Shown here: positions 1-64,000 of the stretch, piece after piece
Position numbering within the stretch: position 1 is the stretch's first letter
How the letters are laid out: every line of letters begins with the position of its first letter
Origin: Candidatus Hydrothermarchaeales archaeon
GTDB lineage: Archaea; Hydrothermarchaeota; Hydrothermarchaeia; Hydrothermarchaeales; JAZGAD01
Direction of reading: 5' to 3'
Length of the DNA: 64,000 nucleotides
Assembly: GCA_036444275.1 (NCBI GenBank)
Contig: JAZGAD010000048.1
Location: 92 to 64,091, forward strand
Notes under the pieces: generated by a model
What the model saw: only the letters and a program-made list of their open reading frames with translations
What the model was told of the DNA's origin: nothing
The model's database searches: none
Position numbers and translations under genes: made by a program

Positions 1-3000
1 TACACAGTCCCGTCCACCAGCCACACCAATCTGGACGTTATGCATGAAAGCCGTCATATTCGAAGGCGCAGGCGAAGGCTGGTGGCAGCTCTTACACGTA
101 GAATCATTACCAAGGTAGCTACTGCCCGAGTGATTCTCGTAGTAACCCGGGTTTACGTTATAAAACTCGCCAGTATCATTAGTAATCTCAGGAGGCCTCG
201 GAGAGAACACGTCACCCTTATAGTAGGGGCTCTCGTTGTAATGGCAACTCCTACACCAGATAGAAGTGTCGTTTATGCTGCCATTGACCGTCCCAGGGAT
301 TATGGATACATTACCAAGGCCCGTAGCATTATGCTTCGTATCACCATGACAATACCAACACGAGTCATTAGTCTTCACACCATCACTGTCATTCCAATAA
401 CTACCCCATAGGTTGCCCGCTGACTCGTTGTTGCTATGATTAAAGACCAAGGGAATCTTGGGAGGGGCTGTCCCATTCACTTGGGTTATCGTGGTGCCCT
501 GGTGACAAGAAGCGCAGTTGGCAACACTGCTGTTATCATAAGCGTCAGAGTAAGTGCCGTCCTGCTCTATGTATCTTATCCCGTGGATCTGCTTCTGGGG
601 GGAGGCAGTATAATTAATAAACAATTTTGGCCTACCGTTGCTGCCGTTTCCTGCTATGGTGAAGTTCTGAGATGAGTTGCTCTCGTCCAGCGCCCTTACC
701 TGGAAGGCCGCATAGCTCTGGCCGTTAGTCACTGCTGCTTGGACGATGCTGGTGACTGTGACGTTTACCTCGCCCAGGGAGGAGACATCGAAGGTACCTC
801 CAGTGCTTAGGGTTCCTCCACCATGAACCGTATCATTGTCAGCCCCATCCTGAACATCTTTGGAGCCGTTGACGATGCCTATCTCGCCTCCAGGTCCTGC
901 AACCGTGATGTTGAGGGTTAGGTTGGCCTCGGTTATATCGGCGCCAGCGGGGATGGTTGAGATGTCGAACTTGACGTAGTAGCGGTAGACATCCTTGGTG
1001 GGTGGTGGTGCTGCAGCTGCTGGACCCGGGATGTACTCGAAGTAGACGGTTAGGTTTATAGTTATAGCCTCGTTGCCCGAAACGCCCGAAGCAGTGCACT
1101 TGATGTACTCCAATGCGCCGCCTTCGCCGTCGCCCTCCACGTAATTTGTCACCCCCCCCGTGGAGTTTATCCATTTGTAACCTACGGTATTTATAAGGGT
1201 CCACCCAATAGTCTCATTGTCGGTAGCATCGTCATTGGAGTGGATGCAGGTCAAATTTTCATCTCCATCTATGGTGCCGCTGACAGATTCTACCCCTATC
1301 ATGACTGCATACTTGTACGTGGTGCCTGAGTAATTTACCGTGGCACCATTAGTGTCGTTGATATTTAGATATCCGCTAGCAGGGACAACTAATTGACCGC
1401 CTTGACCAATTATATAACCGTCCGCCACAAGCGTGGATTGCCAAGTCGCCGCCGTAGTAGTGATGTACTGCAGGCCTGTGGTGTTCATCTTCCCAGTGGA
1501 GTCGTTGGCCCAGACCTGCCACTCCACCATTGCACCGACGGTATTGTTGAGGGTCTTGGTTATGTTGGAGTACTTGGCGTCTCCTCCGCCGAAGGGATAT
1601 GTCTCGTTCACCCATGCTCCGGTATTATTGGTCCCGAAGACGTAGGAATCCAGGGTCCCGTCGTCCTGCCAGTAGACGGAGAAGAGGGTCGAGCTATTCG
1701 CTATGGTGTTGTTGGACTGGTTCTGGGAGAACCACGGCGGGTTTACATCTCCCACCGAGGATACAGTCAAACTCTGCAACGTAGTGTTGCTATCGATGTT
1801 GCCTACAGTATCGTTGGCATAGCTGGCATTGAAGTAGAAGGTGCCCTCGACGGAGCTAACGTTCACCTCCACGCCGTAGGTGTCGCCGCTGGCACACGAG
1901 GCAGAAGTGAGCATCGTCAGGTTTGCTAGAGTACCATTGGAATAGGTTATCACAGCCCATACATCGTCTATCTGCCAGTTGTCTGTCACCGTAGCATTGA
2001 GGCACACGTAGGTCCCCGGCGATACGGTTCCGGACTCATTTATGAACTTGGATATCATCACCGGGGGCACTTGGTCAACGACATCGAAAGTCATGATATC
2101 CGTAGCGTTCCAGTTGGATGTGGTTGCGTTGTCCCTGTACCATATCCTCCAACCCACGGTTGTCCCTGGAGCAACTGAGGAATTGCTCCAAGTGAAGTTG
2201 CTCCACGTCCATGTTGTTACATTACCCAGATCCATGGGCGAACCATAACAGCTTGCTCCGCAGGTCTGGTTATTCCATGTCCCACCTGATTCGTTGGTCT
2301 CCAGCTGCGCCTGCCATAGGCCGTTGTCATCGTTGCCCTCTGCGGAGAGGTTGACGGCACCGCTGACATTTATCGTCGAGACATTCTGCCCTTGATTCTG
2401 CCACGTGGGTGGGTTGTCTGCTGATGTCTGAATCGTCACACTCACTGGGTCAGCGAAAGTGCCCTCAGTCCCGCCCGCCTGTAGACTATGAGCTGCCGGT
2501 GTACCACTGGCCACGAATGTGTAATTGATTACCACAATGGCATTTTGTCCAAGAAGCGGTATGTTGACGCTACAATCTGCATTTACACTGCATCCGGTGG
2601 GATCGCACTGGACTATAGTAACTTGACTTGAACCTGTACAATAGAAGTCCGCCACCCCCTCTGAGGTGGTGTTTATCATGAGTCCATCGTCCTCCATCCA
2701 TACATCACATGAAGGATCGCAGGCAGCACCACCGCCGCCCTGACCTTTGAGTCTACTCGAGATGTTGACGTTGTTGTTTTGGTTTACCGGATTAGGGCTT
2801 GCCGTGGGGGCACCATCATCTTGCACAGTTGTGTCGCTCGCAATCATCCACTCCCTAGCTTCCTTCCAGCTGCCTATCTCCAACTTCCCAAGGACGTAGA
2901 ACTCCGGCGAGATGTCAGGCGCGTCGAACTCGTAGGCCAAGATGTATGTCTGACCTTTCTTCAGTTGCTCTCCCCAACTGAGGACCTTCGTATCCCCGAT

Positions 3001-6000
3001 CGTCTTTACCTCCAACCCTTCTTGAGGCGTTATCTCAAACGACGAAGGCACATACTCTCTGATAGGACCGCTGTAATCCTCATTGGCCTTGATCATAAAA
3101 CTCATCGTATAGGGCACGAGTGGATATATCCTCGTTGGACCATCCCTTGCAACGTCGAATGGAATCGATGATTGAACCTCAAACTCATCCACGATGCTCC
3201 TTTCCCCATCCTCCGTTATAGCCGTCAAATCCATCCGATAACTCCCAATGCCCTTAACCTTGTAGTTAGTGTAGTAATCAGGTAGATCGGTCACGCCGTA
3301 GTATGAACACTCCTCCGAAACAACAATACTCCCATCCTCTGTGCTCAGGGTCGTCTCAACGCCCATGGGATCAGTAATCGTCAACACTACTTCGGCATCA
3401 CACACCATTCTACCTTCATCATCAAGAACCGCTATGCCTATGAAAGCCTCCTCAGTGGGCAGGTAGATGCTCTTGTGCGTATTAATCGCCAAGACACCCC
3501 AGGTGAAATCCTGCTCCTTAACAGTCGTAACTCCATCCTGCGTCGTTTCGACCCTCAGTGTGTACAAGCCCGGCCTGAAAGCCCTCCCCTTATCCAGCTT
3601 GACCCTGAATCCCTTTTCAGTTTCCCTGACTTCTTCCTCAAGCTTCAGCTCCTTTCCACTTGGACCTATTAACGTGGCACGAATCTTTCCTCTGCCGGTC
3701 CATAAAGTTCTCAAACTATTCTTACGAAGGAGGATGTCGAACTCTGGCTGTTCATTAGCACCAAAATTATTCCTCTCTGTTATCAAATCTATGGGTACCT
3801 CCCTCGCCCTATCCTTAGGGGTATACACCTCCAGAGTATCTGAGAAGAAGGATGCCCCCTTCAAGATACTGGACAAGAAAGATGACACCTCGTCTCTCAA
3901 GCTCAATCCATCGAATCTTCCCAATTCCTGCCTCTGGGGTAGGGTCTGGTATCCTGCCTCGACCTGAGACGTTCCCCTGCCTGCAGGCGGGTCCCCTACC
4001 CTCGCTGTTGCAGGGGACTCGTTTCCGGTATATGTACCGCTACTGTTCTTTGTGACCCTGTCATAGGTTATGTTGAAATAAGCCGCACCTCCTCCAGAAG
4101 CACTATACACACCCGGATCAGCGTGGCAGGATGCACACTCCAAGGTATTGCTGTTCCACTCCGCTACGCCATGCACCTCCTTTCCACCGTGACAGGCCTT
4201 GCACAGCGACGAATTGTACATACCACCCGTATCCTTGAAGGGAATTGTTAGAGCTGCATCGTGAATCCTGCCCGCATCGTGGCAAGTAGAGTTGGTGCAG
4301 TAAGGTCCGCCGGTATTATTTGTGTGGTTGCCCAGGTTTATGTTCACAGTGTTCTCCATGGCATCTGAAAAGGCGGTTGTGGAGTTCTGATGACAGTATG
4401 CGCAGTTTGTGGATGCAGCATCTAGGTAAAGCCCGTCACCGCTTTCGTGCCTCTTCTTCCCGTAGTGGGAGGCGCTCACGTTGCCGCCGTCATAAGTTGA
4501 ATATATCGTGAAGGAACCAGTATCAGGATCATTGACCGCGCTTGCCAAGAGGATCATCTCGGATTTTCCGTAGTGACAGGAGACGCAGGAAAAATTCACG
4601 TCCCCAGTGTATTTGGAGACATTGACATCCGTGGCATTGTTAAAGTGCTCCGAGACGTTCTTCGCACCGGCATAGTTCCCATAGTTAGCGCCGCCCTCAA
4701 CGTGGCAGTCGTAGCAGGTCCACGGATTCTTGTACTCAGCGGGATGGCCGCTGCCTGGATCATCTCCTGTACCATGGCATGCCCAGCATATCCTATTCCG
4801 CGGGTCAACCCCAGCATCCACCGAGCCGGAATTGAGGTTGTTATGTATCGCGTTTGAAGAATTTATTGCAGAGATGTTAACATGCTTCGGAGCAGAACCG
4901 CTCAAGTCGTGGCACTGCGTGCAGTTCCTCCCTCCTGCAACGCCAATCTGGACGTTATGCATGAACTCGTCCATACTGACCGGGCTGCCTATCGTATGGC
5001 AGTCGTCGCACTTGCTATCATTGTAGTTGCCATCACTGAAGGAGTGGTTATAGTACCTCGGTACGCCTATGTTGTTCCAAGAATCATTAGTTATCTCAGG
5101 CGGATCAGGCTCCAGGGCAGCCTGAGTACTTGTATAGTTACCATCATTTTTATAGTGACAGCTACCGCACCAAGTGCTCGTGGAGAAGCCTGTGTTATTC
5201 ACAGAATCCGAGCCCTGGGCACTCGAAGCATTCCCCAGTGCATTAGTATCGTGCTTCGTGTCACCATGGCAGAAGCTGCAGGCTGAAAGCTGGTTTCCAG
5301 TAGTCCAATAGGGATCGCCAGGACTCCATATCCCGCCCTCGTCAGTTTCGTTGTTGCTGTGGTTCATTGGCGAGGGAATCTTGGGTTGCGTCGTGGTTTT
5401 GCCGTCAGCACCGGTGCCCTGATGACAAGTGGCGCAGTTGACAGCGCTGCCGTTACCACCATACGCGTTGCCAGAGCTCTGCAGGTAGCTCCCATTTATG
5501 CCATGGATGTCCCACCCGCCCTTTGAGGTATTCGTATGGCACTCCGGACAGCTAACACCACCAATAGAACCGCTGTGATTTTGGCGATCAGTATGACAAC
5601 TCGTGCACAAGACGTAGTTAAACTGGGGCTTCGTCAGGTCAGCGTCATGCATCCTGCCCTGGTTGTGGCAAGTGGAGTTGGAGCAAGTAGGACTCCCCGT
5701 CCTATCGGTATGATTATACATGCCCTTGCGATTCGTAACAGCCATGACGTCGGAGAAGGCAGTCGAAGCATTCTGATGACAATAAGTGCAAGAAGTTACA
5801 TTCGTGCTATTCTCCACATACCTGAGGTCGTCCCCTCTCTTCTTGCCGTAGTGGGAGACGTTGGAGAAAGAGCCGTTGCCACTCCCCCCGCTGTCATCTT
5901 CGGTGAAGGTATTCAGCATCTCGGTCTTGTTGTGGCAGGCTATGCAAGAAGAGTTTATGTCCCCTGTGAGCTTAGAAATATTGAGATCGGATGCATCGTT

Positions 6001-8664
6001 GTAGTGCTCGGCAACCGTCGGGGCGTTGCTTACATTGCTGTAGGGTGCAGTGCCGTTGTGACAGTCCCAGCAAAGATAGGGTGGATCCCGGTTCTTGTGC
6101 TGAGCCTCGCCGTTGGTGACGTGGCAGCCCCTGCATGCTCTTTCTATGGACTCGTTCCCAGAGGCCTCGCTGGCGTTGTTTATCCACCTGTGGATGGATT
6201 CGTTGAAGGCCGTGAAGTTCACATCCGGATAGGTCTGTGCATCGCCAGTCCTATGGCACTGAGTGCAGGTCTCACTCCCTCCTTTGAGGTCGAGCTCTTC
6301 CTCGTGGAAGGACTCACTTACCTCATCGTTGTGGTGGCAACCATTGCAGGTCGTCCTTCCCGTGTGGTCTTGCCTCGCAGCTGTACCATTATCGATGGAA
6401 GGACCTACGCCGTAGTCGTATCTAACCGTGGCAGTTCCCCTGTGGCAACCTTCACAATCAGCGGTGTCTGGAGCGGTGTTGGGGAGGCTGGTGTTCTTGC
6501 CGTAGTGAGAGACGTTGGCCAAGAGGTAGTTGGTGAGGGTGTTGAACTCCGTTCCCCCTGTATCCCCCAGGTCGTTCCTGTGGCACCACTCGCAGGTGGC
6601 GTTTCTCTCCGTCTGCGAGTTCCAAGAGGTATTGGTCATGAGGTAATCTGAATCGGTTTCTCGGGCGTCGAGGCTGGAGTCTATGCCCTTGGGGAAGTGC
6701 TCCTTAACCGTTGGAGCAGAAGGATATGTGCCCCAGTTCGGACCCGCATATACTCCTGTCACATTCAAATGGCAGTCGGGGCAAGTCCACGGGGTCTTCT
6801 GCTTATCCGGGTGCCCGCCTTCGACGGGCTCGCCGTCGGTGTCGTGGCATCCCCAGCATATCTTGTTGGCATCATTAGTGGTGCCGGTGGTTGCATTCTG
6901 GTTCAGCAACCTATGATTGGCCCCAGAGGCGTTTACAGAAGAAAAGTTGATACCCGTGTTGGAGGAGGAGCCACCCGATGCGTCATGGCAGTCGGAGCAG
7001 TGCTCGGTGGCCGTAGAGTGCGTGCCATCATTTAGAGTAGCATCCACTTGCATGCTATAGCTGTGAACGGTGAATTTGCTCTGCCCGTCATCGGTATGGC
7101 ATTCTTCGCATGCCAAGGTATCAATAATATAAGTTGTGTTGTCGTGGCACGTCTTGCAGGTGGAGTTCACGGTGCCGCTGGATCCGGTCATATTGAAGGG
7201 GGTCATGTTCGCCTTGCCAGTGACCACCCGATCAGTTGCATGGAAATTCGTATTTATAGTCTTGGTGCCGTTGCTCGAATAGCTCTTTATGGTCTCGTTG
7301 TTGTGGCAGTCGGTACAGCTCAGGGTGGAGTGACTCTCATCTATGTCATAGATTGCGCTGCCGCCATCCTCATGGCAGTTGGTATCGGAAATGCCGCATG
7401 AAGTGGGCTTCGAAGGAGTAGAATGGGCGGTGCTCATATGGCAGTCCTCGCACGTCTTGCTAGAGCTCCCGTGGTATGTGTTAGAAGAGTCCCATCCCGG
7501 TATATCTCCTGTGCCGTTTATTTGAGCCACTCCCCACGTTGAGGTTGAATTGTGGCACTTGTTGCACGCTGGGATGGTAATGTTGTGTGCTTTTTGTCCA
7601 CTGGGTACGTGGCAGTCGCCGCAGTTCGGACTGTTGCCGGCGGATACGTTGTGGTCCACCGCCGCTATGGATTTCGACGAGCTAGAACCATGGCAATAAT
7701 CATCTTCATCAGAACCAGCTCCCTGACTCCCGCAGGTTGTGCTCCATGTGGTTTTGTAAGTAACATTGTGACCGTGACCGTGGCAGTCCTCGCAGTCCTT
7801 GCCAGCATGCAGGCCTGTGGTGTTGCGTGGGGTTATGGTGTGGCATTCATAACATTGCCTCACGACAGGAGAAGTGGCTCCCAAAGCGGTCCCTGCCTGA
7901 TGGCAGTCGTTGCACTGTGCACCAGCAGTTGTTCCATGCTGATTATTTGTGCTGGTGACCGCGGGCATGGCGTCGTGGCAATTGGTGGTGCAACCTATAG
8001 TATCTGTCCTCGGAGTGGAGGTCATTTGGGCAGAATCATCCAAGTCATAGGTTTGTACACCATGGCATCCCCAAGTGGCCGTGAGTGAGTACGCACAGCC
8101 AGGAATTGTCTCGGGATTAAAGTCTATACGGCTTGGATTCCCAAAGGTGTTGTCACCGTCCTCTTGGTCCCCCGCCAGTATCTCTGCCTCGTAGTCGAAT
8201 CCGTACTCCTTCCAGAACCAAAGCCGCCGGGGGCCGATGGGGTTGCTTCCGGAACCAATGGTAATATCAGCGCTTCCTGAATTAAGAACGGCTACCAAAG
8301 GGCTGGTAATATTTCGCCATCCCGGAAATCCTCTCTGATTGGGGTCGTCCCAAGCTGCCATTCTCCACTGGGGCCAGGAGGTGTCCCCGTGCATCCCGTG
8401 GACCCACTCAGGGAAAGAAGCCGCCGGGGCCCTGTCAGCCCCCGGGTGCAGCACATTGCCAAACTGCAAATTGTTAGGGGTGGTGGTGCCGGCTTTATTC
8501 TCCGTGACCAGGTGGCACTTTGATCCCTGGCAGCTGGCGGAGGTGATATTTACCTCCGCGTTAGGTGCGGAAATATCATATCTGCTGAGGGCAAAGGCGC
8601 CCGGGATTAGTAGAACGCTCACTATTAAAACGGTCAGTATCCCGATAGCGCAACGTCCTATCAT
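1..8664 (-). CDS. Giant extracellular multiheme cytochrome c (>2888 aa, 3' end beyond window)
   Basis: Hand translation from ATG at 8664 is open to position 1 with no stop. N-terminal signal peptide MIGRCAIGILTVLIVSVLLIPGAFA. 37 CxxCH motifs, 7 longer-spacer CxnCH motifs and many N-x-S/T sequons. Absent from the ORF track, probably because no stop codon lies in the window. Confidence 0.95.
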   Translation of the reverse strand, partial: MIGRCAIGILTVLIVSVLLIPGAFALSRYDISAPNAEVNITSASCQGSKCHLVTENKAGTTTPNNLQFGNVLHPGADRAPAASFPEWVHGMHGDTSWPQWRMAAWDDPNQRGFPGWRNITSPLVAVLNSGSADITIGSGSNPIGPRRLWFWKEYGFDYEAEILAGDQEDGDNTFGNPSRIDFNPETIPGCAYSLTATWGCHGVQTYDLDDSAQMTSTPRTDTIGCTTNCHDAMPAVTSTNNQHGTTAGAQCNDCHQAGTALGATSPVVRQCYECHTITPRNTTGLHAGKDCEDCHGHGHNVTYKTTWSTTCGSQGAGSDEDDYCHGSSSSKSIAAVDHNVSAGNSPNCGDCHVPSGQKAHNITIPACNKCHNSTSTWGVAQINGTGDIPGWDSSNTYHGSSSKTCEDCHMSTAHSTPSKPTSCGISDTNCHEDGGSAIYDIDESHSTLSCTDCHNNETIKSYSSNGTKTINTNFHATDRVVTGKANMTPFNMTGSSGTVNSTCKTCHDNTTYIIDTLACEECHTDDGQSKFTVHSYSMQVDATLNDGTHSTATEHCSDCHDASGGSSSNTGINFSSVNASGANHRLLNQNATTGTTNDANKICWGCHDTDGEPVEGGHPDKQKTPWTCPDCHLNVTGVYAGPNWGTYPSAPTVKEHFPKGIDSSLDARETDSDYLMTNTSWNSQTERNATCEWCHRNDLGDTGGTEFNTLTNYLLANVSHYGKNTSLPNTAPDTADCEGCHRGTATVRYDYGVGPSIDNGTAARQDHTGRTTCNGCHHNDEVSESFHEEELDLKGGSETCTQCHRTGDAQTYPDVNFTAFNESIHRWINNASEASGNESIERACRGCHVTNGEAQHKNRDPPYLCWDCHNGTAPYSNVSNAPTVAEHYNDASDLNISKLTGDINSSCIACHNKTEMLNTFTEDDSGGSGNGSFSNVSHYGKKRGDDLRYVENSTNVTSCTYCHQNASTAFSDVMAVTNRKGMYNHTDRTGSPTCSNSTCHNQGRMHDADLTKPQFNYVLCTSCHTDRQNHSGSIGGVSCPECHTNTSKGGWDIHGINGSYLQSSGNAYGGNGSAVNCATCHQGTGADGKTTTQPKIPSPMNHSNNETDEGGIWSPGDPYWTTGNQLSACSFCHGDTKHDTNALGNASSAQGSDSVNNTGFSTSTWCGSCHYKNDGNYTSTQAALEPDPPEITNDSWNNIGVPRYYNHSFSDGNYNDSKCDDCHTIGSPVSMDEFMHNVQIGVAGGRNCTQCHDLSGSAPKHVNISAINSSNAIHNNLNSGSVDAGVDPRNRICWACHGTGDDPGSGHPAEYKNPWTCYDCHVEGGANYGNYAGAKNVSEHFNNATDVNVSKYTGDVNFSCVSCHYGKSEMILLASAVNDPDTGSFTIYSTYDGGNVSASHYGKKRHESGDGLYLDAASTNCAYCHQNSTTAFSDAMENTVNINLGNHTNNTGGPYCTNSTCHDAGRIHDAALTIPFKDTGGMYNSSLCKACHGGKEVHGVAEWNSNTLECASCHADPGVYSASGGGAAYFNITYDRVTKNSSGTYTGNESPATARVGDPPAGRGTSQVEAGYQTLPQRQELGRFDGLSLRDEVSSFLSSILKGASFFSDTLEVYTPKDRAREVPIDLITERNNFGANEQPEFDILLRKNSLRTLWTGRGKIRATLIGPSGKELKLEEEVRETEKGFRVKLDKGRAFRPGLYTLRVETTQDGVTTVKEQDFTWGVLAINTHKSIYLPTEEAFIGIAVLDDEGRMVCDAEVVLTITDPMGVETTLSTEDGSIVVSEECSYYGVTDLPDYYTNYKVKGIGSYRMDLTAITEDGERSIVDEFEVQSSIPFDVARDGPTRIYPLVPYTMSFMIKANEDYSGPIREYVPSSFEITPQEGLEVKTIGDTKVLSWGEQLKKGQTYILAYEFDAPDISPEFYVLGKLEIGSWKEAREWMIASDTTVQDDGAPTASPNPVNQNNNVNISSRLKGQGGGGAACDPSCDVWMEDDGLMINTTSEGVADFYCTGSSQVTIVQCDPTGCSVNADCSVNIPLLGQNAIVVINYTFVASGTPAAHSLQAGGTEGTFADPVSVTIQTSADNPPTWQNQGQNVSTINVSGAVNLSAEGNDDNGLWQAQLETNESGGTWNNQTCGASCYGSPMDLGNVTTWTWSNFTWSNSSVAPGTTVGWRIWYRDNATTSNWNATDIMTFDVVDQVPPVMISKFINESGTVSPGTYVCLNATVTDNWQIDDVWAVITYSNGTLANLTMLTSASCASGDTYGVEVNVSSVEGTFYFNASYANDTVGNIDSNTTLQSLTVSSVGDVNPPWFSQNQSNNTIANSSTLFSVYWQDDGTLDSYVFGTNNTGAWVNETYPFGGGDAKYSNITKTLNNTVGAMVEWQVWANDSTGKMNTTGLQYITTTAATWQSTLVADGYIIGQGGQLVVPASGYLNINDTNGATVNYSGTTYKYAVMIGVESVSGTIDGDENLTCIHSNDDATDNETIGWTLINTVGYKWINSTGGVTNYVEGDGEGGALEYIKCTASGVSGNEAITINLTVYFEYIPGPAAAAPPPTKDVYRYYVKFDISTIPAGADITEANLTLNITVAGPGGEIGIVNGSKDVQDGADNDTVHGGGTLSTGGTFDVSSLGEVNVTVTSIVQAAVTNGQSYAAFQVRALDESNSSQNFTIAGNGSNGRPKLFINYTASPQKQIHGIRYIEQDGTYSDAYDNSSVANCASCHQGTTITQVNGTAPPKIPLVFNHSNNESAGNLWGSYWNDSDGVKTNDSCWYCHGDTKHNATGLGNVSIIPGTVNGSINDTSIWCRSCHYNESPYYKGDVFSPRPPEITNDTGEFYNVNPGYYENHSGSSYLGNDSTCKSCHQPSPAPSNMTAFMHNVQIGVAGGRDCV

Positions 8665-10197
8665 TTATCCCCACCAACAAATCAATACAGAAATGGCCTT
8701 TCCCATCGGTCTTGCCACCCGCCGCCTAAGGATGAAAATCACCAAGGCGAACATGGCTAAAAATTTCAATACACTAGAACCTGAACCACTGAAAGAGGAT
8801 GGGAAGTCTCCTGAGATAGACACGCTAGCGTTTCCCCTGCCGTCTACCCAATACTGATGCCCATCTCCTGCCTTGACAGCGATGTAGTGGTCCCCGGGAT
8901 TTGGAGAAGTGAAGTATTCGCCCCAATTGGCCCCGTTCCAATTCATATCAGCCTCGTAATAGTATCCAGGGCCACTGACATACATAGTAACGGTGGGTTC
9001 GTTGGTCGTAGAACCCGTTACGGTTACCCCTGCATTGTCTTTGACAGTAGCATTCACTGCGATTGGACTGTTGGCCTGGCTTCCGGTGGTACTAATTGAA
9101 GTAACATTTAACCGGCCCCTTACATACAAAGCGAAATCTGACTGTAAGTTAGTAGTAGTGACAGTGACGTTCCATTCGCCCGGATCATCACCTGTGCTCC
9201 AATCGTAGGTATAGCTCGAAACACCTTTAATAGGCGAACTCATGCTAGCGCCATTAACAATTGTTTGTCCTGCACCATCCTTTATTGTCACCGTAGGAGT
9301 GATAGTACTGGAAGTGTACCACCAACCGCAGTCCTCCTCCCAGTAATCCTCTCCTCTCCCAAAAATCTGAATCTTTTTTCTGCCATAGTCATAGTATTCC
9401 CTATCCGCCGAACCGGTGAGCCTCTCCGTATACCCCTTATATACCTGTTGCCAACCATAGCCTCCGGGACCAGTGCTCTCCACGGTCGTCGGGGCGGAGC
9501 CGGTGGTGTACGTGATATCTACACTTACATAGTCGAGCTTATACCACTTCTTTGATCCGCCGGAAGAGGGGTTATTAAAATAGACTCCCATGTTTGCAAC
9601 ATCAGTTAGTTGATCGCAAGTTGCGGAAACGTCAAACTGAATGAGTCCTACTGAAGGGTTATAAGACGTTGAAGTATATTTAGAGGAGCATTGGACTTCA
9701 ACTTCCATGCAGTTGGTTGAACAGGGCTCTACTTCGCCAACGTCAATATTTACCACAACCGAAGTCGTAGTGCCGTAGCCAGCGTCCAAGGCATCCATAA
9801 ACAATTGAAGCTTTTCGCCGCCGCCATCTTGTGTAAACTCGTTAGCGCCGTCGTCGTCGTTAATATCTGCAAGAGTGCCGCAAGCAGTTAAAGAGCAGAG
9901 ATGTAACTTACTCACCTGCAGAGTTACATCTGTAGCCTGAACTACACCGACACTCAAAAAGAGGATTGCCAAGATGAACACTATCCTGACATACCTCAAC
10001 GTATTTCCAACTGCTACCGCCCTTCTGGAATGTAACATAAGCTCTCCAAAATATCTTAAGATATTTACACACTTTGTAAATTTGGGAAATATCTTATATG
10101 CCTGGATATACGCAACGAATCTTCCCAATATAGAGACGACAGCATGGATTAAACTAGCTATAATCATCACAGCATTTAGAGCATTCCTCTCCTTCAT
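8665..10197 (-). CDS. Secreted/surface protein with Ig-like beta-rich domains and C-terminal membrane anchor
   Basis: 510-aa ORF with signal-like VRIVFILAILFLSVGVVQA (true start may be downstream of 10197), S/T/G/Y-rich body, and a C-terminal TM helix followed by RRR. Its stop abuts the cytochrome ATG. Confidence 0.8.
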   Translation of the reverse strand: MKERNALNAVMIIASLIHAVVSILGRFVAYIQAYKIFPKFTKCVNILRYFGELMLHSRRAVAVGNTLRYVRIVFILAILFLSVGVVQATDVTLQVSKLHLCSLTACGTLADINDDDGANEFTQDGGGEKLQLFMDALDAGYGTTTSVVVNIDVGEVEPCSTNCMEVEVQCSSKYTSTSYNPSVGLIQFDVSATCDQLTDVANMGVYFNNPSSGGSKKWYKLDYVSVDITYTTGSAPTTVESTGPGGYGWQQVYKGYTERLTGSADREYYDYGRKKIQIFGRGEDYWEEDCGWWYTSSTITPTVTIKDGAGQTIVNGASMSSPIKGVSSYTYDWSTGDDPGEWNVTVTTTNLQSDFALYVRGRLNVTSISTTGSQANSPIAVNATVKDNAGVTVTGSTTNEPTVTMYVSGPGYYYEADMNWNGANWGEYFTSPNPGDHYIAVKAGDGHQYWVDGRGNASVSISGDFPSSFSGSGSSVLKFLAMFALVIFILRRRVARPMGKAISVLICWWG

Positions 10198-10275
10198 CTG
10201 ACGGCCTCCTCTTCAAGGACTGTATGTAGACCCATTCTTTCTCCACCTGTTAGTTTCAAACTTTTCAAACCTGGA

Positions 10276-10611
10276 TTAGACATTTATCTCACCTGACCCG
10301 ATCTCTCTTTTAGCCAGCTCAGCGCCTTCATAGACATGCTGCCACCCATACCCACCAGGACCTCTAGATTCCACAGTAGGAGCAGCATATACTCCCTCCC
10401 CAAAACTAAACAGACTGAGTAACATAGCCAACGCTAGCACTATCTTTAATGTTCCTCGAATCCTTACTTGCCGGTTAAGCTTTCCTTCCCCCTTTCCTTC
10501 CCCCTTTCTTTCACCTACTTCTACATCCTTCTCTATAAGTATAATTCCTAGAGGTACTAAAGGCTTATTAGAACTACTTATTTCACGTATTTCTTTAAGC
10601 TTATAGCCCAT
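10276..10611 (-). pseudogene. Truncated paralog of the 8665-10197 surface protein
   Basis: A signal peptide followed by APTVESRGPGGYGWQHVYEG matches APTTVESTGPGGYGWQQVYKG in the neighbour. The ORF ends about 15 codons later. Confidence 0.6.
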
Positions 10612-10969
10612 TTTTACCTACCTTTGCCACACTACCCTTTCGTTCTTCCAGTCCTGCCATACGATCCAATTTACCATTGCAAGACCCTATCATCCTAGCA
10701 CACTATTACGAACTTATTTTCCTCCTTTTAATCTGTAAATATTTGGCCGGGAGAGTTCCTAAGGGATTCTTTGTCATTTGAATTTAGGTATACTAAAATT
10801 CCCTTCCACAGATTGCGCCTTGCCATCTGCTCCACGCAGCCCTACTTACTCCTTCCTTCTATGCCACCCCAGAAGTCTTTGTAGTCTTCTCTTATCTTTT
10901 GGAAGTACCTCCTATTTAAATTTGCGTGACATATGTGTCGATTTTAAGGACGCAGACGTAAACGCTAAA

Positions 10970-11110
10970 CTACACGAGCTCTGGGCGTCCACACGCACTT
11001 CCACGAGTTTCACCCTTAGGGATGCCTTCAATAGCGGCCTGTGAAGTGGTTGTTAAGAAGGCATAGACGAAGACGTTGGTATCAATCAAAAAGGTCTGGA
11101 TACCTCTTGC
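10970..11110 (-). pseudogene. PIN-domain toxin remnant
   Basis: The frame reads TFLIDTNVFVYAF (11057-11095), a typical PIN N-terminal motif, but has no start codon and stops early. Confidence 0.4.
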
Positions 11111-11198
11111 TTGCTGAATTAAATGATGATAGAAGAGTGGGCATGGTTAGCGTGAGCAGGAATTTAAACGTTAAACGCTTGAAGTAGATAATGTCTCA

Positions 11199-12512
11199 TC
11201 AAAAAACTATGCTGCAGGAAATAAAAACTGGGATAGGTATAGCCTTTACATCGTCAAAGTCTTTCCATTGATTTTTGCTTAAGAGGATTTTATTTTTAAG
11301 ATCAATTTTCGGAAAGTCTTTTTTATCAACCTTGCCGTACTTTACCTCTATTCCGGTATTATTGACTATAAAATCAACTTCTTTCCTGCCGTGAAAGAAG
11401 AAAGTTTCTCTATTTCTCTTTAAATACTCCCCTACTATCCCTTCTACCAGGCTGGGCTTCTTTTCAGCTGAAACATCGCTGGCGCCGAATGCATATCTGC
11501 TGAAAACCCTGAAAAGAAAGGGGTCAATAAAATAAACCTTTCTTTCAGCCCTATAGACAGGCAAATTCCTGCTTAAATCAAACTTAAAATAGTTTCTCAG
11601 CAAGAAGCATTTTTCCAAAAACTCCAAGTACTCCCTTACAGTCACATGGGAGCCAATCTCCATCTCTTTTGCCACAGAATTCAAAGAAAACCTGCTGCCG
11701 TAGTTTTTTATAACTCCCTGAACAACCGATTTGAATATTCTTTCGCTCCTGTCCAGCTTGCTGATATCTCCCAAAATCCAGTTGACATAGGTTTCATATG
11801 TTTCCTCTTTTATACCCCCGTTTTCCATCAGCTGAAAGGCGCTTAAAGGAAAACCTCCACAGACAATATATCTCTCAAAGAGCTCTTGCAGCTCATCTAT
11901 GAAAGGGAGAAGCTTGAAGGATTTATCAAAAACTTCCTCTATTCTGGCCTTTGCATCTTTCAGAGTATTTTTCAACTCCCCGCTCCCGAACAAAAGGCAG
12001 AATTCCCTAAAATTTAAGGGGAGGAATTCCCTGAAGTTTATCTCCCTTCCCGGAAATCTTTCCTTTTTTAAGGTAGCCGAAGTAGAGCCGGTGATATACA
12101 AATTTTTCATGCCAGAGTCAAGTAAAAATTTTACTGCGGCTTCCCAGTCCCTGACAAAGGTTATTTCATCTAAAAATAAGAATTTCTCCCCTCTACCAAG
12201 CCTATCAAATAGCCCCACAAGCTCGAATATATCTTCTTTTTTCGAGAGCGGCTCACAAGAGAAATAAAGAATATTGCTTGAAGCCGTATTTTTAAGTAAA
12301 TCAAGGATCATAAGCTTTAGAAAAGTGGTTTTGCCAACTTGCCTGGGCCCGATTATTAAGAAATTGCCTTTTTCAAATCTCTGTATAAGCTTGTGCTTTC
12401 TTGAAAGCGCCTGCAAAACTTTTTCATCTTTTTTAATCTCCTCTCTATTCTTCCACCAGGAGTTCTGCTTTGACAAGAGCTCAACATCCATGGCTTGATT
12501 ATCCACTGTCAA
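11199..12512 (-). CDS. AAA+ ATPase (AAA_14 / DUF4143 family)
   Basis: Walker A GPRQVGKTT, Walker B FLDEI, ITGS, GGFP, KVYFIDP and a C-terminal EVDF...IEVK nuclease-like motif. Confidence 0.9.
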   Translation of the reverse strand: MTVDNQAMDVELLSKQNSWWKNREEIKKDEKVLQALSRKHKLIQRFEKGNFLIIGPRQVGKTTFLKLMILDLLKNTASSNILYFSCEPLSKKEDIFELVGLFDRLGRGEKFLFLDEITFVRDWEAAVKFLLDSGMKNLYITGSTSATLKKERFPGREINFREFLPLNFREFCLLFGSGELKNTLKDAKARIEEVFDKSFKLLPFIDELQELFERYIVCGGFPLSAFQLMENGGIKEETYETYVNWILGDISKLDRSERIFKSVVQGVIKNYGSRFSLNSVAKEMEIGSHVTVREYLEFLEKCFLLRNYFKFDLSRNLPVYRAERKVYFIDPFLFRVFSRYAFGASDVSAEKKPSLVEGIVGEYLKRNRETFFFHGRKEVDFIVNNTGIEVKYGKVDKKDFPKIDLKNKILLSKNQWKDFDDVKAIPIPVFISCSIVF

Positions 12513-12560
12513 AATATATAAATTTTTTGATAGTCACTATCAAATTTGTATATACTTTGG

Positions 12561-12789
12561 TCAGAAGAGTGTCATAGTTTCAAGGTCATGTGCGATTAGT
12601 TTGCCAAACCAATAACTTCCAATGGCCAAGCCAGACATGAACCAGGTCAAAATCGTGCTCACAGCATAGATAGATATGCCAAAGATAGGTAAGCTGCCTG
12701 CTCCAAACTACCTCGTAGATGAGGGCTGAGACATTCGAGAGTGTGAACCCGAAGAGAAGCACCTTGTCTTTATATTTCATGAGGATCAT
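12561..12789 (-). pseudogene. Frameshifted N-terminal fragment of a fused MFS/spermidine synthase-like membrane protein
   Basis: SALIYEVVWSRQLT continues in a shifted frame as IFGISIYAVSTILTWFMSGLAIGSYWFGKL, the family consensus, then stops. Confidence 0.75.
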
Positions 12790-12983
12790 CTCAAAGGGAT
12801 TCTATTACGAGTAGAGTAGTAATTGATGGCCCCGGTATCAGTTTGACTGCTCTTTATTACATTAAAGATAACCATTTGGAGGTATGGCTTTTAGGGACTT
12901 ATAAGGATAATGCATAAACAAAAACAAAATATCCTGCAATAGCATTTAATGATAATATTTAATATGAGATTAGAGCACGCTAA

Positions 12984-13301
12984 TTGGGTAGGGTTCCTTC
13001 AAGAAAAGGGGGGATAACCAGCTCTGGAGCAACCGCACTTGGAAATGAGAACCTAGGTGATGCTGAAGAATTCATACTACTCGCCAACCGCGAACTCGAC
13101 GCTGTAGAAGCCGAGTATTCCCTGGTAAGGGCAAAGTACGATGCAGCAAGGGACAACATACTCACGTATATCGTTGCGAGAGCAGTACGGGCTAAGCATA
13201 GGCTGAGCGACATAGAGTTGGAGAGACAAGTGCTGGACGATTTGATGAAGAGGACGCAGAAGAAGTACTACAGGGAGACGGCGATGAATAGGCATAGCTG
13301 A
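12984..13301 (+). CDS. Hypothetical coiled-coil protein (start uncertain)
   Basis: 105-aa ORF with E/A/R/L-rich helical composition. Confidence 0.45.
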   Translation: MGRVPSRKGGITSSGATALGNENLGDAEEFILLANRELDAVEAEYSLVRAKYDAARDNILTYIVARAVRAKHRLSDIELERQVLDDLMKRTQKKYYRETAMNRHS

Positions 13302-13328
13302 GGCAAGGATGACAGGCTACCGAATCGA

Positions 13329-13444
13329 TCTAGGACACTAGAGATAGACGAGCTGGAACCACTGCTAAAGGCAAAACAAGAGAAGTTTAGATCAATGCAA
13401 ATACTCGGAGCACTGCGTGCCTCCACTTTATCTATCTAGCTTAT
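13329..13444 (+). repeat. Direct repeat copy 1 (~112 bp) left of the PIN TA module
   Basis: gacactagagatagacgagctg...gcactgcgtgcctccact...ctagcttat recurs at 14508-14619 with a few mismatches. Confidence 0.95.
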
Positions 13445-13623
13445 TTGAATTTTCTGATTGTTGATTGTTGAGTAACTCAACAATTGCTAAAAATTTGTTA
13501 AAAATAGGCCTATAAAAGATTTCAGTGTTTACAAAATAAAAAATAACATTAAAATTAAAAGAGAGTATAATAGTCCCAAAAAAAAACTACTCTCTTAATT
13601 GGGCGAGCGAAGCGAGTCTTATA

Positions 13624-14051
13624 TTATATCTCCTTCAAAAATTCATCAGGACTTTTAAAAGTAACTCTGTCCTTGATTTTCATCCCACTAAGGCGCCTAT
13701 TTGCTGTCACAAAAACATCACACATAGCATGGATACAAGCCGCAATGTGAGGAATATCATCGGCATCGGCTACAAGGGGCTTAAACTCTTCAAGGTTTAG
13801 TTCTTTGATTTTAACAATTTCAAGTTGAGAAATCGACATGATCATCTGCCTCATTTTTCCAGCTGTGTCTTTCCCATATCGCCGTTTGATATTTAGTATA
13901 ATTTCTTCGGTAGAATAGTCAGATATCACGCAGGTGAAATCCCCTTTTAACGCATTTATAATAATCTGTGAAGAATAATAATCTGTGAAGAACTACTTTC
14001 AGGATGATCTAATGCCAATAGAAAGACATTCGTATCAAGGTATGCCTTCAT
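13624..14051 (-). pseudogene. PIN-domain (VapC-like) toxin disrupted by a 17-bp tandem duplication
   Basis: Starts MKAYLDTNVFLLAL at 14051 (ATGA overlap with the antitoxin). TAATAATCTGTGAAGAA occurs twice at 13959-13992. Removing one copy gives a 136-aa PIN protein ending DADDIPHIAAC...FVTANRR. Confidence 0.85.
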
Positions 14052-14263
14052 TTAAAGTGCTTCCTGAAAATCTCTTTCCGTGTCTCTTTTAGAGATGCCA
14101 GTATCTCTTTCTCAGAAAGCATGGCCCCACCTGACGCCTTGGCTGCCCTCTTGACTTCTCCCAGCAGGTCCTCGGGCGTAATCTTTCCCCTCTCAAGTAG
14201 GCCTTTAAGAATAGTCGGCTCTTCTAGGGTTATCGGAGACGATTTCTTTGCTACAGTTTCCAT
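14048..14263 (-). CDS. Putative antitoxin of the PIN toxin
   Basis: 71-aa ORF (METVAKK...) upstream of and translationally coupled to the PIN gene. Confidence 0.65.
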   Translation of the reverse strand: METVAKKSSPITLEEPTILKGLLERGKITPEDLLGEVKRAAKASGGAMLSEKEILASLKETRKEIFRKHFK

Positions 14264-14507
14264 ATAAATCACATTTATCTCTGTATAGTAACGTTTATAA
14301 ATTTCGCGGCTTAGAACATAAGCGCTTCCAGCGCAACTATGTACAATTTCCTGTGCTATGAAATTCGTACATTTCGTACATGCCCGGACGGATGCTTTCC
14401 CTTCTCGGGGTGCGGATGCAACTTGGAACAACGTGAGGCAAAGTTAAAAGGAAAAAAGGGGCGAATGATCAAATATCATTAACTTTTGAGACATTGCCAG
14501 CTACCGC

Positions 14508-14619
14508 TCTAAGACACTAGAGATAGACGAGCTGAAACCAGTGCTAAAGGCAAAACAAGAGAAGTTTAGATCAATGCAAATACTCGGAGCACTGCGTGCC
14601 TCCACTCTATCTAGCTTAT
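14508..14619 (+). repeat. Direct repeat copy 2 right of the PIN TA module
   Basis: Near-identical to 13329-13444. Confidence 0.95.
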
Positions 14620-14713
14620 GAACATTTTTGATGTTTGCTCTAGAGAAATGAAACCTTAAATACTGCAGGTTTACAGAGCCACCCCTCTACCCATTTACCA
14701 TCCATGAAATGGG

Positions 14714-15247
14714 TTATTTAATGGCCTTAGCGATCCTTTCTGGTAGGGAATCTAATTTTGAATCTATACTCCCCAAAGAATCTATTATCACTCCAGTATT
14801 AGCCTCAACCCGCTCAGTATTAGCCTCAATCCCCTTCAATCGTTCATTACCTCGCTCAGTATTAGCCTCAACCCGCTCAGTATTAGCCTCAATCCCCTTC
14901 AATCGTTCATTACCTATATCTAGCTTTCTCGAAATCTCACCGAGTTCCTCTACCTCCAATCTCGCAAAGCTAGGTGGGAGTGGAAATTCAATTGAGATCT
15001 CTTTCTTTTCCAAACTCTCAACGAAAATACCGGATGGCAACTCTTCTTTGATCTGAATATCTTCTAAGAACCTGTTCAAAAAGTCCTCATGACCCTCGCA
15101 TATGATTTTAACAGAACCGTCAACATCATTCCATGGGAAACCCTTGAGATTGAAAAGCTCCGCTGTGCCTTCCACCCGCTTTCTATACCCTGCATCTTGG
15201 ACCTGCCCTCTGATGACGACATAATATCGTTTAACCCTGTCTCCCAT
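14714..15247 (-). CDS. Acylphosphatase-domain protein with coiled-coil tail
   Basis: IRGQVQDAGYRK...LKG..WNDVDGSVKIICEG matches acylphosphatase motifs. The tail has a 63-bp tandem duplication. Confidence 0.8.
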   Translation of the reverse strand: MGDRVKRYYVVIRGQVQDAGYRKRVEGTAELFNLKGFPWNDVDGSVKIICEGHEDFLNRFLEDIQIKEELPSGIFVESLEKKEISIEFPLPPSFARLEVEELGEISRKLDIGNERLKGIEANTERVEANTERGNERLKGIEANTERVEANTGVIIDSLGSIDSKLDSLPERIAKAIK

Positions 15248-15701
15248 CGATTCGCACCGCTTTACGATTGGCTATTATCACATATAAATATAGCGAGGAA
15301 GCAGTACCAATGCGCATGCTGGCCGCTGTTCCAAAGAATGGGACACTATATGGAGGGAAATACTAGACTACCATCTGCATTATACCTCAAGCCCCCCTTT
15401 TCAACAATCAAATACTCAATTCCTCCTTACCAGAATCAAGCTGAGACACCAACTCATCCCTTTCCATTGAGACAAGGGGCAAAGTGAACTAAGCTAAGCT
15501 ATTCCTCGACAACCTCTTCGCCCTTGTCGTAGTTGCTGCAACTGTTTCTGGAGTAAGTGTATTTGGATACTATAGGCTTCTAACTGCTAGGAGGAGGAAA
15601 AATTCCCTTCTCGTCTTGGTATCAAACTTTGTGTCCACGATAAATGGTTTAATAGCTCCATTATGCAGTGAATGTATCAAGAAGCTGAGGCTAGCTTGAT
15701 C

Positions 15702-16223
15702 CTATAGCTTCTCAAGTTCTTCTTTAATCACGCTGTAGTCTTTTGGGCTTATCCTCCAGCCAGTTTTGACCATGCTTTCAAAGGCGTCTATCACCTCTTT
15801 CTTGCTTATCATTTTCTTTTTGTAGAGAACTATGAATAGATATACGCTGCCCCTCGCCGGGATATTCAGTATCCTGCTTATTTTTCTTGCTGTGTATTCA
15901 TCTACTATCGCCGTAGCATTTTTCTCCTTCGCAAGGGCTAGGACTTCTGATTCTCCCTCATGCAGCGGCTTCAGCTCATTGGATGCAGCACTTTTTACTA
16001 GATCAAGAAAGTCTTTATCTTCTACGTCCGCAATAACTATCGTGCCGTTCTCTATGAGCTTTTCTATCACGTAAGAATCTGGAGCGCCTTTTTCCTTTCC
16101 ATGAACAACAACAACATTATAAACTTCTCTTGGAATCGCAAGATCTCCAAGCTTCTCAAAGATATTGCTATAGCCAGCCCTGACGATGTGTATCAGCGGG
16201 CTGGCGTTTAAAACAAACTTCAT
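15702..16223 (-). CDS. PIN-domain protein (DUF3368 family toxin)
   Basis: FVLNASPLI, LHEGESEVLALA and IVDEYTARK motifs. Confidence 0.85.
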   Translation of the reverse strand: MKFVLNASPLIHIVRAGYSNIFEKLGDLAIPREVYNVVVVHGKEKGAPDSYVIEKLIENGTIVIADVEDKDFLDLVKSAASNELKPLHEGESEVLALAKEKNATAIVDEYTARKISRILNIPARGSVYLFIVLYKKKMISKKEVIDAFESMVKTGWRISPKDYSVIKEELEKL

Positions 16224-16519
16224 CTCATCCCTGCTTTAATATCTTCTAAAACGTCCTCTGCCCTGATTGGCAGGATTATCCCTTTTTCTTCTAGGAGGTC
16301 TAACATTTCCCATATTGTTAGGTCTGCGATCTTGGCAGCTTTCCACAAGGTGGTTTTACCCTGCTGCAATAGCTCTAAAGCGTATTCCTTTTTCCACTCT
16401 CCTATCCCTTTCTTTAATAATTTCCTTAGAGCTGTTGATTTGTCCAGCCCCTCTGTTTTCACAACAACTTCAAACTCCTTTTCTATATCCTTTGGGATTC
16501 GCACAGCTACAGTCTTCAT
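16220..16519 (-). CDS. UPF0175 family antitoxin
   Basis: RHH-like N-terminus plus ALELLQQGKTTLWKAAKIADLTIWEM. Overlaps the toxin start. Confidence 0.85.
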   Translation of the reverse strand: MKTVAVRIPKDIEKEFEVVVKTEGLDKSTALRKLLKKGIGEWKKEYALELLQQGKTTLWKAAKIADLTIWEMLDLLEEKGIILPIRAEDVLEDIKAGMR

Positions 16520-16703
16520 ATATATTGTTTGCAAATATAACGAATGTAAACATTATAAGATTCAGGTCTCAAGGTGTTGGAGGATAACAAAAACATTTTT
16601 CCGAGATATGTGTTTGATAACTATACGTGGTTCGTGGAATAGAACCTACAAACTAAAATATAACCCACAAATTATTTAATTCCAGTTCTACTGTATAATA
16701 GCA

Positions 16704-18620
16704 ATGAGGGCCCTAACGATTGCGCTTGTACTCCTACTGTTATCTCTCCCAGCAACATATGCAGGGGACCTCGACGTAGCCCGTGAAGCTGGGAAGGAGT
16801 ACGCGAAGTTCCGGGAAAGGATAGCTGTTGAAGGCCCATTCTACGTAGCTGGCCAGCCTTACTATGTTCTGGATTACGTTTCTAGAGAAGGTGTCAGGGC
16901 ATCACTTGTCTATGATTATAGTGCAGGAGAATTCATCTCTGGAGAGACTGCAAGCAAGGTGCTGGCGACCCGAGATTTGAAGAGCCTCTTGCTCTGGGAT
17001 CCGCTCTTCTATGCCATTGGCGACGCCGATAAGATCCCGCTTGCAGCTAGATATGAGACACAGAACGTCCGCAACTTTGCAGAGTTCGCTACTCTGAGCA
17101 AGGAAGAGAGAGAACAGTTAGAGCAATTCCTTGCCGACTATGAGCAGACCGCCAGGGATATAGCAGAAGTAAGCAGGATCACCAACTCTATGCTCTACCC
17201 AAAAGGCATAGAGTTCATCTACAGGAGGTCATCCCCATATATCACCATCAACATCAGAGATACAGCTACCGAGGGACACTTCTCATACGAGGGCTTCAAG
17301 GAGTTGATAGATTCATATAACACTGTTTATTCTGATTATCAACGCCTGATATTAGACTTGCGTGTGTTCGCAGGAGAGCTTGAGGAATACCTACCAGGCG
17401 AGACGATAAGGGAAAAATGGGAGGTGGAGATGACCAAGGAGAGTCTTCTGACAGAGGTATCTCTAGCTGGGCAGAACGCGCGCTTACTTAAGGGGGAGAT
17501 AGACGTGCGAAATGATATAGCATCATGGCCTTACAATGAAACAATAGGCACCCCTGAAGAGGTAGGTCGAAAGGAATTTCCAAAGGGCTTTTTAATTCTA
17601 TGGATACTCCTAGCTGTTGCAGCCTTGCTGTTCTACTTCAGGAAACGCCCGCCTGCAATACTGCTTCTAGTAGTGTGTGCAACCCTAGTAGGGACCTTGG
17701 GTCAAGCTCTCGTGGAACCTCAAATCCCCAAGCCTGAAGAGTTAATCTCTAAGAAGATAACCGATACAAGCGCAGTGCCGGTAACAATACTGGCGGAAGG
17801 CGTAGACGAGAGTACGATAAGAGAACTCCTCAAGGGTTTCCCTCTCCTCCTCGAGGGTCAGGGAGTCTATATCAGGGGGCCGTACTATTACTACGGCAGG
17901 CCCAACTACCTCTTTGATGTGGTTGAAAACAATGTATCCACAGGCTTCGCGTTCCTCATCGATGCCACTACCCTGCGTTTCGTTGGGGATCAACGCATGG
18001 CATTCCAGCTCTTTAAGGCAATCTTCTTATCAGACATGGTGCAGCGCCAGCCTCTCTACACGGGCGTGGACCATGAGGCTATTGCAGATACTGCAGCCGA
18101 GTCCGCACCACCCCTAGATGTGTTCTTAGCGAACCTCTCGACGAATATCGAGGAAGGGCAGACGCTGGAGACGAGCCTCGTGGAAAAGCCTGATTTTGAA
18201 ACAGTAATGAAGCTGACAAAGAATTACATCAAAACCTTCATGCTCCTGCATAACCTGGAGAAGCTTACATCGCCAGAGGAAACGAGGAGTATGACCCAAG
18301 GATTCTCTGAACAAAAAACTGCCATCGAGGCATATGCCAGAGCCATGAGGGGCCTCTCAGCCGACGAGTACCTAGAAGCGAGAAGGGCCCAGTATATAGG
18401 GCGCAGTTTGAATAGGCTGCCCCTGATGAAAAAGCTATCAGCGATGGGGATGTCACCAAGTAGAGCCCAAGTTGTGCATGACCTGACGAGCGACCTCCTC
18501 TATGACAACATATTCCTATGGCGCTTGGAGAAGCCGAGAGATCCAAACCTCTTCGCCCGCCTAGCCTTTAAAGAAGGTACATTTACCCTACCGGGGACAG
18601 CGAACGTCACGCAGAGTTAG
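16704..18620 (+). CDS. Hypothetical membrane-anchored secreted protein with two related halves
   Basis: 638 aa with an N-terminal signal peptide, a central pair of hydrophobic helices and a repeated GPxYxxGxPxY motif. Confidence 0.85.
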   Translation: MRALTIALVLLLLSLPATYAGDLDVAREAGKEYAKFRERIAVEGPFYVAGQPYYVLDYVSREGVRASLVYDYSAGEFISGETASKVLATRDLKSLLLWDPLFYAIGDADKIPLAARYETQNVRNFAEFATLSKEEREQLEQFLADYEQTARDIAEVSRITNSMLYPKGIEFIYRRSSPYITINIRDTATEGHFSYEGFKELIDSYNTVYSDYQRLILDLRVFAGELEEYLPGETIREKWEVEMTKESLLTEVSLAGQNARLLKGEIDVRNDIASWPYNETIGTPEEVGRKEFPKGFLILWILLAVAALLFYFRKRPPAILLLVVCATLVGTLGQALVEPQIPKPEELISKKITDTSAVPVTILAEGVDESTIRELLKGFPLLLEGQGVYIRGPYYYYGRPNYLFDVVENNVSTGFAFLIDATTLRFVGDQRMAFQLFKAIFLSDMVQRQPLYTGVDHEAIADTAAESAPPLDVFLANLSTNIEEGQTLETSLVEKPDFETVMKLTKNYIKTFMLLHNLEKLTSPEETRSMTQGFSEQKTAIEAYARAMRGLSADEYLEARRAQYIGRSLNRLPLMKKLSAMGMSPSRAQVVHDLTSDLLYDNIFLWRLEKPRDPNLFARLAFKEGTFTLPGTANVTQS

Positions 18621-18785
18621 GATGTAGTAGTCGTACCTAACTTAGACTCTACCCTCTTGCTGCATCTTCCATTAGGGAGAAACACCTTCCCGTAATTCAT
18701 GATAGAGTTACGTGCAACGTAGCAAAAGAAAGGGCATATTAGGCTTTATTAGGCGTTATAAGAGTTTTAATAATTATTATTAATG

Positions 18786-18800
18786 ACAAAATTTATAAAT
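18786..18800 (+). promoter_or_regulatory. Archaeal BRE/TATA box of the fpo/nuo operon
   Basis: acaaaaTTTATAAAt about 25 nt upstream of the nuoA ATG. Confidence 0.55.
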
Positions 18801-18823
18801 GGGTTTCACCCTCCGGTGTTCAT

Positions 18824-19204
18824 ATGACTATTTACGAATATTACATACCAGTAGCCATATTCATAATTGTTGGATTGCTTTTCCCGATTGCTGCGATGGT
18901 GTCCTCCTGGCTTTTTAGAGTCAAAAATCCCTATCCTGAGAAGCTCACGACCTTTGAATGCGGTGAGATACCAATTGGCAATGCACAGATCCAATTCGAC
19001 ATACAGTATTACATGTTCGCAATCCTCTTCGTAGTGTTTGACATAGAGACTGTCTTCCTCTATCCATGGGCGCTGGTATTCCCAGAACTCGGGATGCTAG
19101 CTGTGCTCGAGATGATCCTTTTCATCGCTATCTTAGCACTCGGCTTGATATACGCCTGGAAAAAGGGAGTCCTAGAATGGATGCCCCTTACCTGGAGGGA
19201 TTAA
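18824..19204 (+). CDS. nuoA: Complex I-like subunit A (FpoA/NuoA)
   Basis: KLTTFECGE, YYMFAILFVVFDIETVFLYPWA, YAWKKGVLEW. Confidence 0.95.
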   Translation: MTIYEYYIPVAIFIIVGLLFPIAAMVSSWLFRVKNPYPEKLTTFECGEIPIGNAQIQFDIQYYMFAILFVVFDIETVFLYPWALVFPELGMLAVLEMILFIAILALGLIYAWKKGVLEWMPLTWRD

Positions 19205-19732
19205 ATGAAGGTTCCAGTGGCCTTTGCAAAAAAAGACGACCTCTTGAAGATCGCAGAAGACGAAGATAAGAGGTCCGCTGTCGTAGAAAGCATGAAAAAC
19301 GGCAGGGACTACCTTATCAGGTGGGGGCGTAAATCATCATTATGGGGGTATGCCTTCGGCCTCGCCTGCTGTTCAGTAGAGATGATATGTTTTGGAGCAG
19401 CGAGGTGGGACGCTGACAGGTTCGGCGTGATCTTCAGAGGCTCCCCTAGGCAGTCAGACCTCATGATCGTGGGGGGCACTGTAACCAAGATGATGGCACC
19501 CCGCATAAGGCGTTTGTACCATCAGATGGCAGAGCCCAGGTGGGTAATCGCCACTGGAGAATGCGCCATAACAGGCGGCCCGTTTTGGGATTCCTACAGC
19601 ATCGTAATGGGCACAGATAAAATAATCCCAGTAGACGTTGTTATCCCGGGTTGCCCAGCTAATCCAGATGCGCTTTTCGACGGCATAATAAAATTGCAGA
19701 AGAAGATAATGGAAGGGGACGCTGGAAGGTGA
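19205..19732 (+). CDS. nuoB: Complex I-like subunit B (FpoB/NuoB)
   Basis: [28 protein letters not shown]. Confidence 0.95.
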
Positions 19733-21405
19733 ATGAGGTAATAGATGCGCTGAAGATGCGCTTTAAGGAGGATATCCTCCATATATATGAGCAAAGAGAG
19801 AAGAGGATAGTTGCTGCCGTAAAGAAAGCAAGCATATTAGATGTCTGCAGGTATCTAAAAGAAGAGCTGGATTTTGATCATCTCTCCACCATTGCAGCTG
19901 TTGACCGCTCAAGGCTCGTCTCTGGTATAGACCACGATGGAAGCATGATGTATCGCAAGGATTTCGAGGTCACCTATCATATCTGGTCCTATTCCAGGCA
20001 TACGATAGTCGAGTTGAAAACCATTATACCATGGAATTCCCCAAAGCTGCCTTCAGTTACTCCAATATGGAGGTCTGCGAACTGGCATGAGCGGGAGCAT
20101 TATGATTTGATGGGCATAGTATTTGAGGGGCATCCGAATCTGCGGAGGATCCTATTACCACAGAACTGGAAGGGCCATCCGCTGAGAAAGAACTATAAAC
20201 TTGCTGAGAGCTCCTGGTTTCTAGAGAAAGATGAAGCTGAGTCAGAGGGAAGTGAACTCGATGAGCAGGTGCCTTATTTCGAGCTTGATGATAAACTAGC
20301 AGATAAAGTGAAAGAGGCGCAGGTCTCGGAGATGATAGTCAGATGCGGTCCAGTGCATCCCGGCATACATGGGCCTTGGCTGATAAACCTTAAACTTGAC
20401 GGCGAGATCATAGTCGATGTTGATATTCAAATCGGCTACATACATAGGGGGCTGGAAAAGATTGCCGAGAACAGGACTTACCAGCAGTATCTGCCGGTTT
20501 CTGATAGGTACTGCTGGCTTACAGCGATATCGAATAATCTCTCCTATGTGCTTGCAGTCGAGGACTTAATGGATATTAAGCCGACTGAGAGGGCAGAGTA
20601 TATCAGGGTGATCGTGCTGGAGCTCAACCGGCTCGCGAGCCACCTGATATGGCTGGGTGCAATGGGCATAGATCTAGGCAACATCTCAGGGCTCATCTAT
20701 CCCTTCAGAGAACGGGAATGGATGCTCGATCTCTTGGAGATGGCCTCGGGTAACAGGATGAACTACAACTTCGGAAGGTTCGGGGGAGTACTCTTCGACT
20801 TGGATGAGAAATTCATAAAAAAGGCGAAGAAGACCATGGAGATCTTCATGCCGAGGCTGCAGGAATATGCGGACTTCTTCAGCGGCAGTAGGATATGGAG
20901 GGCTAGGACGCAGGGTGTAGGTGAACTAACAGCAAAGGATGCAAAAAATCTGGGTGTCACAGGGCCGATGCTCAGAGCTACTGGTGTAAAGGCTGACACG
21001 AGGAAAGACGATCCTTATGCTACCTATGAAGAGATCGACTTCGAGATTCCAACGAGGAAGGATGGCGATGCATTTGCAATGTATGAGGTAAGGATGGAAG
21101 AGATGAGGATAAGCACAGAGATAATTGACCAAGCCCTAGATAACCTCCCAAATGGCCCTTACCAGGAGGAAGTAGGAAGGGTTGAACCCAGTGGAGAGGC
21201 CCTCAGTAGGATAGAGGAGCCGAGGGGGGAGATCGCAACATACTTGGTCGGCGACGGTAGCGACAAGCCGTATAGGCTTAAGGTCCGGGCAGCAGAGTTT
21301 GTTAATATATCAGCGCTGCCCCACCTCGTGCGGGGATTTAAGATCCCTGATTTAATAGCAATCATAGGAGGCATGGACCCATGTCTTGGGGGGATAGACA
21401 GGTAA
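19729..21405 (+). CDS. nuoCD: Fused complex I-like subunit C/D
   Basis: [32 protein letters not shown] (C), then [18 protein letters not shown] and EEPRGE (D). No complete NiFe CxxC motifs. Confidence 0.95.
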
Positions 21406-21439
21406 GTAGGAGATAGGCGAGGCGAGGTTAGGAGGAAAA

Positions 21440-22567
21440 ATGGGACTTTATGCTGAGGACATGGATCGGCTCTACCATGGGAGAACCGCATTTATCCAGC
21501 TAGTCGTGGCTGCTGCTACGATGGTTGTAGCTCTCGTTGGCGCCTCTTTGCTTGTAAGCTATATCGGGAGCCTTGCCCCTCCCTGGTTTTGGGATAATCC
21601 CTGGATCAGAGGCATTATAGGAGCGATTTTGTGGGCAGCGATCGCCGGTGTAGGCGGTCTGTACTTAACATGGCTTGAAAGAAAGGTGATGGCGAGGATC
21701 CAAGTAAGATACGGGCCGAATAGATGGGGAAAATACGGGCTCCTGCAACCGTTTGCAGACGCCATTAAATTACTGACAAAAGAAGATGTGATACTGGATG
21801 CAGCGGACAAAGCGGTCTTCAGAGCTGCGCCTATCGTTGCCTTTGCGCCTGCATTTCTAGCATTTGCAGCTGTCCCTGTTACCGCGGAGCTCATTGTTTC
21901 TAGAACTGATATAGGTATCTTATTCATAATCGCCGTGAGTTCTCTAACTCCTATAGGCGCTATCATGGCTGGATGGGGGCCAAATAATAAATGGAACCTC
22001 ATAGGAGGGATGCGCTTCGCAGCCCAAATGATAAGCTACGAGGTGCCGATGGTACTGGCGATCATAGGCCCGATAGCCCTTGCACGATCCCTTAACGGCG
22101 TAACGATAGTCATGGCACAGGCTGGCTACTGGTTTGGATTTATCCCAAAGTGGTATGTCTTCCTCCAGCCCCTGGGCTTTCTCATATTCCTCATAGCGTT
22201 CATGGCAGAAACCTGCAGGATACCCTTTGATCTTCCAGAGGCCGAAAATGAATTGGTCGGTGGCTGGATAACCGAGTACAGCGGCATGAAGTTTGTCATG
22301 CTCCTCCTCGTCGAATACGTTCATTTAATCGCCGGCGGCGCCTTGGTTGTGGTGTTGTTCCTAGGGGGCTGGCAGGGGCCATTCTTGCCTCCTCTGGCTT
22401 GGTTTATGATAAAGTTGCTAGCTGTGATTTTCTTCATGATGCTGGTTAGGGCAACGCACTTCAGGACGAGGATAGATCAACTCCTTGCTTTGGGCTGGAA
22501 AGTACTCCTTCCACTAGCACTTCTCAACATAGGCATAACAGGAATTATATTGGCATTGACGGTGTAG
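21440..22567 (+). CDS. nuoH: Complex I-like subunit H
   Basis: ERKVMARIQVRYGPNR, GLLQPFADAIKLLTKE, RIPFDLPEAENELVGGWITEYSG. Confidence 0.95.
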   Translation: MGLYAEDMDRLYHGRTAFIQLVVAAATMVVALVGASLLVSYIGSLAPPWFWDNPWIRGIIGAILWAAIAGVGGLYLTWLERKVMARIQVRYGPNRWGKYGLLQPFADAIKLLTKEDVILDAADKAVFRAAPIVAFAPAFLAFAAVPVTAELIVSRTDIGILFIIAVSSLTPIGAIMAGWGPNNKWNLIGGMRFAAQMISYEVPMVLAIIGPIALARSLNGVTIVMAQAGYWFGFIPKWYVFLQPLGFLIFLIAFMAETCRIPFDLPEAENELVGGWITEYSGMKFVMLLLVEYVHLIAGGALVVVLFLGGWQGPFLPPLAWFMIKLLAVIFFMMLVRATHFRTRIDQLLALGWKVLLPLALLNIGITGIILALTV

Positions 22568-22570
22568 GAA

Positions 22571-24247
22571 ATGGTATTAAAACCCACGATAATAGGATTC
22601 AAGCACCTCTTTAGAAGACCGGTGACGATACAGTATCCCTTCGAGAAACTGAAGGTCTCAGAGAAATACAGAGGCGTACCAGCTGTGAATCCAGATGCAT
22701 GCACTGCTTGCGGTAGGTGCATAGAAGTATGCCCCAATGACTGTACCATACTTGTAGATTGGGAGGGTGGCCAGAGAAAGGGAAACCAGGTGCCGAATTT
22801 GTATACCTCACGCTGCATGTTCTGCGGCCTATGCGTTGAGGTCTGTCCCACTGGAGCACGAGTGAGTACGCGGGAATATGAGTTGGCGGAGTATACGCGA
22901 GAAGAATCCCTCTGGAGTCCTGAGCGTATGCTACCTCTCGTTATAGATAGAACCGTATCACCTATCGTTAAGGCACCAGAAATAAACGAGGATGAATGTG
23001 TAAACTGCTTGGAATGCAAGCGGATCTGCCCTGAAGATGCGATTTCGAATATCGATAAAGGTGACAAGAGGACGCTCGTGATAGACTATGATAAATGCAC
23101 CTTCTGCGGGAAATGCATAGACATATGCCCGCCTCAAGCATTGAGATATGCGGAGAAAGAGATTAAAGAGGGCATGAAGCTCGAGTGGAAGAAGAAGATA
23201 CCGGTTAAGGACATAGAAGTCAAAAATTACTTCGAGCTGCTAAATAAGAAGGTGATAGAGTCCAACTGGTGCTCCCACTGCACTGCATGCATAGTGGCAT
23301 GCCCAGTCGAGAGGATAAAGGGAAAAGACGTGGAGATATACGAGGACGAGAGTATTGAGTGCAGCGACTGCAGTCTCTGTGTTCGTTCTTGCCCAAGATA
23401 TGACTACGAGAATCCAAATGGTCTAGGCGATTATCTAGAGGTATTCTCAGCTGGCTCAAAGAGGTTCGTAGGCCAAGATGGAGCTATGGTAACAGAGCTA
23501 CTAACGAGTGCGATGGAGATGGGCATCATAGACACAGCTATCGTGGTTTCTGGAGACAAGCACTGGCACCCGGTGCTTAGGATTGCGCACACACCTGAGG
23601 AAGTAACCGCTGGTTTGAAGACCAAGTATGCCCTGGCTGACGTTCTCTCTATTTTGAAGCTTGCTGACAGTCAGACTAGAAAGGGTATTGGAATTGTGGG
23701 TACGCCGTGCCAGATAGAGGGCTTTAGGAGGCATGCCGAGAAGACCAAATTCTTCACATCAAAAGTAAAGCTGGTTGTAGGCATCTTCTGCTTTGAGAAT
23801 TTCTATTACAAGAGGTTCTACGAGGACTTTCTAGGCGGACACGGCATAGTTGCAAAGGATATAGAGAGGGCTGACATGAAGAAAGGCGTGCTCACCGTGG
23901 ATACAAAAGACGGGAAGATATACGAGTTCAAGGTCGCCGAGTTCGAGCACTATGCACTGCAGGGCTGCATGATCTGCCAGCACTTCATCAACATGACCGC
24001 TGACATTTCTGTGGGTGGAAGCGGATCCGAAATGGGTTTCAGTAGCGTATTCGTCAGGAGGGAAAACGTGACGCCCATAATAGAGTACATGAGAGAAAAG
24101 GGTTATATCGAAGAAGCTGGGGAAGAACAGATGGAGAAGGTTTTGAAGGTGAATAATTTTATGTGCAGGTTTAAGATTAAGAAGCATCCGATTGAGCCCT
24201 ATCTAGAGGCAAGAGGTAAAGCAGGAGTCGTTGCAGATGGCAGCTGA
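22571..24247 (+). CDS. NuoI fused to an extra 2x[4Fe-4S] ferredoxin and an FpoF/FrhB F420-binding domain
   Basis: NuoI N-terminus VTIQYPFEK..KYRG, six CxxCxxCxxxCP motifs, and FrhB motifs GQDGAMVT, VGTPCQI, GIFCFENF, GCMIC and ADISVG. Confidence 0.9.
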   Translation: MVLKPTIIGFKHLFRRPVTIQYPFEKLKVSEKYRGVPAVNPDACTACGRCIEVCPNDCTILVDWEGGQRKGNQVPNLYTSRCMFCGLCVEVCPTGARVSTREYELAEYTREESLWSPERMLPLVIDRTVSPIVKAPEINEDECVNCLECKRICPEDAISNIDKGDKRTLVIDYDKCTFCGKCIDICPPQALRYAEKEIKEGMKLEWKKKIPVKDIEVKNYFELLNKKVIESNWCSHCTACIVACPVERIKGKDVEIYEDESIECSDCSLCVRSCPRYDYENPNGLGDYLEVFSAGSKRFVGQDGAMVTELLTSAMEMGIIDTAIVVSGDKHWHPVLRIAHTPEEVTAGLKTKYALADVLSILKLADSQTRKGIGIVGTPCQIEGFRRHAEKTKFFTSKVKLVVGIFCFENFYYKRFYEDFLGGHGIVAKDIERADMKKGVLTVDTKDGKIYEFKVAEFEHYALQGCMICQHFINMTADISVGGSGSEMGFSSVFVRRENVTPIIEYMREKGYIEEAGEEQMEKVLKVNNFMCRFKIKKHPIEPYLEARGKAGVVADGS

Positions 24248-24731
24248 TTTAGCAGTATTTTTAATAATAGCTCTGATTACGATAGTTGCATCTGTTTTAG
24301 TTCTAGAATCCAAAGAGATATTCCATGCCGCATTATTTTTGGCCTTATCCTTCATTGGCGTAGCCGGATTATTTGTACTCCTCGGGGCTGAATTCCTAGC
24401 TGCTATCCAGGTTTTGATCTATGCAGGGGCTGTGATTATACTGGTCTTATTTGCAATCGTACTGACGAAGAGGGACAAGGTAGGAGCGGGACTGGAAGAG
24501 CATGACAGCAGCTTGTTGAGGTTCGTAATAGCTGCGGCGTTTGTATTCCTACTGGCGCTGCCCATTGCAAGTGTCGCCTGGCCTACCCACATGGTGGTTG
24601 AGTTTTCTACAGCCGCAATAGGGATTTCGATGTTCACAGAGTATGTTATCCCGTTTGAGATAATATCATTGGTATTGCTAGCTGCTTTGATCGGCGCGGT
24701 TTTTCTTGCGAAGAGGGAGGATGCATCGTGA
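24237..24731 (+). CDS. nuoJ: Complex I-like subunit J
   Basis: AEFLAAIQVLIYAGAVIILVLFAIVL, PFEIISLVLLAALIGA. Confidence 0.93.
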   Translation: MAADLAVFLIIALITIVASVLVLESKEIFHAALFLALSFIGVAGLFVLLGAEFLAAIQVLIYAGAVIILVLFAIVLTKRDKVGAGLEEHDSSLLRFVIAAAFVFLLALPIASVAWPTHMVVEFSTAAIGISMFTEYVIPFEIISLVLLAALIGAVFLAKREDAS

Positions 24732-25036
24732 TTCCACTCCTCTATTACTTGCTCCTATCGACCGTTCTCTTTGGAATCGGAGCCTACGGGGTCATGACGA
24801 AGAGAAACGCAGTACGCGTGCTGATGGCGATCGAGATAATGATGAGTGCAGCGACGATAAACCTCGTGGCCTTCTCGGCGTATATGCCACACTTAAATAT
24901 ATCTGGACAGATATTCGCATTGTTCGTAATAGCAATTGCTGCAGCTGAAAGCTGTATTGGACTAGCGATATACATCCAGCTGTTCCGTGTCTACGGCACT
25001 ATTGATGTTAGAGAGATGAGTACCCTGAAGTGGTAA
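24728..25036 (+). CDS. nuoK: Complex I-like subunit K
   Basis: LMAIEIM, GQIFALFVIAIAAAE. Confidence 0.93.
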   Translation: MIPLLYYLLLSTVLFGIGAYGVMTKRNAVRVLMAIEIMMSAATINLVAFSAYMPHLNISGQIFALFVIAIAAAESCIGLAIYIQLFRVYGTIDVREMSTLKW

Positions 25037-25050
25037 TAGGAAGGTTTGAC

Positions 25051-25149
25051 ATGCCTGAAGCTGAAGTGATACATTCGCTAAGACCGTTTACCCCACTGCA
25101 ACTAGCGCATACAGCTGTTAAAGAGTTCTTGCACATCGGAGGATTATGA
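25051..25149 (+). pseudogene. 32-aa in-frame deletion remnant of an MrpD-like subunit
   Basis: MPEAEVIHSLRP and FTPLQLAHTAVKEFLHIGGL match the N-terminus (MVAEVVQSIRP) and C-terminus (YTPFRLTHAAVRQFLHMPALF) of the 38180-39682 protein. Confidence 0.75.
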
Positions 25150-25550
25150 TGAGAAAGATAAGAAAGAAATTGGCTACAACAAATGTTGCAAAAAAAATCT
25201 TTGCCATTGCCCTGGTATTTATCTTTATTTCAATCTTACTCTCTCCTGCATGGGCGGTCAGCTCCTCAACTTCAGAGCTTAAAAAGTCTCATGGAGAAGG
25301 CGGTGTTCAGGAACCTGAAGGTGTTATGAAGCATGGAGAAGCTGTAGCTGTAGAAAGGAAAGCTGAAGTCCACGAGGAACGCGATCATGAGGTAGCAGAT
25401 CATGAACACGAGGCGGCTCACGAAGAGCCCTGGTGGAGATTTCGTGGATTTGAAGCCGTTTTTGCGGTCTTCGCCTGCCTTTATTTCTTTTTGGCGGTGA
25501 AGGGGCTACCCTTGATACTGGAAGACAAATCGATGGGCAGGAGACATTAG
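25146..25550 (+). CDS. Small membrane protein with His/Glu-rich loop (Mrp-operon-type accessory)
   Basis: N-terminal TM/signal, HEERDHEVADHEHEAAHEE, then a WWRFRGFEAVFAVFACL TM helix. Confidence 0.75.
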   Translation: MMRKIRKKLATTNVAKKIFAIALVFIFISILLSPAWAVSSSTSELKKSHGEGGVQEPEGVMKHGEAVAVERKAEVHEERDHEVADHEHEAAHEEPWWRFRGFEAVFAVFACLYFFLAVKGLPLILEDKSMGRRH

Positions 25551-25553
25551 TAG

Positions 25554-27761
25554 ATGGATACCATAATCCTCCCGGCACTGATATATATTATAGGTGCGTG
25601 CTTGATCCCCTTTTTGAAGGGGAAGACCAAGAAGGCTTTCCTAGTCTTAGTACCTTTGATAGTCCTAGTAGAGGTACTCTTGATTAAGGCGCCTATGACT
25701 GGGTGGCGTTTTTCCTATCTAGATTTCACTATCACCCTATTCTACGCCGATAGATTGAGCATGTTGATGGGGTACATATTCAGCATCATAGGCTTCCTGT
25801 GTATCCTCTACTCCCTCCATGTCGAAGATGATCAACATCACGTCTTCACCTTCCTCTATGTGGGCGCCGCATTGGGCGTCGTATATGCCGGGGACTTCTT
25901 CTCCTTCCTGGTGTTCTGGGAAATAATGGCCATCACCGGTGCCGGGATCATATGGGTAAAGAGGGACGAAAAGGCGGTAAAGGCCGGGTTTAGATACGTG
26001 ATGATGCACGTCATAGGTGGGGCCGTGCTGATGGCGGGCATACTGGTGCACTATGCTTCTACCGGTTCCATCGTCATGGGTCCAGTGGAGTCGGGTATAG
26101 CAGCGGCTTTGATCCTCTTTGGAATCGGCTTGAATGCGGCATTCATCCCGATCCACACATGGCTGCCTGATGGCTATCCCTCTGCCCCTCTCACTGGGAG
26201 CATCTTCCTCTGCGTATTCACCACCAAGAGCGCGGTCTATGCCCTCGCTAGAACATCTCACGGCCCATCCATGTTCGTCGCTTATATGGGGGGTTTGATG
26301 GCGGTATACGGCGTGACCTTTGCGTTGATGCAGGGCAATGCAAGGAAGTTGTTGTCCTACCACGTCATCAGCCAGGTGGGCTACATGGTGGCGGCCGTGG
26401 GCATAGGAACCGCCATCGGTGTAAATGGCGCCTTCTTCCATGTCTTCAATCACATCCTCTACAAGTCCCTCCTCTTCATGTGCATAGGCGCCGTCATCTA
26501 CCGCACGGGCATAGAAGATCTCAAAGAGCTCGGCGGACTCGCGAGAAAGATGCCGATAACGACTCTAACTGCCATCGTCGCAGCGGCCTCCATTTCCGGT
26601 GTGCCCTTCTTCAATGGTTTTGCGAGCAAGGGTCTGATATTCGAGGGCGCCCACAACATACACGGTCTTTACATACTCCTGGAGATAGCGGCAGTGGGCA
26701 CCTTCCTATCCTTCTGCAAATTCATCTACTTCGGGTTCTTGAGGAAGAGGGATGTAGAGCTCGATGTCAGCGATCCTCCTTTGCATATGTCCCTCTCCAT
26801 GGCGATAACAGCCTTCATGTGCTTTTTCATCGGCGTCTATCCCCCGTTGGTAGCTACTATATTGCCATTCGAGACGCCCTTCCACTATTACGGGTTGGGA
26901 CACCTCTTTGGCGCATTCCTCCTCCTGGGAACCACAGCGGTGATCTTCTGGAAAGGGAAGAATCTATTCGCGCCCCACAAGTGGGTGATTCGCGATTTTG
27001 ATCGTATCTATAGAAGGGCCGCCACCGGCTTCTTCTGGTTATGCAATGTCCCGGGGGTTAAGATAGACAGGATGATAAACAGGGGCTACGAGGGCGGCAG
27101 CAGAAAGCTGATGACGGTCGCCATACCAGCGACGGAATTCGACAGGGTGATAGACAATGCCTATGTGGGCACGGGTAAGAGGCTGGTTGAGACAGCTGCG
27201 CCCGCTACGGAATTTGACAGGATGATAGACAAGGGATATATTAAAACCGGTGAGAAGCTTGTGGATGCAGTTGGTCCCCCCGCTACGGAATTTGATAAGA
27301 TGATAGACAAGGGATACGTAGAGACCGGCGAGAAGTTTGTGGATAGCATCGGCCGTGGTAAGGTGAGATACGAGCCTGGAGAGTCTGAATTTTTCGACGT
27401 GAAAAGTGAGGAGGAGTTTCGGTTGTTTGGGAGATACTCTGTTACCATTCCTAGTTTTGGGGAAAGGATGCCTTTGAAGAAGAGCGAGGGGATCTTCTTT
27501 GAGTTCACTAATCATGTAGCCGCATTTGACCTGAAGGTCATCGATGGGGTTGTAAATCTATGTGGCATGGGTGTCTGGGGCATTTCAAAGATATCGGATA
27601 TATTCGATATAAGAGTTGTCGATGGTACTGTGAATGGCATCGCTGATGCACTTCGTGTGTTCGGGAGCAAGCTGCGGAAACCCGAGACAGGGATAATACA
27701 TGACTATGCAAGTGCAGTGATAATGGGAGTAATCGCTTTGGGGATAGTAATACTAACCTAG
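25554..27761 (+). CDS. Antiporter-like subunit in the NuoL position: MrpD-type core with NuoL-type C-terminus
   Basis: Core WEIM, HTWLPDGYP, FTTKSA, LSYHVISQVGYM. About four ~25-aa PATEFDRxID repeats. C-terminal VIDGVVN...VVDGTVNG...LRKPETGIIHDY. Confidence 0.85.
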   Translation: MDTIILPALIYIIGACLIPFLKGKTKKAFLVLVPLIVLVEVLLIKAPMTGWRFSYLDFTITLFYADRLSMLMGYIFSIIGFLCILYSLHVEDDQHHVFTFLYVGAALGVVYAGDFFSFLVFWEIMAITGAGIIWVKRDEKAVKAGFRYVMMHVIGGAVLMAGILVHYASTGSIVMGPVESGIAAALILFGIGLNAAFIPIHTWLPDGYPSAPLTGSIFLCVFTTKSAVYALARTSHGPSMFVAYMGGLMAVYGVTFALMQGNARKLLSYHVISQVGYMVAAVGIGTAIGVNGAFFHVFNHILYKSLLFMCIGAVIYRTGIEDLKELGGLARKMPITTLTAIVAAASISGVPFFNGFASKGLIFEGAHNIHGLYILLEIAAVGTFLSFCKFIYFGFLRKRDVELDVSDPPLHMSLSMAITAFMCFFIGVYPPLVATILPFETPFHYYGLGHLFGAFLLLGTTAVIFWKGKNLFAPHKWVIRDFDRIYRRAATGFFWLCNVPGVKIDRMINRGYEGGSRKLMTVAIPATEFDRVIDNAYVGTGKRLVETAAPATEFDRMIDKGYIKTGEKLVDAVGPPATEFDKMIDKGYVETGEKFVDSIGRGKVRYEPGESEFFDVKSEEEFRLFGRYSVTIPSFGERMPLKKSEGIFFEFTNHVAAFDLKVIDGVVNLCGMGVWGISKISDIFDIRVVDGTVNGIADALRVFGSKLRKPETGIIHDYASAVIMGVIALGIVILT

Positions 27762-27777
27762 ATGAAGGAGGAATAAT

Positions 27778-29250
27778 ATGTTTCCTATACTGTCTGCGAT
27801 GATTTTGTTGCCCTTGGTGGGCGCATGTGTAGGCTACCTTATAGGTAGAAAGAATGTGAGGACTGCGAAGTTTTTTGATGTAGCAATAATGCTTTTGACC
27901 TTTCTAATATCAGTCATAGCATATACACTGATTGACTTTTCAAAGCCTGGGTATCACCTCTTGGAGAGCATGCCCTGGGCGAGCTCCCTGGGCGTATCCT
28001 ACACCCTAGGCGTAGACGGCATTAGCTATCCCTTGGTGCTACTCACTACCTTTATCTCTATACTCGCGATGGCCTCGTCGTGGCATATAACCGATAGGAC
28101 GAACACGCATTATGCACTGTTGCTCCTGTTGGAGGCAGCCCTCTTAGGCGTCTTTGTATCGCTGGATCTCTTCCTATTCTTCATCTTTTGGGAGGTCGTC
28201 TTGGTGCCGATGTATTTCTTAATAGGGATCTGGGGCGGACCAAGGAGGGAGTACGCAGCTATAAAATTCTTTATATATACGCACCTCGGAGGGCTTTTTG
28301 TCTTGCTTTCAATCATAGCCTTATATTTCAATACAATCCCACACACTTTCAGCATGATCGAGATAGCGAAGGTTGCGCCTGGATTCTCGCAAAGTTTCCA
28401 GACCATTGTGTTCGCTGCCTTGTTCTTCGGTTTTGCGATAAAGCTCCCGATTTTTCCCTTCCATACATGGCTGCCGGACGCCCACGTAGAGGCACCTACT
28501 GCAGGAAGCATACACCTCGCGGCACTTCTCCTAAAGATGGGTGGCTACGGCTTAATACGCATTGGAGTTATGATGGTACCAGACGGTGCTAGAGCTCTCG
28601 CTCCAGTCATGATTTTGTTGGCTGTGATAAGCGCCTTCTACGCAGCATTCTGCGCTATGGCGCAAAAAGACCTCAAGAAGATGATCGCCTATTCCAGTGT
28701 AAGCCACATGGGCTACGCCCTCCTGGGTATAGCTACATTCAACATCATAGGTATAACGGGCTCGATCTATGAGATGGTGGCACATGGATTAATAACAGGG
28801 ATGCTTTTCTTCCTGTCAGGCATCATCCACGACCACGTCGGCTCGAGGAACATAGAGGATATAATAGGTTTCGGGAAAAAGACGCCGAAGATTACGTTTG
28901 CAATCGTCATAGGGTTCTTCGGTGCTTTCGGTCTGCCCGGCCTAGCCGGATTTGTAGCCGAGTTCATGATATTTGTCGGCGCCTTTGAGGCATTCAGGTT
29001 TATAGCAATAATAGTGGTCTTCTCGATTCTCTTCACAGCGGGATACTTCCTCTGGACGCTGCAGAGACTCGCCTTTAGGACGCCGCTTCCAACACTTAAG
29101 GAGCACATCGAAGACCTGGAGTTCTGGACCGAGCTGGTACCTATCGCTATGACAATATTCCTTATAATCCTGCTTGGAATCTACCCCGCACCACTGCTGA
29201 ACATGATGGACACCTCGGTTAAAGCCCTGGTCGCTGTTCTTGGGGGATAG
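27778..29250 (+). CDS. nuoM: Complex I-like subunit M
   Basis: FWEVVLVPMYFLIGIWGG, HTWLPDAHVEAPTAGS, LLKMGGYG. Confidence 0.95.
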   Translation: MFPILSAMILLPLVGACVGYLIGRKNVRTAKFFDVAIMLLTFLISVIAYTLIDFSKPGYHLLESMPWASSLGVSYTLGVDGISYPLVLLTTFISILAMASSWHITDRTNTHYALLLLLEAALLGVFVSLDLFLFFIFWEVVLVPMYFLIGIWGGPRREYAAIKFFIYTHLGGLFVLLSIIALYFNTIPHTFSMIEIAKVAPGFSQSFQTIVFAALFFGFAIKLPIFPFHTWLPDAHVEAPTAGSIHLAALLLKMGGYGLIRIGVMMVPDGARALAPVMILLAVISAFYAAFCAMAQKDLKKMIAYSSVSHMGYALLGIATFNIIGITGSIYEMVAHGLITGMLFFLSGIIHDHVGSRNIEDIIGFGKKTPKITFAIVIGFFGAFGLPGLAGFVAEFMIFVGAFEAFRFIAIIVVFSILFTAGYFLWTLQRLAFRTPLPTLKEHIEDLEFWTELVPIAMTIFLIILLGIYPAPLLNMMDTSVKALVAVLGG

Positions 29251-29252
29251 GC

Positions 29253-30680
29253 ATGAATTACCTTCTAGTAGCTCCAGAACTTATCCTCGCTTCTTTTGGC
29301 ATAGTAGTACTACTCCTAGATCTATTCATAAAGGAAAAGAAACTGCTGACCTACTGGACCCTGGCTGGATTACTGACAACTCTTTTAGCGGTGTTCTACC
29401 TGCTCGGTTCCAGTGGCTTGATCTGGAACGGTATATTGATTATAGACTCGTTTTCCCTGTTCTTCAAGATCGTCTTCCTTGTTGTCGCCATCCTCGTGAC
29501 CCTCGCGTCTGCAACATACATCCAAGACGGCGATCTAGGAGAATATTTCACGCTTATCATCTTTTCTACTCTGGGGATGATGTTTGTCGCCTCCTCAGGG
29601 GAGCTGATCACCCTCTTCGTATCCCTCGAGCTCGCCACCGTGCCGACCTATGCCTTGGTGGGCTTCTTCAAGAAGGATCCTCACTCAAGCGAGGCTGCCA
29701 TAAAATACTTCATCATCGGCGCACTCTCATCTGCGATAATCGTCTTCGGCATGAGCCTAATCTATGGTGTAACCGGCTCAACGTACCTCTACGAGATCTC
29801 TGCTGCACTAAGAGAACCGGCGGTACAAGGCATGTACAACCCGGTCTTGCTTCTTGGGACTATCCTGCTGGTCGCTGGTTTTGCTTTTGAGATTGCTGCC
29901 GTGCCCTTCCACATGTGGGTCCCGGATACATACCAAGGAGCTCCGACCACAATCACGATTTTCATGGCAGCCCAGGCAGAGGCAATGGGGTTTGCAGCGA
30001 TTTTCAGGCTCTTTGGAGTCGCACTTGGGCCATTACAGCTCAACTGGCAGTCCCTCTTCATGGTTCTTGCCGTGATGACGCTGCTCCTCGGCAACCTTGT
30101 GCCACTAGTGCAGACGAGTGTGAAGCGTTTGCTGGCCTATTCCTGCATCGGGCATGCTGGCTACATTCTGATTGGCTTAGCGGTTGCCACACCCCTCGGA
30201 TTCACTGGCGGGATGTTCCATGTTTTAACATATGCATTTATGAAGGGCGGGGCTTTCCTCGTTGTAACCATGGTCTCCTACACCCTCCTCGTGGACGACA
30301 TCGATGATTACGCTGGACTGAGAGATAAGGCACCGCTTACAGCGTTTTGCATGCTCATATTCCTTCTTTCGCTCGCTGGAGTCCCACCGCTAGCTGGTTT
30401 CTGGAGCAAATTCATTATATTCTCAGCCGCAATAGAGGGGGGCGTAGCATGGCTTGCCGTATTGGGAGTTATAACAAGTGCTATATCCCTATACTACTAT
30501 GCGAGGATCATAAAAGCTATGTACCTCACCCCTACCGAGAAAATGGAGAGGATTAAGGAGCCGAAGCCCCTGCTTCTTGCCATGCTGATCGCACTAGCAG
30601 GCACTATTTTAATCGGGCTGTATCCCGAGCCTATATTGAAGTTCGTGTCAAGTGCAGTACAGAGCCTGCTCTTCTATTAA
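29253..30680 (+). CDS. nuoN: Complex I-like subunit N
   Basis: EAAIKYF, PFHMWVPDTYQGAP, KRLLAYS, SLAGVPPLAGF. Confidence 0.93.
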   Translation: MNYLLVAPELILASFGIVVLLLDLFIKEKKLLTYWTLAGLLTTLLAVFYLLGSSGLIWNGILIIDSFSLFFKIVFLVVAILVTLASATYIQDGDLGEYFTLIIFSTLGMMFVASSGELITLFVSLELATVPTYALVGFFKKDPHSSEAAIKYFIIGALSSAIIVFGMSLIYGVTGSTYLYEISAALREPAVQGMYNPVLLLGTILLVAGFAFEIAAVPFHMWVPDTYQGAPTTITIFMAAQAEAMGFAAIFRLFGVALGPLQLNWQSLFMVLAVMTLLLGNLVPLVQTSVKRLLAYSCIGHAGYILIGLAVATPLGFTGGMFHVLTYAFMKGGAFLVVTMVSYTLLVDDIDDYAGLRDKAPLTAFCMLIFLLSLAGVPPLAGFWSKFIIFSAAIEGGVAWLAVLGVITSAISLYYYARIIKAMYLTPTEKMERIKEPKPLLLAMLIALAGTILIGLYPEPILKFVSSAVQSLLFY

Positions 30681-30792
30681 TTTGCCTACTCCACTCACTA
30701 ACTTTGTATATCACCACACCACCATAGGAATCCAAGAATACGTTTGAGACCCCATACCTATCGAAGTAATTATGCGCATAATCCGGGGTTGT
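30566..30792 (+). repeat. Direct repeat copy A left of acr3
   Basis: The nuoN 3' end plus ~110 bp matching the 3' end of the 32130-34148 gene. Recurs at 32052-32228. Confidence 0.9.
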
Positions 30793-30922
30793 AATAATAG
30801 AAATTCGCGGACAGTTGTTATACTAACAGTTAAATCTCCGTGACATGTAAGTTGATTGACATGTCAGGCAATGATGGTAACGGCTAAATACAAAGCCTTT
30901 CCTCAGTGTATTTAAAGAATGG

Positions 30923-32026
30923 GTGGAACATATGAGTGGTAAATATTCGCTGGGGGTTTTCGAGAGATACCTTACTGTTTGGGTGCTCTTGATGATGGCC
31001 CTGGGAACCATCATAGGCTTAGTGTTCCCGAGTGCCATTGCCATTCTTTCATCGTTTCAGATTGCCCAGGTCTCCATACCGATAGCGGTTGTCCTTTTCT
31101 TTATGATCTACCCCATGATGGTCCAGATAGATTTTTCAAAGGTGAAGGATGCTGGTAAGAGGCCCAAACCCCTTTCCCTGACCTTATTCATCAACTGGGC
31201 CGTAAAGCCCTTCTCGATGGCAGCCATCGCCTGGCTTTTCTTTAAAGTAATATACTCTGGAGTCATATCGGCAGAGACAGCCACGGAGTATTTCGCAGGC
31301 GCGGTTCTCCTTGGCGCGGCTCCATGCACTGCCATGGTCTTCGTTTGGACACACCTGGCAAAAGGGAACCTCAACTACACCTTGATACAAGTTTCGGCGA
31401 ACGACCTCGTCCTCCTGGTACTCTACGCGCCTATCGTCGGTTTCCTGCTGAAGCTCGGCTCGGTCATCGTGCCCTATAAAACAGTGTTTTACTCCGTGCT
31501 CATCTACGTGGGCATACCTCTCGTCGCGGGCTATCTATCTCGGACGTGGGTCCTTAAGAACAAGGGGGTGCACTGGCTTGAGAACGTGTTCCTCAAAGCC
31601 CTTCACAACGTGACGATCGCTGGACTCCTGGTAACCCTCGTGCTTATCTTTATGTTCCAGGGAAAGACAATTGTCGAGCACCCCCAAGATATCTTTCTTA
31701 TCGCGATTCCTTTGGCTTTGCAGACTTTTCTCATATTTTCTCTTGGCTATACGATGGCGAGGCGTCTGTGCATCAGATACCAAGATGCGGCGCCGGCCGC
31801 CCTAGTGGGAGCAAGCAATTTCTTCGAACTCGCAGTAGCCACGGCGCTTGTGCTCTTCGGCTTAGACTCGGGTGCCACTCTCGTGACGGTTGTAGGTGTT
31901 CTCGTCGAGGTGCCCATCATGCTGGCACTCGTGAGCATATGCCTCAGGACTCAATACTTATTCCAGGACGAGTGTTTCTATTCCGAAGAAAAATCAAGGA
32001 GCTGGTGGGGATGTTTGAGAGGATAG
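30923..32026 (+). CDS. acr3: Arsenite efflux transporter Acr3
   Basis: FERYLTVWV, MIYPMM, INWAVKPF, APCTAMVFVW, GASNFFELAVA, VVGVLVEVP. Confidence 0.95.
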   Translation: MEHMSGKYSLGVFERYLTVWVLLMMALGTIIGLVFPSAIAILSSFQIAQVSIPIAVVLFFMIYPMMVQIDFSKVKDAGKRPKPLSLTLFINWAVKPFSMAAIAWLFFKVIYSGVISAETATEYFAGAVLLGAAPCTAMVFVWTHLAKGNLNYTLIQVSANDLVLLVLYAPIVGFLLKLGSVIVPYKTVFYSVLIYVGIPLVAGYLSRTWVLKNKGVHWLENVFLKALHNVTIAGLLVTLVLIFMFQGKTIVEHPQDIFLIAIPLALQTFLIFSLGYTMARRLCIRYQDAAPAALVGASNFFELAVATALVLFGLDSGATLVTVVGVLVEVPIMLALVSICLRTQYLFQDECFYSEEKSRSWWGCLRG

Positions 32027-32051
32027 TTGTCGCCCATTGACCTTTGGTGAG

Positions 32052-32228
32052 GCCCTTGCTTCTTGTCCTGCTGATCGCACTAAAAGGCACGATTTTCTAT
32101 TAACAAACATCTGCCTACCCCACTAATCACTAACTGACTTTGTATATCACCACACCACCATAGGAATCCAAGAATACGTTTGAGACCTCATACTTATCGA
32201 AGTAATTATGCGCATAATCAGGGGTTGT
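32052..32228 (+). repeat. Direct repeat copy B right of acr3
   Basis: Degenerate nuoN 3' end with an internal deletion, followed by the intact 3' end of the downstream gene. Confidence 0.9.
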
Positions 32229-34148
32229 GAATTCATAGGAGTCTATCAGGATATGCGTTATATCCTCATCTTCGATTATTCTGTCAGCGTCTGATGGTTT
32301 GCTTGGTATTGGGTATGTCGGTCTCTGTGCAAAGAAATTTATCTGCCTGAATGACTGGGTCATAATCCTCGAATTCTCAGGGGTGTTTTCTCTCAGCCAA
32401 TGGCCAGCGTCTTCCAGCAGTATGTACTTTGGGCATGCATAATACTCTATAGAGTTGGTCGCAATTACAATCTGGCTCAATACACCGATTAATAAAACTA
32501 AAGCTACGAGTCTATTCTCCGTAAGGCTATCGAGGAATCTCATTCCCAGATAGATTACTGGGAAAAACGCAGCTAATATGTATCTTTCAACCTTAATCGG
32601 CCACATAACAACTGGCAGAATCGTTAATACTAACAGAAGGACGTATAGGTTATTATCAGTCCCAACTTTTCCCTTTTTAAATTTAAACTCTCTCAGGATC
32701 TCTAAAATGGCTAGAACGAGGAATAAATGTAAAGGCCAGGTGTTAAAGGAGGGGCGAGCGATAGCGAGAAACTCTCCTATATTTACGCTGATATGCGATA
32801 GGTAGCGAGTCGAGTGTTCCACAAGAGGCGTTCCATGATTCAAAAGGGACCACACACTCCAAGGAAGCATAATTAATATGCCGGTTATTAGCGACAAAGC
32901 AAGGGGTTTTTCTCTTTTGACTAAACCATGGAAAATAATGGGCAGTATATACAGTAGTGCAATATACTTTGTCATAAAGGCGAGCGCCATAAAAACCCCT
33001 AAAACAAGATACGCATGTCGAGATGCTTGCCTATTATGATGGTGAATGTCTTCATAGATTAGGTAGCAGATCATTACAAACATTAAGACGGGTATATCTC
33101 TCAGGACATATACAGAGGATTTGTAGATCAAAGGGATAGAGAAGAACAACAGGGACCCGATAAAGGCATATTGGGGGCTGATTTTTTTGTTAAGTATGAA
33201 ATAGACGGTTAACACTAAAACAGTAGCTATTAGTACTGTAAGGAGGTATATTCCCTTCTCACCGACCACGCCCAACATGACCGCCAGAAGTATGGGGAAT
33301 ACTGGTGCAACATCCCCCGGGGCGCTGTTGAAACTGTATTCCCTGTTATTGACTAAAGAGGATCCAAGAGAGGCGTATAGCCCACCATCGTAACTGAGTC
33401 CGCATTTGAAGGAAAATGGAACCAATAGAGAAAAAGTCAGGAGCGCTAAAAGCAGCGGATATAGTATCTTCAAGGGCAATATCGAATCTAACACTGCAGA
33501 TATGGATTTTTTTCTTATGATAAGCACAAGAAAAATGGAGATTACCGTGAAAAAGAATATTAAGCCACGTAATATCTTAAACATGACCTCATGCTGCTTG
33601 GATTGATACTCTATAAATCCCTCGGAATCCATTGAGGATCTATAGAATTGGGATGCCTTCCCGTAGTACCTGTATGCATTTAGATAATCCTTCTTCTGGT
33701 AGGATTTCTCCCCGAGTTCAGCGTATATAAAGGCTATTCTGCCCCTATAATGCCTAGCCGCCTTTGTGTACCCCATACGTCTATAGATGGGGAGCGCCTC
33801 AAGGTAGTACTCTACTGCACTTAAGTCATCTCCGCTTTTCCGTTTCTCCTGAGCTAGTTCCACATATATATGGGCTACTATATCTCGGTAATGTAAAGCC
33901 TGGCCTAGAGCATTCGTTTCCTCGTATGCAGCTGCTGCCTTGTTGAAGTCCTCTATCGCACCCAGCTTATCCCCAGTTTCATATTTCATCTGAGCTGAGC
34001 TAACATAGTCTTCTGCCTCATTTGGAAACGCCCAAGAAACTTCTAGCGTCAGAAAACAAAACAATGTGAAAAGCAGCAAGACCAAGGTTTTATGGGCTAG
34101 CCTATTTTCTTCCATCACAATCCCCTTCGACCTCAGTATTGCTGGCAT
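32130..34148 (-). CDS. TPR/SNAP-like repeat domain fused to GT-C (PMT/ArnT-like) glycosyltransferase
   Basis: Signal peptide and helical repeats (AIEDFNKAAAAYEE, AVEYYLEALPIYRRMG), then YDGGLYASLG, PVFPILLA, RDIP, ALAFMTKY and ERYIL across many TM helices. Start probably MEENRL. Confidence 0.75.
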   Translation of the reverse strand: MPAILRSKGIVMEENRLAHKTLVLLLFTLFCFLTLEVSWAFPNEAEDYVSSAQMKYETGDKLGAIEDFNKAAAAYEETNALGQALHYRDIVAHIYVELAQEKRKSGDDLSAVEYYLEALPIYRRMGYTKAARHYRGRIAFIYAELGEKSYQKKDYLNAYRYYGKASQFYRSSMDSEGFIEYQSKQHEVMFKILRGLIFFFTVISIFLVLIIRKKSISAVLDSILPLKILYPLLLALLTFSLLVPFSFKCGLSYDGGLYASLGSSLVNNREYSFNSAPGDVAPVFPILLAVMLGVVGEKGIYLLTVLIATVLVLTVYFILNKKISPQYAFIGSLLFFSIPLIYKSSVYVLRDIPVLMFVMICYLIYEDIHHHNRQASRHAYLVLGVFMALAFMTKYIALLYILPIIFHGLVKREKPLALSLITGILIMLPWSVWSLLNHGTPLVEHSTRYLSHISVNIGEFLAIARPSFNTWPLHLFLVLAILEILREFKFKKGKVGTDNNLYVLLLVLTILPVVMWPIKVERYILAAFFPVIYLGMRFLDSLTENRLVALVLLIGVLSQIVIATNSIEYYACPKYILLEDAGHWLRENTPENSRIMTQSFRQINFFAQRPTYPIPSKPSDADRIIEDEDITHILIDSYEFTTPDYAHNYFDKYEVSNVFLDSYGGVVIYKVS

Positions 34149-34488
34149 CGTATATAAACGCTAGAACCAATAGCAGTACAGTAAAAAGATCAAGTAAAGT
34201 CATGGGTTGAATTACGACTCACAACCAGGACAGAGCATAGGATTTAATGCTGTAAGATCAAGTAAATCAAATCACAAATCTTAACTATTAATAATGGTAT
34301 AATTAAGTTTTTATAGTGCCATCAAATATCGCTACTAAAAGAGCATTTGGGGGCATACCGTGGACCAAAGGACAATTTATACCCTGGACAAGAGGATAGT
34401 TTTTGTTATAGGGATACTGACGGCGATATTCTTAGCGGGTAGAGCTATACGAATAAAAATGTACACCGACCTAAAGAAGAAGCTGTGA

Positions 34489-34968
34489 TTAATGCATGTG
34501 TTTGTGGCTTTCGTGCTCTCTAAATCCATAGACCATCAGTAGTAGAGAGATGACAATCATTATGAGGAACCTGCTGAATCCTACTATCGTGGGCTCGTGA
34601 TAGTGGGCAACGGCAGGCATTAGGGAGATAACGATTGCCCCTGCTGCAAATATCCCGATTGTAAGGATATATCTTGATGTTTCATATTTCGTCTCTTTGC
34701 CATGCTTCATTTTTTTAATGTTCTTTATGTACTGCACTAGGTATGCTATAGCTAGGAAAGCAAACAACCAAAAGAACCAGTATACGAAAGGCGCCCCATG
34801 TTCTTCCTCATGCACTTCTCCTTCTCCATGTCCTACCTCTCCAACTTCCTGCACCTCTACCCCACGGGTGGGCTCGGTTTTAGCCGCTTCACTGGCACTC
34901 GCTGTTGCAAACAATCCTACAAATAAGATCACATATATACCAGCGAGTATCAACATCTGTCTTTTCAT
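34489..34968 (-). CDS. His-rich membrane protein at the end of the Mrp operon
   Basis: 159 aa from MKRQMLIL, with a signal/TM, GHGEGEVHEEEHG, three TMs and a C-terminal HESHKHMH. Confidence 0.75.
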   Translation of the reverse strand: MKRQMLILAGIYVILFVGLFATASASEAAKTEPTRGVEVQEVGEVGHGEGEVHEEEHGAPFVYWFFWLFAFLAIAYLVQYIKNIKKMKHGKETKYETSRYILTIGIFAAGAIVISLMPAVAHYHEPTIVGFSRFLIMIVISLLLMVYGFREHESHKHMH

Positions 34969-34976
34969 AGCATCAC

Positions 34977-35267
34977 CTAGAATATGCACTCCTTGTGCTC
35001 TTTCTTTGTCAGAGTGTATGTCGCTGTGAAGAACAGGACAGCAACGACGACTTCTATTATGTGTCTGAATGCATCCATCGGTTCTGGGAAAAACCCTACT
35101 AACCCTATGAAGTCTGAGAGTAGCATTAACGTAGCGCTGGCTAAAGCCATACACGTTAGGAACCAGAAACCACTGTGCTCTGTTCTCCGATAGACTCTAA
35201 CCGCTAGGTATGTTGTAAAGGCAAAATATAGCGCCCCAGCCAGCCCGAAGATTACGTGCAGCTCCAT
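34977..35267 (-). CDS. Small 3-TM membrane protein
   Basis: 96 aa MELHVIFGL..., translationally coupled to its neighbour. Confidence 0.7.
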   Translation of the reverse strand: MELHVIFGLAGALYFAFTTYLAVRVYRRTEHSGFWFLTCMALASATLMLLSDFIGLVGFFPEPMDAFRHIIEVVVAVLFFTATYTLTKKEHKECIF

Positions 35268-35573
35268 CTATGACTCCTCCTTTGGGCAGCATGTATCCAA
35301 GAACTTCACCGATAGGTAACAGCTTAGAGAAAAGGATATGCCCGCTAATGCGTAGAGGCCATGCTCCAATAATAGCCAAGAACTGTTCGCGTAAAGATCC
35401 CCCAAGATCTCGGTCATTCGCCCCATTAATATTGCTATAAGCCCGCCTGCATAGAATAACCCGCGTTTTTCATATCTCTTGCTGCCTGCGATAGTCAGGA
35501 AGGCAAACGAAAACAATAGGAATATTGCCGCGATGCCAGCAGATGCCAAATCCCATATCAGGTGCAACTCCAT
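35268..35573 (-). CDS. Small 3-TM membrane protein (paralog-like of 34977-35267)
   Basis: 101 aa MELHLIWDL..., with an SD-like AAGGTGGT upstream. Confidence 0.7.
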   Translation of the reverse strand: MELHLIWDLASAGIAAIFLLFSFAFLTIAGSKRYEKRGLFYAGGLIAILMGRMTEILGDLYANSSWLLLEHGLYALAGISFSLSCYLSVKFLDTCCPKEES

Positions 35574-35686
35574 GTTATGTTACCACCTTTTGCCTTTCCT
35601 CATATCTAACTGTATTTAATATTTTCTCTATTCTTATTCTTATTCTTTCTTATCTTCCTTCCTCTTTCCCTTTCGTTATTCCTTTT

Positions 35687-38161
35687 TCACATCGTACCTA
35701 GTGCTGTTAGCAGGTATATGGTAAGCATGGTTGCCATTATGATAACTGCAATACTAATACCACTGATATTCGGTGTCTCATACAACAACTTACGGCTTTT
35801 TTGCTCAAATTCCGCTGCTCTATTCTGGAAGCCCGGTATCTCCTCCTCTCCAAAGAGTAGATCAAAGGGATATGAAAGCATTGCATATGGATATTTGGCC
35901 ACCGTGATTACGTCCTCACCTATTTCCCTGAAGAAATCCTCTGCATTCTGGTCGAATATCGAGACCGGCTCCCTAAGGTACTTGAATCTTACTTTCACCC
36001 CCAGAATCCTGTCCTGTATGTCCTTTGGTAGGCTTGAAACCTTGATGAATTCTTTACCTCTCTTTATGTATAAATCATCTATGCTATCAAACCTTGTCAT
36101 GGGTGACTTCGCTATCTCAATAAACTTTCTACCGCGCTTTATATACAAGTATAACATGCCAGACTTTCCAGGTGGACCGACTGCATCCACAAGCTTCTCA
36201 CCGGTTTTAACGTATCCCTTGTCTATCATCCTGTCAAATTCCGTAGCGGGCGCAGCAGCCTCAACCAGCCTCTTACCCGTGCCCACATAGGCCTCATCTA
36301 TCACTCTATCGAATTCCGTAGCAGGCACAGCTACCCTCATCATCTTCCTACCCGAGCCCACATAGGCATTATCTATAACCCTGTCGAAACTCGTAAACGG
36401 ACCCATGCAAAGCCCTACCAAGGCACCGGCAGTCCGGCCATACCAATAATCAACCCCCAACCAACTCGGCAAGTGGATGTGGAACCAACCCTGCTTTATC
36501 CCAAGGGCATAGACAAGAGCACCTATAAACAAGCTGACGCCAATACCTAAGAGGCTATGCACAGTCCACACGTCTATATAGGCCAACTCCTCTACGAAGA
36601 CCCCGCCATAGGTATAGGCAGAGGCAGCGGGAATCAAGAAACGGTCAACCAAGAGATTCGGCAACACACCCAAGAGGAGTATCACAGAGGCAAGGCCGCC
36701 CATAGCAATCTTCATAGGCAAGGGAGCATCCCTAACCTCGCCGAAACGCTCATCCTTCTTACCCAGGAACGTGAACGTAACCAGCTTAATAAACGAGGCA
36801 GCAGTACCGCCGCCCGTGACTACAAATATGAGTTCAGCGAGATGCAGGGAATTCATGCCAAGCAGGGGAATCACCACGCTAGAGGCCTCCTTAGCCTCGA
36901 TGATAGCATCATGCAGGATAGTCTTACTCGCATAGCCATTGAAACCAGGCACACCAACAATACCAGCGGCTGCAATCACCATGACCAAAAACGTGAAAGG
37001 CATATCCCTCCACAGGCCGCCCAACTTATACATGTTAAGCTCTTTGGTACGATAATAGACAGCGCCGACGCCAAGGAACAACAAGGCCTTAAACAAGGCA
37101 TGGTTAATGATGTGGTAGACACCACCAGCAAAGCCAATCACACCCCCATAGCCGAGGTAGGCGCCAACGCCAATACCCATGAGTATGTATCCCATCTGGC
37201 TTATACTATGATACGCCAGCATACGCTTAGAATTCTCCTGCAACAAGGCCATGCAGACAGCAAAAAACATAGTCACAATACCAATCCAGATCATCCAATA
37301 ACCAATAACAGACGTAGCATCCCAAGCACCACTAAGAGAAAACGCCCCAATGCTAGGCGTGAACATCATGTTCACCACCCTAACAATACCATAGGCACCG
37401 GCCTTAATCATGACGCCAGAGAGCAAGGCACTAGCAGGCGAAGGAGCAACAGGGTGCGCCTCAGGCAGCCAAATGTGCACAGGAAACATACCAGCCTTCA
37501 CGCCAAAGCCCAGTACCATCAACCCAGCTATCGCATACCTCCACGAGCCTAGGAAAGCCAATTCCTCTGCCAAAGGAACAAGAGCGAGAGAACCAGTATA
37601 GATATAGATTAGTACAATGCCAAACAAGAGCGAGAGGCCACCCCCAATCCCCATGAACAAGTATTTCCTACCGGCACGCATAGCCGCAGGCGTCTCAGTG
37701 TGTACAACTAGGACCCAGGAGCTCAGGGTAAGCAGCTCAAAAAAGATGAACAAACTGAAGAGGTCACCAGTCAACAGGACGCCAAGGTCAGCGGCGAGAG
37801 TAAGCACAAAGAAGGCGTAGTACCTATCCCTAGCGTGTTCATGCGTCATATAACTGATAGAATAGACCGCTACAAGAAGCCAGACAAAAGAAGTGACCAG
37901 GGCAAAGAGGAAGCCAGTGCCGTCAACCCAGAAGCCAATGCCAAAGATCATGAGGCTCCCCAAGTCGTACCCGACGACACCGCCGCCACTTATAACGGGG
38001 TACATAGAGGCAACAAGGACGAACGAAGCGAGGCAGATGGCTACGGCAAGGGCATCTCTAAGGCGTTCGGAACGCCTGCCCAGTGGATACAAAAACAAAG
38101 ACCCCAACAAAGGCACAAACACAGCCAAAGCTGGCGTTATTGATATTTCCATGGGTGTCAT
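35687..38161 (-). CDS. Mrp antiporter MrpA/D-like subunit with repeat-extended C-terminus
   Basis: FFELL, VKAGMFPVHIWLPEAHPVAP, IKAGAYG, KRMLAYHSISQMGY, plus PATEFDRxID repeats. Confidence 0.9.
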   Translation of the reverse strand: MTPMEISITPALAVFVPLLGSLFLYPLGRRSERLRDALAVAICLASFVLVASMYPVISGGGVVGYDLGSLMIFGIGFWVDGTGFLFALVTSFVWLLVAVYSISYMTHEHARDRYYAFFVLTLAADLGVLLTGDLFSLFIFFELLTLSSWVLVVHTETPAAMRAGRKYLFMGIGGGLSLLFGIVLIYIYTGSLALVPLAEELAFLGSWRYAIAGLMVLGFGVKAGMFPVHIWLPEAHPVAPSPASALLSGVMIKAGAYGIVRVVNMMFTPSIGAFSLSGAWDATSVIGYWMIWIGIVTMFFAVCMALLQENSKRMLAYHSISQMGYILMGIGVGAYLGYGGVIGFAGGVYHIINHALFKALLFLGVGAVYYRTKELNMYKLGGLWRDMPFTFLVMVIAAAGIVGVPGFNGYASKTILHDAIIEAKEASSVVIPLLGMNSLHLAELIFVVTGGGTAASFIKLVTFTFLGKKDERFGEVRDAPLPMKIAMGGLASVILLLGVLPNLLVDRFLIPAASAYTYGGVFVEELAYIDVWTVHSLLGIGVSLFIGALVYALGIKQGWFHIHLPSWLGVDYWYGRTAGALVGLCMGPFTSFDRVIDNAYVGSGRKMMRVAVPATEFDRVIDEAYVGTGKRLVEAAAPATEFDRMIDKGYVKTGEKLVDAVGPPGKSGMLYLYIKRGRKFIEIAKSPMTRFDSIDDLYIKRGKEFIKVSSLPKDIQDRILGVKVRFKYLREPVSIFDQNAEDFFREIGEDVITVAKYPYAMLSYPFDLLFGEEEIPGFQNRAAEFEQKSRKLLYETPNISGISIAVIIMATMLTIYLLTALGTM

Positions 38162-38179
38162 ACTCTATCTATGCTCCTA

Positions 38180-39682
38180 CTAGAATAGTGCAGGCATATG
38201 TAGAAATTGTCTAACAGCTGCATGAGTTAATCTGAATGGCGTATACGGCACGTTTACAAAAATCCCGAGAGCTATTGTAGCTATTGCTAATACAACTGCA
38301 GGCAATATTAATCTTATTGGTGCTTCATCATATTCTGTTATTCCGTCATCAGGCTCTTCAAAGAAGCCATTGTAGATAATGGGGAGATAATACCCAGCAT
38401 TCAGAAACGCACTGATCAATATCACGATTACGAAGATAGGGTGCCCTGCCTCAAGGGACCCTATAGCAATAAACCACTTTGTTATGAAGCCCGTTAGGGG
38501 CGGGAAGCCTATTACCCCCAATGCACAGATGGAAAAGGTCATCATTGTTATGGGCATACGTTTTCCGAGGCCGCGCATCTCGCTTATATTCTTTTTTCCG
38601 GTATGCACAAACATCGCACCTGCAATGAAGAATAGCCCACTCTTCATGATAGCCTGGTGAACTATGTGTATTATACCGCCAGTTAGGCCGTTTGGGCTTA
38701 ATAGCGCTACCCCCAAGACGACGTAGGAGAGCTGACTCACAGTCGAATACGCAAGCCTCAACTTCAGATTATTTTGTCTAAACGCGTATATTGAAGCCAC
38801 GAGTATCGTTATCGTTGCAACATAGGCGAGGATTATACCGAGGCCGAGCTCGCGCATGAGGTCCACACCAAATATATTATACACTACCCTAACGATCCCA
38901 AATACCCCTGCCTCTACTACTGCAAGAAGAGCGTTAGCCGGTGTAGGCGCAACCATAGATGTGGGGAGCCACCCATGCAGGGGCATTATCGCTGACTTGA
39001 CGCCGAAACCCATTATATACACCAAGAAAAGCAGACGCAGTGTATTCACCGGGGCAGTGCCTGCCAGTATGCCTGTCTGGGACAGCGTTACAGTGCCGGC
39101 CAACACATATGTCATGGCCATAGCACCTAAAACAGTTACCCCCCCGAATAATACATACATCAAGTATTTTCTACCAGCGCGCATCGCCTCTTCTGTCTCA
39201 TGGTGTATTATCAATGGATAGACACTTATTGACAACATTTCGTAGAATATGAACAAAGTGAACATGTTGCCGGCATAGGCTATGCCATTAGCCGCTGCAA
39301 TAGACATTGCAAATGCCGCATAAAACCTAGTCTGGTTTCGCTCACGCATACTCCTCATGTACCCTATTGTGTAGATCGCCAAGAGGATCCACATAGAGGA
39401 GGACAAGAACGCGAAGAACTGCCCAAGAGCATCTACCCTGAACTCCAGTGTAAGCATCGGGGAAATCCTAATTAGATTGGACTTATATTCTATTATGGTA
39501 CCCTGCAAAGTAGGCGGCAGCAGTGACGCAACAACCCAGAATATGGATAACGCCGCACCCATAGTCCAGAATTCTCGTAGGTTTTTGCGCTTTTCGCCTG
39601 ACAGCAATATTAGGAAAGCACAGATGATGGCTCCCAGCGGAGCCAACGCAGGTCTAATAGACTGGACTACTTCAGCTACCAA
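38180..39682 (-). CDS. mrpD: Mrp antiporter subunit D-like (3)
   Basis: FYEML, VKSAIMPLHGWLP, RLAYSTVSQLSY. Confidence 0.9.
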   Translation of the reverse strand: MVAEVVQSIRPALAPLGAIICAFLILLSGEKRKNLREFWTMGAALSIFWVVASLLPPTLQGTIIEYKSNLIRISPMLTLEFRVDALGQFFAFLSSSMWILLAIYTIGYMRSMRERNQTRFYAAFAMSIAAANGIAYAGNMFTLFIFYEMLSISVYPLIIHHETEEAMRAGRKYLMYVLFGGVTVLGAMAMTYVLAGTVTLSQTGILAGTAPVNTLRLLFLVYIMGFGVKSAIMPLHGWLPTSMVAPTPANALLAVVEAGVFGIVRVVYNIFGVDLMRELGLGIILAYVATITILVASIYAFRQNNLKLRLAYSTVSQLSYVVLGVALLSPNGLTGGIIHIVHQAIMKSGLFFIAGAMFVHTGKKNISEMRGLGKRMPITMMTFSICALGVIGFPPLTGFITKWFIAIGSLEAGHPIFVIVILISAFLNAGYYLPIIYNGFFEEPDDGITEYDEAPIRLILPAVVLAIATIALGIFVNVPYTPFRLTHAAVRQFLHMPALF

Positions 39683-39696
39683 TTCATCACCTCAAA

Positions 39697-41175
39697 TCAA
39701 AGCCCCAACAACTCTGCAGCAGGGTGTATCAAAGCCAAGGGGATATTCGGGAGGATTCCAAACAACAATACGCCTAGTGCCAGCAGGAGTATTGGGATCA
39801 GCATTACAAGGGGTGCCTCATCTATCTCTATTTCCTCGTGCGCCTCCCCGAAGTACGCCCCTATGATGATCGGCATGTAGTACACGGCATTCATCATACT
39901 GCTGATTAGTAGGACCGCAACGAAGACTGCGAGTACCGTGCTGCCCGCATCCATCGCTCCTAGGAGCAGGTACCACTTGCTTATGAATCCAGCTAGTGGT
40001 GGAAAACCAATCATAGAGAGCGCGGATATCGAAAATGCAAGCATGGTAAGGGGCATCTTTCTACCAATACCTTTGAAGTCATCTATATGCGTCATCCCTG
40101 TCTTGAATATCAGAGCCCCTGCGCAGAGGAAGAGGGCATCCTTCATCAACACATGGTTGAAGAGGTGGAGTATGCTTCCCTCTAGGCCTCGTTTAGTGAG
40201 GAACATTGATCCCAAGATTACGTATCCAATTTGGCTTATGGAGGAATATGCTAGCATACGCTTAAGCACCTTCTGCGATATCGCCACGGCTGAGCCAAGG
40301 ATTATGCCCATGCCGGCGAGTATAGCTACTGGCACAGCGATGTTCATCTGGCGGATCAGTTCGATGCCGAATATGTTGTACACCGTCCTGATGATCCCGA
40401 ATGCACCTGCCTTTATCATCACCCCTGAAAGCAATGCACTGCACGGCGCGGGAGCGACAGGATGCGCATCAGGCAACCAGATGTGCATCGGGAACATCCC
40501 CGCCTTTGTTCCGAACCCGATTATGTAGCACACGAATATTATATATGTTATGGTGCCCTGATACTCCAAGAGCCCCAACCTATTCAGGTCCAGTACATCT
40601 GCTTGTATATATGTCATGACCACAGCGAAGAGCAAGAAGAGGCCGCCCCCAATACCCATGTATAAGTACTTCTTTCCAGCAGTCATAGCCTCCTCGGTCT
40701 CCTCGTGTATAACAAGTACCCACGATGCTAGGGCGAGAACCTCGAAGTGCACGTAAAGGGTGAAGAGGTTCTTCGCGAAGACGACGCCGAGCATGGCGTG
40801 GAGGGTCAGGATTAGGAAGGCATAGTACCTATTCTTAGCATGCTGAGGCTCCATATATGCTATGGAATATATCGTCGCGAGAAGCCAGGCGAATGCACCG
40901 ACAATGCCGACTACCAGCCCAAAGGGATCAGCCATGTACTCGATGGCGATAGGGGAGATCGTGGACGGTAGGACAATAAACTCTGGTACAATGCCCTGCA
41001 ACACCCGCGGGATCAGAGCCAAGAGCGCCAGAAAGGAGATTGCAGCAGTAACCACTGCTAACTTGTTCCTCAGACTCTCAGACCGCTTTCCAGCGAAATA
41101 AATTGGCACCGCCATGAAGGCCGGCAACCAAACTGCTATAACGGGCAATATAGAACTTCCAGTGCTGAATGTCAT
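39697..41175 (-). CDS. mrpD: Mrp antiporter subunit D-like (2)
   Basis: KAGMFPMHIWLPDAHPVAP, IKAGAFG, KRMLAYSSISQIGY. Confidence 0.9.
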   Translation of the reverse strand: MTFSTGSSILPVIAVWLPAFMAVPIYFAGKRSESLRNKLAVVTAAISFLALLALIPRVLQGIVPEFIVLPSTISPIAIEYMADPFGLVVGIVGAFAWLLATIYSIAYMEPQHAKNRYYAFLILTLHAMLGVVFAKNLFTLYVHFEVLALASWVLVIHEETEEAMTAGKKYLYMGIGGGLFLLFAVVMTYIQADVLDLNRLGLLEYQGTITYIIFVCYIIGFGTKAGMFPMHIWLPDAHPVAPAPCSALLSGVMIKAGAFGIIRTVYNIFGIELIRQMNIAVPVAILAGMGIILGSAVAISQKVLKRMLAYSSISQIGYVILGSMFLTKRGLEGSILHLFNHVLMKDALFLCAGALIFKTGMTHIDDFKGIGRKMPLTMLAFSISALSMIGFPPLAGFISKWYLLLGAMDAGSTVLAVFVAVLLISSMMNAVYYMPIIIGAYFGEAHEEIEIDEAPLVMLIPILLLALGVLLFGILPNIPLALIHPAAELLGL

Positions 41176-41315
41176 GCAGCCACCCTTCTAGTTTCTACGC
41201 AACCATGGGTAAGCCGTTCTACTTACTTATAACTTTCTATTCGTCTTGTTAATCACTCCTAAGTGATGACCTAATATTTATTATTAATTATTATAATTTT
41301 AGATTTTAGGATGAA

Positions 41316-42806
41316 CTAGAGGCCAAGTAATCTAACTGCGGGCCTGATCATGGACAAGGGTCTGCTAGCGAATATTCCGAAGGCTATGCTTGCAAGCGCT
41401 AAAATAATAGTGGGTACCAGCATGCTTATCGGTGCCTCGTCTACTTTGATCCCCTCTTCGATGTGGCCGAAGTATATATGGTTTATTACCCTGAAGAAGT
41501 ATACAGCATTAAGCAGGCTGCTGGCCAGTATAACAAATACAAATGCTAGGTTTCCCGCCTCCAAGCTTCCGAGGACCAGGAACCATTTGCTCATGAAACC
41601 TGCTAGAGGTGGTATGCCGACCATTGCGAGAGCTGCCACTGAAAAAGCTCCCATCGTTAAAGGCATCTTCCGCCCAAGCCCGCCGTAATCCCTTATATCT
41701 CTTATACCTGTCTTATAAATTACGGCGCCGGCAGCTAGGAACATGGCAGTCTTCATAACAGAGTGATTGATTAGGTGAAAGATCCCACCAGTTAAGCCGC
41801 TTTCAGTAATCAATGTTGCACCCAGGATGATATAGCCGATCTGGCTTACACTCGAATATGCCAGTAGCCGCATCACATCATTTTGCGCTATCGCGAATAA
41901 AGAACCCATGATTATTGCCGTGGCAGCGAGGAGAGCCAGTATAGTATCGATATGTGTTAGCGAAACGAAGGATATACCAAATATGGAGTAAAAAAGCCTT
42001 ATGAGGACATACGCACAGACCTCTATCTTTATACCCGAGGACAATGCATTCACTGGAGCGGGCGCATGCGTATAGGCATCTGGCATCCATATATGCAGTG
42101 GGAACAATGCAGCTTTTAAACTGAATCCAACGACAAGAAAGCCAAGCGCCCCGGCAACTATAGTCGGGTAGATAAGTCTCGCCGTCTTCAGCCTTATCGC
42201 TAGGTCAGCCATGTTAAGCGTGCCGGTAATCATGTAAAGCAGGCCTATGCCGATCAACACGAAGGTCGAGGCAATTGCAGCCATGTAGAGGTACCTGAAG
42301 CTAGCTTCAAACTGGCCCTCCTCACCCTTTTTCCCAGCGATCGGAACCAGTGCATACGACGATAATGACATGATCTCTAGGAAGACGAAGAGGTTGAAGA
42401 TATCCCCTGTAACGACCATCCCGGTGAGACCAGCCAGCAACAACATGACTAGGGCGTAGTATATGCCAATGTTCCTCTCTTCGATTCCCTTCTCGGCGTA
42501 TCTAGCAGAGTATATGACTATAAGTAGCCCCACGCCGGCAATCATCAAGGCCATTAACGCCCCGAGGTAGTCTATAGATATCTCTATACCCCACGGCGGC
42601 TGCCAGTTGCCTACGTGATAATGTATGGTACCTGTTGCTAGCACCCTGAGTGCGATATTTACAGCCATATAACAGGACATGAGCATTGCGGAGACTGCTG
42701 TGAGTACGCATAATTTTTTTTTCCGCAGTGCAAGTACTGGTATGAGATACGCCCCTATCAAGGGGGTAACCACAATCAGCACTGGAAAATGAGAAGATAT
42801 GCCCAT
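41316..42806 (-). CDS. mrpD: Mrp antiporter subunit D (1)
   Basis: GNWQPPWGI, GDIFNLFVFLEIM, LKAALFPLHIWMPDAY. Confidence 0.92.
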   Translation of the reverse strand: MGISSHFPVLIVVTPLIGAYLIPVLALRKKKLCVLTAVSAMLMSCYMAVNIALRVLATGTIHYHVGNWQPPWGIEISIDYLGALMALMIAGVGLLIVIYSARYAEKGIEERNIGIYYALVMLLLAGLTGMVVTGDIFNLFVFLEIMSLSSYALVPIAGKKGEEGQFEASFRYLYMAAIASTFVLIGIGLLYMITGTLNMADLAIRLKTARLIYPTIVAGALGFLVVGFSLKAALFPLHIWMPDAYTHAPAPVNALSSGIKIEVCAYVLIRLFYSIFGISFVSLTHIDTILALLAATAIIMGSLFAIAQNDVMRLLAYSSVSQIGYIILGATLITESGLTGGIFHLINHSVMKTAMFLAAGAVIYKTGIRDIRDYGGLGRKMPLTMGAFSVAALAMVGIPPLAGFMSKWFLVLGSLEAGNLAFVFVILASSLLNAVYFFRVINHIYFGHIEEGIKVDEAPISMLVPTIILALASIAFGIFASRPLSMIRPAVRLLGL

Positions 42807-42818
42807 CTGCCCCCTCCC

Positions 42819-43178
42819 TTAGCGCTTCCTGATCTCCCTGATCTTATCTGCATCTAGGGTCCCATATTGATCATACAGCTTCACTATGAGGCCCAGCGCA
42901 AAGGCTGTGACGCTGACTGCGACGACTATCGCTGTTAGTATGAGTGCTTGTGGCAGGGGATTTACATAAATAGGGTTCTCAACGCCGGGTATTACGATTG
43001 GTGCTATGCCGCCACGGACGCTTCCCATGGATATAAAGAAGAGGAAGACAGAGGTATCCATGATATTCATTCCGATGATCTTTTTTATCAGGTTCCTCTT
43101 GGTGATCACGGTGTATAGTCCTATTAAGAAGAGCGTTGACGAGATGAGGTAGTTGTATTGGAAGAATAGCGGCGTCAT
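42819..43178 (-). CDS. mrpC: Mrp antiporter subunit C
   Basis: NLIKKIIG, NPLPQALILTAIVV. Confidence 0.93.
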   Translation of the reverse strand: MTPLFFQYNYLISSTLFLIGLYTVITKRNLIKKIIGMNIMDTSVFLFFISMGSVRGGIAPIVIPGVENPIYVNPLPQALILTAIVVAVSVTAFALGLIVKLYDQYGTLDADKIREIRKR

Positions 43179-43601
43179 TTACTCATATTCCTCCGCTATT
43201 GTGTAAAAGAGCGTCTTCCCAGTGCTCGCGACCTTGAAGCCTATTACCACGTTAATCGCTAGGATTATACCGCCGCTGAAAAGCTTTCCAGGGCTCCCTA
43301 TTGGTATACCTACAATCTTATTTGCAAGGAAAGTGCCCCCCAAGACAATGCCTACTAGACCTATCAATGCATAGAAAAAAGTAGAGCTCTCAAGAACAGT
43401 AGACAATAGATGGTTGGCTCTTCTACGCCCTTCGTCTAAGCCGAACACCACGGCGAGTAATATCATGCTCGCCCCTATTACAGCACCCCCTTGGAAACCG
43501 CCTCCAGGGGTTAGGTGTCCATGGAAAATGATGTACAGCCCATACATCTGTATGAAGGGAATCATTAACCTAGCCGTCGTCTTAATGATGAGATCTTCCA
43601 T
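43179..43601 (-). CDS. mrpB: Mrp antiporter subunit B
   Basis: HGHLTPGGGFQGG. Start MEDLIIK. Confidence 0.92.
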   Translation of the reverse strand: MEDLIIKTTARLMIPFIQMYGLYIIFHGHLTPGGGFQGGAVIGASMILLAVVFGLDEGRRRANHLLSTVLESSTFFYALIGLVGIVLGGTFLANKIVGIPIGSPGKLFSGGIILAINVVIGFKVASTGKTLFYTIAEEYE

Positions 43602-43893
43602 CTTTTTCCTCCTGCAATGCGAGAATAGAGATAACGCCAAGGGCAGCTGTATAGAGCACAGTGGCCTCGCCTAGAGTGTCGTAAGCTCGATAGTCAGCGA
43701 TTATGCTGGCAACGATGTTCAGCGCCCCTGTCTCCTCCACGTTTTTCGTTACGTATCTCGGTACAACATGGGTGTATGCTGGTGCGTTGGGATCACCGAA
43801 TCTAGGCATCTCAGCGACTAGGGAGACGAGGATGTAGCCTATTAACAACACGAAGACTAGAGCTACAAGCCTCCTCCCACCTATCCTCTTCAT
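43582..43893 (-). CDS. MrpA C-terminal/MbhE-like split subunit
   Basis: NIVASIIADYRAYDTLGEATVL. Confidence 0.88.
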   Translation of the reverse strand: MKRIGGRRLVALVFVLLIGYILVSLVAEMPRFGDPNAPAYTHVVPRYVTKNVEETGALNIVASIIADYRAYDTLGEATVLYTAALGVISILALQEEKDGRSHH

Positions 43894-44135
43894 TCCTCCT
43901 CCCACCTCGTGGTCTTACTTATCGTTGCTACAAAGAGCATCGTCGTGATACCAGCTCCAACCGCTGCCTCGGTTATGGCTACATCGGGTGCATTCAGTTG
44001 CTGCCATATAATCGACATGACCATGCTATATGCAGAGAAAATCACCGTCGCTGCGAGCAGGTCCTTTGTGCGTATGACCTCTATGGCGCATACTACGAGG
44101 AAGAATAGAAATATCAGGTCTAGAATCCATATCAT
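43890..44135 (-). CDS. DUF4040/MbhD-like split Mrp subunit
   Basis: APDVAITEAAVGAG. Confidence 0.88.
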   Translation of the reverse strand: MIWILDLIFLFFLVVCAIEVIRTKDLLAATVIFSAYSMVMSIIWQQLNAPDVAITEAAVGAGITTMLFVATISKTTRWEEE

Positions 44136-44458
44136 CTCTTCACCCCCTTGTACTCGTCGACCACGCTTCCCTCCCATAGCTCCACGCCGCTTACATAGGC
44201 GGCTTTAGCTATAGCGTGCGCCGTAGTGGGGTTTACCCATACAATGAAGACTATAATCAGAAGGATCTTGAAGCTAGTAAAAGATAAACCGGAATAAATA
44301 GCAAGGCCTAGGAATATGGAGATAGCACCGAGGGTATCGCATTTTGTCGTTGCGTGCATCCTCGTGTATACGTCTGGAAACCTTAAGAGGCCTATGGTGC
44401 CGATTACGAAGAAGAATACCCCCATCAGTAATAATGCTAGAACGACGATGTCGATCAT
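44132..44458 (-). CDS. mrpG: Mrp antiporter subunit G
   Basis: GLLRFPDVYTRMHATTKCDTLG, PTTAHAIAKAAY. Confidence 0.93.
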   Translation of the reverse strand: MIDIVVLALLLMGVFFFVIGTIGLLRFPDVYTRMHATTKCDTLGAISIFLGLAIYSGLSFTSFKILLIIVFIVWVNPTTAHAIAKAAYVSGVELWEGSVVDEYKGVKR

Positions 44459-44727
44459 CCTGTCACCTTCCCTGTTTCCAAATATTTCGATATGGTTATA
44501 GCTGATAGGAAGTTGATCAAGGCATAGACGATGGCAACGTCTATGTAGAGGGGATGACCGTATATGAATGCGAATAGCACTAGGATAACCAGGGTCTTGG
44601 TGCCGATGACGTTTATCGCGATAAGCCTATCCGGCAAAGATGGGCCTTTTACACCCCTATAGAGACAGAGGAAGCTCGTGAAGCCGAGTATTATGCCTAT
44701 TGCCACGAAGACCGTAGCAGGAATCAT
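44455..44727 (-). CDS. mrpF: Mrp antiporter subunit F
   Basis: GPSLPDRLIA, YIDVAIVYALINF. Start MIPATVF. Confidence 0.93.
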   Translation of the reverse strand: MIPATVFVAIGIILGFTSFLCLYRGVKGPSLPDRLIAINVIGTKTLVILVLFAFIYGHPLYIDVAIVYALINFLSAITISKYLETGKVTG

Positions 44728-45239
44728 TCCATCGCCTCCAGCTTTTCCAGTCTGTCCTTCATATGCCACTTCTTCACGCCTTCAGCGGCTTCTGTCGTCA
44801 GTGCATGCACATAGTAGGTGTTATTTATGAGGTCTACAGTTAGAGTACCTGGAGTGAGGGTGATGGAGTTCGCAAGCGTAACCTTGGTGATGTCCTTGCG
44901 GAGTTTCGTCTCGAATTTCACTATACCCGGAGATATCGGCATCTTTGGGTCTAGCACGATGCGTGCAACCTGGATGTTGGCCTTTATTATCTCAAATATA
45001 AAGTGGGCTACATAGCTAAAAAGAAATAATGCAAGAACTTTCGGTCTTGGAAGCTTCTCTCCCCTCTGCACGAGAAGGTCACGGGAAAACGTAGCTATAA
45101 GCAGGGCAGAGAGGATGCCAACGAAGACGTGTTGCAGGTCAATGGTGGATGAGACGAACATCCAGAATAAAAACAGGATAGCAGATGCGATCAGGATATC
45201 GCTATTATCTCTTATACCTTTACTTCTTAATCTTACCAC
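44724..45239 (-). CDS. mrpE: Mrp antiporter subunit E
   Basis: IIKANIQVA, LANSITLTPGTLTVD. Confidence 0.93.
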   Translation of the reverse strand: MVRLRSKGIRDNSDILIASAILFLFWMFVSSTIDLQHVFVGILSALLIATFSRDLLVQRGEKLPRPKVLALFLFSYVAHFIFEIIKANIQVARIVLDPKMPISPGIVKFETKLRKDITKVTLANSITLTPGTLTVDLINNTYYVHALTTEAAEGVKKWHMKDRLEKLEAME

Positions 45240-45260
45240 AATACGGCCTCACATTATTGC

Positions 45261-46085
45261 TTAGTAGTCGACTCCGATTTTAGGCCTGGATTTTGGCTTG
45301 GGTTTCGACTCATCTCTAGGGAGACTCGCCAGCTCTGCCATCTTCAGTTTATACGTGCGTGAAAGGCTCACAGCAAACGGCAGCAGTACTGTAGCCAGCA
45401 CTACATGGAAGATATCTTGGAGTGCATGGGTCATGATGTACGCGGCAGCAAGCCTCTCGATGTCTACATACCTGCCAATCATGATGTCGATTGTTAGCAG
45501 GGAAACCAGGATGGAGACCAACGGTACGTGCACCGACAGGAAAGGATCGACTATCTCGCGGGTTTTACGAAGCAGAATTGCAACAAGGATTACTGTTGGA
45601 ATTGAAGTGAGATACAAAAAGGGGCCCTCGACCCGTACATCCCAAGGTGACTCAGCCATACTTGCCATAATTATTATGAGGGTACTCGTAGCAGCGAGAG
45701 CTATCATACCTATCTCCGTCGATATCGCATCACTATCATCGCCTATTTGTTCGCTGCTGAATTCTTTAACCCCGAGATAGAGGAATATCAATGCAAGAGG
45801 AGCAGCGATCATATGCATGTAGTGGAAGAAGTCATGGATGAAGGGCTCAGCAGAGAAATGCTCGCCTGCCTCGCCCAAGCCTATGAGGCCAATGTAGAAT
45901 ATCGCCCACAACATCGCCTGCCATGAAAATTTTGTGTCCTTCAGCATGGTGTATATGATCACAATGGCTGCAATACTCGCTAAAAACAGGAAGGTCGCAG
46001 CATAGATATGGACATAGAGTTCCATCATGCCGTGGTGCCCAATCGTCTGACCTATCAACATTCCAGCTTCATCAAAATAAACCAT
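45261..46085 (-). CDS. His-rich multi-pass (about 7 TM) membrane protein leading the Mrp operon
   Basis: 274 aa with intramembrane His in YVHIY, HDFFHYMHMIA and THALQDIFHVV. Confidence 0.75.
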   Translation of the reverse strand: MVYFDEAGMLIGQTIGHHGMMELYVHIYAATFLFLASIAAIVIIYTMLKDTKFSWQAMLWAIFYIGLIGLGEAGEHFSAEPFIHDFFHYMHMIAAPLALIFLYLGVKEFSSEQIGDDSDAISTEIGMIALAATSTLIIIMASMAESPWDVRVEGPFLYLTSIPTVILVAILLRKTREIVDPFLSVHVPLVSILVSLLTIDIMIGRYVDIERLAAAYIMTHALQDIFHVVLATVLLPFAVSLSRTYKLKMAELASLPRDESKPKPKSRPKIGVDY

Positions 46086-46223
46086 TCTCTTACCTCTCTA
46101 TCCCAAGCATTTTTTACATATTTATATTTTTTGAATTATGTCGCAAAGCCGAAATTATAGATTACTGAATTATTGAAACCCAATCAAAGTAAGGTTTAAA
46201 TCTCGTATTGCCTTAATAAGCGT

Positions 46224-48266
46224 ATGGTCTTCAGCATCTCGTGCGATAACGGCACGCTGAAGATGTTCGATAAGGTGGAGAGGAAGGTCGTCCGGTTTGG
46301 GGTGGAAGGCTGGGAGTTTACTGATAAGAGCTATTGGTTCCGCTTCCCGGTGGATGAGACATTTTCAGGTAGGTGTAAGAAGGTAGAATATGATACCCAT
46401 CTCACTTACATCCGAAGGAAGGAAGACTACGAGCTCCTAGTGCACGTGAGGAATGGTGTCAAGCGTTCGCTACCGAAGGATAAGTACATCATCGAGATTG
46501 ATGCCCATTTCAAGATCTACCTCTATGTATACTCTACCATACGCGTGGAGTGTGACAAGGAGGCTAATGTATCCCTCTCCTTCGATCCTAAGGCCCAGTT
46601 AATTTTCGGGGTTAGGTCCTACCGCCGCCGCCCAGAAGCAACGATCAGGACTACTAAGGATATCGAGGGCATCGCTAGGGCTATATCTCTGCTGTCATCC
46701 TCCATCAAAGTGGCTAGCCCAGAGAGAAGTTATCCCACACTACGGGGCCACCCACCTCTTATTGAGTTTTCTGGCGAGCCTTCTACAGATATTGAGAAAT
46801 TGGAGAGCGGGGTGGAGATCTTCTTGCCCATGAAGCTTGCCTATCTCTACGTGGCTTCGCCACTAGCATATTACCTGCTAGCAGACATAAGGTTCGGGGA
46901 GCCCAGGATCACCTGTAACAATGGCTTCCAGTACCCACTATCCAAGTTACCGAGGTTCGAGGACGAGGTCAACCAGACCCTTCAGAAGGTGTTCTTCTTA
47001 GACTGCCTGGTGAGGAATGCCGGACTGTACAAGCCAGATCTATACGAACTTAAAGCCTTGAAAGGACTAGATTTGGATATAAAGGAACTTTATTCCATGA
47101 GCATCCAGGAGCAACTACCCATATACATGGGCATCCCAATAGACAAGCTCAAGCCCTTTATGCCTACTTGGCACCTCGCCTCTTACGTTAACCCAGATAT
47201 GGATAACGCTAAGGCCTTGCCATTCTTGCTTAACAACCTATCCACTATCTATTTGGCTCGCTCTAGGAAGATTTCTCCAAGGGATGTGTCTAAGCTAAGC
47301 TTTAACGAACTCTTCAGAGGCAATGTGATAAGGGAGATAGAGGAGAAGACTATAGCAAAACCGGTGCTGAAGGAAGCCCAGAGCCATCTATGGCTGGCTC
47401 CAGAGAAGCCTATAGACGTGGCCAAGATGAATCCCGATGCCGTTTATAATCAACTTAACTTTGAACATGACAAAGGGAGGATAAGAGTTGCCTTAGTGCT
47501 GAACGACGAGGAGATGCTGCGGGAAAAAGACACGGTACAGAACATTTATGCTCAGCGAAAGGACATCCCTCTGGATGTTGAGATATTTGACTTCTTGCAA
47601 AAAGATGAATTGGCAGGTATCTTTGAGGAGGGATACGACCTAGTACACTACATCGGGCACTGTGATGAAAGGGGGCTCCAATGCGCAGATGGCTTTCTCA
47701 AAATCAAGGAAATCCAAAAGAACAATACACCTGCCTTCTTCCTCAATGCTTGCAAAAGCTACGAGGAGGGAATGGACCTGGTTAGTAGTGGCTCTGTCGG
47801 CGGAGTTGTAACCCTCTACTACGTGCCCAATGAACAGGCTTTAAAAATTGGATACACCTTCTCCATATTGCTGACCCTTGGCTTCCCTATAGAAAAGGCG
47901 ATCAGTTTATCAAAAATGGGGAGCTTGAGCGGTAGAGATTATCTGGTATTGGGAGATGGGAATTATTGCCTCATGCAAAATCCCCGACTAAATACCGTAT
48001 TTTTATTCGAAATAAGCAGTACAAAACAGGGCAGATTCCGATTACTTGAAAAGAACTGTGGATACCAAATAGGCGGATATTTTTACTCTGATCTCGATAA
48101 GAAGTGCTACCTTTTTTATAACGAGGCTAAATCGGAACTCAGCCGCTCAGAACTCTTAAAGCTACTAGAAAAGACGAAGACCAGTGTTCCCGTTATATAC
48201 GAGGACAAACTCTTTTTCTCTGAAGAAATTTCTGATATATTTAAAAATAAAAAGAAGGGAGGATGA
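46224..48266 (+). CDS. 680-aa protein with C-terminal CHAT/caspase-like peptidase domain
   Basis: DLVHYIGHC and FFLNACKSY (His-Cys dyad), GSVGGVVTLY, YLVLGDG, and SPERSYPTLRGHPP in the N-terminal half. Confidence 0.8.
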   Translation: MVFSISCDNGTLKMFDKVERKVVRFGVEGWEFTDKSYWFRFPVDETFSGRCKKVEYDTHLTYIRRKEDYELLVHVRNGVKRSLPKDKYIIEIDAHFKIYLYVYSTIRVECDKEANVSLSFDPKAQLIFGVRSYRRRPEATIRTTKDIEGIARAISLLSSSIKVASPERSYPTLRGHPPLIEFSGEPSTDIEKLESGVEIFLPMKLAYLYVASPLAYYLLADIRFGEPRITCNNGFQYPLSKLPRFEDEVNQTLQKVFFLDCLVRNAGLYKPDLYELKALKGLDLDIKELYSMSIQEQLPIYMGIPIDKLKPFMPTWHLASYVNPDMDNAKALPFLLNNLSTIYLARSRKISPRDVSKLSFNELFRGNVIREIEEKTIAKPVLKEAQSHLWLAPEKPIDVAKMNPDAVYNQLNFEHDKGRIRVALVLNDEEMLREKDTVQNIYAQRKDIPLDVEIFDFLQKDELAGIFEEGYDLVHYIGHCDERGLQCADGFLKIKEIQKNNTPAFFLNACKSYEEGMDLVSSGSVGGVVTLYYVPNEQALKIGYTFSILLTLGFPIEKAISLSKMGSLSGRDYLVLGDGNYCLMQNPRLNTVFLFEISSTKQGRFRLLEKNCGYQIGGYFYSDLDKKCYLFYNEAKSELSRSELLKLLEKTKTSVPVIYEDKLFFSEEISDIFKNKKKGG

Positions 48267-48271
48267 CTCCC
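48257..48271. terminator. Short hairpin between convergent CHAT and peptide genes
   Basis: gggag-gatga-ctccc inverted repeat overlapping the CHAT stop codon. Confidence 0.3.
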
Positions 48272-48275
48272 CCCT

Positions 48276-48395
48276 CTAAGGCCCATAGCTACCGCCGCCA
48301 GCAGCTACGATGCCGCTGAGTACCGTCAGAGTTGTAACTATTACAACTGGCAACATCGGCCTTGACAGGACAAAATCCGAAATTTTTTGCCTCAT
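48276..48395 (-). CDS. 39-aa secreted peptide precursor (not in ORF track)
   Basis: MRQKISDFVLSRPMLPVVIVTTLTVLSGIVAAGGGSYGP, with a perfect SD AAGGAGGTGA just upstream of the ATG. The hydrophobic core ends in VAA before a 7-aa polar tail. Confidence 0.8.
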   Translation of the reverse strand: MRQKISDFVLSRPMLPVVIVTTLTVLSGIVAAGGGSYGP

Positions 48396-48915
48396 GCTTC
48401 TCACCTCCTTTGCGTTTGAGGTGAGGTAGGGAAGCCCTACTATTTTAAATTCGGGAAATCCGTAAAAAATTATAACCCTCTATAAAATCAAAATATTACT
48501 TAAAAACTAGCTAAACCTTGAATGAGCGTATATTAGAATGTATATTTAAATAATAATGAGATATTATGCCCCCAAAGAATATTACGTCCCTAACTTGCCC
48601 TCTGTTGATAACTTCTGAGCATATCGTCGATGGTATTTGCTACCTCTTTGAAGTCGAGTTCCTTGCTTAAATGCTCGTCGGCTTTTGCATACTCAAAACT
48701 CCTCTTCTTATCCTCTGGATCAGACCTCACGGGAAAAATTCTTGAAAGATTAAAATAAGGGCACCCCTCCCCCATCGGAAGGGTTCCCCCCTATCCGGAG
48801 GGTCCATAACCCCCTTATCCTCATCCTTTATTATATTTTGGTAATCCGGAAAAAACTCAAAATAGCTTAAAAATTGATAAAAAGCTTTATATGCGATTAA
48901 AACATAATTTGAGAT

Positions 48916-49296
48916 ATGGGTATCGAAGAAACTGTGCGATCAATAAAAGGGCGCTTCAAAGAGGATACTATAGTGGATTTTGTGCAATTGACTAAACTAT
49001 TTGGAGAGCCTAGGTACCAGTTGCTCATAAAGAAGGCCCTGGATCTAGAGTCACGGATCTTGATTTCAGCAGCAAAGAATAGAGAGCTCTACCAGGACGT
49101 GATGAACTGGGCCGATAAAAAGGGGAAAGTAAAGAAATCAACCTTATCTGACCGAAAGCACTACCTCGTTGAACTCGGCCTTATCTCTGAAGAAGCTGAA
49201 AAGAAAGATGGAGGGAGGGGACGCCCCAGGAAGCGCCTCTGCATGACCGAGGGGAATAGACAGCGGTTTGAAGAGTTATTCGGCGAACCTCTTTGA
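48916..49296 (+). CDS. Winged-helix transcriptional regulator (TbsP C-terminal-domain-like)
   Basis: AAKNRELYQDVMNWA...KSTLSDRKHYLVELGLI...GRGRPRKRL, with TTTATA upstream. Confidence 0.75.
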   Translation: MGIEETVRSIKGRFKEDTIVDFVQLTKLFGEPRYQLLIKKALDLESRILISAAKNRELYQDVMNWADKKGKVKKSTLSDRKHYLVELGLISEEAEKKDGGRGRPRKRLCMTEGNRQRFEELFGEPL

Positions 49297-49319
49297 ATGC
49301 TGGATTATAGTAACGAAGA

Positions 49320-49394
49320 TGCCCCGGTCGGGATTCGAACCCGAGTCACAGCCTCGAAAGGGCCGCATGATTGGCCGAGCTACACTACCGGGGC
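49320..49394 (-). tRNA. tRNA-Glu (TTC)
   Basis: GCCCCGG acceptor stem, anticodon loop CT-TTC-GA, T-loop GGTTCGAATCC. Confidence 0.95.
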
Positions 49395-49538
49395 TTCAAC
49401 TATTATAATTGAAGGCGTTTTATTTATTTTTGGGCTTCCCTGGAGTTATCTGAGCTGACAAAAAAAAGGCAAATGCCTTCCTATCGTCTATAATCCTATC
49501 TATCTACCATCTAAAGTCTATCGTATGTTAGTAGAATG

Positions 49539-49611
49539 TGCAGCCGCCGGGATTTGAACCCGAGTTGGGAGCTTGGAAGGCTCCAGTCCTAGCCAGCTAG
49601 ACCACGGCTGC
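49539..49611 (-). tRNA. tRNA-Gly (TCC)
   Basis: GCAGCCG acceptor stem, GGAGC-CT-TCC-AA-GCTCC anticodon arm, GGTTCAAATCC. Confidence 0.95.
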
Positions 49612-49630
49612 GCTCTACACAGATAGATTA

Positions 49631-50857
49631 TTAGCTAGACCTCTGTTTGACTAATTCTTCAGCCAACATAGGTAAAAAGGCACCCACATCAGTCACTATA
49701 CCTAAGGCTTGAGCTGTGCCTCTATCCGTCAGCTTTGTAACCGTGGCAGGATTTATATCCACGCATATGGTCTTCACATGGGAGGGTAGAATGTTTCCCA
49801 CAGCTATGGAATGGAGCATAGTGGAGAACATGAGTGTAAGTTCCACGTCCTTCAAATTCCTCCGCATTTCCCTCTGGGCTTCAACAACATCGGTTATCAC
49901 CTCAGGCAAAGGTCCATCATCGCGAATGGAGCCAGCTAGGACGAAAGGAATCCCCTTCTGAATACACTCGTACATAACGCCACCTTTCAATTTTCCATCT
50001 TGGATAAGGTTCTTTATTGAGCCTGCCCGCATAATCTCGTTTATAGCATACAGATGATTCCTGTGTCCCCTTTCAGTGGGTCTACCTGTCTCTATATTGA
50101 GCCCAAGCGATGTGCCATAGAGCTGACTCTCCACATCATGCACTGCTAGGGCGTTGCCAGCGAAGAGGACATCCACAAAGCCCTTCCGTACCATGGTTGC
50201 TAGCGCCTCTGAAGCACCGGTATGCACTACTGCGGGCCCAGAGACCACAAGGACCTTCTTCCCCCTATTTTTAACCCCATAGACTTCCTTGGCAATCTGG
50301 CTAACAAGGGACTGCGTAGGCTTCTCAGAGGAAACAGAACTGCGCATGAACTCGAAGACTGTGTAGCCGCGGGGCCTAGCCGGCGGCTCTATCCTGATTC
50401 CCTTGCTACCAACTACAACGAGATCCCCCTTTTTAATGTCACTTATGGGCTTGCACCTGGCCTCTCCTTTCTCCCTGTTGACCGCTATTACCTTATCCAT
50501 CTCCATGTTACGAACCTGAGCCCAGTTCCCATCTAAGTAAACGTAAGTTGGATGATTCGTAGTTGAATAGAAATTCTGAGGCAGCGCCCTATCCTTTGGA
50601 GCCCCCAGTAACTCCAATGCCTCTACTTCAGGTATAGTAGCTCCAAGCTTATGAAGATCCCCCAAAATCTCGTCCAAATGCTCTCTATTCTTCCCTTTAA
50701 CCAATATCCGAGTATATGAGTGCTCGTCTTTCTTCTTCCCTATTTCAAACTGAAGCACCTCAAACTCGCCACCTAGGTCCATGATAGTATCGAAGACCTT
50801 GGGCAGGACAAAGGAGTCTATGATATGCCCCCTCAACTCTACCTCTTTGACTTCCAT
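49631..50857 (-). CDS. TIGR00300/LOR-SDH-like ornithine cyclodeaminase
   Basis: GHIIDS, FYSTTNHPT, VSSEKP, AGNALAVHD, AGSIRDDGPLP, TKLTDRG. Confidence 0.85.
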   Translation of the reverse strand: MEVKEVELRGHIIDSFVLPKVFDTIMDLGGEFEVLQFEIGKKKDEHSYTRILVKGKNREHLDEILGDLHKLGATIPEVEALELLGAPKDRALPQNFYSTTNHPTYVYLDGNWAQVRNMEMDKVIAVNREKGEARCKPISDIKKGDLVVVGSKGIRIEPPARPRGYTVFEFMRSSVSSEKPTQSLVSQIAKEVYGVKNRGKKVLVVSGPAVVHTGASEALATMVRKGFVDVLFAGNALAVHDVESQLYGTSLGLNIETGRPTERGHRNHLYAINEIMRAGSIKNLIQDGKLKGGVMYECIQKGIPFVLAGSIRDDGPLPEVITDVVEAQREMRRNLKDVELTLMFSTMLHSIAVGNILPSHVKTICVDINPATVTKLTDRGTAQALGIVTDVGAFLPMLAEELVKQRSS

Positions 50858-51005
50858 GGTATCGTCTTAATGGACTAATAAATATAAATCTATGGAATTT
50901 GAAAATTCATTCCTAGCTACTTTCCTCTGAATCTCTTCTCTCTGCCCTCAACTTTAAGTCACTGCCTTACGCATTAGTGGTAGAACCATCATAAGAGGCT
51001 GGAAG

Positions 51006-51428
51006 ATGCCTGTAGAGATATCAGCTGGAGCAATAGTATTCAGACGTCAGGAAAAGAAAATAAATTATCTACTTTTGCACTATGAGTCAGGCCACTGGGA
51101 TTTCGCTAAGGGCAATGTCGAGAGGGGGGAGGAAGCAAAGGAAACTGTGCTCAGAGAGATAGAAGAGGAGACTGGTATAAAGGACGCTAGGTTCATCGAA
51201 GGTTTCAAGGAGGAGATAAGCTACTTTTATAAGAGGGCGGGAAAGACCATTTACAAGAAGGTAATCTTCTTTCTTGCGGAGACTCTGACCGAGAGGGTCG
51301 AGTTATCATATGAGCATATTGACTATGGCTGGCTTGGCTACGAGGAGGCATTAGAAAGATTGACTTATAAGAATGCGAAAGAAGTGCTGAAGAAGGCTGA
51401 CGCTTTTCTAAGCTCGCACCCTGCTTAG
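51006..51428 (+). CDS. NUDIX hydrolase (Ap4A hydrolase-like)
   Basis: HWDFAKGNVERGEEAKETVLREIEEETG Nudix box, plus LSYEH. Confidence 0.88.
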   Translation: MPVEISAGAIVFRRQEKKINYLLLHYESGHWDFAKGNVERGEEAKETVLREIEEETGIKDARFIEGFKEEISYFYKRAGKTIYKKVIFFLAETLTERVELSYEHIDYGWLGYEEALERLTYKNAKEVLKKADAFLSSHPA

Positions 51429-52297
51429 CCTATCATCGTGCCTATTCCCTCATCAGTGAATAGCTCCAGTAAAATAGCATGCTTCGCCCTTCCATCCAGG
51501 ATATGTGCCTTTCCCACGCCCCTCTGGACAGCATCAGCGCACGCCCTCACTTTAGGCATCATGGAGCCCTTAATTATCCCTTTCCCTAATAGCTCCTCTA
51601 CTTGACTGATCTTCAGCCCCCGTATGAGGGTATCCTTTTTCTCTAGGTCTTCCATCACACCTGGTACGTCTGTTAAGATGATGAGCTTCTTTGCTCCTAA
51701 AGCTACCGCTATCTCTCCTGCGACTGTATCTGCATTGAGGTTCAAACTAGTTCCGTCTTTACCCCATCCTATGGAGGATATAACCGGGATATAACCCTGA
51801 GAGGTTAGTATCTCTATGATCCCTGGATTTACCTCCGATACCTCTCCTACTAGACCTAAATCTACTTCCTTCTCCACCCCACCGCTTACTACCTTCTGCA
51901 GAGGCTTCTTCACAGCAACTATAAGCCTGCCGTCTTTACCTGAGAGGCCGACTGCATTGCAGCCGAGGGCGTTTATCATGGAGACTATATCTGTATTTAT
52001 CTTCCCTACCAAGACCATCTTAGCGATATCTAGGGTCTCCTCATCGGTTATCCTCAAGCCCTCTATGAACTCGGGCTTCTTACCCATTTTCTCCATAGCC
52101 TTAGTGATCTCAGGCCCGCCGCCGTGCACGATAACAGGCTTCATGCCTATATAACGGAGCAGGATAGTATCTTTCACCGTCCACCGCTTAGCCTCCTCGT
52201 CCAGCATAGCATGCCCGCCATACTTTATCACCACGTAGGCGCCCTGGAACTCCTCTATGTAGGGTAGTGCCTCAGCTAAAACCTCAGCTCGATTCAT
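51425..52297 (-). CDS. argB: Acetylglutamate kinase
   Basis: VIKYGGHAM, VHGGGPEI, GLRITD, NLNADT, ELFTDEGIGT. Confidence 0.95.
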   Translation of the reverse strand: MNRAEVLAEALPYIEEFQGAYVVIKYGGHAMLDEEAKRWTVKDTILLRYIGMKPVIVHGGGPEITKAMEKMGKKPEFIEGLRITDEETLDIAKMVLVGKINTDIVSMINALGCNAVGLSGKDGRLIVAVKKPLQKVVSGGVEKEVDLGLVGEVSEVNPGIIEILTSQGYIPVISSIGWGKDGTSLNLNADTVAGEIAVALGAKKLIILTDVPGVMEDLEKKDTLIRGLKISQVEELLGKGIIKGSMMPKVRACADAVQRGVGKAHILDGRAKHAILLELFTDEGIGTMIG

Positions 52298-52359
52298 ACT
52301 ACCAAATCTCCATGTTGCATTTAAAAGGCTTTCGAGTTCAATCCTGGTAATTACAATAA

Positions 52360-53556
52360 CTAAGTAGAGTATTCAGCATTTATCCTCACGTATTCAGGAC
52401 TTAAGTCGCAGCCGTATGCAGTGGCTGTTTCCATGCCAGAATGAAGGTCCACTACAACCTTGATCTCCTTAGCCTTCATAATATCCTTAGCCTTTTTCAA
52501 TTCAATTTCCCCTCCAGCCGTGGCCTTGCCTTTGTCTATGAGGTTTATCCTGCCATTCTCTGACTCAAAGTGCAGGCTTATTTCCTCTGGGTCGAAGTCT
52601 GCTCCAGAGTATCCGATAGCTGCTATTATCCGCCCCCAGTTTGGGTCCTCCCCAAAGAAGGCTGTCTTCACAAGGTTAGAACTAGCGATCGCCTTGGCCG
52701 CTTTAACTGCATCCTCTTTTCTTCCAGCATTTCTCACCTCTATCTCTAAGAACTTGGTAGCGCCTTCTCCATCCTTTGCCATAAGCCTTGCCAACTCCCT
52801 TGTTACGAAGTTCAAAGCCTCTTGAAAGTTCTCGTCTATCTCTCTATTACCAGCTCTGCCGTTTGCAAGAAGAATGGCCATATCGTTGGTACTTGTATCA
52901 CCGTCGATGACAGTCATGTTGAAACTCTGCTTCACTGCTTCACCGAACACCTCGTCTATTCTATCTCCGGGGATTGCGGCATTAGTGGTAACGAAACAGA
53001 GCATGGTGGCATGTTTCAAATCGGGAGCGATCATACCCGCACCCTTTGCTATGCCCCCTATTTCAACCTCTTCCCCTGTACTAAGTTTTGTTTTAACAGA
53101 GACCATCTTTGGAGATTTATCAGTAGTCATTAGAGCCCTAGCAGCTGCGAGGGATGCTTCTTTCGTAGAGTTTAAATCAACCGCTACTATCCCCTGCGCT
53201 ATAGCATCCATGTCCAGCCTTCTCCCAATTATCCCTGTGGAAGCAGTCAATAAACTCGCAGGCTTAAGTCCAAGCTTCGTTGCCGCAAGCTCACACATCC
53301 TTTGTGCGTCTCTGATTCCTACCTCGCCAGTGTAGGCATTGGCATTTCCAGAGCTAGCTACGATTGCACGTATGTCGCCATTCTCAAAATGCTCTTTAGA
53401 GACTGTAAGAGGGGCAGCTTTCACCCTATTCGAAGTAACCATGAGCGAACAATTGGCCTTATCCTCGCTTAGTACTAGTGCAACTCCATAGCTCCCTTCT
53501 CTCGAGCCGCCTGCTCTAAAGCCGGGACAGCATACACCTTTTTCTGTGAGTTTCAT
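52360..53556 (-). CDS. argJ: Ornithine acetyltransferase
   Basis: SGNANA, ASTGIIG, KGAGMIAP, ATML, DGDTSTND, DGEGATK, DPNWGRI. Confidence 0.95.
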   Translation of the reverse strand: MKLTEKGVCCPGFRAGGSREGSYGVALVLSEDKANCSLMVTSNRVKAAPLTVSKEHFENGDIRAIVASSGNANAYTGEVGIRDAQRMCELAATKLGLKPASLLTASTGIIGRRLDMDAIAQGIVAVDLNSTKEASLAAARALMTTDKSPKMVSVKTKLSTGEEVEIGGIAKGAGMIAPDLKHATMLCFVTTNAAIPGDRIDEVFGEAVKQSFNMTVIDGDTSTNDMAILLANGRAGNREIDENFQEALNFVTRELARLMAKDGEGATKFLEIEVRNAGRKEDAVKAAKAIASSNLVKTAFFGEDPNWGRIIAAIGYSGADFDPEEISLHFESENGRINLIDKGKATAGGEIELKKAKDIMKAKEIKVVVDLHSGMETATAYGCDLSPEYVRINAEYST

Positions 53557-53691
53557 AACCTAACCTTTTATAACCCTCTTAGAAAAGGCTTTTGATTCAC
53601 TTCTCGCAGAGCCCCCCCCCCCAAAGATTAGAGCCATACAAATACAAATCGAAAAAATTAATATAATCGTTAACTATAGAAGCTTTACCTG

Positions 53692-53946
53692 ATGATAATC
53701 GAATACATACAAGCCGCTCTAGAAAAAGCGAAGTACGAAATGATTGAGGATGAAGAGCCATTTTATGGAGAAGTGCCTGGATTGGAGGGTGTCTGGGCTA
53801 CGGGGAAAACCCTCGAAGACTGCCGAAAGAACCTTGGAGAAGTAATCGAAGGGTGGATAATCATCCGATTAAGAAAAGGCCTACCAATCCCAGTAATCAG
53901 TCGTCACAAGATAGAGGTGCCAGAGGAGCTGGCTGCAGTTGACTAA
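53692..53946 (+). CDS. hicB: HicB family antitoxin
   Basis: YGEVPGLEGVWATGKTLEDCRKNL. Confidence 0.88.
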   Translation: MIIEYIQAALEKAKYEMIEDEEPFYGEVPGLEGVWATGKTLEDCRKNLGEVIEGWIIIRLRKGLPIPVISRHKIEVPEELAAVD

Positions 53947-54160
53947 ACTCAAACCAGTTGCTTGGAAGGAGCTGGTCAAACGCTTAAAAGAACTGGGTTT
54001 TGAAGGTCCATATCAAGGAGGAAGACATCCTTTCATGGTGAAAGGGAACCTTGTCTTAACCATTCCTAATCCCCATAAAAAACCTATTGGCACTGATCTT
54101 CTCTCAAGGATTTTAAAACAGGGCAGAATCAGTAGGAAGGAATGGCTGAGAGAGAAGTGA
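53939..54160 (+). CDS. hicA: HicA family toxin
   Basis: LGFEGPYQGGRHPFM, TIPNPH, LSRILKQ. Confidence 0.88.
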   Translation: MTKLKPVAWKELVKRLKELGFEGPYQGGRHPFMVKGNLVLTIPNPHKKPIGTDLLSRILKQGRISRKEWLREK

Positions 54161-54447
54161 CCTTGCTTTCATAATCGCATATCTCTCAGTAGAAATTAGA
54201 AAATATACTCTAACCCCGCTCTAACCCTCAATGATTGGACACCCACATTAGAAAGAGACTTTATGATTATGAACTTATTTGGACTGTTCTTGAAATGATG
54301 CGAAAGATGGAAGGGTTTATATGGAAGACTTTACGAATGAACGCCGAAAAATAAGACTCTGGACTCTATAGGACTATTTCAACTTGATTATAGATTACAG
54401 TAGTTACAGTAGTAAATAGAATAAAAGTAAGCGGTAGTGAATAGATT

Positions 54448-56667
54448 ATGAGCGGTATAGGAGTCTTTCTTTGCAAGTGCGGTGGAAACCTGGGTCTAAA
54501 CTTTAAGAAGATCGCAAAGGACATCGAAAAAGAGGAGGTAAAGGTAGTTGAGATTGTGGATCTCCTCTGCGCCGAGAAAGGACTGCCGCATCTAACGCAA
54601 CACATACGCTGGAGTGATGAGAGGAAGCTTGATAGGGTTGTGATAGCGGCGTGCTCCCGGAAGAGGGATTTGTTCGTGCGCGTGCTAGAAGCCCATGATC
54701 TCGGGGAGGACTCCCTTGACCTAGTGAATATTCGCGAGGCCTGCGCATGGCTCCATGAAGACAAAAAAGCTGCCACTGAAAAAGCACGTTTAATGATAAG
54801 AAACGCCCTGCCGCGGGAAGGATATTTTCCAGAGACCATAAAAGTCGAGTCAGATCCAGGTGTTGTAGTGTTAGGGGGCTTGGAGGGGATACGCATAGCC
54901 GAGGAACTCCTTAAGTTAGGGGCCGTACCCCATGTAGTTACCGAGAGCTATTTCAAGAAGGACTGCAGCTTATGTCTGGATTCCCAGCTCTGCAAACCCA
55001 ACCATCGCCAGTGTCTGTATGACCTCCCGGAAGTTAAGACTTATCAAAGTTCAAAGTTCGTCGATATCTCAGGGCGTCTAGGCGACTTTTCTGTGCGCAT
55101 AGAGCGGGATAAAAGCATAGACATGGGGGCCTGCGTAGAATGCAATAAATGCATAGAAGCCTGCCCAAAAAAAGCGATAACATCCCCCTCAGATGGAGTA
55201 GGTCATGTCTACATTATTGATTCAGAGAAGTGCGATGAATGCGGAGCCTGCTCCAAAGTCTGCCCCACGAAGGCTATAACCCTAGAAAACGTAGAGGAGG
55301 TCATTAAAGCCGGGCACGTGATATCCTTTTCAGATTTACCTCCAAGGGAAGGCGTCTATCTCTGCTCTGGCGATGGAGTCAATGCATATGAAGAGGCACT
55401 GGCAGCCGCTATGGAAATATGCATGCACATGAGTGGTATGTATAAGGAAAAGGTCATTGATGCTAAGCCTGAGCTCTGCGCTAATTTCAATATAAAGGAT
55501 AAGAAGTTCGACATAGAGGGCTGCACGCTTTGCTTAGATGCTTGTTCCTATGGCAGCCTCTCCTCGGGTGATCTAGACGAATTCTCATGCCAGTATTGCG
55601 GCGCATGTATAGGAGCATGCCCCCAAGGCGTTACCAGGTGGATGGACTGCCCCCAAGCTGATATTCTCAATGAGATGGAAACCCTCTCGGAAGCTAAGCT
55701 CAGCCCAAAGGTACTGGCCTTCCACTGCTCTGAGTGCGGGGAGACAATGATAAACACTGCGGGAGCTAACGGTGCTAGGTATCCGCCGGTTCTATCTATA
55801 GGGGTAAAGTGTTTGGGCAGCATCTCAGATATCCTCTTGCTGCGGGCTATTGACCTCGGTTACGATGGAGTGATTCTCTCCGGCTGCATTTCTGGAAAGT
55901 GCGCCCATGGAAATGGCGTCAAAATAGCTGCCAAGAACATCGCATTTGTCAATAAGCTGCTCGTCCTCCTCGGTCTTCAAAAACGAGTGAAGATTATTCA
56001 CAGCGACGTGGAAGACCCAGAGAAGTTCGCTAACAGCGTGAAGAGCTTCTACGATAAGCTTAAACCCTTGCCGTCAACTCTGAAGAAGAAGCCCGTTGAG
56101 TTGGATACAAAGGAGATGACCAAGCGGCAGGCCCTTATTGCTCTCATTCAGGGGTTAACAGGGAAGATAGGTGTATCATCAGGGATCATAAAGGGCGATT
56201 TTTCCTTCGGCGACCTCCAGATAGATGAGAGGAAATGCACCCTCTGTTCTGCCTGCGCGATCCAGTGCTCAACTGGGGCATTGGAAACCTCGGATATGCC
56301 TAGGACCGATGGATGGGTTCCTGAGATAAAATTCACCCACGCGTACTGCACTGCCTGCGGCATCTGCGGAGATATCTGCCCTGAAAAGGCCATTCATATT
56401 AACAAATTACTGGATATAAAGCGCTTCATCGAGATATCAGAGGAAGAGCTTAAGATAGAGTTGATAAAGTGCGAGCGCTGCGGGAGGCCCATAATGGCTG
56501 CTACTGCTTATAGTAGAATCTCCGGCGACCTAAGAGGTAAAGAGCTTGGCCTTCCAAAACTCTGCAGGGACTGCAGGGACAGGGTCAATATAGCAGAACT
56601 CCTCGGCTTAGACGTGGATGATGATAGCTTCAGGGTAATTGAGCAGGGTAAGAAGGTTGACGAATAA
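54448..56667 (+). CDS. HdrA-like N-terminus + polyferredoxin + MvhD/FlpD domain protein
   Basis: GVFLCKCGGN, VVIAACS and VNIREACAW, multiple CxxCxxCxxxC motifs, and MvhD-like AFHCSEC..KCLG..GYDGVILSGC..KCAHGNG. Confidence 0.8.
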   Translation: MSGIGVFLCKCGGNLGLNFKKIAKDIEKEEVKVVEIVDLLCAEKGLPHLTQHIRWSDERKLDRVVIAACSRKRDLFVRVLEAHDLGEDSLDLVNIREACAWLHEDKKAATEKARLMIRNALPREGYFPETIKVESDPGVVVLGGLEGIRIAEELLKLGAVPHVVTESYFKKDCSLCLDSQLCKPNHRQCLYDLPEVKTYQSSKFVDISGRLGDFSVRIERDKSIDMGACVECNKCIEACPKKAITSPSDGVGHVYIIDSEKCDECGACSKVCPTKAITLENVEEVIKAGHVISFSDLPPREGVYLCSGDGVNAYEEALAAAMEICMHMSGMYKEKVIDAKPELCANFNIKDKKFDIEGCTLCLDACSYGSLSSGDLDEFSCQYCGACIGACPQGVTRWMDCPQADILNEMETLSEAKLSPKVLAFHCSECGETMINTAGANGARYPPVLSIGVKCLGSISDILLLRAIDLGYDGVILSGCISGKCAHGNGVKIAAKNIAFVNKLLVLLGLQKRVKIIHSDVEDPEKFANSVKSFYDKLKPLPSTLKKKPVELDTKEMTKRQALIALIQGLTGKIGVSSGIIKGDFSFGDLQIDERKCTLCSACAIQCSTGALETSDMPRTDGWVPEIKFTHAYCTACGICGDICPEKAIHINKLLDIKRFIEISEEELKIELIKCERCGRPIMAATAYSRISGDLRGKELGLPKLCRDCRDRVNIAELLGLDVDDDSFRVIEQGKKVDE

Positions 56668-56788
56668 TTTTGAATTTGATTTGATTGAATTTATTTATGC
56701 TAGCTAAGGTACAAACCAAAAAATTTGTAAATGCTAATTAAAGGGTAGATTTTCCTATCAGTGTTGCATTTGGCATACGATGGTTTAA

Positions 56789-57010
56789 GATGAAATCAAA
56801 CTATTCGAGGTAAAGCTTTCAATCTTTAGGGTTACTGATAAAGGTGGTGTGTGGGAAAATAGTTTAGCCTGCTCCATAGACAGCATTGAAACACCTCAAG
56901 ATATCACAGGCGCCACGCATAAGAAGACAGATGCGTTGGACGACTACTTCATAATAGTCGACGAATGGCCGCAGGAAAAAATCAAACTCACATTGACCTA
57001 TACAAGATAA
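56789..57010 (+). pseudogene. Start-less paralog remnant of the 60721-61014 ORF
   Basis: LSIFRVTDKGGVWE...IETPQDIT..HKKTDALDDY.I.VDEWP..IKLTL closely matches 60721-61014. An in-frame TAA lies upstream. Confidence 0.75.
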
Positions 57011-57045
57011 ATATGGAAAGTTCTACGAAGGTGCCCGAGTACCTT

Positions 57046-58620
57046 TTAAAAGTTAATCGTCTCAGTGGCCATGTCCACGGGAGGAGATTTCCCTGTTTGT
57101 TCCCATGCATTGTAAACCTTCTCTCCCGCATTGAAGTAGTCCCAAGGGTTATCAATGTTTTCGTCTCTTAGGAACTCTACGAATTCCTTGGACGTGCTCT
57201 GGTACTTCAACGTTACCTTAACAGAAGTTGCCCCCACTGGAATCTCATACTCTGTAACGTCCCAATTCTGGCCATCCGCATATTCGGCTCCTCTTATGTA
57301 GGCCATTGCAGCTTCGTATTCTGCATTCGTAAAACCCCTCGGGGGAATCCGGTTGTCTTTGTAGACGTAGTTGTTCAAGGCAAAGTGGAAGGAAGGGCCA
57401 TCGGAATATCCAGGCACGTCCTTTGTGCCCGGCTTGGCTTCGTATACCTTTATCCCCTCGTCGTACGTGAGTTCACCAGTACGGATGTCATATCCCCCAG
57501 ACTCCAAGATAACATTCCCCTGGGAGTCGTAGAATACTACGTTTAGCCACATCCTCCTCCCCTCGGGATAACCGGTTGGCAACTTGTGTCCCGCTAGGTT
57601 TGTGACCTTCACCCTCAGCTTTCCATCGCTGGCCGATAAGTCTAGGGCTGCGGCGCTCTGCAGCATATCTATCGCTAGGGCTTTGGTTCGTTTGAGAGCT
57701 GCCAACGTCTCTTCGTCAAAATCATACATGAGTGCTAAGACATCCGGCATCCAAGCATTACCCCCGACGAACTCGTGTTTGTATATATCGTCCCGTAGCT
57801 TGACATTACTGGAATAACAGGCGTATCCCTCTACAGGGAGCATATGGCAGTCTTGACACTCTATACCTTCTCTAGCGAAGGCGCTGTATTTCCACTCACT
57901 GTAGGTCGTCTCCACAGGGGTAGTTAGATCATATACCGGGTTCAATATGTCGTGGCAGGTCCCACATAATTCGGATTTCGTGTGAAACTCTGAGTACAAT
58001 GTTTTGTGCGGGGCATTCGTGTCGTTATATGGGCCGCGTCTCACGTATTCTGGTGATACTACATATTGGGAGTTCGCATGGACCTCGACATCTGGTTTAG
58101 ATAATAATCTGCCGTCGGCGGATAAGGGGTCGACCAGCCTGTGGCAGAAGTCACATGATACTCCTTCTCCGAGGTCCTCCGATGTTAATGCAGAGCCATC
58201 AACGGGCTCTGATCTCCCCTCCAGCCAGCCTGTTGGTGTATGGCATCTGAGACAGTAATCCCCTACCTCAACTACGCCTTCAAGGTCCCTGTTCGAGATT
58301 GCATTCAAAGCTAAGAAGAGAGGGTCCCTTGCAGCGTGCCGCATCAGGCTACCTTTCCAAGTATCATATGGAGAGTAATCCGCATAGCCTCCATGGCACG
58401 CAGCGCACGTACTATACGAAATTATCGACTGCGAGATATCACGGGGCTGTGTCCCCGGCAGGAACACCGGACTCGTGTGCTCTGGTTCCTCGACAGCAAC
58501 AGGGTGAAAAATTTCCTCAACTGTAGCAGCAGGCCTCCTGAATACGCCGCTTCCCATCACTATTATTACAGCTGCCGATATTACTAACGCCGCTATTACG
58601 CCCAATACCCTCTTATTCAT
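57046..58620 (-). CDS. Membrane-anchored pentaheme cytochrome c (c554/c552-like)
   Basis: N-terminal TM, CAACH, CLRCH, CDFCH, CGTCH, CQDCH, and GHKLPTG..RR.WL. Confidence 0.9.
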   Translation of the reverse strand: MNKRVLGVIAALVISAAVIIVMGSGVFRRPAATVEEIFHPVAVEEPEHTSPVFLPGTQPRDISQSIISYSTCAACHGGYADYSPYDTWKGSLMRHAARDPLFLALNAISNRDLEGVVEVGDYCLRCHTPTGWLEGRSEPVDGSALTSEDLGEGVSCDFCHRLVDPLSADGRLLSKPDVEVHANSQYVVSPEYVRRGPYNDTNAPHKTLYSEFHTKSELCGTCHDILNPVYDLTTPVETTYSEWKYSAFAREGIECQDCHMLPVEGYACYSSNVKLRDDIYKHEFVGGNAWMPDVLALMYDFDEETLAALKRTKALAIDMLQSAAALDLSASDGKLRVKVTNLAGHKLPTGYPEGRRMWLNVVFYDSQGNVILESGGYDIRTGELTYDEGIKVYEAKPGTKDVPGYSDGPSFHFALNNYVYKDNRIPPRGFTNAEYEAAMAYIRGAEYADGQNWDVTEYEIPVGATSVKVTLKYQSTSKEFVEFLRDENIDNPWDYFNAGEKVYNAWEQTGKSPPVDMATETINF

Positions 58621-58938
58621 TCCTACCTCCCTTCTCTCCCTGTTCTATAGCTAATAATGCGTAATACTATGACGCATAGTACCCCCATAATAGGTCAAAC
58701 TTAAATTAACTTAAATCTTTTTCTTCTATGTACCTGAATTTCGGACTATAAAAGCGTTACGCTCTCCAATTTTTCATGGATCTCTCTGGCCTCAATCTCC
58801 GGGACCGAACACCACAATAAAACTGTCGTTAGATTTTTATACTCAGAAAATCAGGTTAAATCAGGTTAATACATGCAAAAGGTTTGCGTACGTATCCCTA
58901 GAAACATTAATTATTGAATAGTAAGAATAAGAAAGAGA

Positions 58939-59262
58939 ATGAATATGAACTGGAATATGCTTCTATTAATTGCTGGAATGCTTCTAATCTCAGGCTGCAT
59001 AGGCCAAAGTGGAGAGAGCAAAATCGAACAGGTAAGCACGCCAGCACCAACCTCTATAGATGCCAAGCCGATACTTGAGAAGAAATGCTCTGTCTGCCAC
59101 AGCTTGGACAGGATACGATCAAAGAGGAAGACCTACAGCGGATGGGAAACGACAGTAAAACGAATGCTGGACGTCAAGGGAGCTAGAGAGCGGGCTGGAA
59201 TAACAGACGAAGAAGCAAAGACTATCATTGAATATCTAGCAACTACATACCCAAGTGAATAA
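58939..59262 (+). CDS. Monoheme cytochrome c lipoprotein
   Basis: Lipobox LISGC, CSVCH, and WETTVKRM (candidate distal Met). Confidence 0.88.
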   Translation: MNMNWNMLLLIAGMLLISGCIGQSGESKIEQVSTPAPTSIDAKPILEKKCSVCHSLDRIRSKRKTYSGWETTVKRMLDVKGARERAGITDEEAKTIIEYLATTYPSE

Positions 59263-59268
59263 TGAACT

Positions 59269-59503
59269 TTATTCCTTTTTCTCGCGTCGCTTCTCTCCTC
59301 GCCCGAGTAATACGAAGAAGGGCAACATAATCAAAAAAACAATAACCAGGAATAGTATGATGCCCGAGCCGAAAAACAATACATATCCTGGGAGAGCGCC
59401 CACGACTGCATACACCCTCATCCAAAAGCTCTTCAACAAGCGGGAGGCCCTCTGAAGTCTCCCCCTTGAAATTCATCTCCATATTCTCTTCAGTCTTCTC
59501 CAT
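59269..59503 (-). pseudogene. Small membrane protein, probably frameshifted at a G-run
   Basis: The SD-preceded start MEKTEENMEMNFKG continues plausibly only in another frame (KSFWMRVYAVVGALPGYVLFFGSGIILFLVIVFLIMLPFFVLLGRGEKRREKKE). Confidence 0.4.
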
Positions 59504-59515
59504 ACTCCAACCTCC

Positions 59516-59617
59516 TTATTTCTTCTCAAATTCAGTAGCACCGCACTCAGGACACTTCTTGGGTCTGCACCTAGTATCTTTCTCATAGCCGCATCCAGAA
59601 CACTTCCATACAGCCAT
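59516..59617 (-). CDS. 33-aa rubredoxin-like (RCKP-type) microprotein (not in ORF track)
   Basis: MAVWKCSGCGYEKDTRCRPKKCPECGATEFEKK, with SD GGAGGTGG. Confidence 0.85.
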   Translation of the reverse strand: MAVWKCSGCGYEKDTRCRPKKCPECGATEFEKK

Positions 59618-59763
59618 CTTTCCACCTCCAATTATCTATTCCTAATCCTATCCTAATCTAATAATTTGGGTAAATAAAGAAACTAAAACTTCAGCCTTAG
59701 TCGCTTACCCTCTTTTTCCATTATCCAACAATAGTATATGCCTTATCTCCAACTATTGTATTT

Positions 59764-59795
59764 TTCCTTCAACTATTCAACGTAATTTTTCTATA
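59764..59795 (+). repeat. 32-bp direct repeat copy 1
   Basis: ttccttcaactattcaacgtaatttttctata, 31/32 identical to 60601-60632. Confidence 0.9.
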
Positions 59796-59915
59796 TCTAT
59801 AGTCTTTCAAGACGAAGGACAATACATTGTCAGACCATTCGGAGATACTGATCAGTTCTATACCTTCAACTTGTAAACGTTAAAGTTTTAAAATAATACA
59901 AATATTATATGTAAT

Positions 59916-60149
59916 ATGAAGTTGAAAATCAATTGGGATCATAAGCGCTGCAAGCATTGCTTGGAAAGGATGTGGCTCCGCGGAATATCGGTACAAGACG
60001 TGAGAGAAAGCATTTTGAAAGGAAAGAAGGTGAGACAAAAAGAGACCAAGCTAATAGAAGCCTTCTACAAATATTATAGTGTCGTTTACGATGAAAAAAA
60101 TTTCAAGAAAATAAGGAAAATTTACCCTGTGACTGTAAAGCTATGGTGA
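59916..60149 (+). CDS. DUF4258/BrnT-like putative toxin
   Basis: HCLERMWLRGISVQDVRESILKG, C-terminal PVTV. Confidence 0.7.
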   Translation: MKLKINWDHKRCKHCLERMWLRGISVQDVRESILKGKKVRQKETKLIEAFYKYYSVVYDEKNFKKIRKIYPVTVKLW

Positions 60150-60154
60150 TGTAA

Positions 60155-60502
60155 ATGGAAGAAGTTCTACCCTACAACTGCACCTGCGGCGGTACTTTGA
60201 AGAAATCCCATTGTGAAATAGAGTTCTTTGGGATAGATTTTGGGCTTAAAGAATGCGAAATCTGCACCTCCTGCGGCTCAGAATACCTATCCGAAGAAAC
60301 TATGAAAAAAATTGAGAAAGAGATAAAGGCCAGAAAAATCTTTGGGCTGGAAAGGAATGTAAAAGTCTCAAGATCTGGAAATTCGCTGGTAATACGCATT
60401 CCAAAAGAGATTGCTGAATTCATGAACTTGAAAAAAGACGCACTGCTAAGACTCTTCCCAGTAGAAAGCAAAAGACTTGAGATTGAAGTTCTGACCGACT
60501 GA
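60155..60502 (+). CDS. YgiT-type zinc finger + AbrB/MazE domain antitoxin
   Basis: CTCGG..CEICTSCGSEYL, and KVSRSGNSLVIRIPKEIAE. Confidence 0.8.
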   Translation: MEEVLPYNCTCGGTLKKSHCEIEFFGIDFGLKECEICTSCGSEYLSEETMKKIEKEIKARKIFGLERNVKVSRSGNSLVIRIPKEIAEFMNLKKDALLRLFPVESKRLEIEVLTD

Positions 60503-60600
60503 AATCATGTTGGAGAATCTAACTTCCACTGTCAGTTCCCTCAAGTATCGGCGTGGTCAATACTTCTGCAAGAAGTAAGGAAAATCAGTAGGTTCTATTC

Positions 60601-60632
60601 TTCCTTCAACTATTCAACGTAATTGTTCTATA
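60601..60632 (+). repeat. 32-bp direct repeat copy 2
   Basis: Matches 59764-59795. Confidence 0.9.
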
Positions 60633-60720
60633 ATTGGTGATACCATAAGTCTCATTATGGAAAAATTATACACCAAAAAATAGTTACTTGAGGAGATAAA
60701 TGTAAGATTAGAGGGTTGAG

Positions 60721-61014
60721 ATGAATCATTATGATACAATCCAGATCGGAGATGCACGTGTATACTTTGAATTTGACCTTGAAGGCCCGAGTGGGGGTTG
60801 CTCCCCAATTTCGTCATGGGAGTTGTCGATCTTTAAGGCAACGGACACGGGCGGAGTATTCGAGGGCAGTGCACTATACACTATGGACAACATTGAAACA
60901 CCCCAGGATATAACAAGCGACGTGCACAAGAAGACGGATGCTTTGGACGAGTACAGCATAGTAGTTGAGGAGTGGCCTGTGGATAGGATCAAACTCACAT
61001 TGGCAAGGAGATAA
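60721..61014 (+). CDS. Hypothetical acidic beta-rich protein (possibly a fragment)
   Basis: 97-aa ORF whose frame is supported by the conserved paralog at 56789-57010. Confidence 0.6.
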   Translation: MNHYDTIQIGDARVYFEFDLEGPSGGCSPISSWELSIFKATDTGGVFEGSALYTMDNIETPQDITSDVHKKTDALDEYSIVVEEWPVDRIKLTLARR

Positions 61015-61064
61015 TCATTAATATAAGGAAGTAAGAATCAGCTCAACAATTACTATAAAAGGAG

Positions 61065-61487
61065 GTGAGAAATTTGGTATTCTCAATAGTAGAGGGGATT
61101 ATTGCAGGCATTGTCGCAACGGTTGTAATGACAATACCGATGATGATAATGGCTGCGAAGGGCAAGATGGAGATCAGCCCTCCGAAGATGCTGGCATCGA
61201 AGCTTGGGCTAGAGAAAGCGTGGATGGGAGTTCATTTCCTAGTAGGGATAGTATTCGCAGTGCTCTACGTGGTGATTTCGAATGCATTAGCTCTGGGAAC
61301 GCACCCTATCGTTTATCCAACGATATACGCTGTTGCAGTTCCTTGGCTGATACTGATGGTTGTGATGTTGCCCATGAATAACCTAGGACTATTCGGACTA
61401 CAGAAATCAAAGACTATACCGGTAATGACATTCGCGATGCACGTACTATACGGCCTTGCTATGGGTGCATCCTTGGCATTCCTCTGA
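61065..61487 (+). CDS. 4-TM membrane protein with conserved His (DUF1440/DUF6789-like)
   Basis: GIIAGIVATVVMT, VHFLVG, MHVLYG, with SD AAGGAG before GTG. Confidence 0.75.
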   Translation: MRNLVFSIVEGIIAGIVATVVMTIPMMIMAAKGKMEISPPKMLASKLGLEKAWMGVHFLVGIVFAVLYVVISNALALGTHPIVYPTIYAVAVPWLILMVVMLPMNNLGLFGLQKSKTIPVMTFAMHVLYGLAMGASLAFL

Positions 61488-61499
61488 GAAGCGCAGGAA

Positions 61500-61866
61500 G
61501 ATACCTGACAACCGGACCCGGCGGGGACCCAAACGCAAGCACCCGAGATACAGACCTTCTCTAGAGTTAAGATATGGGCATCTGGTGAAGAAGAAAAAGA
61601 AGAATCGTGTAGTCTCAATCACATACACTCCCGTATTCGGCGATCTTAAGGAAGATGAGATCTCAGCCTCTCGTGCGGAGAGGGGGAACCTGAGCATACA
61701 GATGACCAACGGCAGGATGGCCTGTAAGACCCTATGCCTCTCCAAAACATTCCAAGACCACAAATGGGCGCAGAGCTTCAACGATGCAGTCCATAACTTT
61801 GCCAAGCATCATAAAAACCTCAGGTTGCTCAAACCAGACGGAATAAGTCGGAATACAAAAGTTTAA
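61500..61866 (+). mobile_element. IS1-family transposase C-terminal remnant
   Basis: PRYRPSLELRYGHLVKKKK..RVV...VFG...SRAERGNLSI..NGR..KTLCLSK...HNF.K.H..LR. No N-terminus or terminal repeats seen. Confidence 0.65.
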
Positions 61867-61899
61867 AAGTGGATTACCTTTAGCTGTTACACGAAGGTT

Positions 61900-63630
61900 A
61901 TGGCAAGCGCAGATTTAATTTTACTTCACGCACCAAGTGTCTATGATTTTCGAAAACATTCGATAATGTATGGCCCGGTTAGCGATTTGGTTCCTTCTGA
62001 GCCAATTTTTGAGATGTATCCTGTCGGTTTTACAGCTATTGCAGAGTATTTAAAACGGCATGGTTATTCGGTGCGGATAATTAATCTCGCGGCTTTGATG
62101 CTTAGAGATCAAAGATTTAATGCGGAAAAGAAAATAGAATCTCTTGACCCAAGTATCTTCGGCATTGACCTGCATTGGCTGGTCCATGCTCACGGAAGCA
62201 TTGAAATTGCCAAGATTGTGAAGAAATACCACCCTGATATCCCTGTTGTTTTTGGCGGTTTTTCTGCCACTTATTTTTACAAAGAGTTGATTCAGTATCC
62301 AGAAGTAGATTTTGTGATTAGAGGTGATTCAGCAGAAGAGCCGATGCATCAATTAATAGAATGTGTTATCGCAAAGCGTTTGCCTACGTCAGTTCCAAAT
62401 CTTGTCTGGAAGAATAATGGAGAAGTCCACGAAAACCCCTTCACTTATATACCCACTGATATTAATGACCTTGTCTTAGACAATACGCATATTATTGGAT
62501 CCGTGCTTAAATATCGGGATTTGATGGGGCATCTTCCCTTTGTAGATTGGCTGAATTATCCCATTGTCCCTGTGTTTACCTGTCGAGGTTGCATTCGGAA
62601 TTGTGTTACCTGCGGGGGATCGGCAACTGCCTCTAAAAATTTCTATAATAGAGATGAACCCGCTTTTCGTGACCCAGAGATTTTAGTAGAAGATATGAGA
62701 AAGATCCAGAAGATTATTAAGGGCCCTATCTTTGTTGTGGGGGACATCAGACATGTAGGGAATGACTATGTTGATCGCTTCTTTTCCGCTGCTAAAAAGA
62801 GCGGGATTACCAATCAGGTTATTATTGAATTCTTTACACCCCCTCATGCTGATTTTCTTAAAAGGTTGCGTGATGTTTTCCCCCATTACATTGTGGAAAT
62901 CTCTATAGAATCCCACGATGAGGAAGTGCGGAAAGCCTTTGGAAGAAACTACTCCAATAAAGCCCTAGAAGATAGTATAGCTCATGCTTTGAAGTACAAC
63001 TGCGAGAGATTTGACCTGTATTTCATGACCGGCTTACCCAAACAGACACCCCAGTCTGTTCTGGATTCCATAGAATACTGCAGATATCTTTATAAAAAAT
63101 TTAATGGCGACAAACGAATAATGCCGTTTATCTCGCCCCTTGCACCTTTCTTGGATTGCGGGAGTATGGTTTTCCAAGAACCAGAAAAATATGGCTACCG
63201 CTTATTTTATCAGACATTAGAAGAGCACCGGCAGGCTTTACTCCAGCCAAGCTGGAAGTATATTCTTAACTACGAGACTGAGTGGATGACTAGGGACCAA
63301 ATAGTGAAAAGCACTTACCAGGCTGCCCTAGAGTTAAACCGGCTTAAAGTTGAGTATGGAGTTATAGATAGGAAAGTAGCTGAGCAGACCGAAGCAAGAA
63401 TTTTAAAAGCTATAGAAGTAATGGGGAAGATAGATAGAATTGTAGCTCTTGATCTTGGTGGCAGCGAGCTGCAAGAAAAAATGCAGAAGCTGAGGTCAGA
63501 ATTGGAGACTGCTAGCGTTTCTAGTATTCATGACAAGAGGGAAATGAAATTACCCACCAATTTTTTAAATTTCAGAATATCTGGTTTTATTGCTCTAATC
63601 TTCAATAAGTTATGTCGGCGCTCTCTTTAG
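61900..63630 (+). CDS. B12-binding domain radical SAM protein (TIGR04190-like)
   Basis: LLHAPSVYDFR, FEMYPVGF, GIDLHW..HAHG, VVFGGFSA, and RGCIRNCVTC (CxxxCxxC). Confidence 0.88.
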   Translation: MASADLILLHAPSVYDFRKHSIMYGPVSDLVPSEPIFEMYPVGFTAIAEYLKRHGYSVRIINLAALMLRDQRFNAEKKIESLDPSIFGIDLHWLVHAHGSIEIAKIVKKYHPDIPVVFGGFSATYFYKELIQYPEVDFVIRGDSAEEPMHQLIECVIAKRLPTSVPNLVWKNNGEVHENPFTYIPTDINDLVLDNTHIIGSVLKYRDLMGHLPFVDWLNYPIVPVFTCRGCIRNCVTCGGSATASKNFYNRDEPAFRDPEILVEDMRKIQKIIKGPIFVVGDIRHVGNDYVDRFFSAAKKSGITNQVIIEFFTPPHADFLKRLRDVFPHYIVEISIESHDEEVRKAFGRNYSNKALEDSIAHALKYNCERFDLYFMTGLPKQTPQSVLDSIEYCRYLYKKFNGDKRIMPFISPLAPFLDCGSMVFQEPEKYGYRLFYQTLEEHRQALLQPSWKYILNYETEWMTRDQIVKSTYQAALELNRLKVEYGVIDRKVAEQTEARILKAIEVMGKIDRIVALDLGGSELQEKMQKLRSELETASVSSIHDKREMKLPTNFLNFRISGFIALIFNKLCRRSL

Positions 63631-63904
63631 AAGCCGGCACGGCCTTTAGGTTTTATCGAACTAGATGGTGTGGTCCCGTAACTCGCTGCGATAGTTAATA
63701 GAAAATGCATTCTACTCCAACTTCAGTCAGTGAGCTAAATTATAATATTCAACTTCAACAAGTCACTCAACCCATTTATGCATTGATTTCCATAGTTGTG
63801 AGGGGGCAAGGAATTTTCAAGCAAATAGTTTGAAGCAATAAAGGCGTGCAAGATTATTGGCACATACCCCAAAGCTTAAACGACCCATCCTATCATGACG
63901 GGCG

Positions 63905-64000
63905 CTAAATAGACTTTAATAAGTCGTATTCCTCTAGATTTTCCTCTTGTAGGTTTTTTATCTTTTCCAGAAACATTACCCTAATAACATCCTCGTCCCC
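63905..64000 (-). CDS. 3' end of a gene entering from the right edge
   Basis: Open frame GDEDVIRVMFLEKIKNLQEENLEEYDLLKSI* running from the window end. Confidence 0.35.
   Translation of the reverse strand, partial: GDEDVIRVMFLEKIKNLQEENLEEYDLLKSI

Follow-up and report, generated by a model that had tools for sequence, protein, structure and literature searches.

A predicted giant multiheme cytochrome with a heme-free beta-sandwich insert in a Hydrothermarchaeota-type archaeon

The cytochrome gene and its upstream partner

The window, as we call the whole stretch of 64,000 nucleotides that was analysed, corresponds to positions 92-64091 of contig C48. Its left end carries a very long open reading frame with a smaller gene directly upstream (Table 1).

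Table 1. Features at the left end of the window (positions are those of the window; aa numbers are those of the cytochrome)
Feature	Position	Strand	Basis or remark
Giant multiheme cytochrome gene, N-terminal 2888 codons	1..8664	minus	ATG start; open at the 3' side; Pfam matches
Probable signal peptide, aa 1-27 (MIGRC...PGAFA/LS)	8584..8664	minus	Only hydrophobic segment; putative cleavage site
Heme block 1, aa 225-1514: 33 CxxCH, 1 CX3CH, 2 CX4CH, ~35 aa per heme	4123..7992	minus	Motifs and piecewise Pfam cytochrome matches
Heme-free insert, aa 1515-2690, 1176 aa, no CX2-4CH	595..4122	minus	Single inter-heme loop of the repeat unit
Three tandem beta-sandwich (MG/Ig-like) domains, aa 1659-1946	2827..3690	minus	50-60% identity to DPANN/CPR giant surface proteins
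Second shared surface module, aa 2081-2402	1459..2424	minus	59% identical to the JdFR-18 insert; without Pfam match
DNRLRE-like beta-sandwich domain, aa 2556-2683	616..999	minus	33.9 bits against a cut-off of 34
Heme block 2, start, aa 2691-2888: 4 CxxCH, a fifth begun at the window edge	1..594	minus	Repeat resumes in phase
Partner gene, 510-aa ORF, true start probably internal	8665..10197	minus	Directly upstream of the cytochrome
Truncated remnant of a second copy of the partner's N-terminal part	10276..10611	minus	Sequence comparison

A preliminary description of this DNA had proposed a single uninterrupted minus-strand frame, and translation bears this out, with no stop across 2888 aa. At the window edge the frame reads '...DCV', where the description had seen the beginning of another heme motif. 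The leftward extension that it proposed adds 30 aa up to the first bases of the contig; these complete the motif as CVSCH, the 38th of its kind, and bring the frame to 2918 aa (8754 stop-free bases), still open. CxxCH motifs number 37 in the window, against a mean of 0.13 (maximum 2) in 2000 shuffles of the protein. They lie where they had been placed before, with 33 between aa 251 (nt 7914) and aa 1510 (nt 4137-4123) and another four between aa 2717 (nt 516) and aa 2857 (nt 96-82). With one CX3CH (aa 225) and three CX4CH sites (aa 45, 994 and 1456) the heme sites on the contig amount to 42 overall. Residues C225, C994/C999/H1000 and C1456/C1461/H1462 of these non-canonical sites are invariant in an alignment of four proteins (A1).

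The richness in N-glycosylation sequons that had also been noted is far from random: 127 N-x-S/T sites occur, whereas 2000 shuffles gave 45.9 ± 6.0 (maximum 72). The density of 4.39 sequons per 100 aa lies above the 99th percentile of the genome (4.3; median 0.29), and resembles that of the other giant surface ORFs of the host, whose genome encodes STT3/AglB homologues. Such a density may be read as the signature of an extracellular protein. The sole strongly hydrophobic stretch of the 2888-aa protein, aa 1-31, holds an A-F-A motif and fits a signal peptide. A GGTGGGG stretch lies 4 nt ahead of the ATG.

The TAA stop codon of the upstream gene directly abuts this ATG (TAA ATG) in the same frame. 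Its product shows a conserved MG-like domain ('GPGGYGWQQ...DCGWWY'), an Ig-like domain and, at its C-terminus, a membrane helix, and is by these predicted features a small membrane-anchored protein of two beta-sandwiches. The partner stands immediately upstream of a giant cytochrome in five loci of four genomes. P0003 and P0005 are fusions of the partner with the cytochrome, and one 2042-aa open frame of Ca. Hydrothermarchaeum profundi JdFR-18 contains it along with a second cytochrome.

Heme blocks and the heme-free cassette

The preliminary description had called the product a giant multiheme cytochrome, a reading now backed by several Pfam families. The MtrC/MtrF domain II/IV (PF22113) matched in seven stretches with 127 bits (cut-off 30), Cytochrome_C7 (PF14522) with 105 bits (cut-off 24.8), PF14537 with 48 bits (cut-off 25) and PF02085 with 32.6 bits (cut-off 22.9); c3 families are among these matches. 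Judged from its sequence, the product is a giant multiheme c-type cytochrome built as tandem super-repeats of about 470 aa with densely spaced predicted c-hemes, which probably form one continuous chain. Among solved structures no sequence relative was found at E ≤ 0.01 with the protein as query; with a profile as query the best match was NrfH (E 0.0024).

The insert lies within this super-repeat. Heme spacings of 19/38/52/37/53/29, counted from aa 1020, return from aa 1488 as 22/[1207]/52/35/53/30. When the two flanks of the insert (aa 1400-1514 and 2691-2917) were aligned to three relatives with uninterrupted heme arrays, they mapped 4-10 aa apart in all 13 repeats that were matched by both. 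Because these relatives align straight across the insertion point, the cassette occupies a single loop between two consecutive hemes. This position and the abutting gene for a membrane-anchored partner are what the present analysis adds to the preliminary description.

It might be argued that such an arrangement reflects a gene that does not work, either an assembly chimera of repeats or a frame broken beyond the contig end. The contig does end inside the repeat region, and the remainder was not found in the bin: a tblastn search of this 81%-complete bin, in which the last 1425 aa of the JdFR-18 protein served as query, matched only C48. Moreover, the close relative P0005 terminates in a tail rich in Pro and Thr, which resembles a frameshift at the same repeat. 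We nevertheless consider this explanation very improbable. The 8754 bases are free of stops. Internal repeats are only about 43% identical as protein, and the sole self-match at the DNA level covers 44 nt at 84%, so that they are too unlike each other for mis-joining to be likely. The order of heme block, insert and heme block recurs in the proteins of P0003, P0005 and JdFR-18, which come from other assemblies. Finally, short contigs derived from the reads of one DNA run (X1, which contains 0.07 of the sampled words, no RNA run being listed) are 90-95% alike and without insertions or deletions over the 18 of 30 bins that they cover; they represent a different strain, so the frame itself is not proven by them. 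The start of contig C2, an open 388-aa fragment with eight CxxCH motifs, was considered as the missing C-terminus and dropped, being only about 27% like the giant protein. It is 31% like a 502-aa tetraheme gene located two genes downstream of the giant in JdFR-18.

An AlphaFold2 model of the insert module (pLDDT 78.9) shows three beta-sandwiches, and its best structural matches are the MG domains of alpha-2-macroglobulin and complement (Z 11.2, rmsd 2.1 over 96 residues). Protein Atlas leads were MG2, 'biofilm-associated' and CARDB/DUF11. The module (aa ~1625-1950) occurs in 2101 representative clusters (E ≤ 0.001) and is 45-60% identical to modules in proteins named Woesearchaeota, Altiarchaeota, Patescibacteria and Parcubacteria. 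A copy in an 11,078-aa surface protein of the host itself is only 38% identical. As the module is much nearer to those of other lineages than to the host's own copy, a rather doubtful reading, taken up below, would trace it to domain-level transfer among archaea that live together. Base composition makes no case for a recent horizontal transfer: the GC3 of the cytochrome (0.61, genome 0.53 ± 0.066) equals that of the host's other giant surface genes. In the literature, no such insert was described for a giant archaeal cytochrome in the titles and abstract openings that were covered.

A probable role of the cassette is to anchor the cytochrome in the envelope or on a surface. A bolder and rather doubtful idea is that of an 'adhesin-wire', in which a module of the type seen in episymbiotic DPANN archaea and in CPR bacteria, spliced into one inter-heme loop, would let the same protein grip a specific surface, be it a mineral or the envelope of another cell, and wire it. 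If this were true, the cassette could mark the contact interface between Hydrothermarchaeota and DPANN cells.

The host genome and a possible electron path

On sequence grounds the host is assigned to the Hydrothermarchaeota type of archaea. [quoted passage not shown] An ANME or Methanosarcinales host, suggested by Fpo, Mrp and Hdr-like neighbours, was dropped: no McrA was found in the 81%-complete genome, methane metabolism was not detected, and the nearest relatives are of the Hydrothermarchaeota type. The preliminary description had pointed to the very large cytochromes of ANME, Methanoperedens and Ferroglobus/Geoglobus; the host belongs neither to ANME or Methanoperedens nor to the Archaeoglobi.

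The same description would have given up its reading if the organism lacked cytochrome c maturation genes. These are present in the genome, as a ccmA-B-C-E cluster and three CcmF/NrfE paralogues (contigs C16, C53 and C58), two of which lie beside thioredoxin-like genes. Pfam matches above cut-offs were four for PF01578 and one for PF03100; among NCBIfam Ccm matches ccmA alone passed its curated cut-off. No Ccm gene was found near the cytochrome among the scanned ORFs of the window, the downstream side being unassembled. Candidates for quinol:cytochrome c modules are an operon of cytochrome b561 with an 8-heme protein and a NapC/NirT-like 6-heme protein. The genome also contains clusters of small cytochromes, and an Fpo-like operon lies in the window, 10 kb from the giant gene.

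We propose, with a probability of roughly 0.7, that about the first two thirds of a giant multiheme c-type cytochrome are encoded here, and that this protein is secreted, heavily N-glycosylated and serves as an extracellular electron conduit; heme attachment, location, direction of flow and acceptor are what we infer. The membrane quinone pool would be fed by the Fpo-like complex. From there electrons could pass to small cytochromes through the cytochrome b/octaheme module or the NapC/NirT-type module, and then run along the giant heme chain across the pseudo-periplasm and the envelope to end at an insoluble acceptor or a partner cell. The protein encoded upstream would probably hold the N-terminal end of the cytochrome at the membrane. 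No envelope-spanning element of a known kind was found. The role in extracellular electron transfer is suggested by analogy, as it is in the cited portions of the literature (PMC6759336, PMC9012536).

Might the electrons travel in the opposite direction? Reduced minerals such as metal sulfides or Fe(II) phases, a syntrophic donor or a surface acting like a cathode could feed the quinone pool, whose electrons would then serve carbon fixation. In principle multiheme chains can run both ways, and quinone-linked modules work either way. Published accounts fit uptake as well: members of the group have been described from vents rich in iron and sulfur and from sulfide deposits, a lithoautotrophic life on CO/H2 is predicted for them (PMC6759336, PMC11537232), and dissolved iron at the JdFR site is described as mostly ferrous (Kato et al., PMC6759336). 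Against this, the sequence gives no direction, the reading published for the Hydrothermarchaeota group, in the portion of PMC6759336 cited here, is outward transfer, which is also that for the nearest homologues (Methanoperedens, ANME-2), and no dedicated uptake partner was identified. We therefore regard uptake as unlikely.

A further suggestion, that the protein stores electrons at the cell surface as a capacitor or redox buffer which keeps charge when acceptors are scarce, seems to us quite improbable. In solved cytochrome wires hemes are about 1 nm apart. If the same spacing applies here, the 42 sites of the contig, and the 73 of the complete relative, far exceed what would be needed to span an archaeal envelope. 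The regular tandem super-repeat and the MtrC-like matches, on the other hand, fit a linear chain, and since storage and conduction are compatible, a store would be a weak rival to the outward conduit that we prefer.

How Hydrothermarchaeota respire is unsettled; these archaea, which live in vents and in subseafloor crust, are uncultured. With the present host, a second family of the order is seen to have a giant cytochrome, accompanied by a full maturation system and by quinone-linked modules, which strengthens the case for electron exchange with solids or partner cells in some members. The looped-out cassette and the conserved, sometimes fused partner offer handles for structural and localisation work. 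They bear on the question of how electrons pass through the envelope in archaea without an outer membrane, here also without a recognisable S-layer domain.

Relatives and comparison with known systems

Giant cytochromes have already been reported in Hydrothermarchaeota, and the known picture of giant archaeal cytochromes is unchanged by this example. Any match to the protein was found in 10 of 41 related genomes (its own included), two of them in the insert only; the cytochrome is hence an accessory rather than a core trait. The heme block alone had 102 matching proteins of 1604-5107 aa, mostly named Ca. Methanoperedens or ANME-2. Further relatives carry 34-76 CxxCH motifs, one of them with 76 in more than 3582 aa.

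The closest counterpart is the complete protein of JdFR-18 (MTMF02000009.1). Its 3924 aa hold 67 CxxCH and six CX4CH motifs, 73 sites in all, so the earlier guess that many more hemes lie past the window edge was well founded. For the Hydrothermarchaeota group 'up to 67' motifs had been given in the cited part of Kato et al. 2019 (PMC6759336). Best-segment identity is 47% over query residues 7-2917 and 55.5% over 962 aa. Both proteins follow the plan of heme block, insert and heme block, with the insert at the same point (the series of motifs is interrupted at aa 1510-2717 in the window protein and at aa 1338-2313 in JdFR-18) and the partner gene directly upstream. In contrast, no three-beta-sandwich module (aa 1625-1950) is present in the JdFR-18 insert, which has only aa 2081-2402 and 2536-2716 in common with ours, and the gene in the window is cut by the contig end.

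Multiheme cytochromes of ANME (MHC types A, B and C) have 20-86 motifs, modified CX(n)CH sites and a heme-free accessory domain, and carriage of electrons through the envelope has been proposed for them (Chadwick et al. 2022, PMC9012536, in the part cited). The present protein resembles them as a giant archaeal cytochrome with modified sites and a heme-free accessory domain, in a genome in which CcmF is likewise duplicated. The heme block is also homologous, with entries from ANME-2 clusters among the 102 matches. The domain content differs. DUF1608 of S-layer proteins (PF07752) had no match in the part on the contig, whether this was searched whole (E ≤ 0.1) or as 19 overlapping pieces of 300 aa (E ≤ 0.01), and neither pectin-lyase-like domains (PF13229, PF05048) nor, by Pfam, a peptidase M6-like domain were found in the part present. 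The accessory part is instead a beta-sandwich cassette inside one inter-heme loop. Unlike MHC-A and MHC-B, the complete JdFR-18 relative has its hydrophobic segment at the N-terminus only, without a C-terminal anchor or membrane helix; the C-terminus of the window protein lies beyond the contig. Unlike MHC-B, no CcmF adjoins the cytochrome among the scanned ORFs of the window.

Ca. Methanoperedens, whose giant cytochromes reach 113 hemes (Leu et al. 2020, PMC7327174), provides the nearest named homologues of the heme repeats, with 28-38% identity, the same super-repeat of about 470 aa, and similar sizes and heme counts. It belongs to another phylum, whereas the present host is without detected methane metabolism. 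Relatives of the Methanoperedens type are mostly uninterrupted arrays or carriers of S-layer domains. By hand count, 25 of the 102 heme-block matches contain an S-layer domain and 17 (our protein included) the Pfam MG2 domain, some of the latter named Ca. Methanoperedens or ANME-2.

The three-beta-sandwich module, with weak matches to Pfam MG2, is shared by giant surface proteins of DPANN and CPR organisms. These have no hemes, and in them the module is embedded in long chains of Ig-like repeats.

The last comparison is with MtrC and MtrF of Shewanella (MtrCAB). As an archaeon, the host would have neither an outer membrane nor an MtrB-type barrel, and its protein exceeds MtrC and MtrF about 5-6-fold in length and 4-7-fold in number of hemes. 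The MtrC/MtrF domain II/IV is recognised in seven stretches of it, and for both proteins a place at the outward-facing, terminal end of an extracellular electron path has been proposed.

The giant cytochrome gene

Recounting the minus-strand frame at the left edge of the window (Table) gave the same coordinates as the preliminary description. By ORF listing and translation a single ORF runs from its ATG through 2888 codons without a stop, and a scripted count found 37 CxxCH motifs, 33 at aa 251-1510 (nt 7914 to 4123) and four at aa 2717-2857 (nt 516 to 82). The window covers contig C48 from 92 to 64091, and contig bases outside it complete the motif begun at the window edge to a 38th, CVSCH. 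The frame had been described as open beyond this edge, and leftward extension added 30 further codons up to the contig's first bases (2918 aa) with no stop reached. There are also one CX3CH (aa 225) and three CX4CH sites (aa 45, 994 and 1456). The cysteines and histidine of those at aa 225, 994 and 1456 do not vary when the protein is aligned with three homologues, which brings the likely heme sites on the contig to about 42.

Shuffling the protein 2000 times produced 0.13 CxxCH on average (maximum 2). The same shuffles gave 45.9 ± 6.0 N-x-S/T sequons (maximum 72) against 127 observed, which bears out the sequon richness noted before. Sequon density is 4.39 per 100 aa, compared with a 99th percentile of 4.3 and a median of 0.29 for the genome (692 six-frame ORFs of at least 250 aa, some surely spurious); the genome's other giant ORFs have 5.3-5.9, and STT3 gave two matches above cut-off.

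MtrC/MtrF domain II/IV (127 bits, seven stretches), Cytochrome_C7 (105 bits), c3_2 and class III cytochrome c were the Pfam families above cut-offs; MG2 matched weakly at aa 1627-1712. When the protein was searched as 19 overlapping 300-aa pieces, cytochrome families covered aa 1-1530 and 2550-2888 and MG2 was confined to aa ~1630-1710, while the five pieces wholly inside aa 1801-2700 had no Pfam match at E ≤ 0.01. Strong hydrophobicity is confined to aa 1-31, and the N-terminus (MIGRCAIGILTVLIVSVLLIPGAFA|LS) is probably a signal peptide. The rest of the C-terminus was not found in the window's genome (1.49 Mb, 61 contigs, rated 81% complete); the part present is uninterrupted, and that the gene is broken or chimeric seems very improbable. 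As assembled, it is almost certainly a genuine giant c-type cytochrome gene.

Repeat architecture and the heme-free insert

CxxCH spacings from aa 1020 are 19, 38, 52, 37, 53 and 29, and those from aa 1488 are 22, 1207, 52, 35, 53 and 30. The 1207-residue gap thus occupies the place of a 38-residue loop one repeat earlier. Three gapless relatives (period ~465-480 aa) have 13 repeats matched by both aa 1400-1514 and aa 2691-2917, 4 or 5 in each protein, and in every one of them the two stretches lie next to each other with 4 to 10 residues between. Within the window protein, aa 1053-1279 and aa 2693-2918 are 44% identical, and aa 1231-1498 and aa 782-1030 are 41% identical. By mapping and self-matches together the protein is thus a tandem array of ~470-aa, roughly ten-heme super-repeats. 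As judged from these alignments, one inter-heme loop holds the whole cassette of 1176 aa (aa 1515-2690), and the heme chain would be continuous across the cassette. A gap at the corresponding position is found in two relatives, P0003 and P0005 (the latter from a metagenome), and in the protein of Candidatus Hydrothermarchaeum profundi JdFR-18, where the motif series is interrupted between aa 1338 and 2313. After '...AIHAQLNN', at a point where its near twin P0003 has more heme motifs, P0005 closes with a Pro/Thr-rich tail of ~60 residues. A frameshift or an assembly error seems to be the cause, and it lies in the repeat region in which the window's contig also ends.

Very large proteins without hemes, including entries named Woesearchaeota, Altiarchaeota, Patescibacteria and Parcubacteria, contain parts with 45-60% identity to the module at aa ~1625-1950. 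The module matched 2101 representative clusters at E ≤ 0.001, and for 1395 of these the E value was ≤ 1e-30. An AlphaFold2 model from a 33-row alignment (mean pLDDT 78.9, pTM 0.75) consists of three tandem beta-sandwiches. The closest folds are alpha-2-macroglobulin/complement MG domains (Z 11.2, rmsd 2.1, 96 residues) and domains of filamin, invasin and pilin. All are widespread folds, and they indicate no function more specific than 'surface stalk or adhesin-like'. A second module, aa 2081-2402, shares 59% identity with the JdFR-18 insert and is also present in DPANN-type proteins; aa 2556-2683 scored 33.9 bits against the DNRLRE domain, slightly below the cut-off of 34. Cassette content varies, because the JdFR-18 insert lacks the three-sandwich module. 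A copy of this module, only 38% identical, occurs in an ORF of 11,078 aa with 655 sequons (5.9 per 100 aa) elsewhere in the same genome, and a same-order relative has a 10,846-aa frame with the module.

The partner gene and its surroundings

The TAA (8665-8667) of the ORF directly upstream, the partner gene, abuts the cytochrome ATG (8662-8664) in the same frame, and a GGTGGGG stretch lies 4 nt 5' of this ATG. The C-terminal 290 residues of the partner belong to a small family of 19 clusters (own included), mostly of 290-360 aa and with no annotated function. Its members start with a signal-like segment, carry the conserved region 'ESxGPGGYGWQQ...DCGWWY' and have at the C-terminus a hydrophobic helix that runs out in a basic tail. 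In the partner model (pLDDT 81.9), a helix accompanies two sandwiches, one MG2-like (Z 11.6, rmsd 2.2, 96 residues) and one Ig/FN3-like. Partner matches were found in 7 of 41 genomes (own included). The gene is located immediately upstream of a giant cytochrome at both JdFR-18-type loci and in the related genomes G026 and G032, and at contig edges in two further genomes. Partner and cytochrome form a fusion in P0003 and P0005, and an open frame of 2042 aa takes in both at the second JdFR-18 locus. Where the two are fused, the cytochrome's signal-like segment comes straight after the partner helix. The partner is probably a membrane-anchored subunit that would hold the N-terminal end of the wire. 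Further upstream, a short ORF with the partner's signal and first conserved stretch ('ESRGPGGYGWQ'), then a stop, is probably the remnant of a duplicated copy. G+C content is 0.39-0.43 at window 10000-16000 and 0.50-0.55 over the cytochrome gene.

In JdFR-18 a 2250-aa heme-free protein adjoins the giant. Its ~120-aa terminal domain recurs at many ORF ends on several contigs of the window's genome (C6, C11, C15, C19, C23, C32 and C43) and may be a common cell-envelope anchoring domain of the group; it is absent from the giant cytochrome in the part present. Contig C2 begins inside an 8-CxxCH cytochrome and continues with a 2-CxxCH protein. The 8-CxxCH cytochrome is 31% identical to a JdFR-18 tetraheme gene two genes downstream of the JdFR-18 giant, so C2 may be part of the giant's locus.

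Table. Coordinates of the features discussed (window positions unless a contig or locus is named)
Feature	Position	Strand	Remarks
Giant cytochrome	1-8664	-	3' side open
Partner ORF	8665-10197	-	
Partner-like ORF	10276-10611	-	111 aa
AAA_14/DUF4143 ATPase	11199-12512		within low-G+C stretch
DUF3368 protein	15702-16223		low-G+C stretch
Fpo-like operon	18824-30680		electron-path candidate
Ferredoxin-FrhB/FdhB fusion ORF	22571-24247	+	558 aa, in Fpo-like operon
Mrp/Mnh-type antiporter-like cluster	35687-45239	-	near Fpo-like operon
HdrA/MvhD-like iron-sulfur protein	54448-56667		adjoins the two heme proteins below
Five-CxxCH cytochrome	57046-58620	-	524 aa; electron-path candidate
Small c-type heme-binding protein	58939-59262	+	
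11,078-aa ORF	C14:25352-58586		same genome
8-CxxCH and 2-CxxCH proteins	C2:3-1683		first 388 aa, start open
2250-aa heme-free protein	L009:21700-28452		JdFR-18 locus

Electron path, host and relation to known cytochromes

Cytochrome c maturation genes, whose absence would count against a protein of this kind, are present: PF01578 has four matches and CcmE one, all above cut-offs. One cluster has the order ccmA, ccmB, ccmC, ccmE. The genome also has three genes of the CcmF/NrfE type, and two of these have thioredoxin-like genes in front; the Ccm genes lie on C16, C53, C58 and C37, and of all of them ccmA alone scores above NCBIfam's own cut-off. The three paralogues recall the CcmF duplication described for ANME in the text of PMC9012536. 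Besides those in the table, candidates for the electron path are a C47 operon (8-heme cytochrome, small ORF, cytochrome b561), a NapC/NirT-like 6-heme protein on C40 and small cytochromes with a signal-peptidase-like gene on C33. One ORF of the Fpo-like operon combines a 4Fe-4S ferredoxin (FpoI-like) with FrhB/FdhB N- and C-terminal domains (FpoF-like). The input module seems joined to the membrane complex. The Mrp/Mnh-type cluster has four large Proton_antipo_M subunits and MnhB, MnhE and 4L-like subunits.

We favour, at a probability of roughly 0.7, a predicted outward extracellular electron conduit. A quinol oxidase module would pass electrons to small cytochromes, these to the giant heme chain, and the chain to a mineral or partner cell. 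The main points that weaken this reading are the missing C-terminus and the lack of an anchor: no recognisable envelope-spanning or anchoring domain was found by Pfam in the part present or among the hydrophobic segments of the complete JdFR-18 relative, which has one, N-terminal, and none at the C-terminus. Inward electron uptake is an unlikely direction for the chain, and a service as charge store is less likely still.

A scan of named genomes placed JdFR-18 first by a wide margin for similarity to the cytochrome, with Ca. Methanoperedens next (28-35% identity), and one same-order genome among 40 relatives has a 3924-aa frame with segments 60-73% identical. Of two housekeeping proteins in the window, both nearer to the JdFR-18 genome, ArgJ is 59% identical to JdFR-18 versus 48% to a Methanoperedens genome, and the fused Fpo C/D-type subunit 49-50% versus 43-45%. 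McrA was not found in the window's genome (81% complete). We infer a Hydrothermarchaeota-type host of a family other than that of JdFR-18. Within the order the cytochrome is patchy, with matches in 10 of 41 genomes (own included), in two of them (G020, G024) limited to the heme-free part; the window's own family includes just one more genome, which has none.

The heme block aa 600-1514 retrieved 102 proteins of 1604-5107 aa, whose named members are mostly from Ca. Methanoperedens, the ANME-2 cluster, Methanosarcinaceae, Methanocellales and Ca. Argoarchaeum. The S-layer domain PF07752 occurs in 25, MG2 in 17 (own included) and beta-helix families in 6 (hand count). Frames read at individual loci had 69, 40 and 34 CxxCH in same-order genomes (3318, 1737 and 1590 aa), 76 in a Methanoperedens record (>3582 aa), and 71 and 66 in metagenome contigs (3394 and 3464 aa). 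The largest reported in the text of PMC7327174 is a Methanoperedens protein with 113 hemes. The JdFR-18 counterpart is a 3924-aa ORF with 67 CxxCH and six CX4CH. According to the text of Kato et al. 2019 (PMC6759336), cytochromes encoded in the phylum's JdFR genomes have 'ten or more (up to 67) motifs', and a role in reducing iron or in passing electrons to a syntrophic partner is suggested; this kind of protein is thus already in print for the phylum. The text of Carr et al. 2019 (PMC6775978) mentions many c-type cytochromes and gives no counts. As far as our searches of titles, abstracts and text passages show, neither the loop-out position of the cassette nor the conserved, sometimes fused partner has been described.

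In its predicted working the protein may be likened to the ANME S-layer cytochromes in the text of Chadwick et al. (PMC9012536). ANME types A, B and C are defined by S-layer, peptidase M6-like and pectin-lyase-like domains; Pfam found none of these in the part present, so the protein belongs to none of the three types. On its sequence it falls into the Hydrothermarchaeota giant cytochrome type represented by JdFR-18, with which it has in common collinear similarity, the insert site and the partner.

Follow-up and report, generated by a model that had tools for sequence, protein, structure and literature searches.

The FpoF subunit of Methanosarcina is a separate protein, encoded elsewhere in the genome, and the FqoF of Archaeoglobus fulgidus is reportedly a separable subunit that oxidises F420H2. 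The complexes to which they belong are the closest described relatives of the one considered here. The F420H2:methanophenazine oxidoreductase found in Methanosarcina, known as Fpo, is a pump resembling complex I; in place of the NADH module it has an F420H2 oxidase of the FrhB family with a 2x[4Fe-4S] domain at the N-terminus, as in the protein described below. Fqo, the F420H2:quinone oxidoreductase known from A. fulgidus and ANME-1, has no NuoEFG and includes FqoI and FqoF. FrhB-type F420 modules with an N-terminal ferredoxin domain also occur in Fsr, the F420-dependent sulfite reductase, and in two F420-reducing enzymes of Ca. Ethanoperedens, its formylmethanofuran dehydrogenase and its CO dehydrogenase (PDB entries 7np8, 8rja and 8riu for Fsr and these two), and the 11-subunit form of complex I and photosynthetic, ferredoxin-dependent NDH-1 have an 11-subunit core without NuoEFG. 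For Hydrothermarchaeota, Kato et al. (2019) report an 11-subunit Nuo and leave its electron donor open.

The window analysed here is a 64,000-nucleotide stretch of a Candidatus Hydrothermarchaeales genome (contig JAZGAD010000048.1). Two subunits, I and F, of an F420H2 dehydrogenase of the Fqo type appear to be made there as a single polypeptide within an 11-subunit complex I-like proton pump, a reading to which we give a probability of roughly 0.7; the complex is most likely an F420H2-oxidising pump with a tethered input module.

A complex I-like operon without nuoEFG

The operon lies on the forward strand, in the order nuoA, B, CD (fused), H, the fused I-F gene, J, K, a 134-aa ORF, an L-like gene, M and N. 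Its first genes are nuoA (18824..19204; Pfam Oxidored_q4, 128 bits), nuoB (19205..19732; Pfam Oxidored_q6, and NCBIfam NuoB NF005012 at 215.9 bits against a cut-off of 116), whose product is by family the carrier of cluster N2, the fused nuoCD (19729..21405; Pfam Complex1_30kDa and Complex1_49kDa) and nuoH (21440..22567; Pfam NADHdh, 370.8 bits). Downstream of the I-F gene are nuoJ (24231..24731; Pfam Oxidored_q3), nuoK (24728..25036; Pfam Oxidored_q2), the 134-aa ORF (25146..25550), without a Pfam or NCBIfam match, a gene for a 735-aa NuoL-like or MrpD-like antiporter subunit (25554..27761; Pfam Proton_antipo_M, and NCBIfam PRK12668 at 609 bits), nuoM (27778..29250; TIGR01972, 532.5 bits) and nuoN (29253..30680; TIGR01770, 406.2 bits). 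A 638-aa ORF upstream of nuoA had no usable match in the protein atlas, and a multihaem cytochrome of more than 2888 aa is encoded about 10 kb upstream.

An earlier note on this DNA had described the operon as lacking nuoEFG, and it does: Pfam and NCBIfam find none of the three in the operon, and a search of the whole 81%-complete genome for the NuoF domain (Pfam Complex1_51K) gave no hit. The subunit content recalls NDH-1, and cyanobacterial and chloroplast NdhI and NdhH are among the best PDB matches of the NuoI and NuoD parts; but NDH-1 receives its electrons from free ferredoxin by way of small accessory subunits, whereas subunit I of the present complex has a flavin-containing dehydrogenase module linked to it covalently. 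The arrangement also differs from that of Fqo loci, in which the antiporter-like genes are upstream and the cluster ends B-C/D-H-I-F, compared with A-B-CD-H-[IF]-J-K-L-M-N in the window. NuoB, NuoCD and NuoH have 26-44% identity to their counterparts in Fqo loci versus 39-76% to other Hydrothermarchaeales Nuo genes; these identities place the remainder of the complex outside the Fqo lineage.

NuoI continuous with an F420 module

Between nuoH and nuoJ, positions 22571..24247 (+) form one uninterrupted ORF of 558 aa, with zero internal stops in the frame translation. Its product passes from a NuoI core through a second and a third 2x[4Fe-4S] domain into FrhB_N and FrhB_C, in keeping with the same note's claim that NuoI here runs on into a full FpoF/FrhB domain, with six ferredoxin-type motifs. 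The NuoI core (22571..22945, +; residues 1-125) has the N-terminal segment typical of NuoI, scores 132 bits over residues 7-120 with the NCBIfam NuoI model TIGR01971, above its cut-off of 113.05, and contains motifs C44-C54 and C82-C92, which by homology would hold N6a/N6b; PDB matches to complex I subunit I cover residues 7-138. Then come the second ferredoxin domain (22958..23158, +; residues ~130-196, C143-C153 and C176-C186), the fusion junction (23159..23197, +; residues ~197-209, EKEIKEGMKLEWK...), corresponding to the end of FqoI and the start of FqoF in loci where these are split, and the N-terminal 2x[4Fe-4S] domain of the FqoF part (23198..23410, +; residues ~210-280, C234-C244 and C264-C274). 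Several Fer4-type Pfam families match the protein. The remainder is the putative flavin/F420 module (23462..24118, +), in which FrhB_FdhB_N (PF04422) scores 60.5 bits over residues 298-363 (cut-off 22) and FrhB_FdhB_C (PF04432) 118.2 bits over residues 372-516 (cut-off 23.3).

The six CxxCxxCxxxC(P) motifs start at C44, C82, C143, C176, C234 and C264. When 27 full-length homologues are aligned, none of the 24 cysteines of these motifs varies, and neither do four more in the FrhB part (C380, C407, C466 and C469), which makes 28 invariant cysteines in total. An AlphaFold2 model of the whole protein (mean pLDDT 85.7, pTM 0.80), searched against a copy of the PDB up to April 2026, has as its best fold matches complex I subunit I for the N-terminal part and, for the C-terminal part, the F420-dependent enzymes 8rja_E, 8riu_B, FrhB and Fsr (TM by target 0.79-0.86). 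Fsr and the Ca. Ethanoperedens enzymes are the best PDB matches in both sequence and fold, with the matches of Fsr, 8rja_E and 8riu_B beginning at residues 219-227. On the strength of the four invariant cysteines and the fold matches, the FrhB part is predicted to bind FAD and one [4Fe-4S] cluster and to oxidise F420H2. The resemblance to Fsr has limits: Fsr also carries its F420 module covalently, but at the N-terminal side, whereas the module of the window protein is C-terminal to its partner; and the partners in Fsr and the Ca. Ethanoperedens enzymes are soluble catalytic enzymes, in contrast to a membrane-bound complex I here.

The NCBIfam FpoF/FrhB models cover residues 227-539 with scores below their own cut-offs: NF040616 (residues 227-530) gives 160.4 bits against 475 and NF006808 150.4 against 444, both models being built around Methanosarcinales FpoF, while the FrhB model gives 156.6 against 331.5 and, for the N-terminal part, the FpoI model gives 89.7 against 180. 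With FpoF/FrhB scores so far below the cut-offs, the F module is only distantly related to the FpoF characterised in Methanosarcina. The FpoI profile is also only 135 positions long, which suggests that FpoI is without the second ferredoxin domain present in the I part of the window protein.

Relationships within the family narrow this down. The best non-fused matches of the F module are the split FqoF proteins of Archaeoglobi, ANME-1 and Syntrophoarchaeum (39-44% identity, E ~1e-79 to 1e-65), compared with E values of 1e-34 or weaker for other FrhB-family proteins and 30-33% identity (E 6e-34 or weaker) for the other FrhB paralogs of the source genome. In a tree of the F module with 114 rows (a quick IQ-TREE run, rooted on the outgroup), a clade supported by SH-aLRT 99 unites 81 rows, fused and split together, and leaves 33 other FrhB-family rows outside; by these matches and this placement the F module is orthologous to FqoF.

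This bears on whether the FrhB-like domain uses F420 at all. It could instead act without F420 on another substrate, like ferredoxin-dependent members of the superfamily (chlorophyll-pathway reductases, for example): the curated FpoF and FrhB models are not reached, and the fold search also returns non-F420 members such as Arabidopsis HCAR (5dqr_B), though with lower scores. That reading is very unlikely, given that the nearest sequence relatives are FqoF proteins, that the module falls inside the FqoF clade with support 99, that the twelve best structural matches are all F420-dependent enzymes, and that F420 biosynthesis genes and Mtd are present in the genome. In the source genome cofG scores 431.7 bits, cofD 340 and cofE 306.5, each above its cut-off; cofG has a cofH-like gene beside it and also adjoins the gene for F420-dependent Mtd (349 bits). 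F420-dependent Mer was not found, which in an assembly 81% complete does not show that the organism lacks it. By its gene content the organism can make F420.

Integrity of the reading frame

In 15 other loci these two parts are encoded by distinct genes that stand side by side, and the source is a draft genome of 61 contigs; a missed stop, a frameshift or an assembly error that made a chimera of two neighbours could in principle have produced the long ORF. The earlier note had named a stop between the domains as the observation that would undo its claim. Contigs from four other sequencing runs (three studies), 90-99% alike, cover the junction with zero gaps and no joints, and one contig from another run spans 22400-24052. 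A full-length, stop-free match is present in 7 of 41 related genomes, the source genome included; the six other genomes have full-length open frames, as do loci L024 and L025, and the order nuoH-[IF]-nuoJ-nuoK is kept in all seven of the fused relatives' loci inspected (L008-L013 and L024). Twenty-nine protein clusters among the matches listed, from several sources, combine six motifs with the NuoI N-terminus. The junction itself is modelled as ordered beta structure, part of a beta-hairpin (strands E191-197 and E203-209, in blocks at pLDDT 91-95). With the relatives' open frames and the gap-free contigs, a frameshift or missed-stop origin is rejected as far as sequence data allow, and an artefact of any of these kinds is extremely improbable.

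A free FqoF could also be made from within the gene, by internal initiation at M201 (ATG at 23171-23173, with a purine-rich stretch before it). This is not proposed because the methionine is not conserved in relatives.

Origin and distribution of the fusion

In 15 of the 22 loci examined, all 15 of Archaeoglobi/ANME-1-type Fqo, fqoH is followed by fqoI (239-281 aa, four motifs) and then directly by fqoF (338-383 aa), the two frames overlapping by a few bases in some (e.g., L028 and L033). That F is a separate protein in Archaeoglobus-type Fqo, as the earlier note stated, agrees with these two-gene loci. By tblastn, residues 18-196 of the fused protein align to FqoI and residues 196/205-543 to FqoF, and in a further alignment (A3) its first 200 residues match all four motifs of each of 14 FqoI proteins, with 16 cysteines invariant. 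The 2x[4Fe-4S] domain after NuoI that had been taken for an extra one is certainly present; it is no novelty, however, being already the C-terminal half of FqoI in the 15 split loci. FqoI of Fqo differs from the window protein in having an N-terminal extension and a longer linker, of about 35 residues; domain content and order are the same, with one polypeptide in the window in place of two genes.

By these alignments, the window protein consists of FqoI followed head-to-tail by FqoF, with the join near residues 196-205. Because FqoI already has the second ferredoxin domain and fqoF is directly downstream, a plain fusion of two neighbouring genes is enough to account for it: the fusion would have arisen through loss of the gene boundary between adjacent, sometimes overlapping fqoI and fqoF. 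The polarity could also be the opposite. In the outgroup-rooted F-module tree the fused forms branch outside the 54-row clade of split FqoF (support 99), which would allow the single chain to be ancestral and the split Fqo of Archaeoglobi and ANME-1 to have come from a later fission.

The earlier note would also have given way if the architecture were common and already described. Six motifs are carried by 33 of 120 listed protein clusters, but only three full-length fused representatives are among the best 150 of 1.84 billion clusters (50% identity), and our literature search found no paper describing an FqoI-FqoF fusion. Among these matches the fusion is recurrent and not confined to the source genome, yet rare. 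The archaeon BMS3Abin16, a MAG of Kato et al. (2019), carries the fused protein annotated as NADH-quinone oxidoreductase subunit I. There is also a second fused clade (P0021-P0027, 548-584 aa), for whose genomic context the metagenome scans gave no real relative.

Six-motif proteins of the Archaeoglobus sulfaticallidus type (P0030-P0033, 502-511 aa) were considered as the same fusion in a cultured organism and rejected. In the alignment they are without the first ~36 residues of NuoI, and they score only 81-109 bits with the NuoI model, under its cut-off; in the F-module tree they nest inside the split FqoF clade; and in the single locus open to inspection (L032) the neighbours are unrelated genes. 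They are probably a separate, soluble derivative and not a complex I subunit.

Electron donor and acceptor

If the complex works as its parts suggest, the flavin of the FrhB module would accept a hydride from F420H2, and electrons would then travel singly through seven [4Fe-4S] clusters, all in the fused protein: a single one belonging to the FrhB part, a pair in the ferredoxin domain of FqoF, another pair in the C-terminal ferredoxin domain of FqoI, and N6a/N6b in the NuoI core. From N6a/N6b they would reach cluster N2 in NuoB, which would reduce a lipophilic acceptor at the NuoCD/NuoH pocket, driving ion translocation through the L/M/N antiporter-like subunits. Through the fusion the F420 module would be bound to the complex permanently and in a one-to-one ratio, which would, as the earlier note proposed, tie the donor to F420H2 and reveal the place where F docks.

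A different possibility keeps the architecture and the identity of the protein, and changes only the donor and the direction, the latter a property that cannot be read from sequence. Reduced ferredoxin, from CO dehydrogenase or pyruvate:ferredoxin oxidoreductase, may be the physiological donor, entering at exposed ferredoxin domains while the FrhB module equilibrates ferredoxin with F420; or the complex may run in reverse and supply the Wood-Ljungdahl pathway with F420H2 at the expense of the ion gradient and a reduced membrane carrier. Proposals of this kind have been published for related Fpo/Fqo enzymes: as quoted by Chadwick et al., the soluble FpoF of Methanosarcina mazei works as a ferredoxin:F420 oxidoreductase, and ferredoxin is oxidised by Fpo/Fqo that lacks F. 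Carr (2019) and Kato (2019) describe Hydrothermarchaeota as carboxydotrophs that have the Wood-Ljungdahl pathway in its archaeal form, and a review calls the F420H2 source of Archaeoglobus in hydrogenotrophic growth unresolved, with reverse transfer from quinols one possibility. The four clusters beyond N6a/N6b and the FrhB cluster are possible entry points. Nevertheless, no ferredoxin docking site is marked in the sequence, a permanent one-to-one F module is what selection would be expected to favor if F420 were a main substrate, and the split FqoF orthologues belong to complexes that are described as F420H2 oxidisers. Ferredoxin input or reversed operation is on balance fairly unlikely, and F420H2 oxidation by the tethered module is preferred.

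This preferred reading has consequences for related enzymes. In ANME-1, according to a published proposal, some Fqo complexes with FqoF oxidise F420H2 and others without FqoF oxidise ferredoxin; a covalent fusion would exclude switching based on FqoF in these Hydrothermarchaeales. It would also correct the picture of the Hydrothermarchaeota complex given by Kato et al. (2019). No solved Fpo or Fqo structure with the F subunit was found by PDB sequence search or by the fold search of the PDB copy to April 2026. A natural single-chain form constrains the docking, with the FqoF N-terminus within a few residues of the C-terminal ferredoxin domain of FqoI; since the same subunits are joined head-to-tail here, this suggests that in the split enzymes the FqoF N-terminus sits beside that domain. 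As its input module cannot fall off, the fused protein should be a convenient target for expression or cryo-EM.

The acceptor is a separate question. Genes for MqnA/D are in none of the seven fusion-bearing genomes versus 24 of all 41 related genomes, MqnC above cut-off is in none of the seven versus 18 of the 41, and MenB above cut-off is in none of the 41, figures to be read with completeness in mind (81% for the source genome and 80-96% for the six other fusion-bearing genomes), absence from drafts not being proof. Futalosine genes are present in most sister families. Aligned to Thermus thermophilus Nqo4, NuoCD has DRYCW (nt 20503-20517) and not DR-x-DY at the column of the quinone-ligand tyrosine, and a tryptophan stands in the place of the quinone-binding tyrosine of NuoD in the window's own sub-lineage. 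Because of the missing menaquinone-pathway markers (MqnA/D, MqnC, MenB), the tryptophan in DRYCW and the large multihaem cytochrome upstream, the fused complex may not be a quinone reductase; F420H2 may instead be oxidised with some other membrane carrier or a cytochrome conduit, which, if true, would be an F420H2-driven route to extracellular electron transfer. Taken jointly with the suggestion that the fused form is the older one, this is quite unlikely. At the same column the motif of FqoD also differs from that of the window NuoCD, and an Fqo-like donor is no proof of an Fqo-like acceptor.

The fused gene and its operon

The fused gene (window 22571-24247, forward strand) is a single open frame of 558 codons, and its product carries the domains of both FqoI (NuoI, complex I subunit I) and FqoF (FpoF, the FrhB-family F420 subunit). 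The NCBIfam NuoI model TIGR01971 matches residues 7-120 at 132 bits (cut-off 113.05), Pfam ferredoxin-type families extend across the first half, and FrhB_FdhB_N (residues 298-363) and FrhB_FdhB_C (residues 372-516) both score over their Pfam gathering scores; the NCBIfam FpoF and FrhB models fall on residues 227-539, under their cut-offs. There are six CxxCxxCxxxC motifs, and an alignment of 27 fused proteins has 28 invariant cysteines, sufficient for seven [4Fe-4S] clusters.

The surrounding genes, all on the same strand, are in the order nuoA, nuoB, fused nuoCD, nuoH, the I-F fusion, nuoJ, nuoK, a 134-aa ORF, an L-like antiporter subunit, nuoM and nuoN. Pfam and NCBIfam searches found no nuoE, nuoF or nuoG in this operon, and no member of the NuoF family anywhere in the draft assembly (61 contigs totalling 1.49 Mb, 81% complete). 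The earlier note had described NuoI running on into an FpoF/FrhB domain, with six ferredoxin-type motifs, in an operon without nuoEFG: given the single frame, the domains, the motif count and the operon content, that observation was correct in every particular.

Two ORFs without a family match, one of 638 aa directly 5' of nuoA (window 16704-18620, forward strand) and the 134-aa ORF between nuoK and the L-like gene (window 25146-25550, forward strand), could be lineage-specific subunits. A second antiporter-type cluster (window 35687-45239, reverse strand) encodes four Proton_antipo_M proteins (824, 500, 492 and 496 aa), a NuoK-like protein and homologues of MnhB, MbhE, MnhG, MrpF and MnhE; it is an Mrp-like module with no redox subunits in view. 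Elsewhere, a 739-aa protein (window 54448-56667, forward strand) has ferredoxin motifs and an MvhD/FlpD domain, suggesting an HdrA/MvhD-type component of electron bifurcation.

Is the fusion real, and is it known?

The possibility that the join is an artefact was rejected on evidence from other genomes and other assemblies. When 41 genomes (the window's own and 40 relatives) were searched with the window protein, full-length matches with no stop between the domains were found in seven: its own and, at 59-68% identity, every one of the six genomes of another family in the same order. The sole other genome of the window's family had no fused match; its nuoCD contig stops soon after nuoCD. In 7/7 readable fused loci of relatives (L008-L013, L024) the fused gene again lies between nuoH and nuoJ, with nuoK next. 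Four further sequencing runs, from three studies, gave contigs (90-99% alike, the substitutions seen in part) that cover the stretch without gaps or joints, and a single one of these contigs spans 22400-24052. The fusion is thus real, and the core reading of the earlier note stands.

Of the 120 protein clusters listed from a large collection, 33 have six motifs, under source names that include “archaeon BMS3Abin16”, “Candidatus Hydrothermarchaeales archaeon” and “Methanobacteriota archaeon”, and are annotated as NADH-quinone oxidoreductase subunit I or coenzyme F420 hydrogenase subunit beta. The architecture is nevertheless rare: the best 150 of 1.84 billion cluster representatives (50% identity) include no more than three fused proteins at full length, plus a truncated one. 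No description of it was found in full-text literature searches on the Fqo, Fpo and Nuo subunits concerned, though supplementary tables may list the gene. Three genome papers on Hydrothermarchaeota make no mention of a fusion in the passages covered: Kato (2019) reports an 11-subunit Nuo without NuoEFG, its donor left open; Carr (2019) names an fqo complex, glossed as ferredoxin:NADP+ oxidoreductase; and Zhou (2020) gave no match in a term search for F420, Fpo, Fqo and Nuo. Passages of two surveys of complex I variants (PMC3144371 and PMC12361115) give CD and BCD fusions and not I-F.

The closest known system is the Fqo of Archaeoglobus and ANME-1, with the same I and F domain content and an orthologous F module. 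It differs in that I and F are covalently joined in the window gene, in gene order, in core subunits (those beside the fused gene belong to the Hydrothermarchaeales Nuo lineage, not the Fqo lineage) and in the missing menaquinone genes discussed below. Fsr is a precedent for covalent fusion of the same F420 module to a partner enzyme. What is new is therefore the joining of Fqo-type I and F into a single chain within a complex I operon, rather than a new kind of system.

Probable origin by joining of neighboring genes

Scanning species-representative genomes with the alignment of 27 fused proteins gave many loci in which nearly the whole query matched; they come from Archaeoglobi, Methanophagales (ANME-1) and MAGs labelled Methanosarcinales or Halobacteria. 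Frames were read in 22 of these. Fifteen have fqoH, then FqoI (239-281 aa, four motifs), followed immediately by FqoF (338-383 aa), the two frames overlapping by a few bases in some (e.g., L028, L033); four have FqoF alone, close to the end of a contig or elsewhere; a fused six-motif protein is encoded in two, L024 (Hydrothermarchaeales) and L025 (a Methanofastidiosia MAG); and in the remaining one (L032) the six-motif protein lacks the NuoI N-terminus. Residues 18-196 of the window protein match FqoI and residues 196/205-543 match FqoF, which makes the window gene a head-to-tail fusion of two adjoining genes, fqoI and fqoF, joined at residues ~197-209 (nt 23159-23197) in these alignments.

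This bears on the “extra” 2x[4Fe-4S] domain of the earlier note, which is present and is not an addition: in the 15 split loci and in an alignment of residues 1-200 of the window protein to 14 FqoI, where sixteen of sixteen motif cysteines are invariant, it corresponds to what is ordinarily the C-terminal half of FqoI in its long form, as found in Fqo-type enzymes. Exactly at the start point of split FqoF is an in-frame ATG (M201, window 23171-23173), preceded by the purine-rich stretch AAAGAGGG; it may be a relic of the old fqoF start, and the methionine is not kept among relatives.

In an AlphaFold2 model (mean pLDDT 85.7, pTM 0.80) the junction is ordered, with strands at 191-197 and 203-209 in a block of pLDDT 91-95. 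Only the first 30 residues are poorly defined, and in complex I these touch other subunits. The best fold matches are two F420-reducing proteins of Ca. Ethanoperedens (components of formylmethanofuran dehydrogenase and of CO dehydrogenase), FrhB and Fsr; TM by target is 0.79-0.86 for the first three, and the N-terminal part matches complex I subunit I.

The closest non-fused relatives of the window protein are FqoF (39-44% identity, E about 1e-79 to 1e-65), compared with E of 1e-34 or weaker for other FrhB-family proteins and 6e-34 or weaker (30-33% identity) for the five other FrhB paralogs of its own genome. In an F-module tree (114 rows, quick IQ-TREE search; fragments P0020 and P0028 left out, also P0084 and P0118-P0120), one clade (support 99) unites the fused with the split forms and sets them apart from 33 other members of the family, which supports the orthology of the window protein's F module to FqoF. 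The split forms are a 54-row clade (support 99) that takes in truncated stand-alone proteins and four of intermediate length; outside it are three fused lineages, namely 19 Hydrothermarchaeales-type rows (support 99), a seven-row second clade (support 94) and the Methanofastidiosia protein. A branch with all fused rows on one side has a support of only 77.

Electron donor and membrane acceptor

By analogy with FrhB, Fsr, FqoF and complex I, F420H2 would reduce a flavin in the FrhB part, and electrons would pass along the fused chain's seven clusters, reach N2 in NuoB and from there a membrane acceptor, driving ion translocation. The genome is equipped to make F420: cofG, cofD and cofE each score over cut-off, a cofH-like gene adjoins cofG, and F420-dependent Mtd adjoins the cof genes; Mer was not found in this 81% complete draft. 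For ANME-1, Chadwick et al. discuss that some Fqo complexes might bear FqoF while others without it take ferredoxin. This option does not exist here, since the fusion is covalent and makes the F420 input module permanent; as far as the sequence shows, ferredoxin may still enter, or the complex may run in reverse, making F420H2. For structural and enzymatic studies of F420H2 dehydrogenases, the fusion supplies a docking constraint as well as a stable target; the PDB (copy up to April 2026) yielded no solved Fpo or Fqo structure with the F subunit, by sequence or by fold.

The acceptor in fusion-bearing lineages is the most intriguing loose end. Carr et al. assume a menaquinone loop for Hydrothermarchaeota. 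MqnA/D are found in 24/41 genomes and in none of the seven with the fusion (G000, G009, G017, G022, G025, G027, G029); MqnC exceeds its cut-off in 18/41 and again in none of the seven, where the sole match is the cofH-like gene; and MenB reaches cut-off in 0/41. As the seven genomes are 80-96% complete and from two families only, this is a lead, not a statistic.

Tyr87 of T. thermophilus Nqo4 is a quinone ligand. Its column was checked in 46 loci, with a match returned for 45. The window NuoCD reads DRYCW (nt 20503-20517) instead of DR-x-DY, a reading shared by three relatives that bear the fusion and by the only other genome of its family (L117, L118, L119, L137), which makes five such loci; DR-x-DY is found in 26 Hydrothermarchaeales-type loci, four of them with the fusion, the Methanofastidiosia locus reads DRMDW, and 13 Fqo loci have quite different residues. 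Since the tyrosine is missing from genuine Fqo too in this alignment, DRYCW is no strong argument against quinone.

A giant ORF of >2888 aa (window 1-8664, reverse strand, running past the window start) lies upstream of the nuo operon, at a distance of about 10 kb. Its multihaem cytochrome domains are of MtrC/MtrF-like II/IV, cytochrome c7 and c3 types, and it could be a conduit for extracellular electron transfer.

Other fused and six-motif forms

The Methanofastidiosia contig (L025:3935-10341, JBHIDS010000078.1) encodes nuoB, nuoCD, a 552-aa I-F fusion and then a protein of 920 aa that combines domains of FAD-linked oxidase, ferredoxin and CCG (HdrD-like) type. On the 10.5 kb of this contig neither nuoH nor nuoA nor any antiporter-like gene was seen, and it may specify a soluble assembly, similar to a Q module, that couples F420H2 to an enzyme of the heterodisulfide or lactate type.

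A different type comprises the six-motif ferredoxin-FqoF proteins P0030-P0033 (including Archaeoglobus sulfaticallidus PM70-1, 506 aa) and L032:8007-9524, which lack the first ~36 residues of NuoI and nest inside the split FqoF clade of the F-module tree; the L032 gene stands alone among unrelated genes. These are probably soluble polyferredoxin-F420 oxidoreductases derived from an I-F fusion.

Proteins P0021-P0027, for which two metagenome scans gave no real relative, make up a second clade of I-F fusions at full length. They have 548-584 aa and share 44-46% identity with the window protein; six of the seven carry an insert in the NuoI part, and some have another, of 20-30 residues, past the junction.

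Follow-up and report, generated by a model that had tools for sequence, protein, structure and literature searches.

A cassette of Mrp-related genes in the position of nuoL in a complex-I-type operon of a Hydrothermarchaeales archaeon

The number of ions that complex I moves per electron pair and the modularity of its pump arm are open questions, and these give the locus described here its interest. The window, i.e., the whole stretch of 64,000 nucleotides that we analyzed, derives from a draft genome (61 contigs, 81% complete) and encodes a complex-I-type operon that runs from nuoA to nuoN on the plus strand. The slot between nuoK and nuoM holds a cassette comprising the relic of an MrpD-like gene (denoted X), a gene for a small membrane protein (s), and a gene for an antiporter-like protein (L*). 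The 12 other genes of the operon are all open and of normal length, and the gene overlaps and short spacers are intact. The features referred to below are as follows.

18824-19204, plus strand: nuoA, named (as are nuoB and nuoH) by operon position and by the matches of relatives' homologs
19205-19732, plus strand: nuoB
19729-21405, plus strand: fused nuoCD (Pfam Complex1_30kDa and Complex1_49kDa on a single 558-aa protein)
21440-22567, plus strand: nuoH
22571-24247, plus strand: NuoI-FrhB/FqoF fusion, 558 aa (Pfam FrhB_FdhB_N, FrhB_FdhB_C, Fer4; NCBIfam NuoI, FpoF)
24231-24731, plus strand: nuoJ (Pfam Oxidored_q3)
24728-25036, plus strand: nuoK (Pfam Oxidored_q2)
25052-25150, plus strand: X relic, 32 codons, in frame (blastn against a second contig, C21; protein alignment of the intact 513-aa ORF)
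25146-25550, plus strand: small membrane protein s, 134 aa (relative's ORF, 52% identity; family alignment)
25554-27761, plus strand: L*, 735 aa (NF009310/PRK12668)
25554-26990, plus strand: L* core, residues 1-479, antiporter-like pump module (NF009310, 609 bits)
27051-27362, plus strand: L* repeat array, about four units of 25-26 aa (TRF; self-matches; blastn to 36171-36385)
27510-27761, plus strand: NuoL-type lateral-helix end and final transmembrane helix of L* (profile matches; pSymA alignment)
27778-29250, plus strand: nuoM (TIGR01972, 532 bits, above cut-off)
29253-30680, plus strand: nuoN (TIGR01770, 406 bits, above cut-off)
35687-38161, minus strand: 824-aa MrpA-like gene (MrpA824) of the neighboring Mrp operon (Mrp operon annotation)
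36171-36385, minus strand: repeat module within MrpA824 (blastn, 84% over 215 bp)
41316-42806, minus strand: MrpD496 (Mrp operon 35687-45239)

An earlier note on this DNA had claimed that no canonical NuoL lies between nuoK and nuoM, and profile searches confirmed this. L* scored 609 bits on NF009310/PRK12668 ("MrpD"; cut-off 564) and far under the curated cut-offs of the NuoL and FpoL models, with 127 bits on TIGR01974 NuoL (cut-off 407.5), 124 bits on NF005141 (cut-off 556), and 131 bits on NF040617 FpoL (cut-off 1050); true NuoL proteins of relatives scored 587-651 bits on NuoL models. No canonical nuoL was found in the operon, and the seven PF00361 proteins scanned against NCBIfam in this 81%-complete genome (of eight PF00361 matches, the eighth being nuoM) all fell under the NuoL cut-offs, the nearest being MrpD496 with 207 bits on TIGR01974. 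In a draft of this completeness, a canonical nuoL or a second complex may yet lie elsewhere.

Phylogenetic reconstruction of 70 antiporter-like proteins, with relatives' sequences as the only references and no named outside set, recovered L* (24 rows) and canonical NuoL (10 rows) as separate clades, both with SH-aLRT support of 100%. The core phylogeny that the earlier note had proposed as its check thus sets L* apart from the NuoL of relatives rather than among ordinary NuoL proteins, although within the tree L* falls on the side of MrpA and NuoL (support 84-89). The closest solved sequences to L* were MbsH', MbhH, and MrpD/MrpA, ahead of ND5/NuoL. In Foldseek, chains of MrpA, NdhF, and NuoL ranked highest and scored alike, and MrpD was not separated from them either (E 1e-22 to 1e-17). 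The AF2 model of L* had pLDDT > 90 across most of residues 11-470. Across 77 sequences, K225, K359, and K389 did not vary, and E123 and K304 were conserved in at least 90%. L* therefore retains the Glu and Lys residues that are conserved in working pumps.

MrpD of an Mrp antiporter is encoded alongside MrpA, B, C, E, F, and G, has 14 helices, and is not known to have a lateral helix. L* does not conform to this type, since it lies in a nuo operon and has both a lateral helix and an extra final helix. Profile searches with the last 106 residues gave matches to NuoL, NdhF, and FpoL alone, always at the C-terminal end of the model (E 2e-6 to 3e-3; six families, none of them Mrp), in keeping with the earlier description of an MrpD-like core with a NuoL-type C-terminus. 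This end comprises two FDxxV[IV]DGxVN units followed by RKPETGIIHDYA and the final transmembrane helix, so that the IDGxVNG ... QTG..Y motif and the last helix of canonical NuoL/FpoL are both present. The region aligns to residues 524-576 of the L* encoded on the pSymA plasmid of Sinorhizobium meliloti with 40% identity. AF2 placed helices at residues 653-707 and 715-734 with low confidence; no confident model was obtained for residues 480-735 (tail pLDDT 32-67). The tail is short, and its last 110 residues scored much alike against canonical NuoL tails (about 41 bits) and other L* tails (about 37 bits), which gives no support to a chimeric origin of this end. The NCBIfam name "Na+/H+ antiporter subunit D" is thus given to a protein that would serve as the L-type clamp subunit of respiratory complexes.

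The NuoL-type anchor is the tail type seen wherever L* precedes NuoM. Its motif was identified in seven of seven L* genes followed by nuoM (those of the window, L039, L042, L049, and pSymA, together with cut L* genes in L047, upstream of nuoM, and in L002) and in none of eight L* genes without a following nuoM (L038, L043, L044, L045, L040, two in L001, and a second, 718-aa L* of L047), although several of the proteins in these counts are close kin and not independent (L047 is the same contig as L003, and L002 the same as L063). Two L* paralogs on one metagenome contig were 100% identical over residues 1-534, and their tails then differed wholly. This indicates that tail swapping or core conversion between paralogs happens.

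Within the lateral-helix region, L* carries about four units of 25-26 aa with the consensus P-ATEFDxMIDKGYxxTGEKLVxxxx (TRF period 78, 86% matches). These repeats belong to an insertion of about 154 aa relative to the rhizobial L*, as indicated by alignment to pSymA, and were modeled by AF2 as segmented helices with pLDDT 32-67. The repeat motif FDxMIDxGY resembles the lateral-helix motif FDxxVIDGxVN.

The small protein s has a helix at each terminus, the C-terminal one with WWRFRGFEAVFAV, and between them a His/Glu-rich loop of about 55 aa that is specific to this clade. It had no match in Pfam or NCBIfam. Over 71 aa, it is 52% identical to the ORF that precedes the L* of a relative, and small ORFs of the same W..PGF.AVYGF family precede L* at all 11 junctions compared (each in a different locus, among them those of the window and of S. 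meliloti pSymA; 12 rows in the family alignment). The small WW..GF.A.F membrane protein of the earlier note is thus a conserved companion of L*, and the gene order suggests that s may bind L*.

Ahead of s lies the 32-codon mini-ORF at 25052-25150 (MPEAEVIHSLRP joined to FTPLQLAHTAVKEFLHIGGL), which comprises the first 12 and last approximately 20 codons of X (the counterpart of MrpD1 in green complex I), the remaining 1,425 bp having been lost by a clean internal in-frame deletion. An intact X (513-aa ORF) is carried on contig C21 of the same draft genome, and blastn aligned C21:51-154 with window positions 24982-25085 (103/104 identical) and C21:1577-1612 with 25083-25118 (35/36 identical). 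The collapsed mrpD remnant that had been proposed from the sequence is therefore genuine, in that both ends of X are present and match an intact counterpart. Intact X on C21 scored 609 bits on PRK08375.1-1, under the cut-off of 663, and the X proteins of relatives scored 693-706 bits, above it. The TGA stop codon of the relic overlaps the ATG of s, and the stub retains both a ribosome-binding context and this stop/start overlap. Maintaining translation of s and L* is probably the sole reason for its survival.

The operon comparison that the earlier note had called for showed that the cassette is not a local accident. The layout K-X-s-L*-(M)-N was identified in seven loci of five genomes of the same order (two loci each in G010 and G018, and one each in G003, G012, and G013), some of them cut by contig ends. 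Some relatives encode a second X-s-L* cassette after nuoN, with up to six pump genes per operon. Intact X follows nuoK in the relatives G027, G029, and G009, and a different X relic, comprising about 75 N-terminal codons and a frameshift and then s, is present in the relative G025. The X-s-L* trio also ends a true Mrp operon of a same-order archaeon (G005), and a related D-s-L*-X-L* arrangement is found in the Mrp operon of a Dehalococcoidia bacterium. Most of these contexts came from genome searches; the search of public collections returned six related loci among genome contigs and one distant locus among metagenome contigs. Collectively, the assignment of X to PRK08375.1-1 and of L* to PRK12668, and the occurrence of the trio in Mrp operons, support an Mrp kinship of the cassette. 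G001, a relative from the same family, encodes a canonical NuoL (603 bits), and the NuoM and NuoN of the window cluster with proteins from a different family. The operon may therefore have a history of lateral transfer or of two paralogous operons.

On the input side, NCBIfam models placed NuoI at residues 7-120 and FpoF at residues 227-530 of the fused 558-aa protein, with extra 4Fe-4S domains joining them. An FrhB-type F420-binding subunit thus accompanies the NuoB/C/D/I module, here fused to NuoI. Besides that of the window, 27 clusters of full-length homologs of the fusion were identified (96-100% coverage), and among the 41 genomes of the order the full-length fusion was present in seven, window included. 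Proteins named F420H2:quinone oxidoreductase share 40-44% identity with the F domain. The fusion is a probable electron-input subunit, and the FrhB/FqoF domain joined to subunit I makes F420H2 a plausible electron donor.

We consider it likely that the window encodes a complex I of the F420H2:quinone oxidoreductase kind with a green-type membrane arm, in which X has been deleted and L* together with s replaces NuoL. In the green-type cassette, X would be an MrpD-like pump, s a small two-helix protein, and L* an MrpA/NuoL-like pump that would clamp the membrane arm with its C-terminal lateral helix and final transmembrane helix. Since X is reduced to a stub, the working arm would comprise A/J/K, N, M, L*, and s, with three antiporter-type pumps as in ordinary complex I, and a fourth pump would be available only if the intact X of C21 were supplied in trans. 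The gene content, family memberships, deletion, and repeats are shown by the sequences, as is the fact that archaea and rhizobia alike conserve the cassette; we infer the assembly of such an arm, the order of its subunits, the ion that it would pump, and the role of the repeats.

A different origin was proposed in the earlier note, namely that an Mrp segment recombined into nuoL, generating a hybrid pump that may couple F420H2 oxidation to Na+ translocation or have an altered stoichiometry. On this reading, a piece of the neighboring Mrp operon (35.7-45.2 kb, minus strand) would have entered nuoL recently, in a single event specific to this genome. Several observations speak for such an event: positions 27066-27280 of L* and 36171-36385 of MrpA824, which lies 9 kb away, share 84% DNA identity over 215 bp (blastn), the rest of both genes being without a nucleotide match; the X of C21 is 74% identical in DNA to the X of the Mrp operon (blastn); and the L* paralogs with the same core and different tails on one metagenome contig document such rearrangement. 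However, the whole K-X-s-L*-M-N arrangement is common to other genomes of the order and to rhizobial plasmids, the L* core (609 bits on PRK12668) and the MrpA-like core (280 bits) represent different subfamilies, and the tree puts L* away from MrpA824. The shared layout and the different subfamilies indicate that the replacement of NuoL predates this genome and that at most the repeat segment was exchanged locally. The proposed kinship of the slot with Mrp therefore stands, while a recombination specific to this genome is improbable. It is still less probable that L* is a divergent archaeal NuoL/FpoL and its MrpD name an artifact of annotation. Its location in the L position, its NuoL-type lateral helix and final transmembrane helix, its placement on the MrpA/NuoL side of the tree, and the similar Foldseek scores of MrpA, NdhF, and NuoL would all fit such a protein, but its scores lie far under cut-offs for models on which relatives' NuoL reach 587-651 bits, those NuoL form a separate and fully supported clade, MbsH', MbhH, and MrpD/MrpA precede ND5/NuoL among the nearest solved sequences, and the L* family is also present in Mrp operons.

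The relic itself might be an artifact of assembly or binning, with full-length X lying between nuoK and s in the real chromosome. The genome is a metagenome-type draft, the first 104 upstream-plus-coding bases of the intact copy on C21 are near-identical to the window, and related populations with nuoK followed by full-length X exist, as in public runs X3 and X4, where the sequence continues into full-length X at 25085. Yet the join is clean and in frame, with only 2-3 shared bases and one mismatch to C21 in each flank. C21 starts just 50 bp upstream of the duplicated nuoK end (a 55-nt fragment), those first 50 bp are not nuoK, and its downstream sequence differs from the window. Metagenome contigs from two other public runs cross the same junction without gaps (X2, 24878-25115; X1, 25047-25115), although they reach only 30 letters past 25085, narrowly missing a 31-letter rule (32 letters if the joint is placed at 25083), and represent related populations, as at most 16% of sampled window words occurred in any public run. 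Both alleles of X, deleted and full-length, thus occur in public metagenome contigs, and G025 has an independent relic with other breakpoints. We regard an artifact as very unlikely. Decay of the cassette or of the whole operon, such that no working enzyme is made, would account for the destruction of X here and in G025 but has equally little in its favor otherwise: the 12 other genes are open and of normal length, L* retains the invariant charged residues of its family, overlaps and short spacers are intact, and the relic remains in frame and coupled to s.

If the locus encodes a green-type F420H2:quinone oxidoreductase, as we favor, then this lineage offers a set of natural experiments on one cassette, all with F420-dependent input. 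The first pump is intact in some relatives, deleted here, and independently deleted in another; an operon may hold one cassette or two; different tails follow an identical pump core; and the lateral arms vary from about 100 to about 290 residues. A doubtful extension is that the 25-26-aa units arose by duplication of parts of the lateral helix itself and would form an extensible tether, common to the L* of Fqo and the MrpA-like subunit of the neighboring Mrp operon. If so, the lineage could add, drop, or share pump modules, as in the relatives with a second cassette after nuoN or in an Fqo-Mrp supercomplex, the number of ions moved per electron pair could thereby be tuned, and the repeated independent loss of X would be one tuning step.

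Replacement of NuoL by an Mrp-related cassette is known from the green complex I of rhizobia; as described in PMC9040806, with reference to Degli Esposti and Martinez-Romero (2016), that enzyme has two MrpD-like subunits in the place of NuoL. In the second nuo cluster of S. meliloti, on pSymA, nuoJ and nuoK are followed by genes for an MrpD-family protein (487 aa), a hypothetical protein (84 aa), and a "Na+/H+ antiporter subunit D" (586 aa), and then by nuoM and nuoN, i.e., the nuoK-X-s-L*-nuoM-nuoN order of the window. L* of the window is 42% identical to that of pSymA over residues 1-509 and aligns in the tail as well, the X proteins are 54% identical, and the small proteins belong to the same W..PGW/F..YGF family. 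The window thus has the small two-helix protein ahead of L*, an L* of PRK12668 with a lateral helix followed by nuoM and nuoN, and no canonical nuoL. In contrast, the MrpD-like subunit that directly follows nuoK in green complex I is here a 32-codon relic, L* has 735 aa with its repeat insertion rather than 586 aa, s has the His/Glu-rich loop and no EDYYD end, the input module is the FqoF domain fused to subunit I rather than NuoEFG, and the host is an archaeon. Searches for such an arrangement in Hydrothermarchaeota or other archaea, in literature with few subscription journals, returned no account of a green-type complex that is archaeal or linked to F420, and the solved chains matched by sequence and Foldseek included no structure of any green-type complex.

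Complex_I_3 of Ca. Manganitrophaceae and the 2M complex I of Nitrospira resemble the cassette in that two MrpD-like subunits replace NuoL, and resemble L* in that the length of the lateral helix changes in steps of about 26 residues, as described in PMC9040806. There, one 26-aa insertion goes with one extra pump subunit, whereas in the window a pump has been lost and the added length corresponds to about six units. If each unit of about 26 aa spanned one pump, as proposed for those complexes, L* would be far too long for an arm without X; the rule therefore does not explain the repeats of L*.

The Fqo and Fpo of Archaeoglobi, ANME-1, and Methanosarcina share with the window an 11-subunit core without NuoEFG and an FrhB-type F420 subunit. 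They differ in that FqoF of the window is fused to subunit I and in that its L subunit is of PRK12668 rather than FpoL (131 bits versus a cut-off of 1050). Split-MrpA Mrp (CPA3) operons, including that of the window (35687-45239), that of G005, and that of the Dehalococcoidia bacterium, have X, s, and L* or a repeat-bearing MrpA-like subunit as their last genes. The cassette of the window instead lies within a nuo/fqo operon, without adjoining genes for MrpB, C, E, F, or G, and its L* bears the NuoL-type anchor that Mrp-linked L* proteins lack. Collectively, these comparisons place the replacement of NuoL among known arrangements, and what is particular to the window is the NuoI-FqoF fusion on its input side, the reduction of X to a stub, and the unusually long, repeat-built lateral arm of L*.

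The nuo genes form a single plus-strand operon from nuoA to nuoN, with three cassette features between nuoK and nuoM:

18824-19204, plus strand: nuoA
19205-19732, plus strand: nuoB
19729-21405, plus strand: fused nuoCD
21440-22567, plus strand: nuoH
22571-24247, plus strand: NuoI fused, via two extra ferredoxin-type (4Fe-4S) domains, to an F420-binding FrhB/FqoF domain, 558 aa
24231-24731, plus strand: nuoJ
24728-25036, plus strand: nuoK
25052-25150, plus strand: relic of X, an MrpD-like pump gene
25146-25550, plus strand: s, a small membrane protein
25554-27761, plus strand: L*, an antiporter-like protein of 735 aa
27051-27362, within L*: about four repeats of 25-26 residues, P-ATEFDxMIDKGYxxTGEKLVxxxx
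27778-29250, plus strand: nuoM
29253-30680, plus strand: nuoN
30923-32026: ACR3/SBF-type transporter, the next gene after nuoN

Large ORFs lie on either side of the operon, at 16704-18620 (plus strand, 638 aa; no Pfam match) and 32130-34148 (minus strand, 672 aa; no NCBIfam match). The NuoI-FqoF fusion has 27 full-length fused homolog clusters besides that of the window, under names that vary between ‘NuoI’ and ‘F420 hydrogenase beta’. Among the 41 genomes searched (our own and 40 relatives, mostly of the same order), the fusion was detected in seven, comprising all six members of one family and the genome of the window.

The absence of a canonical NuoL between nuoK and nuoM, proposed in an earlier note, was confirmed by profile searches. 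L* exceeds the cut-off of NCBIfam NF009310/PRK12668, ‘Na+/H+ antiporter subunit D’ (609 bits against 564), but stays far below those of NuoL TIGR01974 (127 bits against 407.5) and FpoL (131 bits against 1050). The solved structures nearest to it by sequence are MbsH’, MbhH, MbsH, MrpD, and MrpA, followed by ND5/NuoL. A phylogenetic reconstruction of the cores of 70 antiporter-like proteins (473 columns; IQ-TREE quick search with SH-aLRT), in which the references were proteins of relatives checked by NCBIfam rather than a named outside set, recovered an L* clade (24 rows) and a canonical NuoL clade (10 rows), each on a long stem and with 100% support. We therefore reject the possibility that L* is an ordinary NuoL. 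The M, N/MrpD, and X clades stand apart, while L*, NuoL, and the Mrp A-like protein fall on one side of the tree with support of just 84-89, at a point where long branches meet. Across 77 family members, K225, K359, and K389 of L* are invariant and E123 and K304 are at least 90% conserved; from general knowledge of the fold, we take these to be pump-channel residues. A relative from the same family (G001) encodes a canonical NuoL of 680 aa (603 bits), and the window NuoM and NuoN cluster with those of another family. Either the operon moved laterally or two operon types coexist within the order.

The small membrane protein s (134 aa), also pointed out in the earlier note, returned no family from Pfam and NCBIfam, and shares 52% identity over 71 residues with the ORF preceding the L* homolog of a relative. 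A small ORF of 68-85 codons, with one N-terminal helix and the motif W..PGF.AVYGF...EDYYD, occupies each gap preceding L* (11 of 11 junctions at 11 distinct loci, the window and a rhizobial plasmid included). The window s belongs to this family and carries in addition a His/Glu-rich loop insertion of ~55 residues.

The collapsed mrpD remnant can be traced to an intact gene. The first 12 and last ~20 residues of the 32-codon ORF at 25052-25150 correspond to both ends of a 513-aa MrpD-like ORF on another contig of the same genome (C21), the true start of which is probably at codon eight, yielding 506 aa. In blastn alignments, C21:51-154 matches window 24982-25085 (103/104) and C21:1577-1612 matches 25083-25118 (35/36), such that 1,425 bp are missing from the window cleanly and in frame, with 2-3 bases common to both sides of the joint. 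The stop of the relic overlaps the start of s (ATGA), and the relic was probably retained to keep translation of s coupled. On C21 (locus L007, 1-1640), the final 55 nt of nuoK and the spacer are duplicated ahead of the intact X; the contig starts with 50 bases unrelated to nuoK, and the sequence after X is unlike the window. The gene thus appears to have left the operon through a segmental duplication.

An assembly slip might also generate such a relic. Contigs from four public metagenome runs of related populations (X1-X4) were aligned to the region, with no public run containing more than 16% of the sampled words of this stretch. Contigs from X2 (24878-25115) and X1 (25047-25115) span the joint without gaps, although they reach only 30 letters past 25085, whereas contigs from X3 and X4 diverge from the window at 25085 and enter the interior of full-length X. 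Run X1 also contains a left boundary of the C21 type at 24982. Of the relatives in the order with a NuoI-FqoF fusion, G027, G029, and G009 have an intact X (501-504 aa) after nuoK. In G025 (L059, G025:C3 1-540, minus strand), nuoK is followed by an X stub with other breakpoints, in which the ~75 remaining N-terminal codons contain a frameshift and adjoin the C-terminal end, and then by s. Since the C21 flanks differ, the joint is spanned in two runs, and both states occur in relatives, we reject an assembly slip. The differing breakpoints in the window and G025 indicate that X was lost at least twice.

PRK12668 exceeded its cut-off in 8 of the 41 genomes. The ORFs of relatives were labeled by best match to window proteins, with key ones checked against NCBIfam, and the resulting arrangements, with the Mrp operon of the window, are as follows:

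G010 (two loci), G018 (two loci), G003, G012, and G013: nuoA...K, X, L* (PRK12668), with or without nuoM, then nuoN
G005: true Mrp operon with mrpE, F, G, two DUF4040 pieces, B, C, D, then X and L*
Dehalococcoidia locus: Mrp operon with D, L*, X, L*
35687-45239 of the window, minus strand: complete Mrp-type operon with mrpE, F, G, two DUF4040 pieces, B, C, and four antiporter-like genes

Where tested, X in the nuo-linked loci scored 693-706 bits on PRK08375.1-1. Apart from its Mrp operon, G005 has a canonical nuo operon whose NuoL/FpoL is 662 aa long. The antiporter-like genes of the window Mrp operon encode 496, 492, 500, and 824 aa, and the 824-aa product, which is A-like, ends in a long tail that carries the 25-aa repeats also seen in L*; the small ORFs downstream of it, three in number (35268-35573, 34977-35267, and 34489-35154), had no family match. 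G022 (L047/L003) and G009 (L063/L002) carry a second cassette after nuoN (X, 499-503 aa; s, 101 aa; L*, 718 aa), giving up to six pump genes per operon, and the tail of this 718-aa L* resembles that of the 824-aa subunit.

The NuoL-type C-terminal motifs that had been noted on L* are likewise upheld. Scanned alone, its last 106 residues match six NuoL/NdhF/FpoL profiles, in each case at the extreme C-terminus (E 2e-6 to 3e-3), and no others; the preceding 150 residues match no profile. Outside its own clade, the tail scores similarly against canonical NuoL tails and other L* tails, a comparison that does not mark it as a graft from NuoL. All 7 L* genes that directly precede nuoM carry the motif FDxxVIDGxVNG ... 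QTG..Y, and none of the 8 others does (four lie directly before nuoN, three belong to Mrp operons, and one is a second-cassette copy). This suggests that tail type follows the downstream neighbor, a pattern to which we attach no statistic since several loci in both groups are close kin. Tails appear to be swapped between paralogs, as indicated by an L* pair with identical cores and by shared repeat DNA. The pair (P0003 and P0006; 771 and 720 aa), on one 32-kb metagenome contig, is 100% identical over residues 1-534 with unrelated tails; the core may have undergone recent gene conversion, the tails may have been swapped, or the assembly may be responsible. The repeat region of L* shares 84% DNA identity over 215 bp with the 824-aa MrpA-like gene of the neighboring Mrp operon, with no nucleotide match elsewhere between the two genes.

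The repeat FDxMIDxGY can be read as resembling the lateral-helix motif FDxxVIDGxVN. The canonical NuoL of G001 (L050, G001:C68 737-2779) apparently has three tandem ~27-aa units of the latter, and duplication of the helix unit is thus not confined to L*. In an AF2 model (77 sequences), the core has pLDDT above 90 and the repeats are predicted as separate helices of 19-29 residues, followed by a 55-residue helix and the last transmembrane helix, all of them at pLDDT 32-67; hydrophobic moments of the predicted arm helices are moderate (0.34-0.46).

In the mechanism that we consider most likely, the FqoF domain of the NuoI fusion protein would oxidize F420H2, and the Fe-S clusters of subunits I and B would relay the electrons to the CD/H site, where a quinone-type acceptor would take them up. 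Ions would be pumped by an arm of A/J/K, N, M, and L*, with L* distal and bound by s, and its lateral helix and last helix would clamp M and N.

In the green complex I of rhizobia, as described in PMC9040806 (citing Degli Esposti and Martinez-Romero, 2016), NuoL is replaced by two MrpD-like subunits. The same source reports that, in the Nitrospira and Manganitrophus complexes, an extra pump goes with a 26-residue lateral-helix insertion. A tblastn search of plasmids with L* returned 399 records, with Sinorhizobium and Rhizobium foremost. On pSymA the order is nuoJ, nuoK, an MrpD-family protein (487 aa), a hypothetical protein (84 aa), ‘Na+/H+ antiporter subunit D’ (586 aa), nuoM, nuoN, and nuoA-G. 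Residues 1-509 of L* share 42% identity with the pSymA counterpart, and tail residues 676-728 align with pSymA residues 524-576 at 40% identity; X is 54% identical to its counterpart, and s and the 84-aa protein belong to one family of small proteins. Collectively, this layout and these identities identify the window cassette as a known green-type cassette. The earlier proposal that an Mrp segment recombined into nuoL thus holds insofar as the cassette is Mrp-related, but not as a local, one-off hybrid, since the layout recurs in relatives and pSymA. The window cassette is a variant of this known kind: its L* has ~154 additional residues between the core end and the NuoL-type end when compared to pSymA, and the L* of relatives have more repeats (747-771 aa). 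By the rule of 26 residues per pump, the L* arm would be far longer than needed without X.
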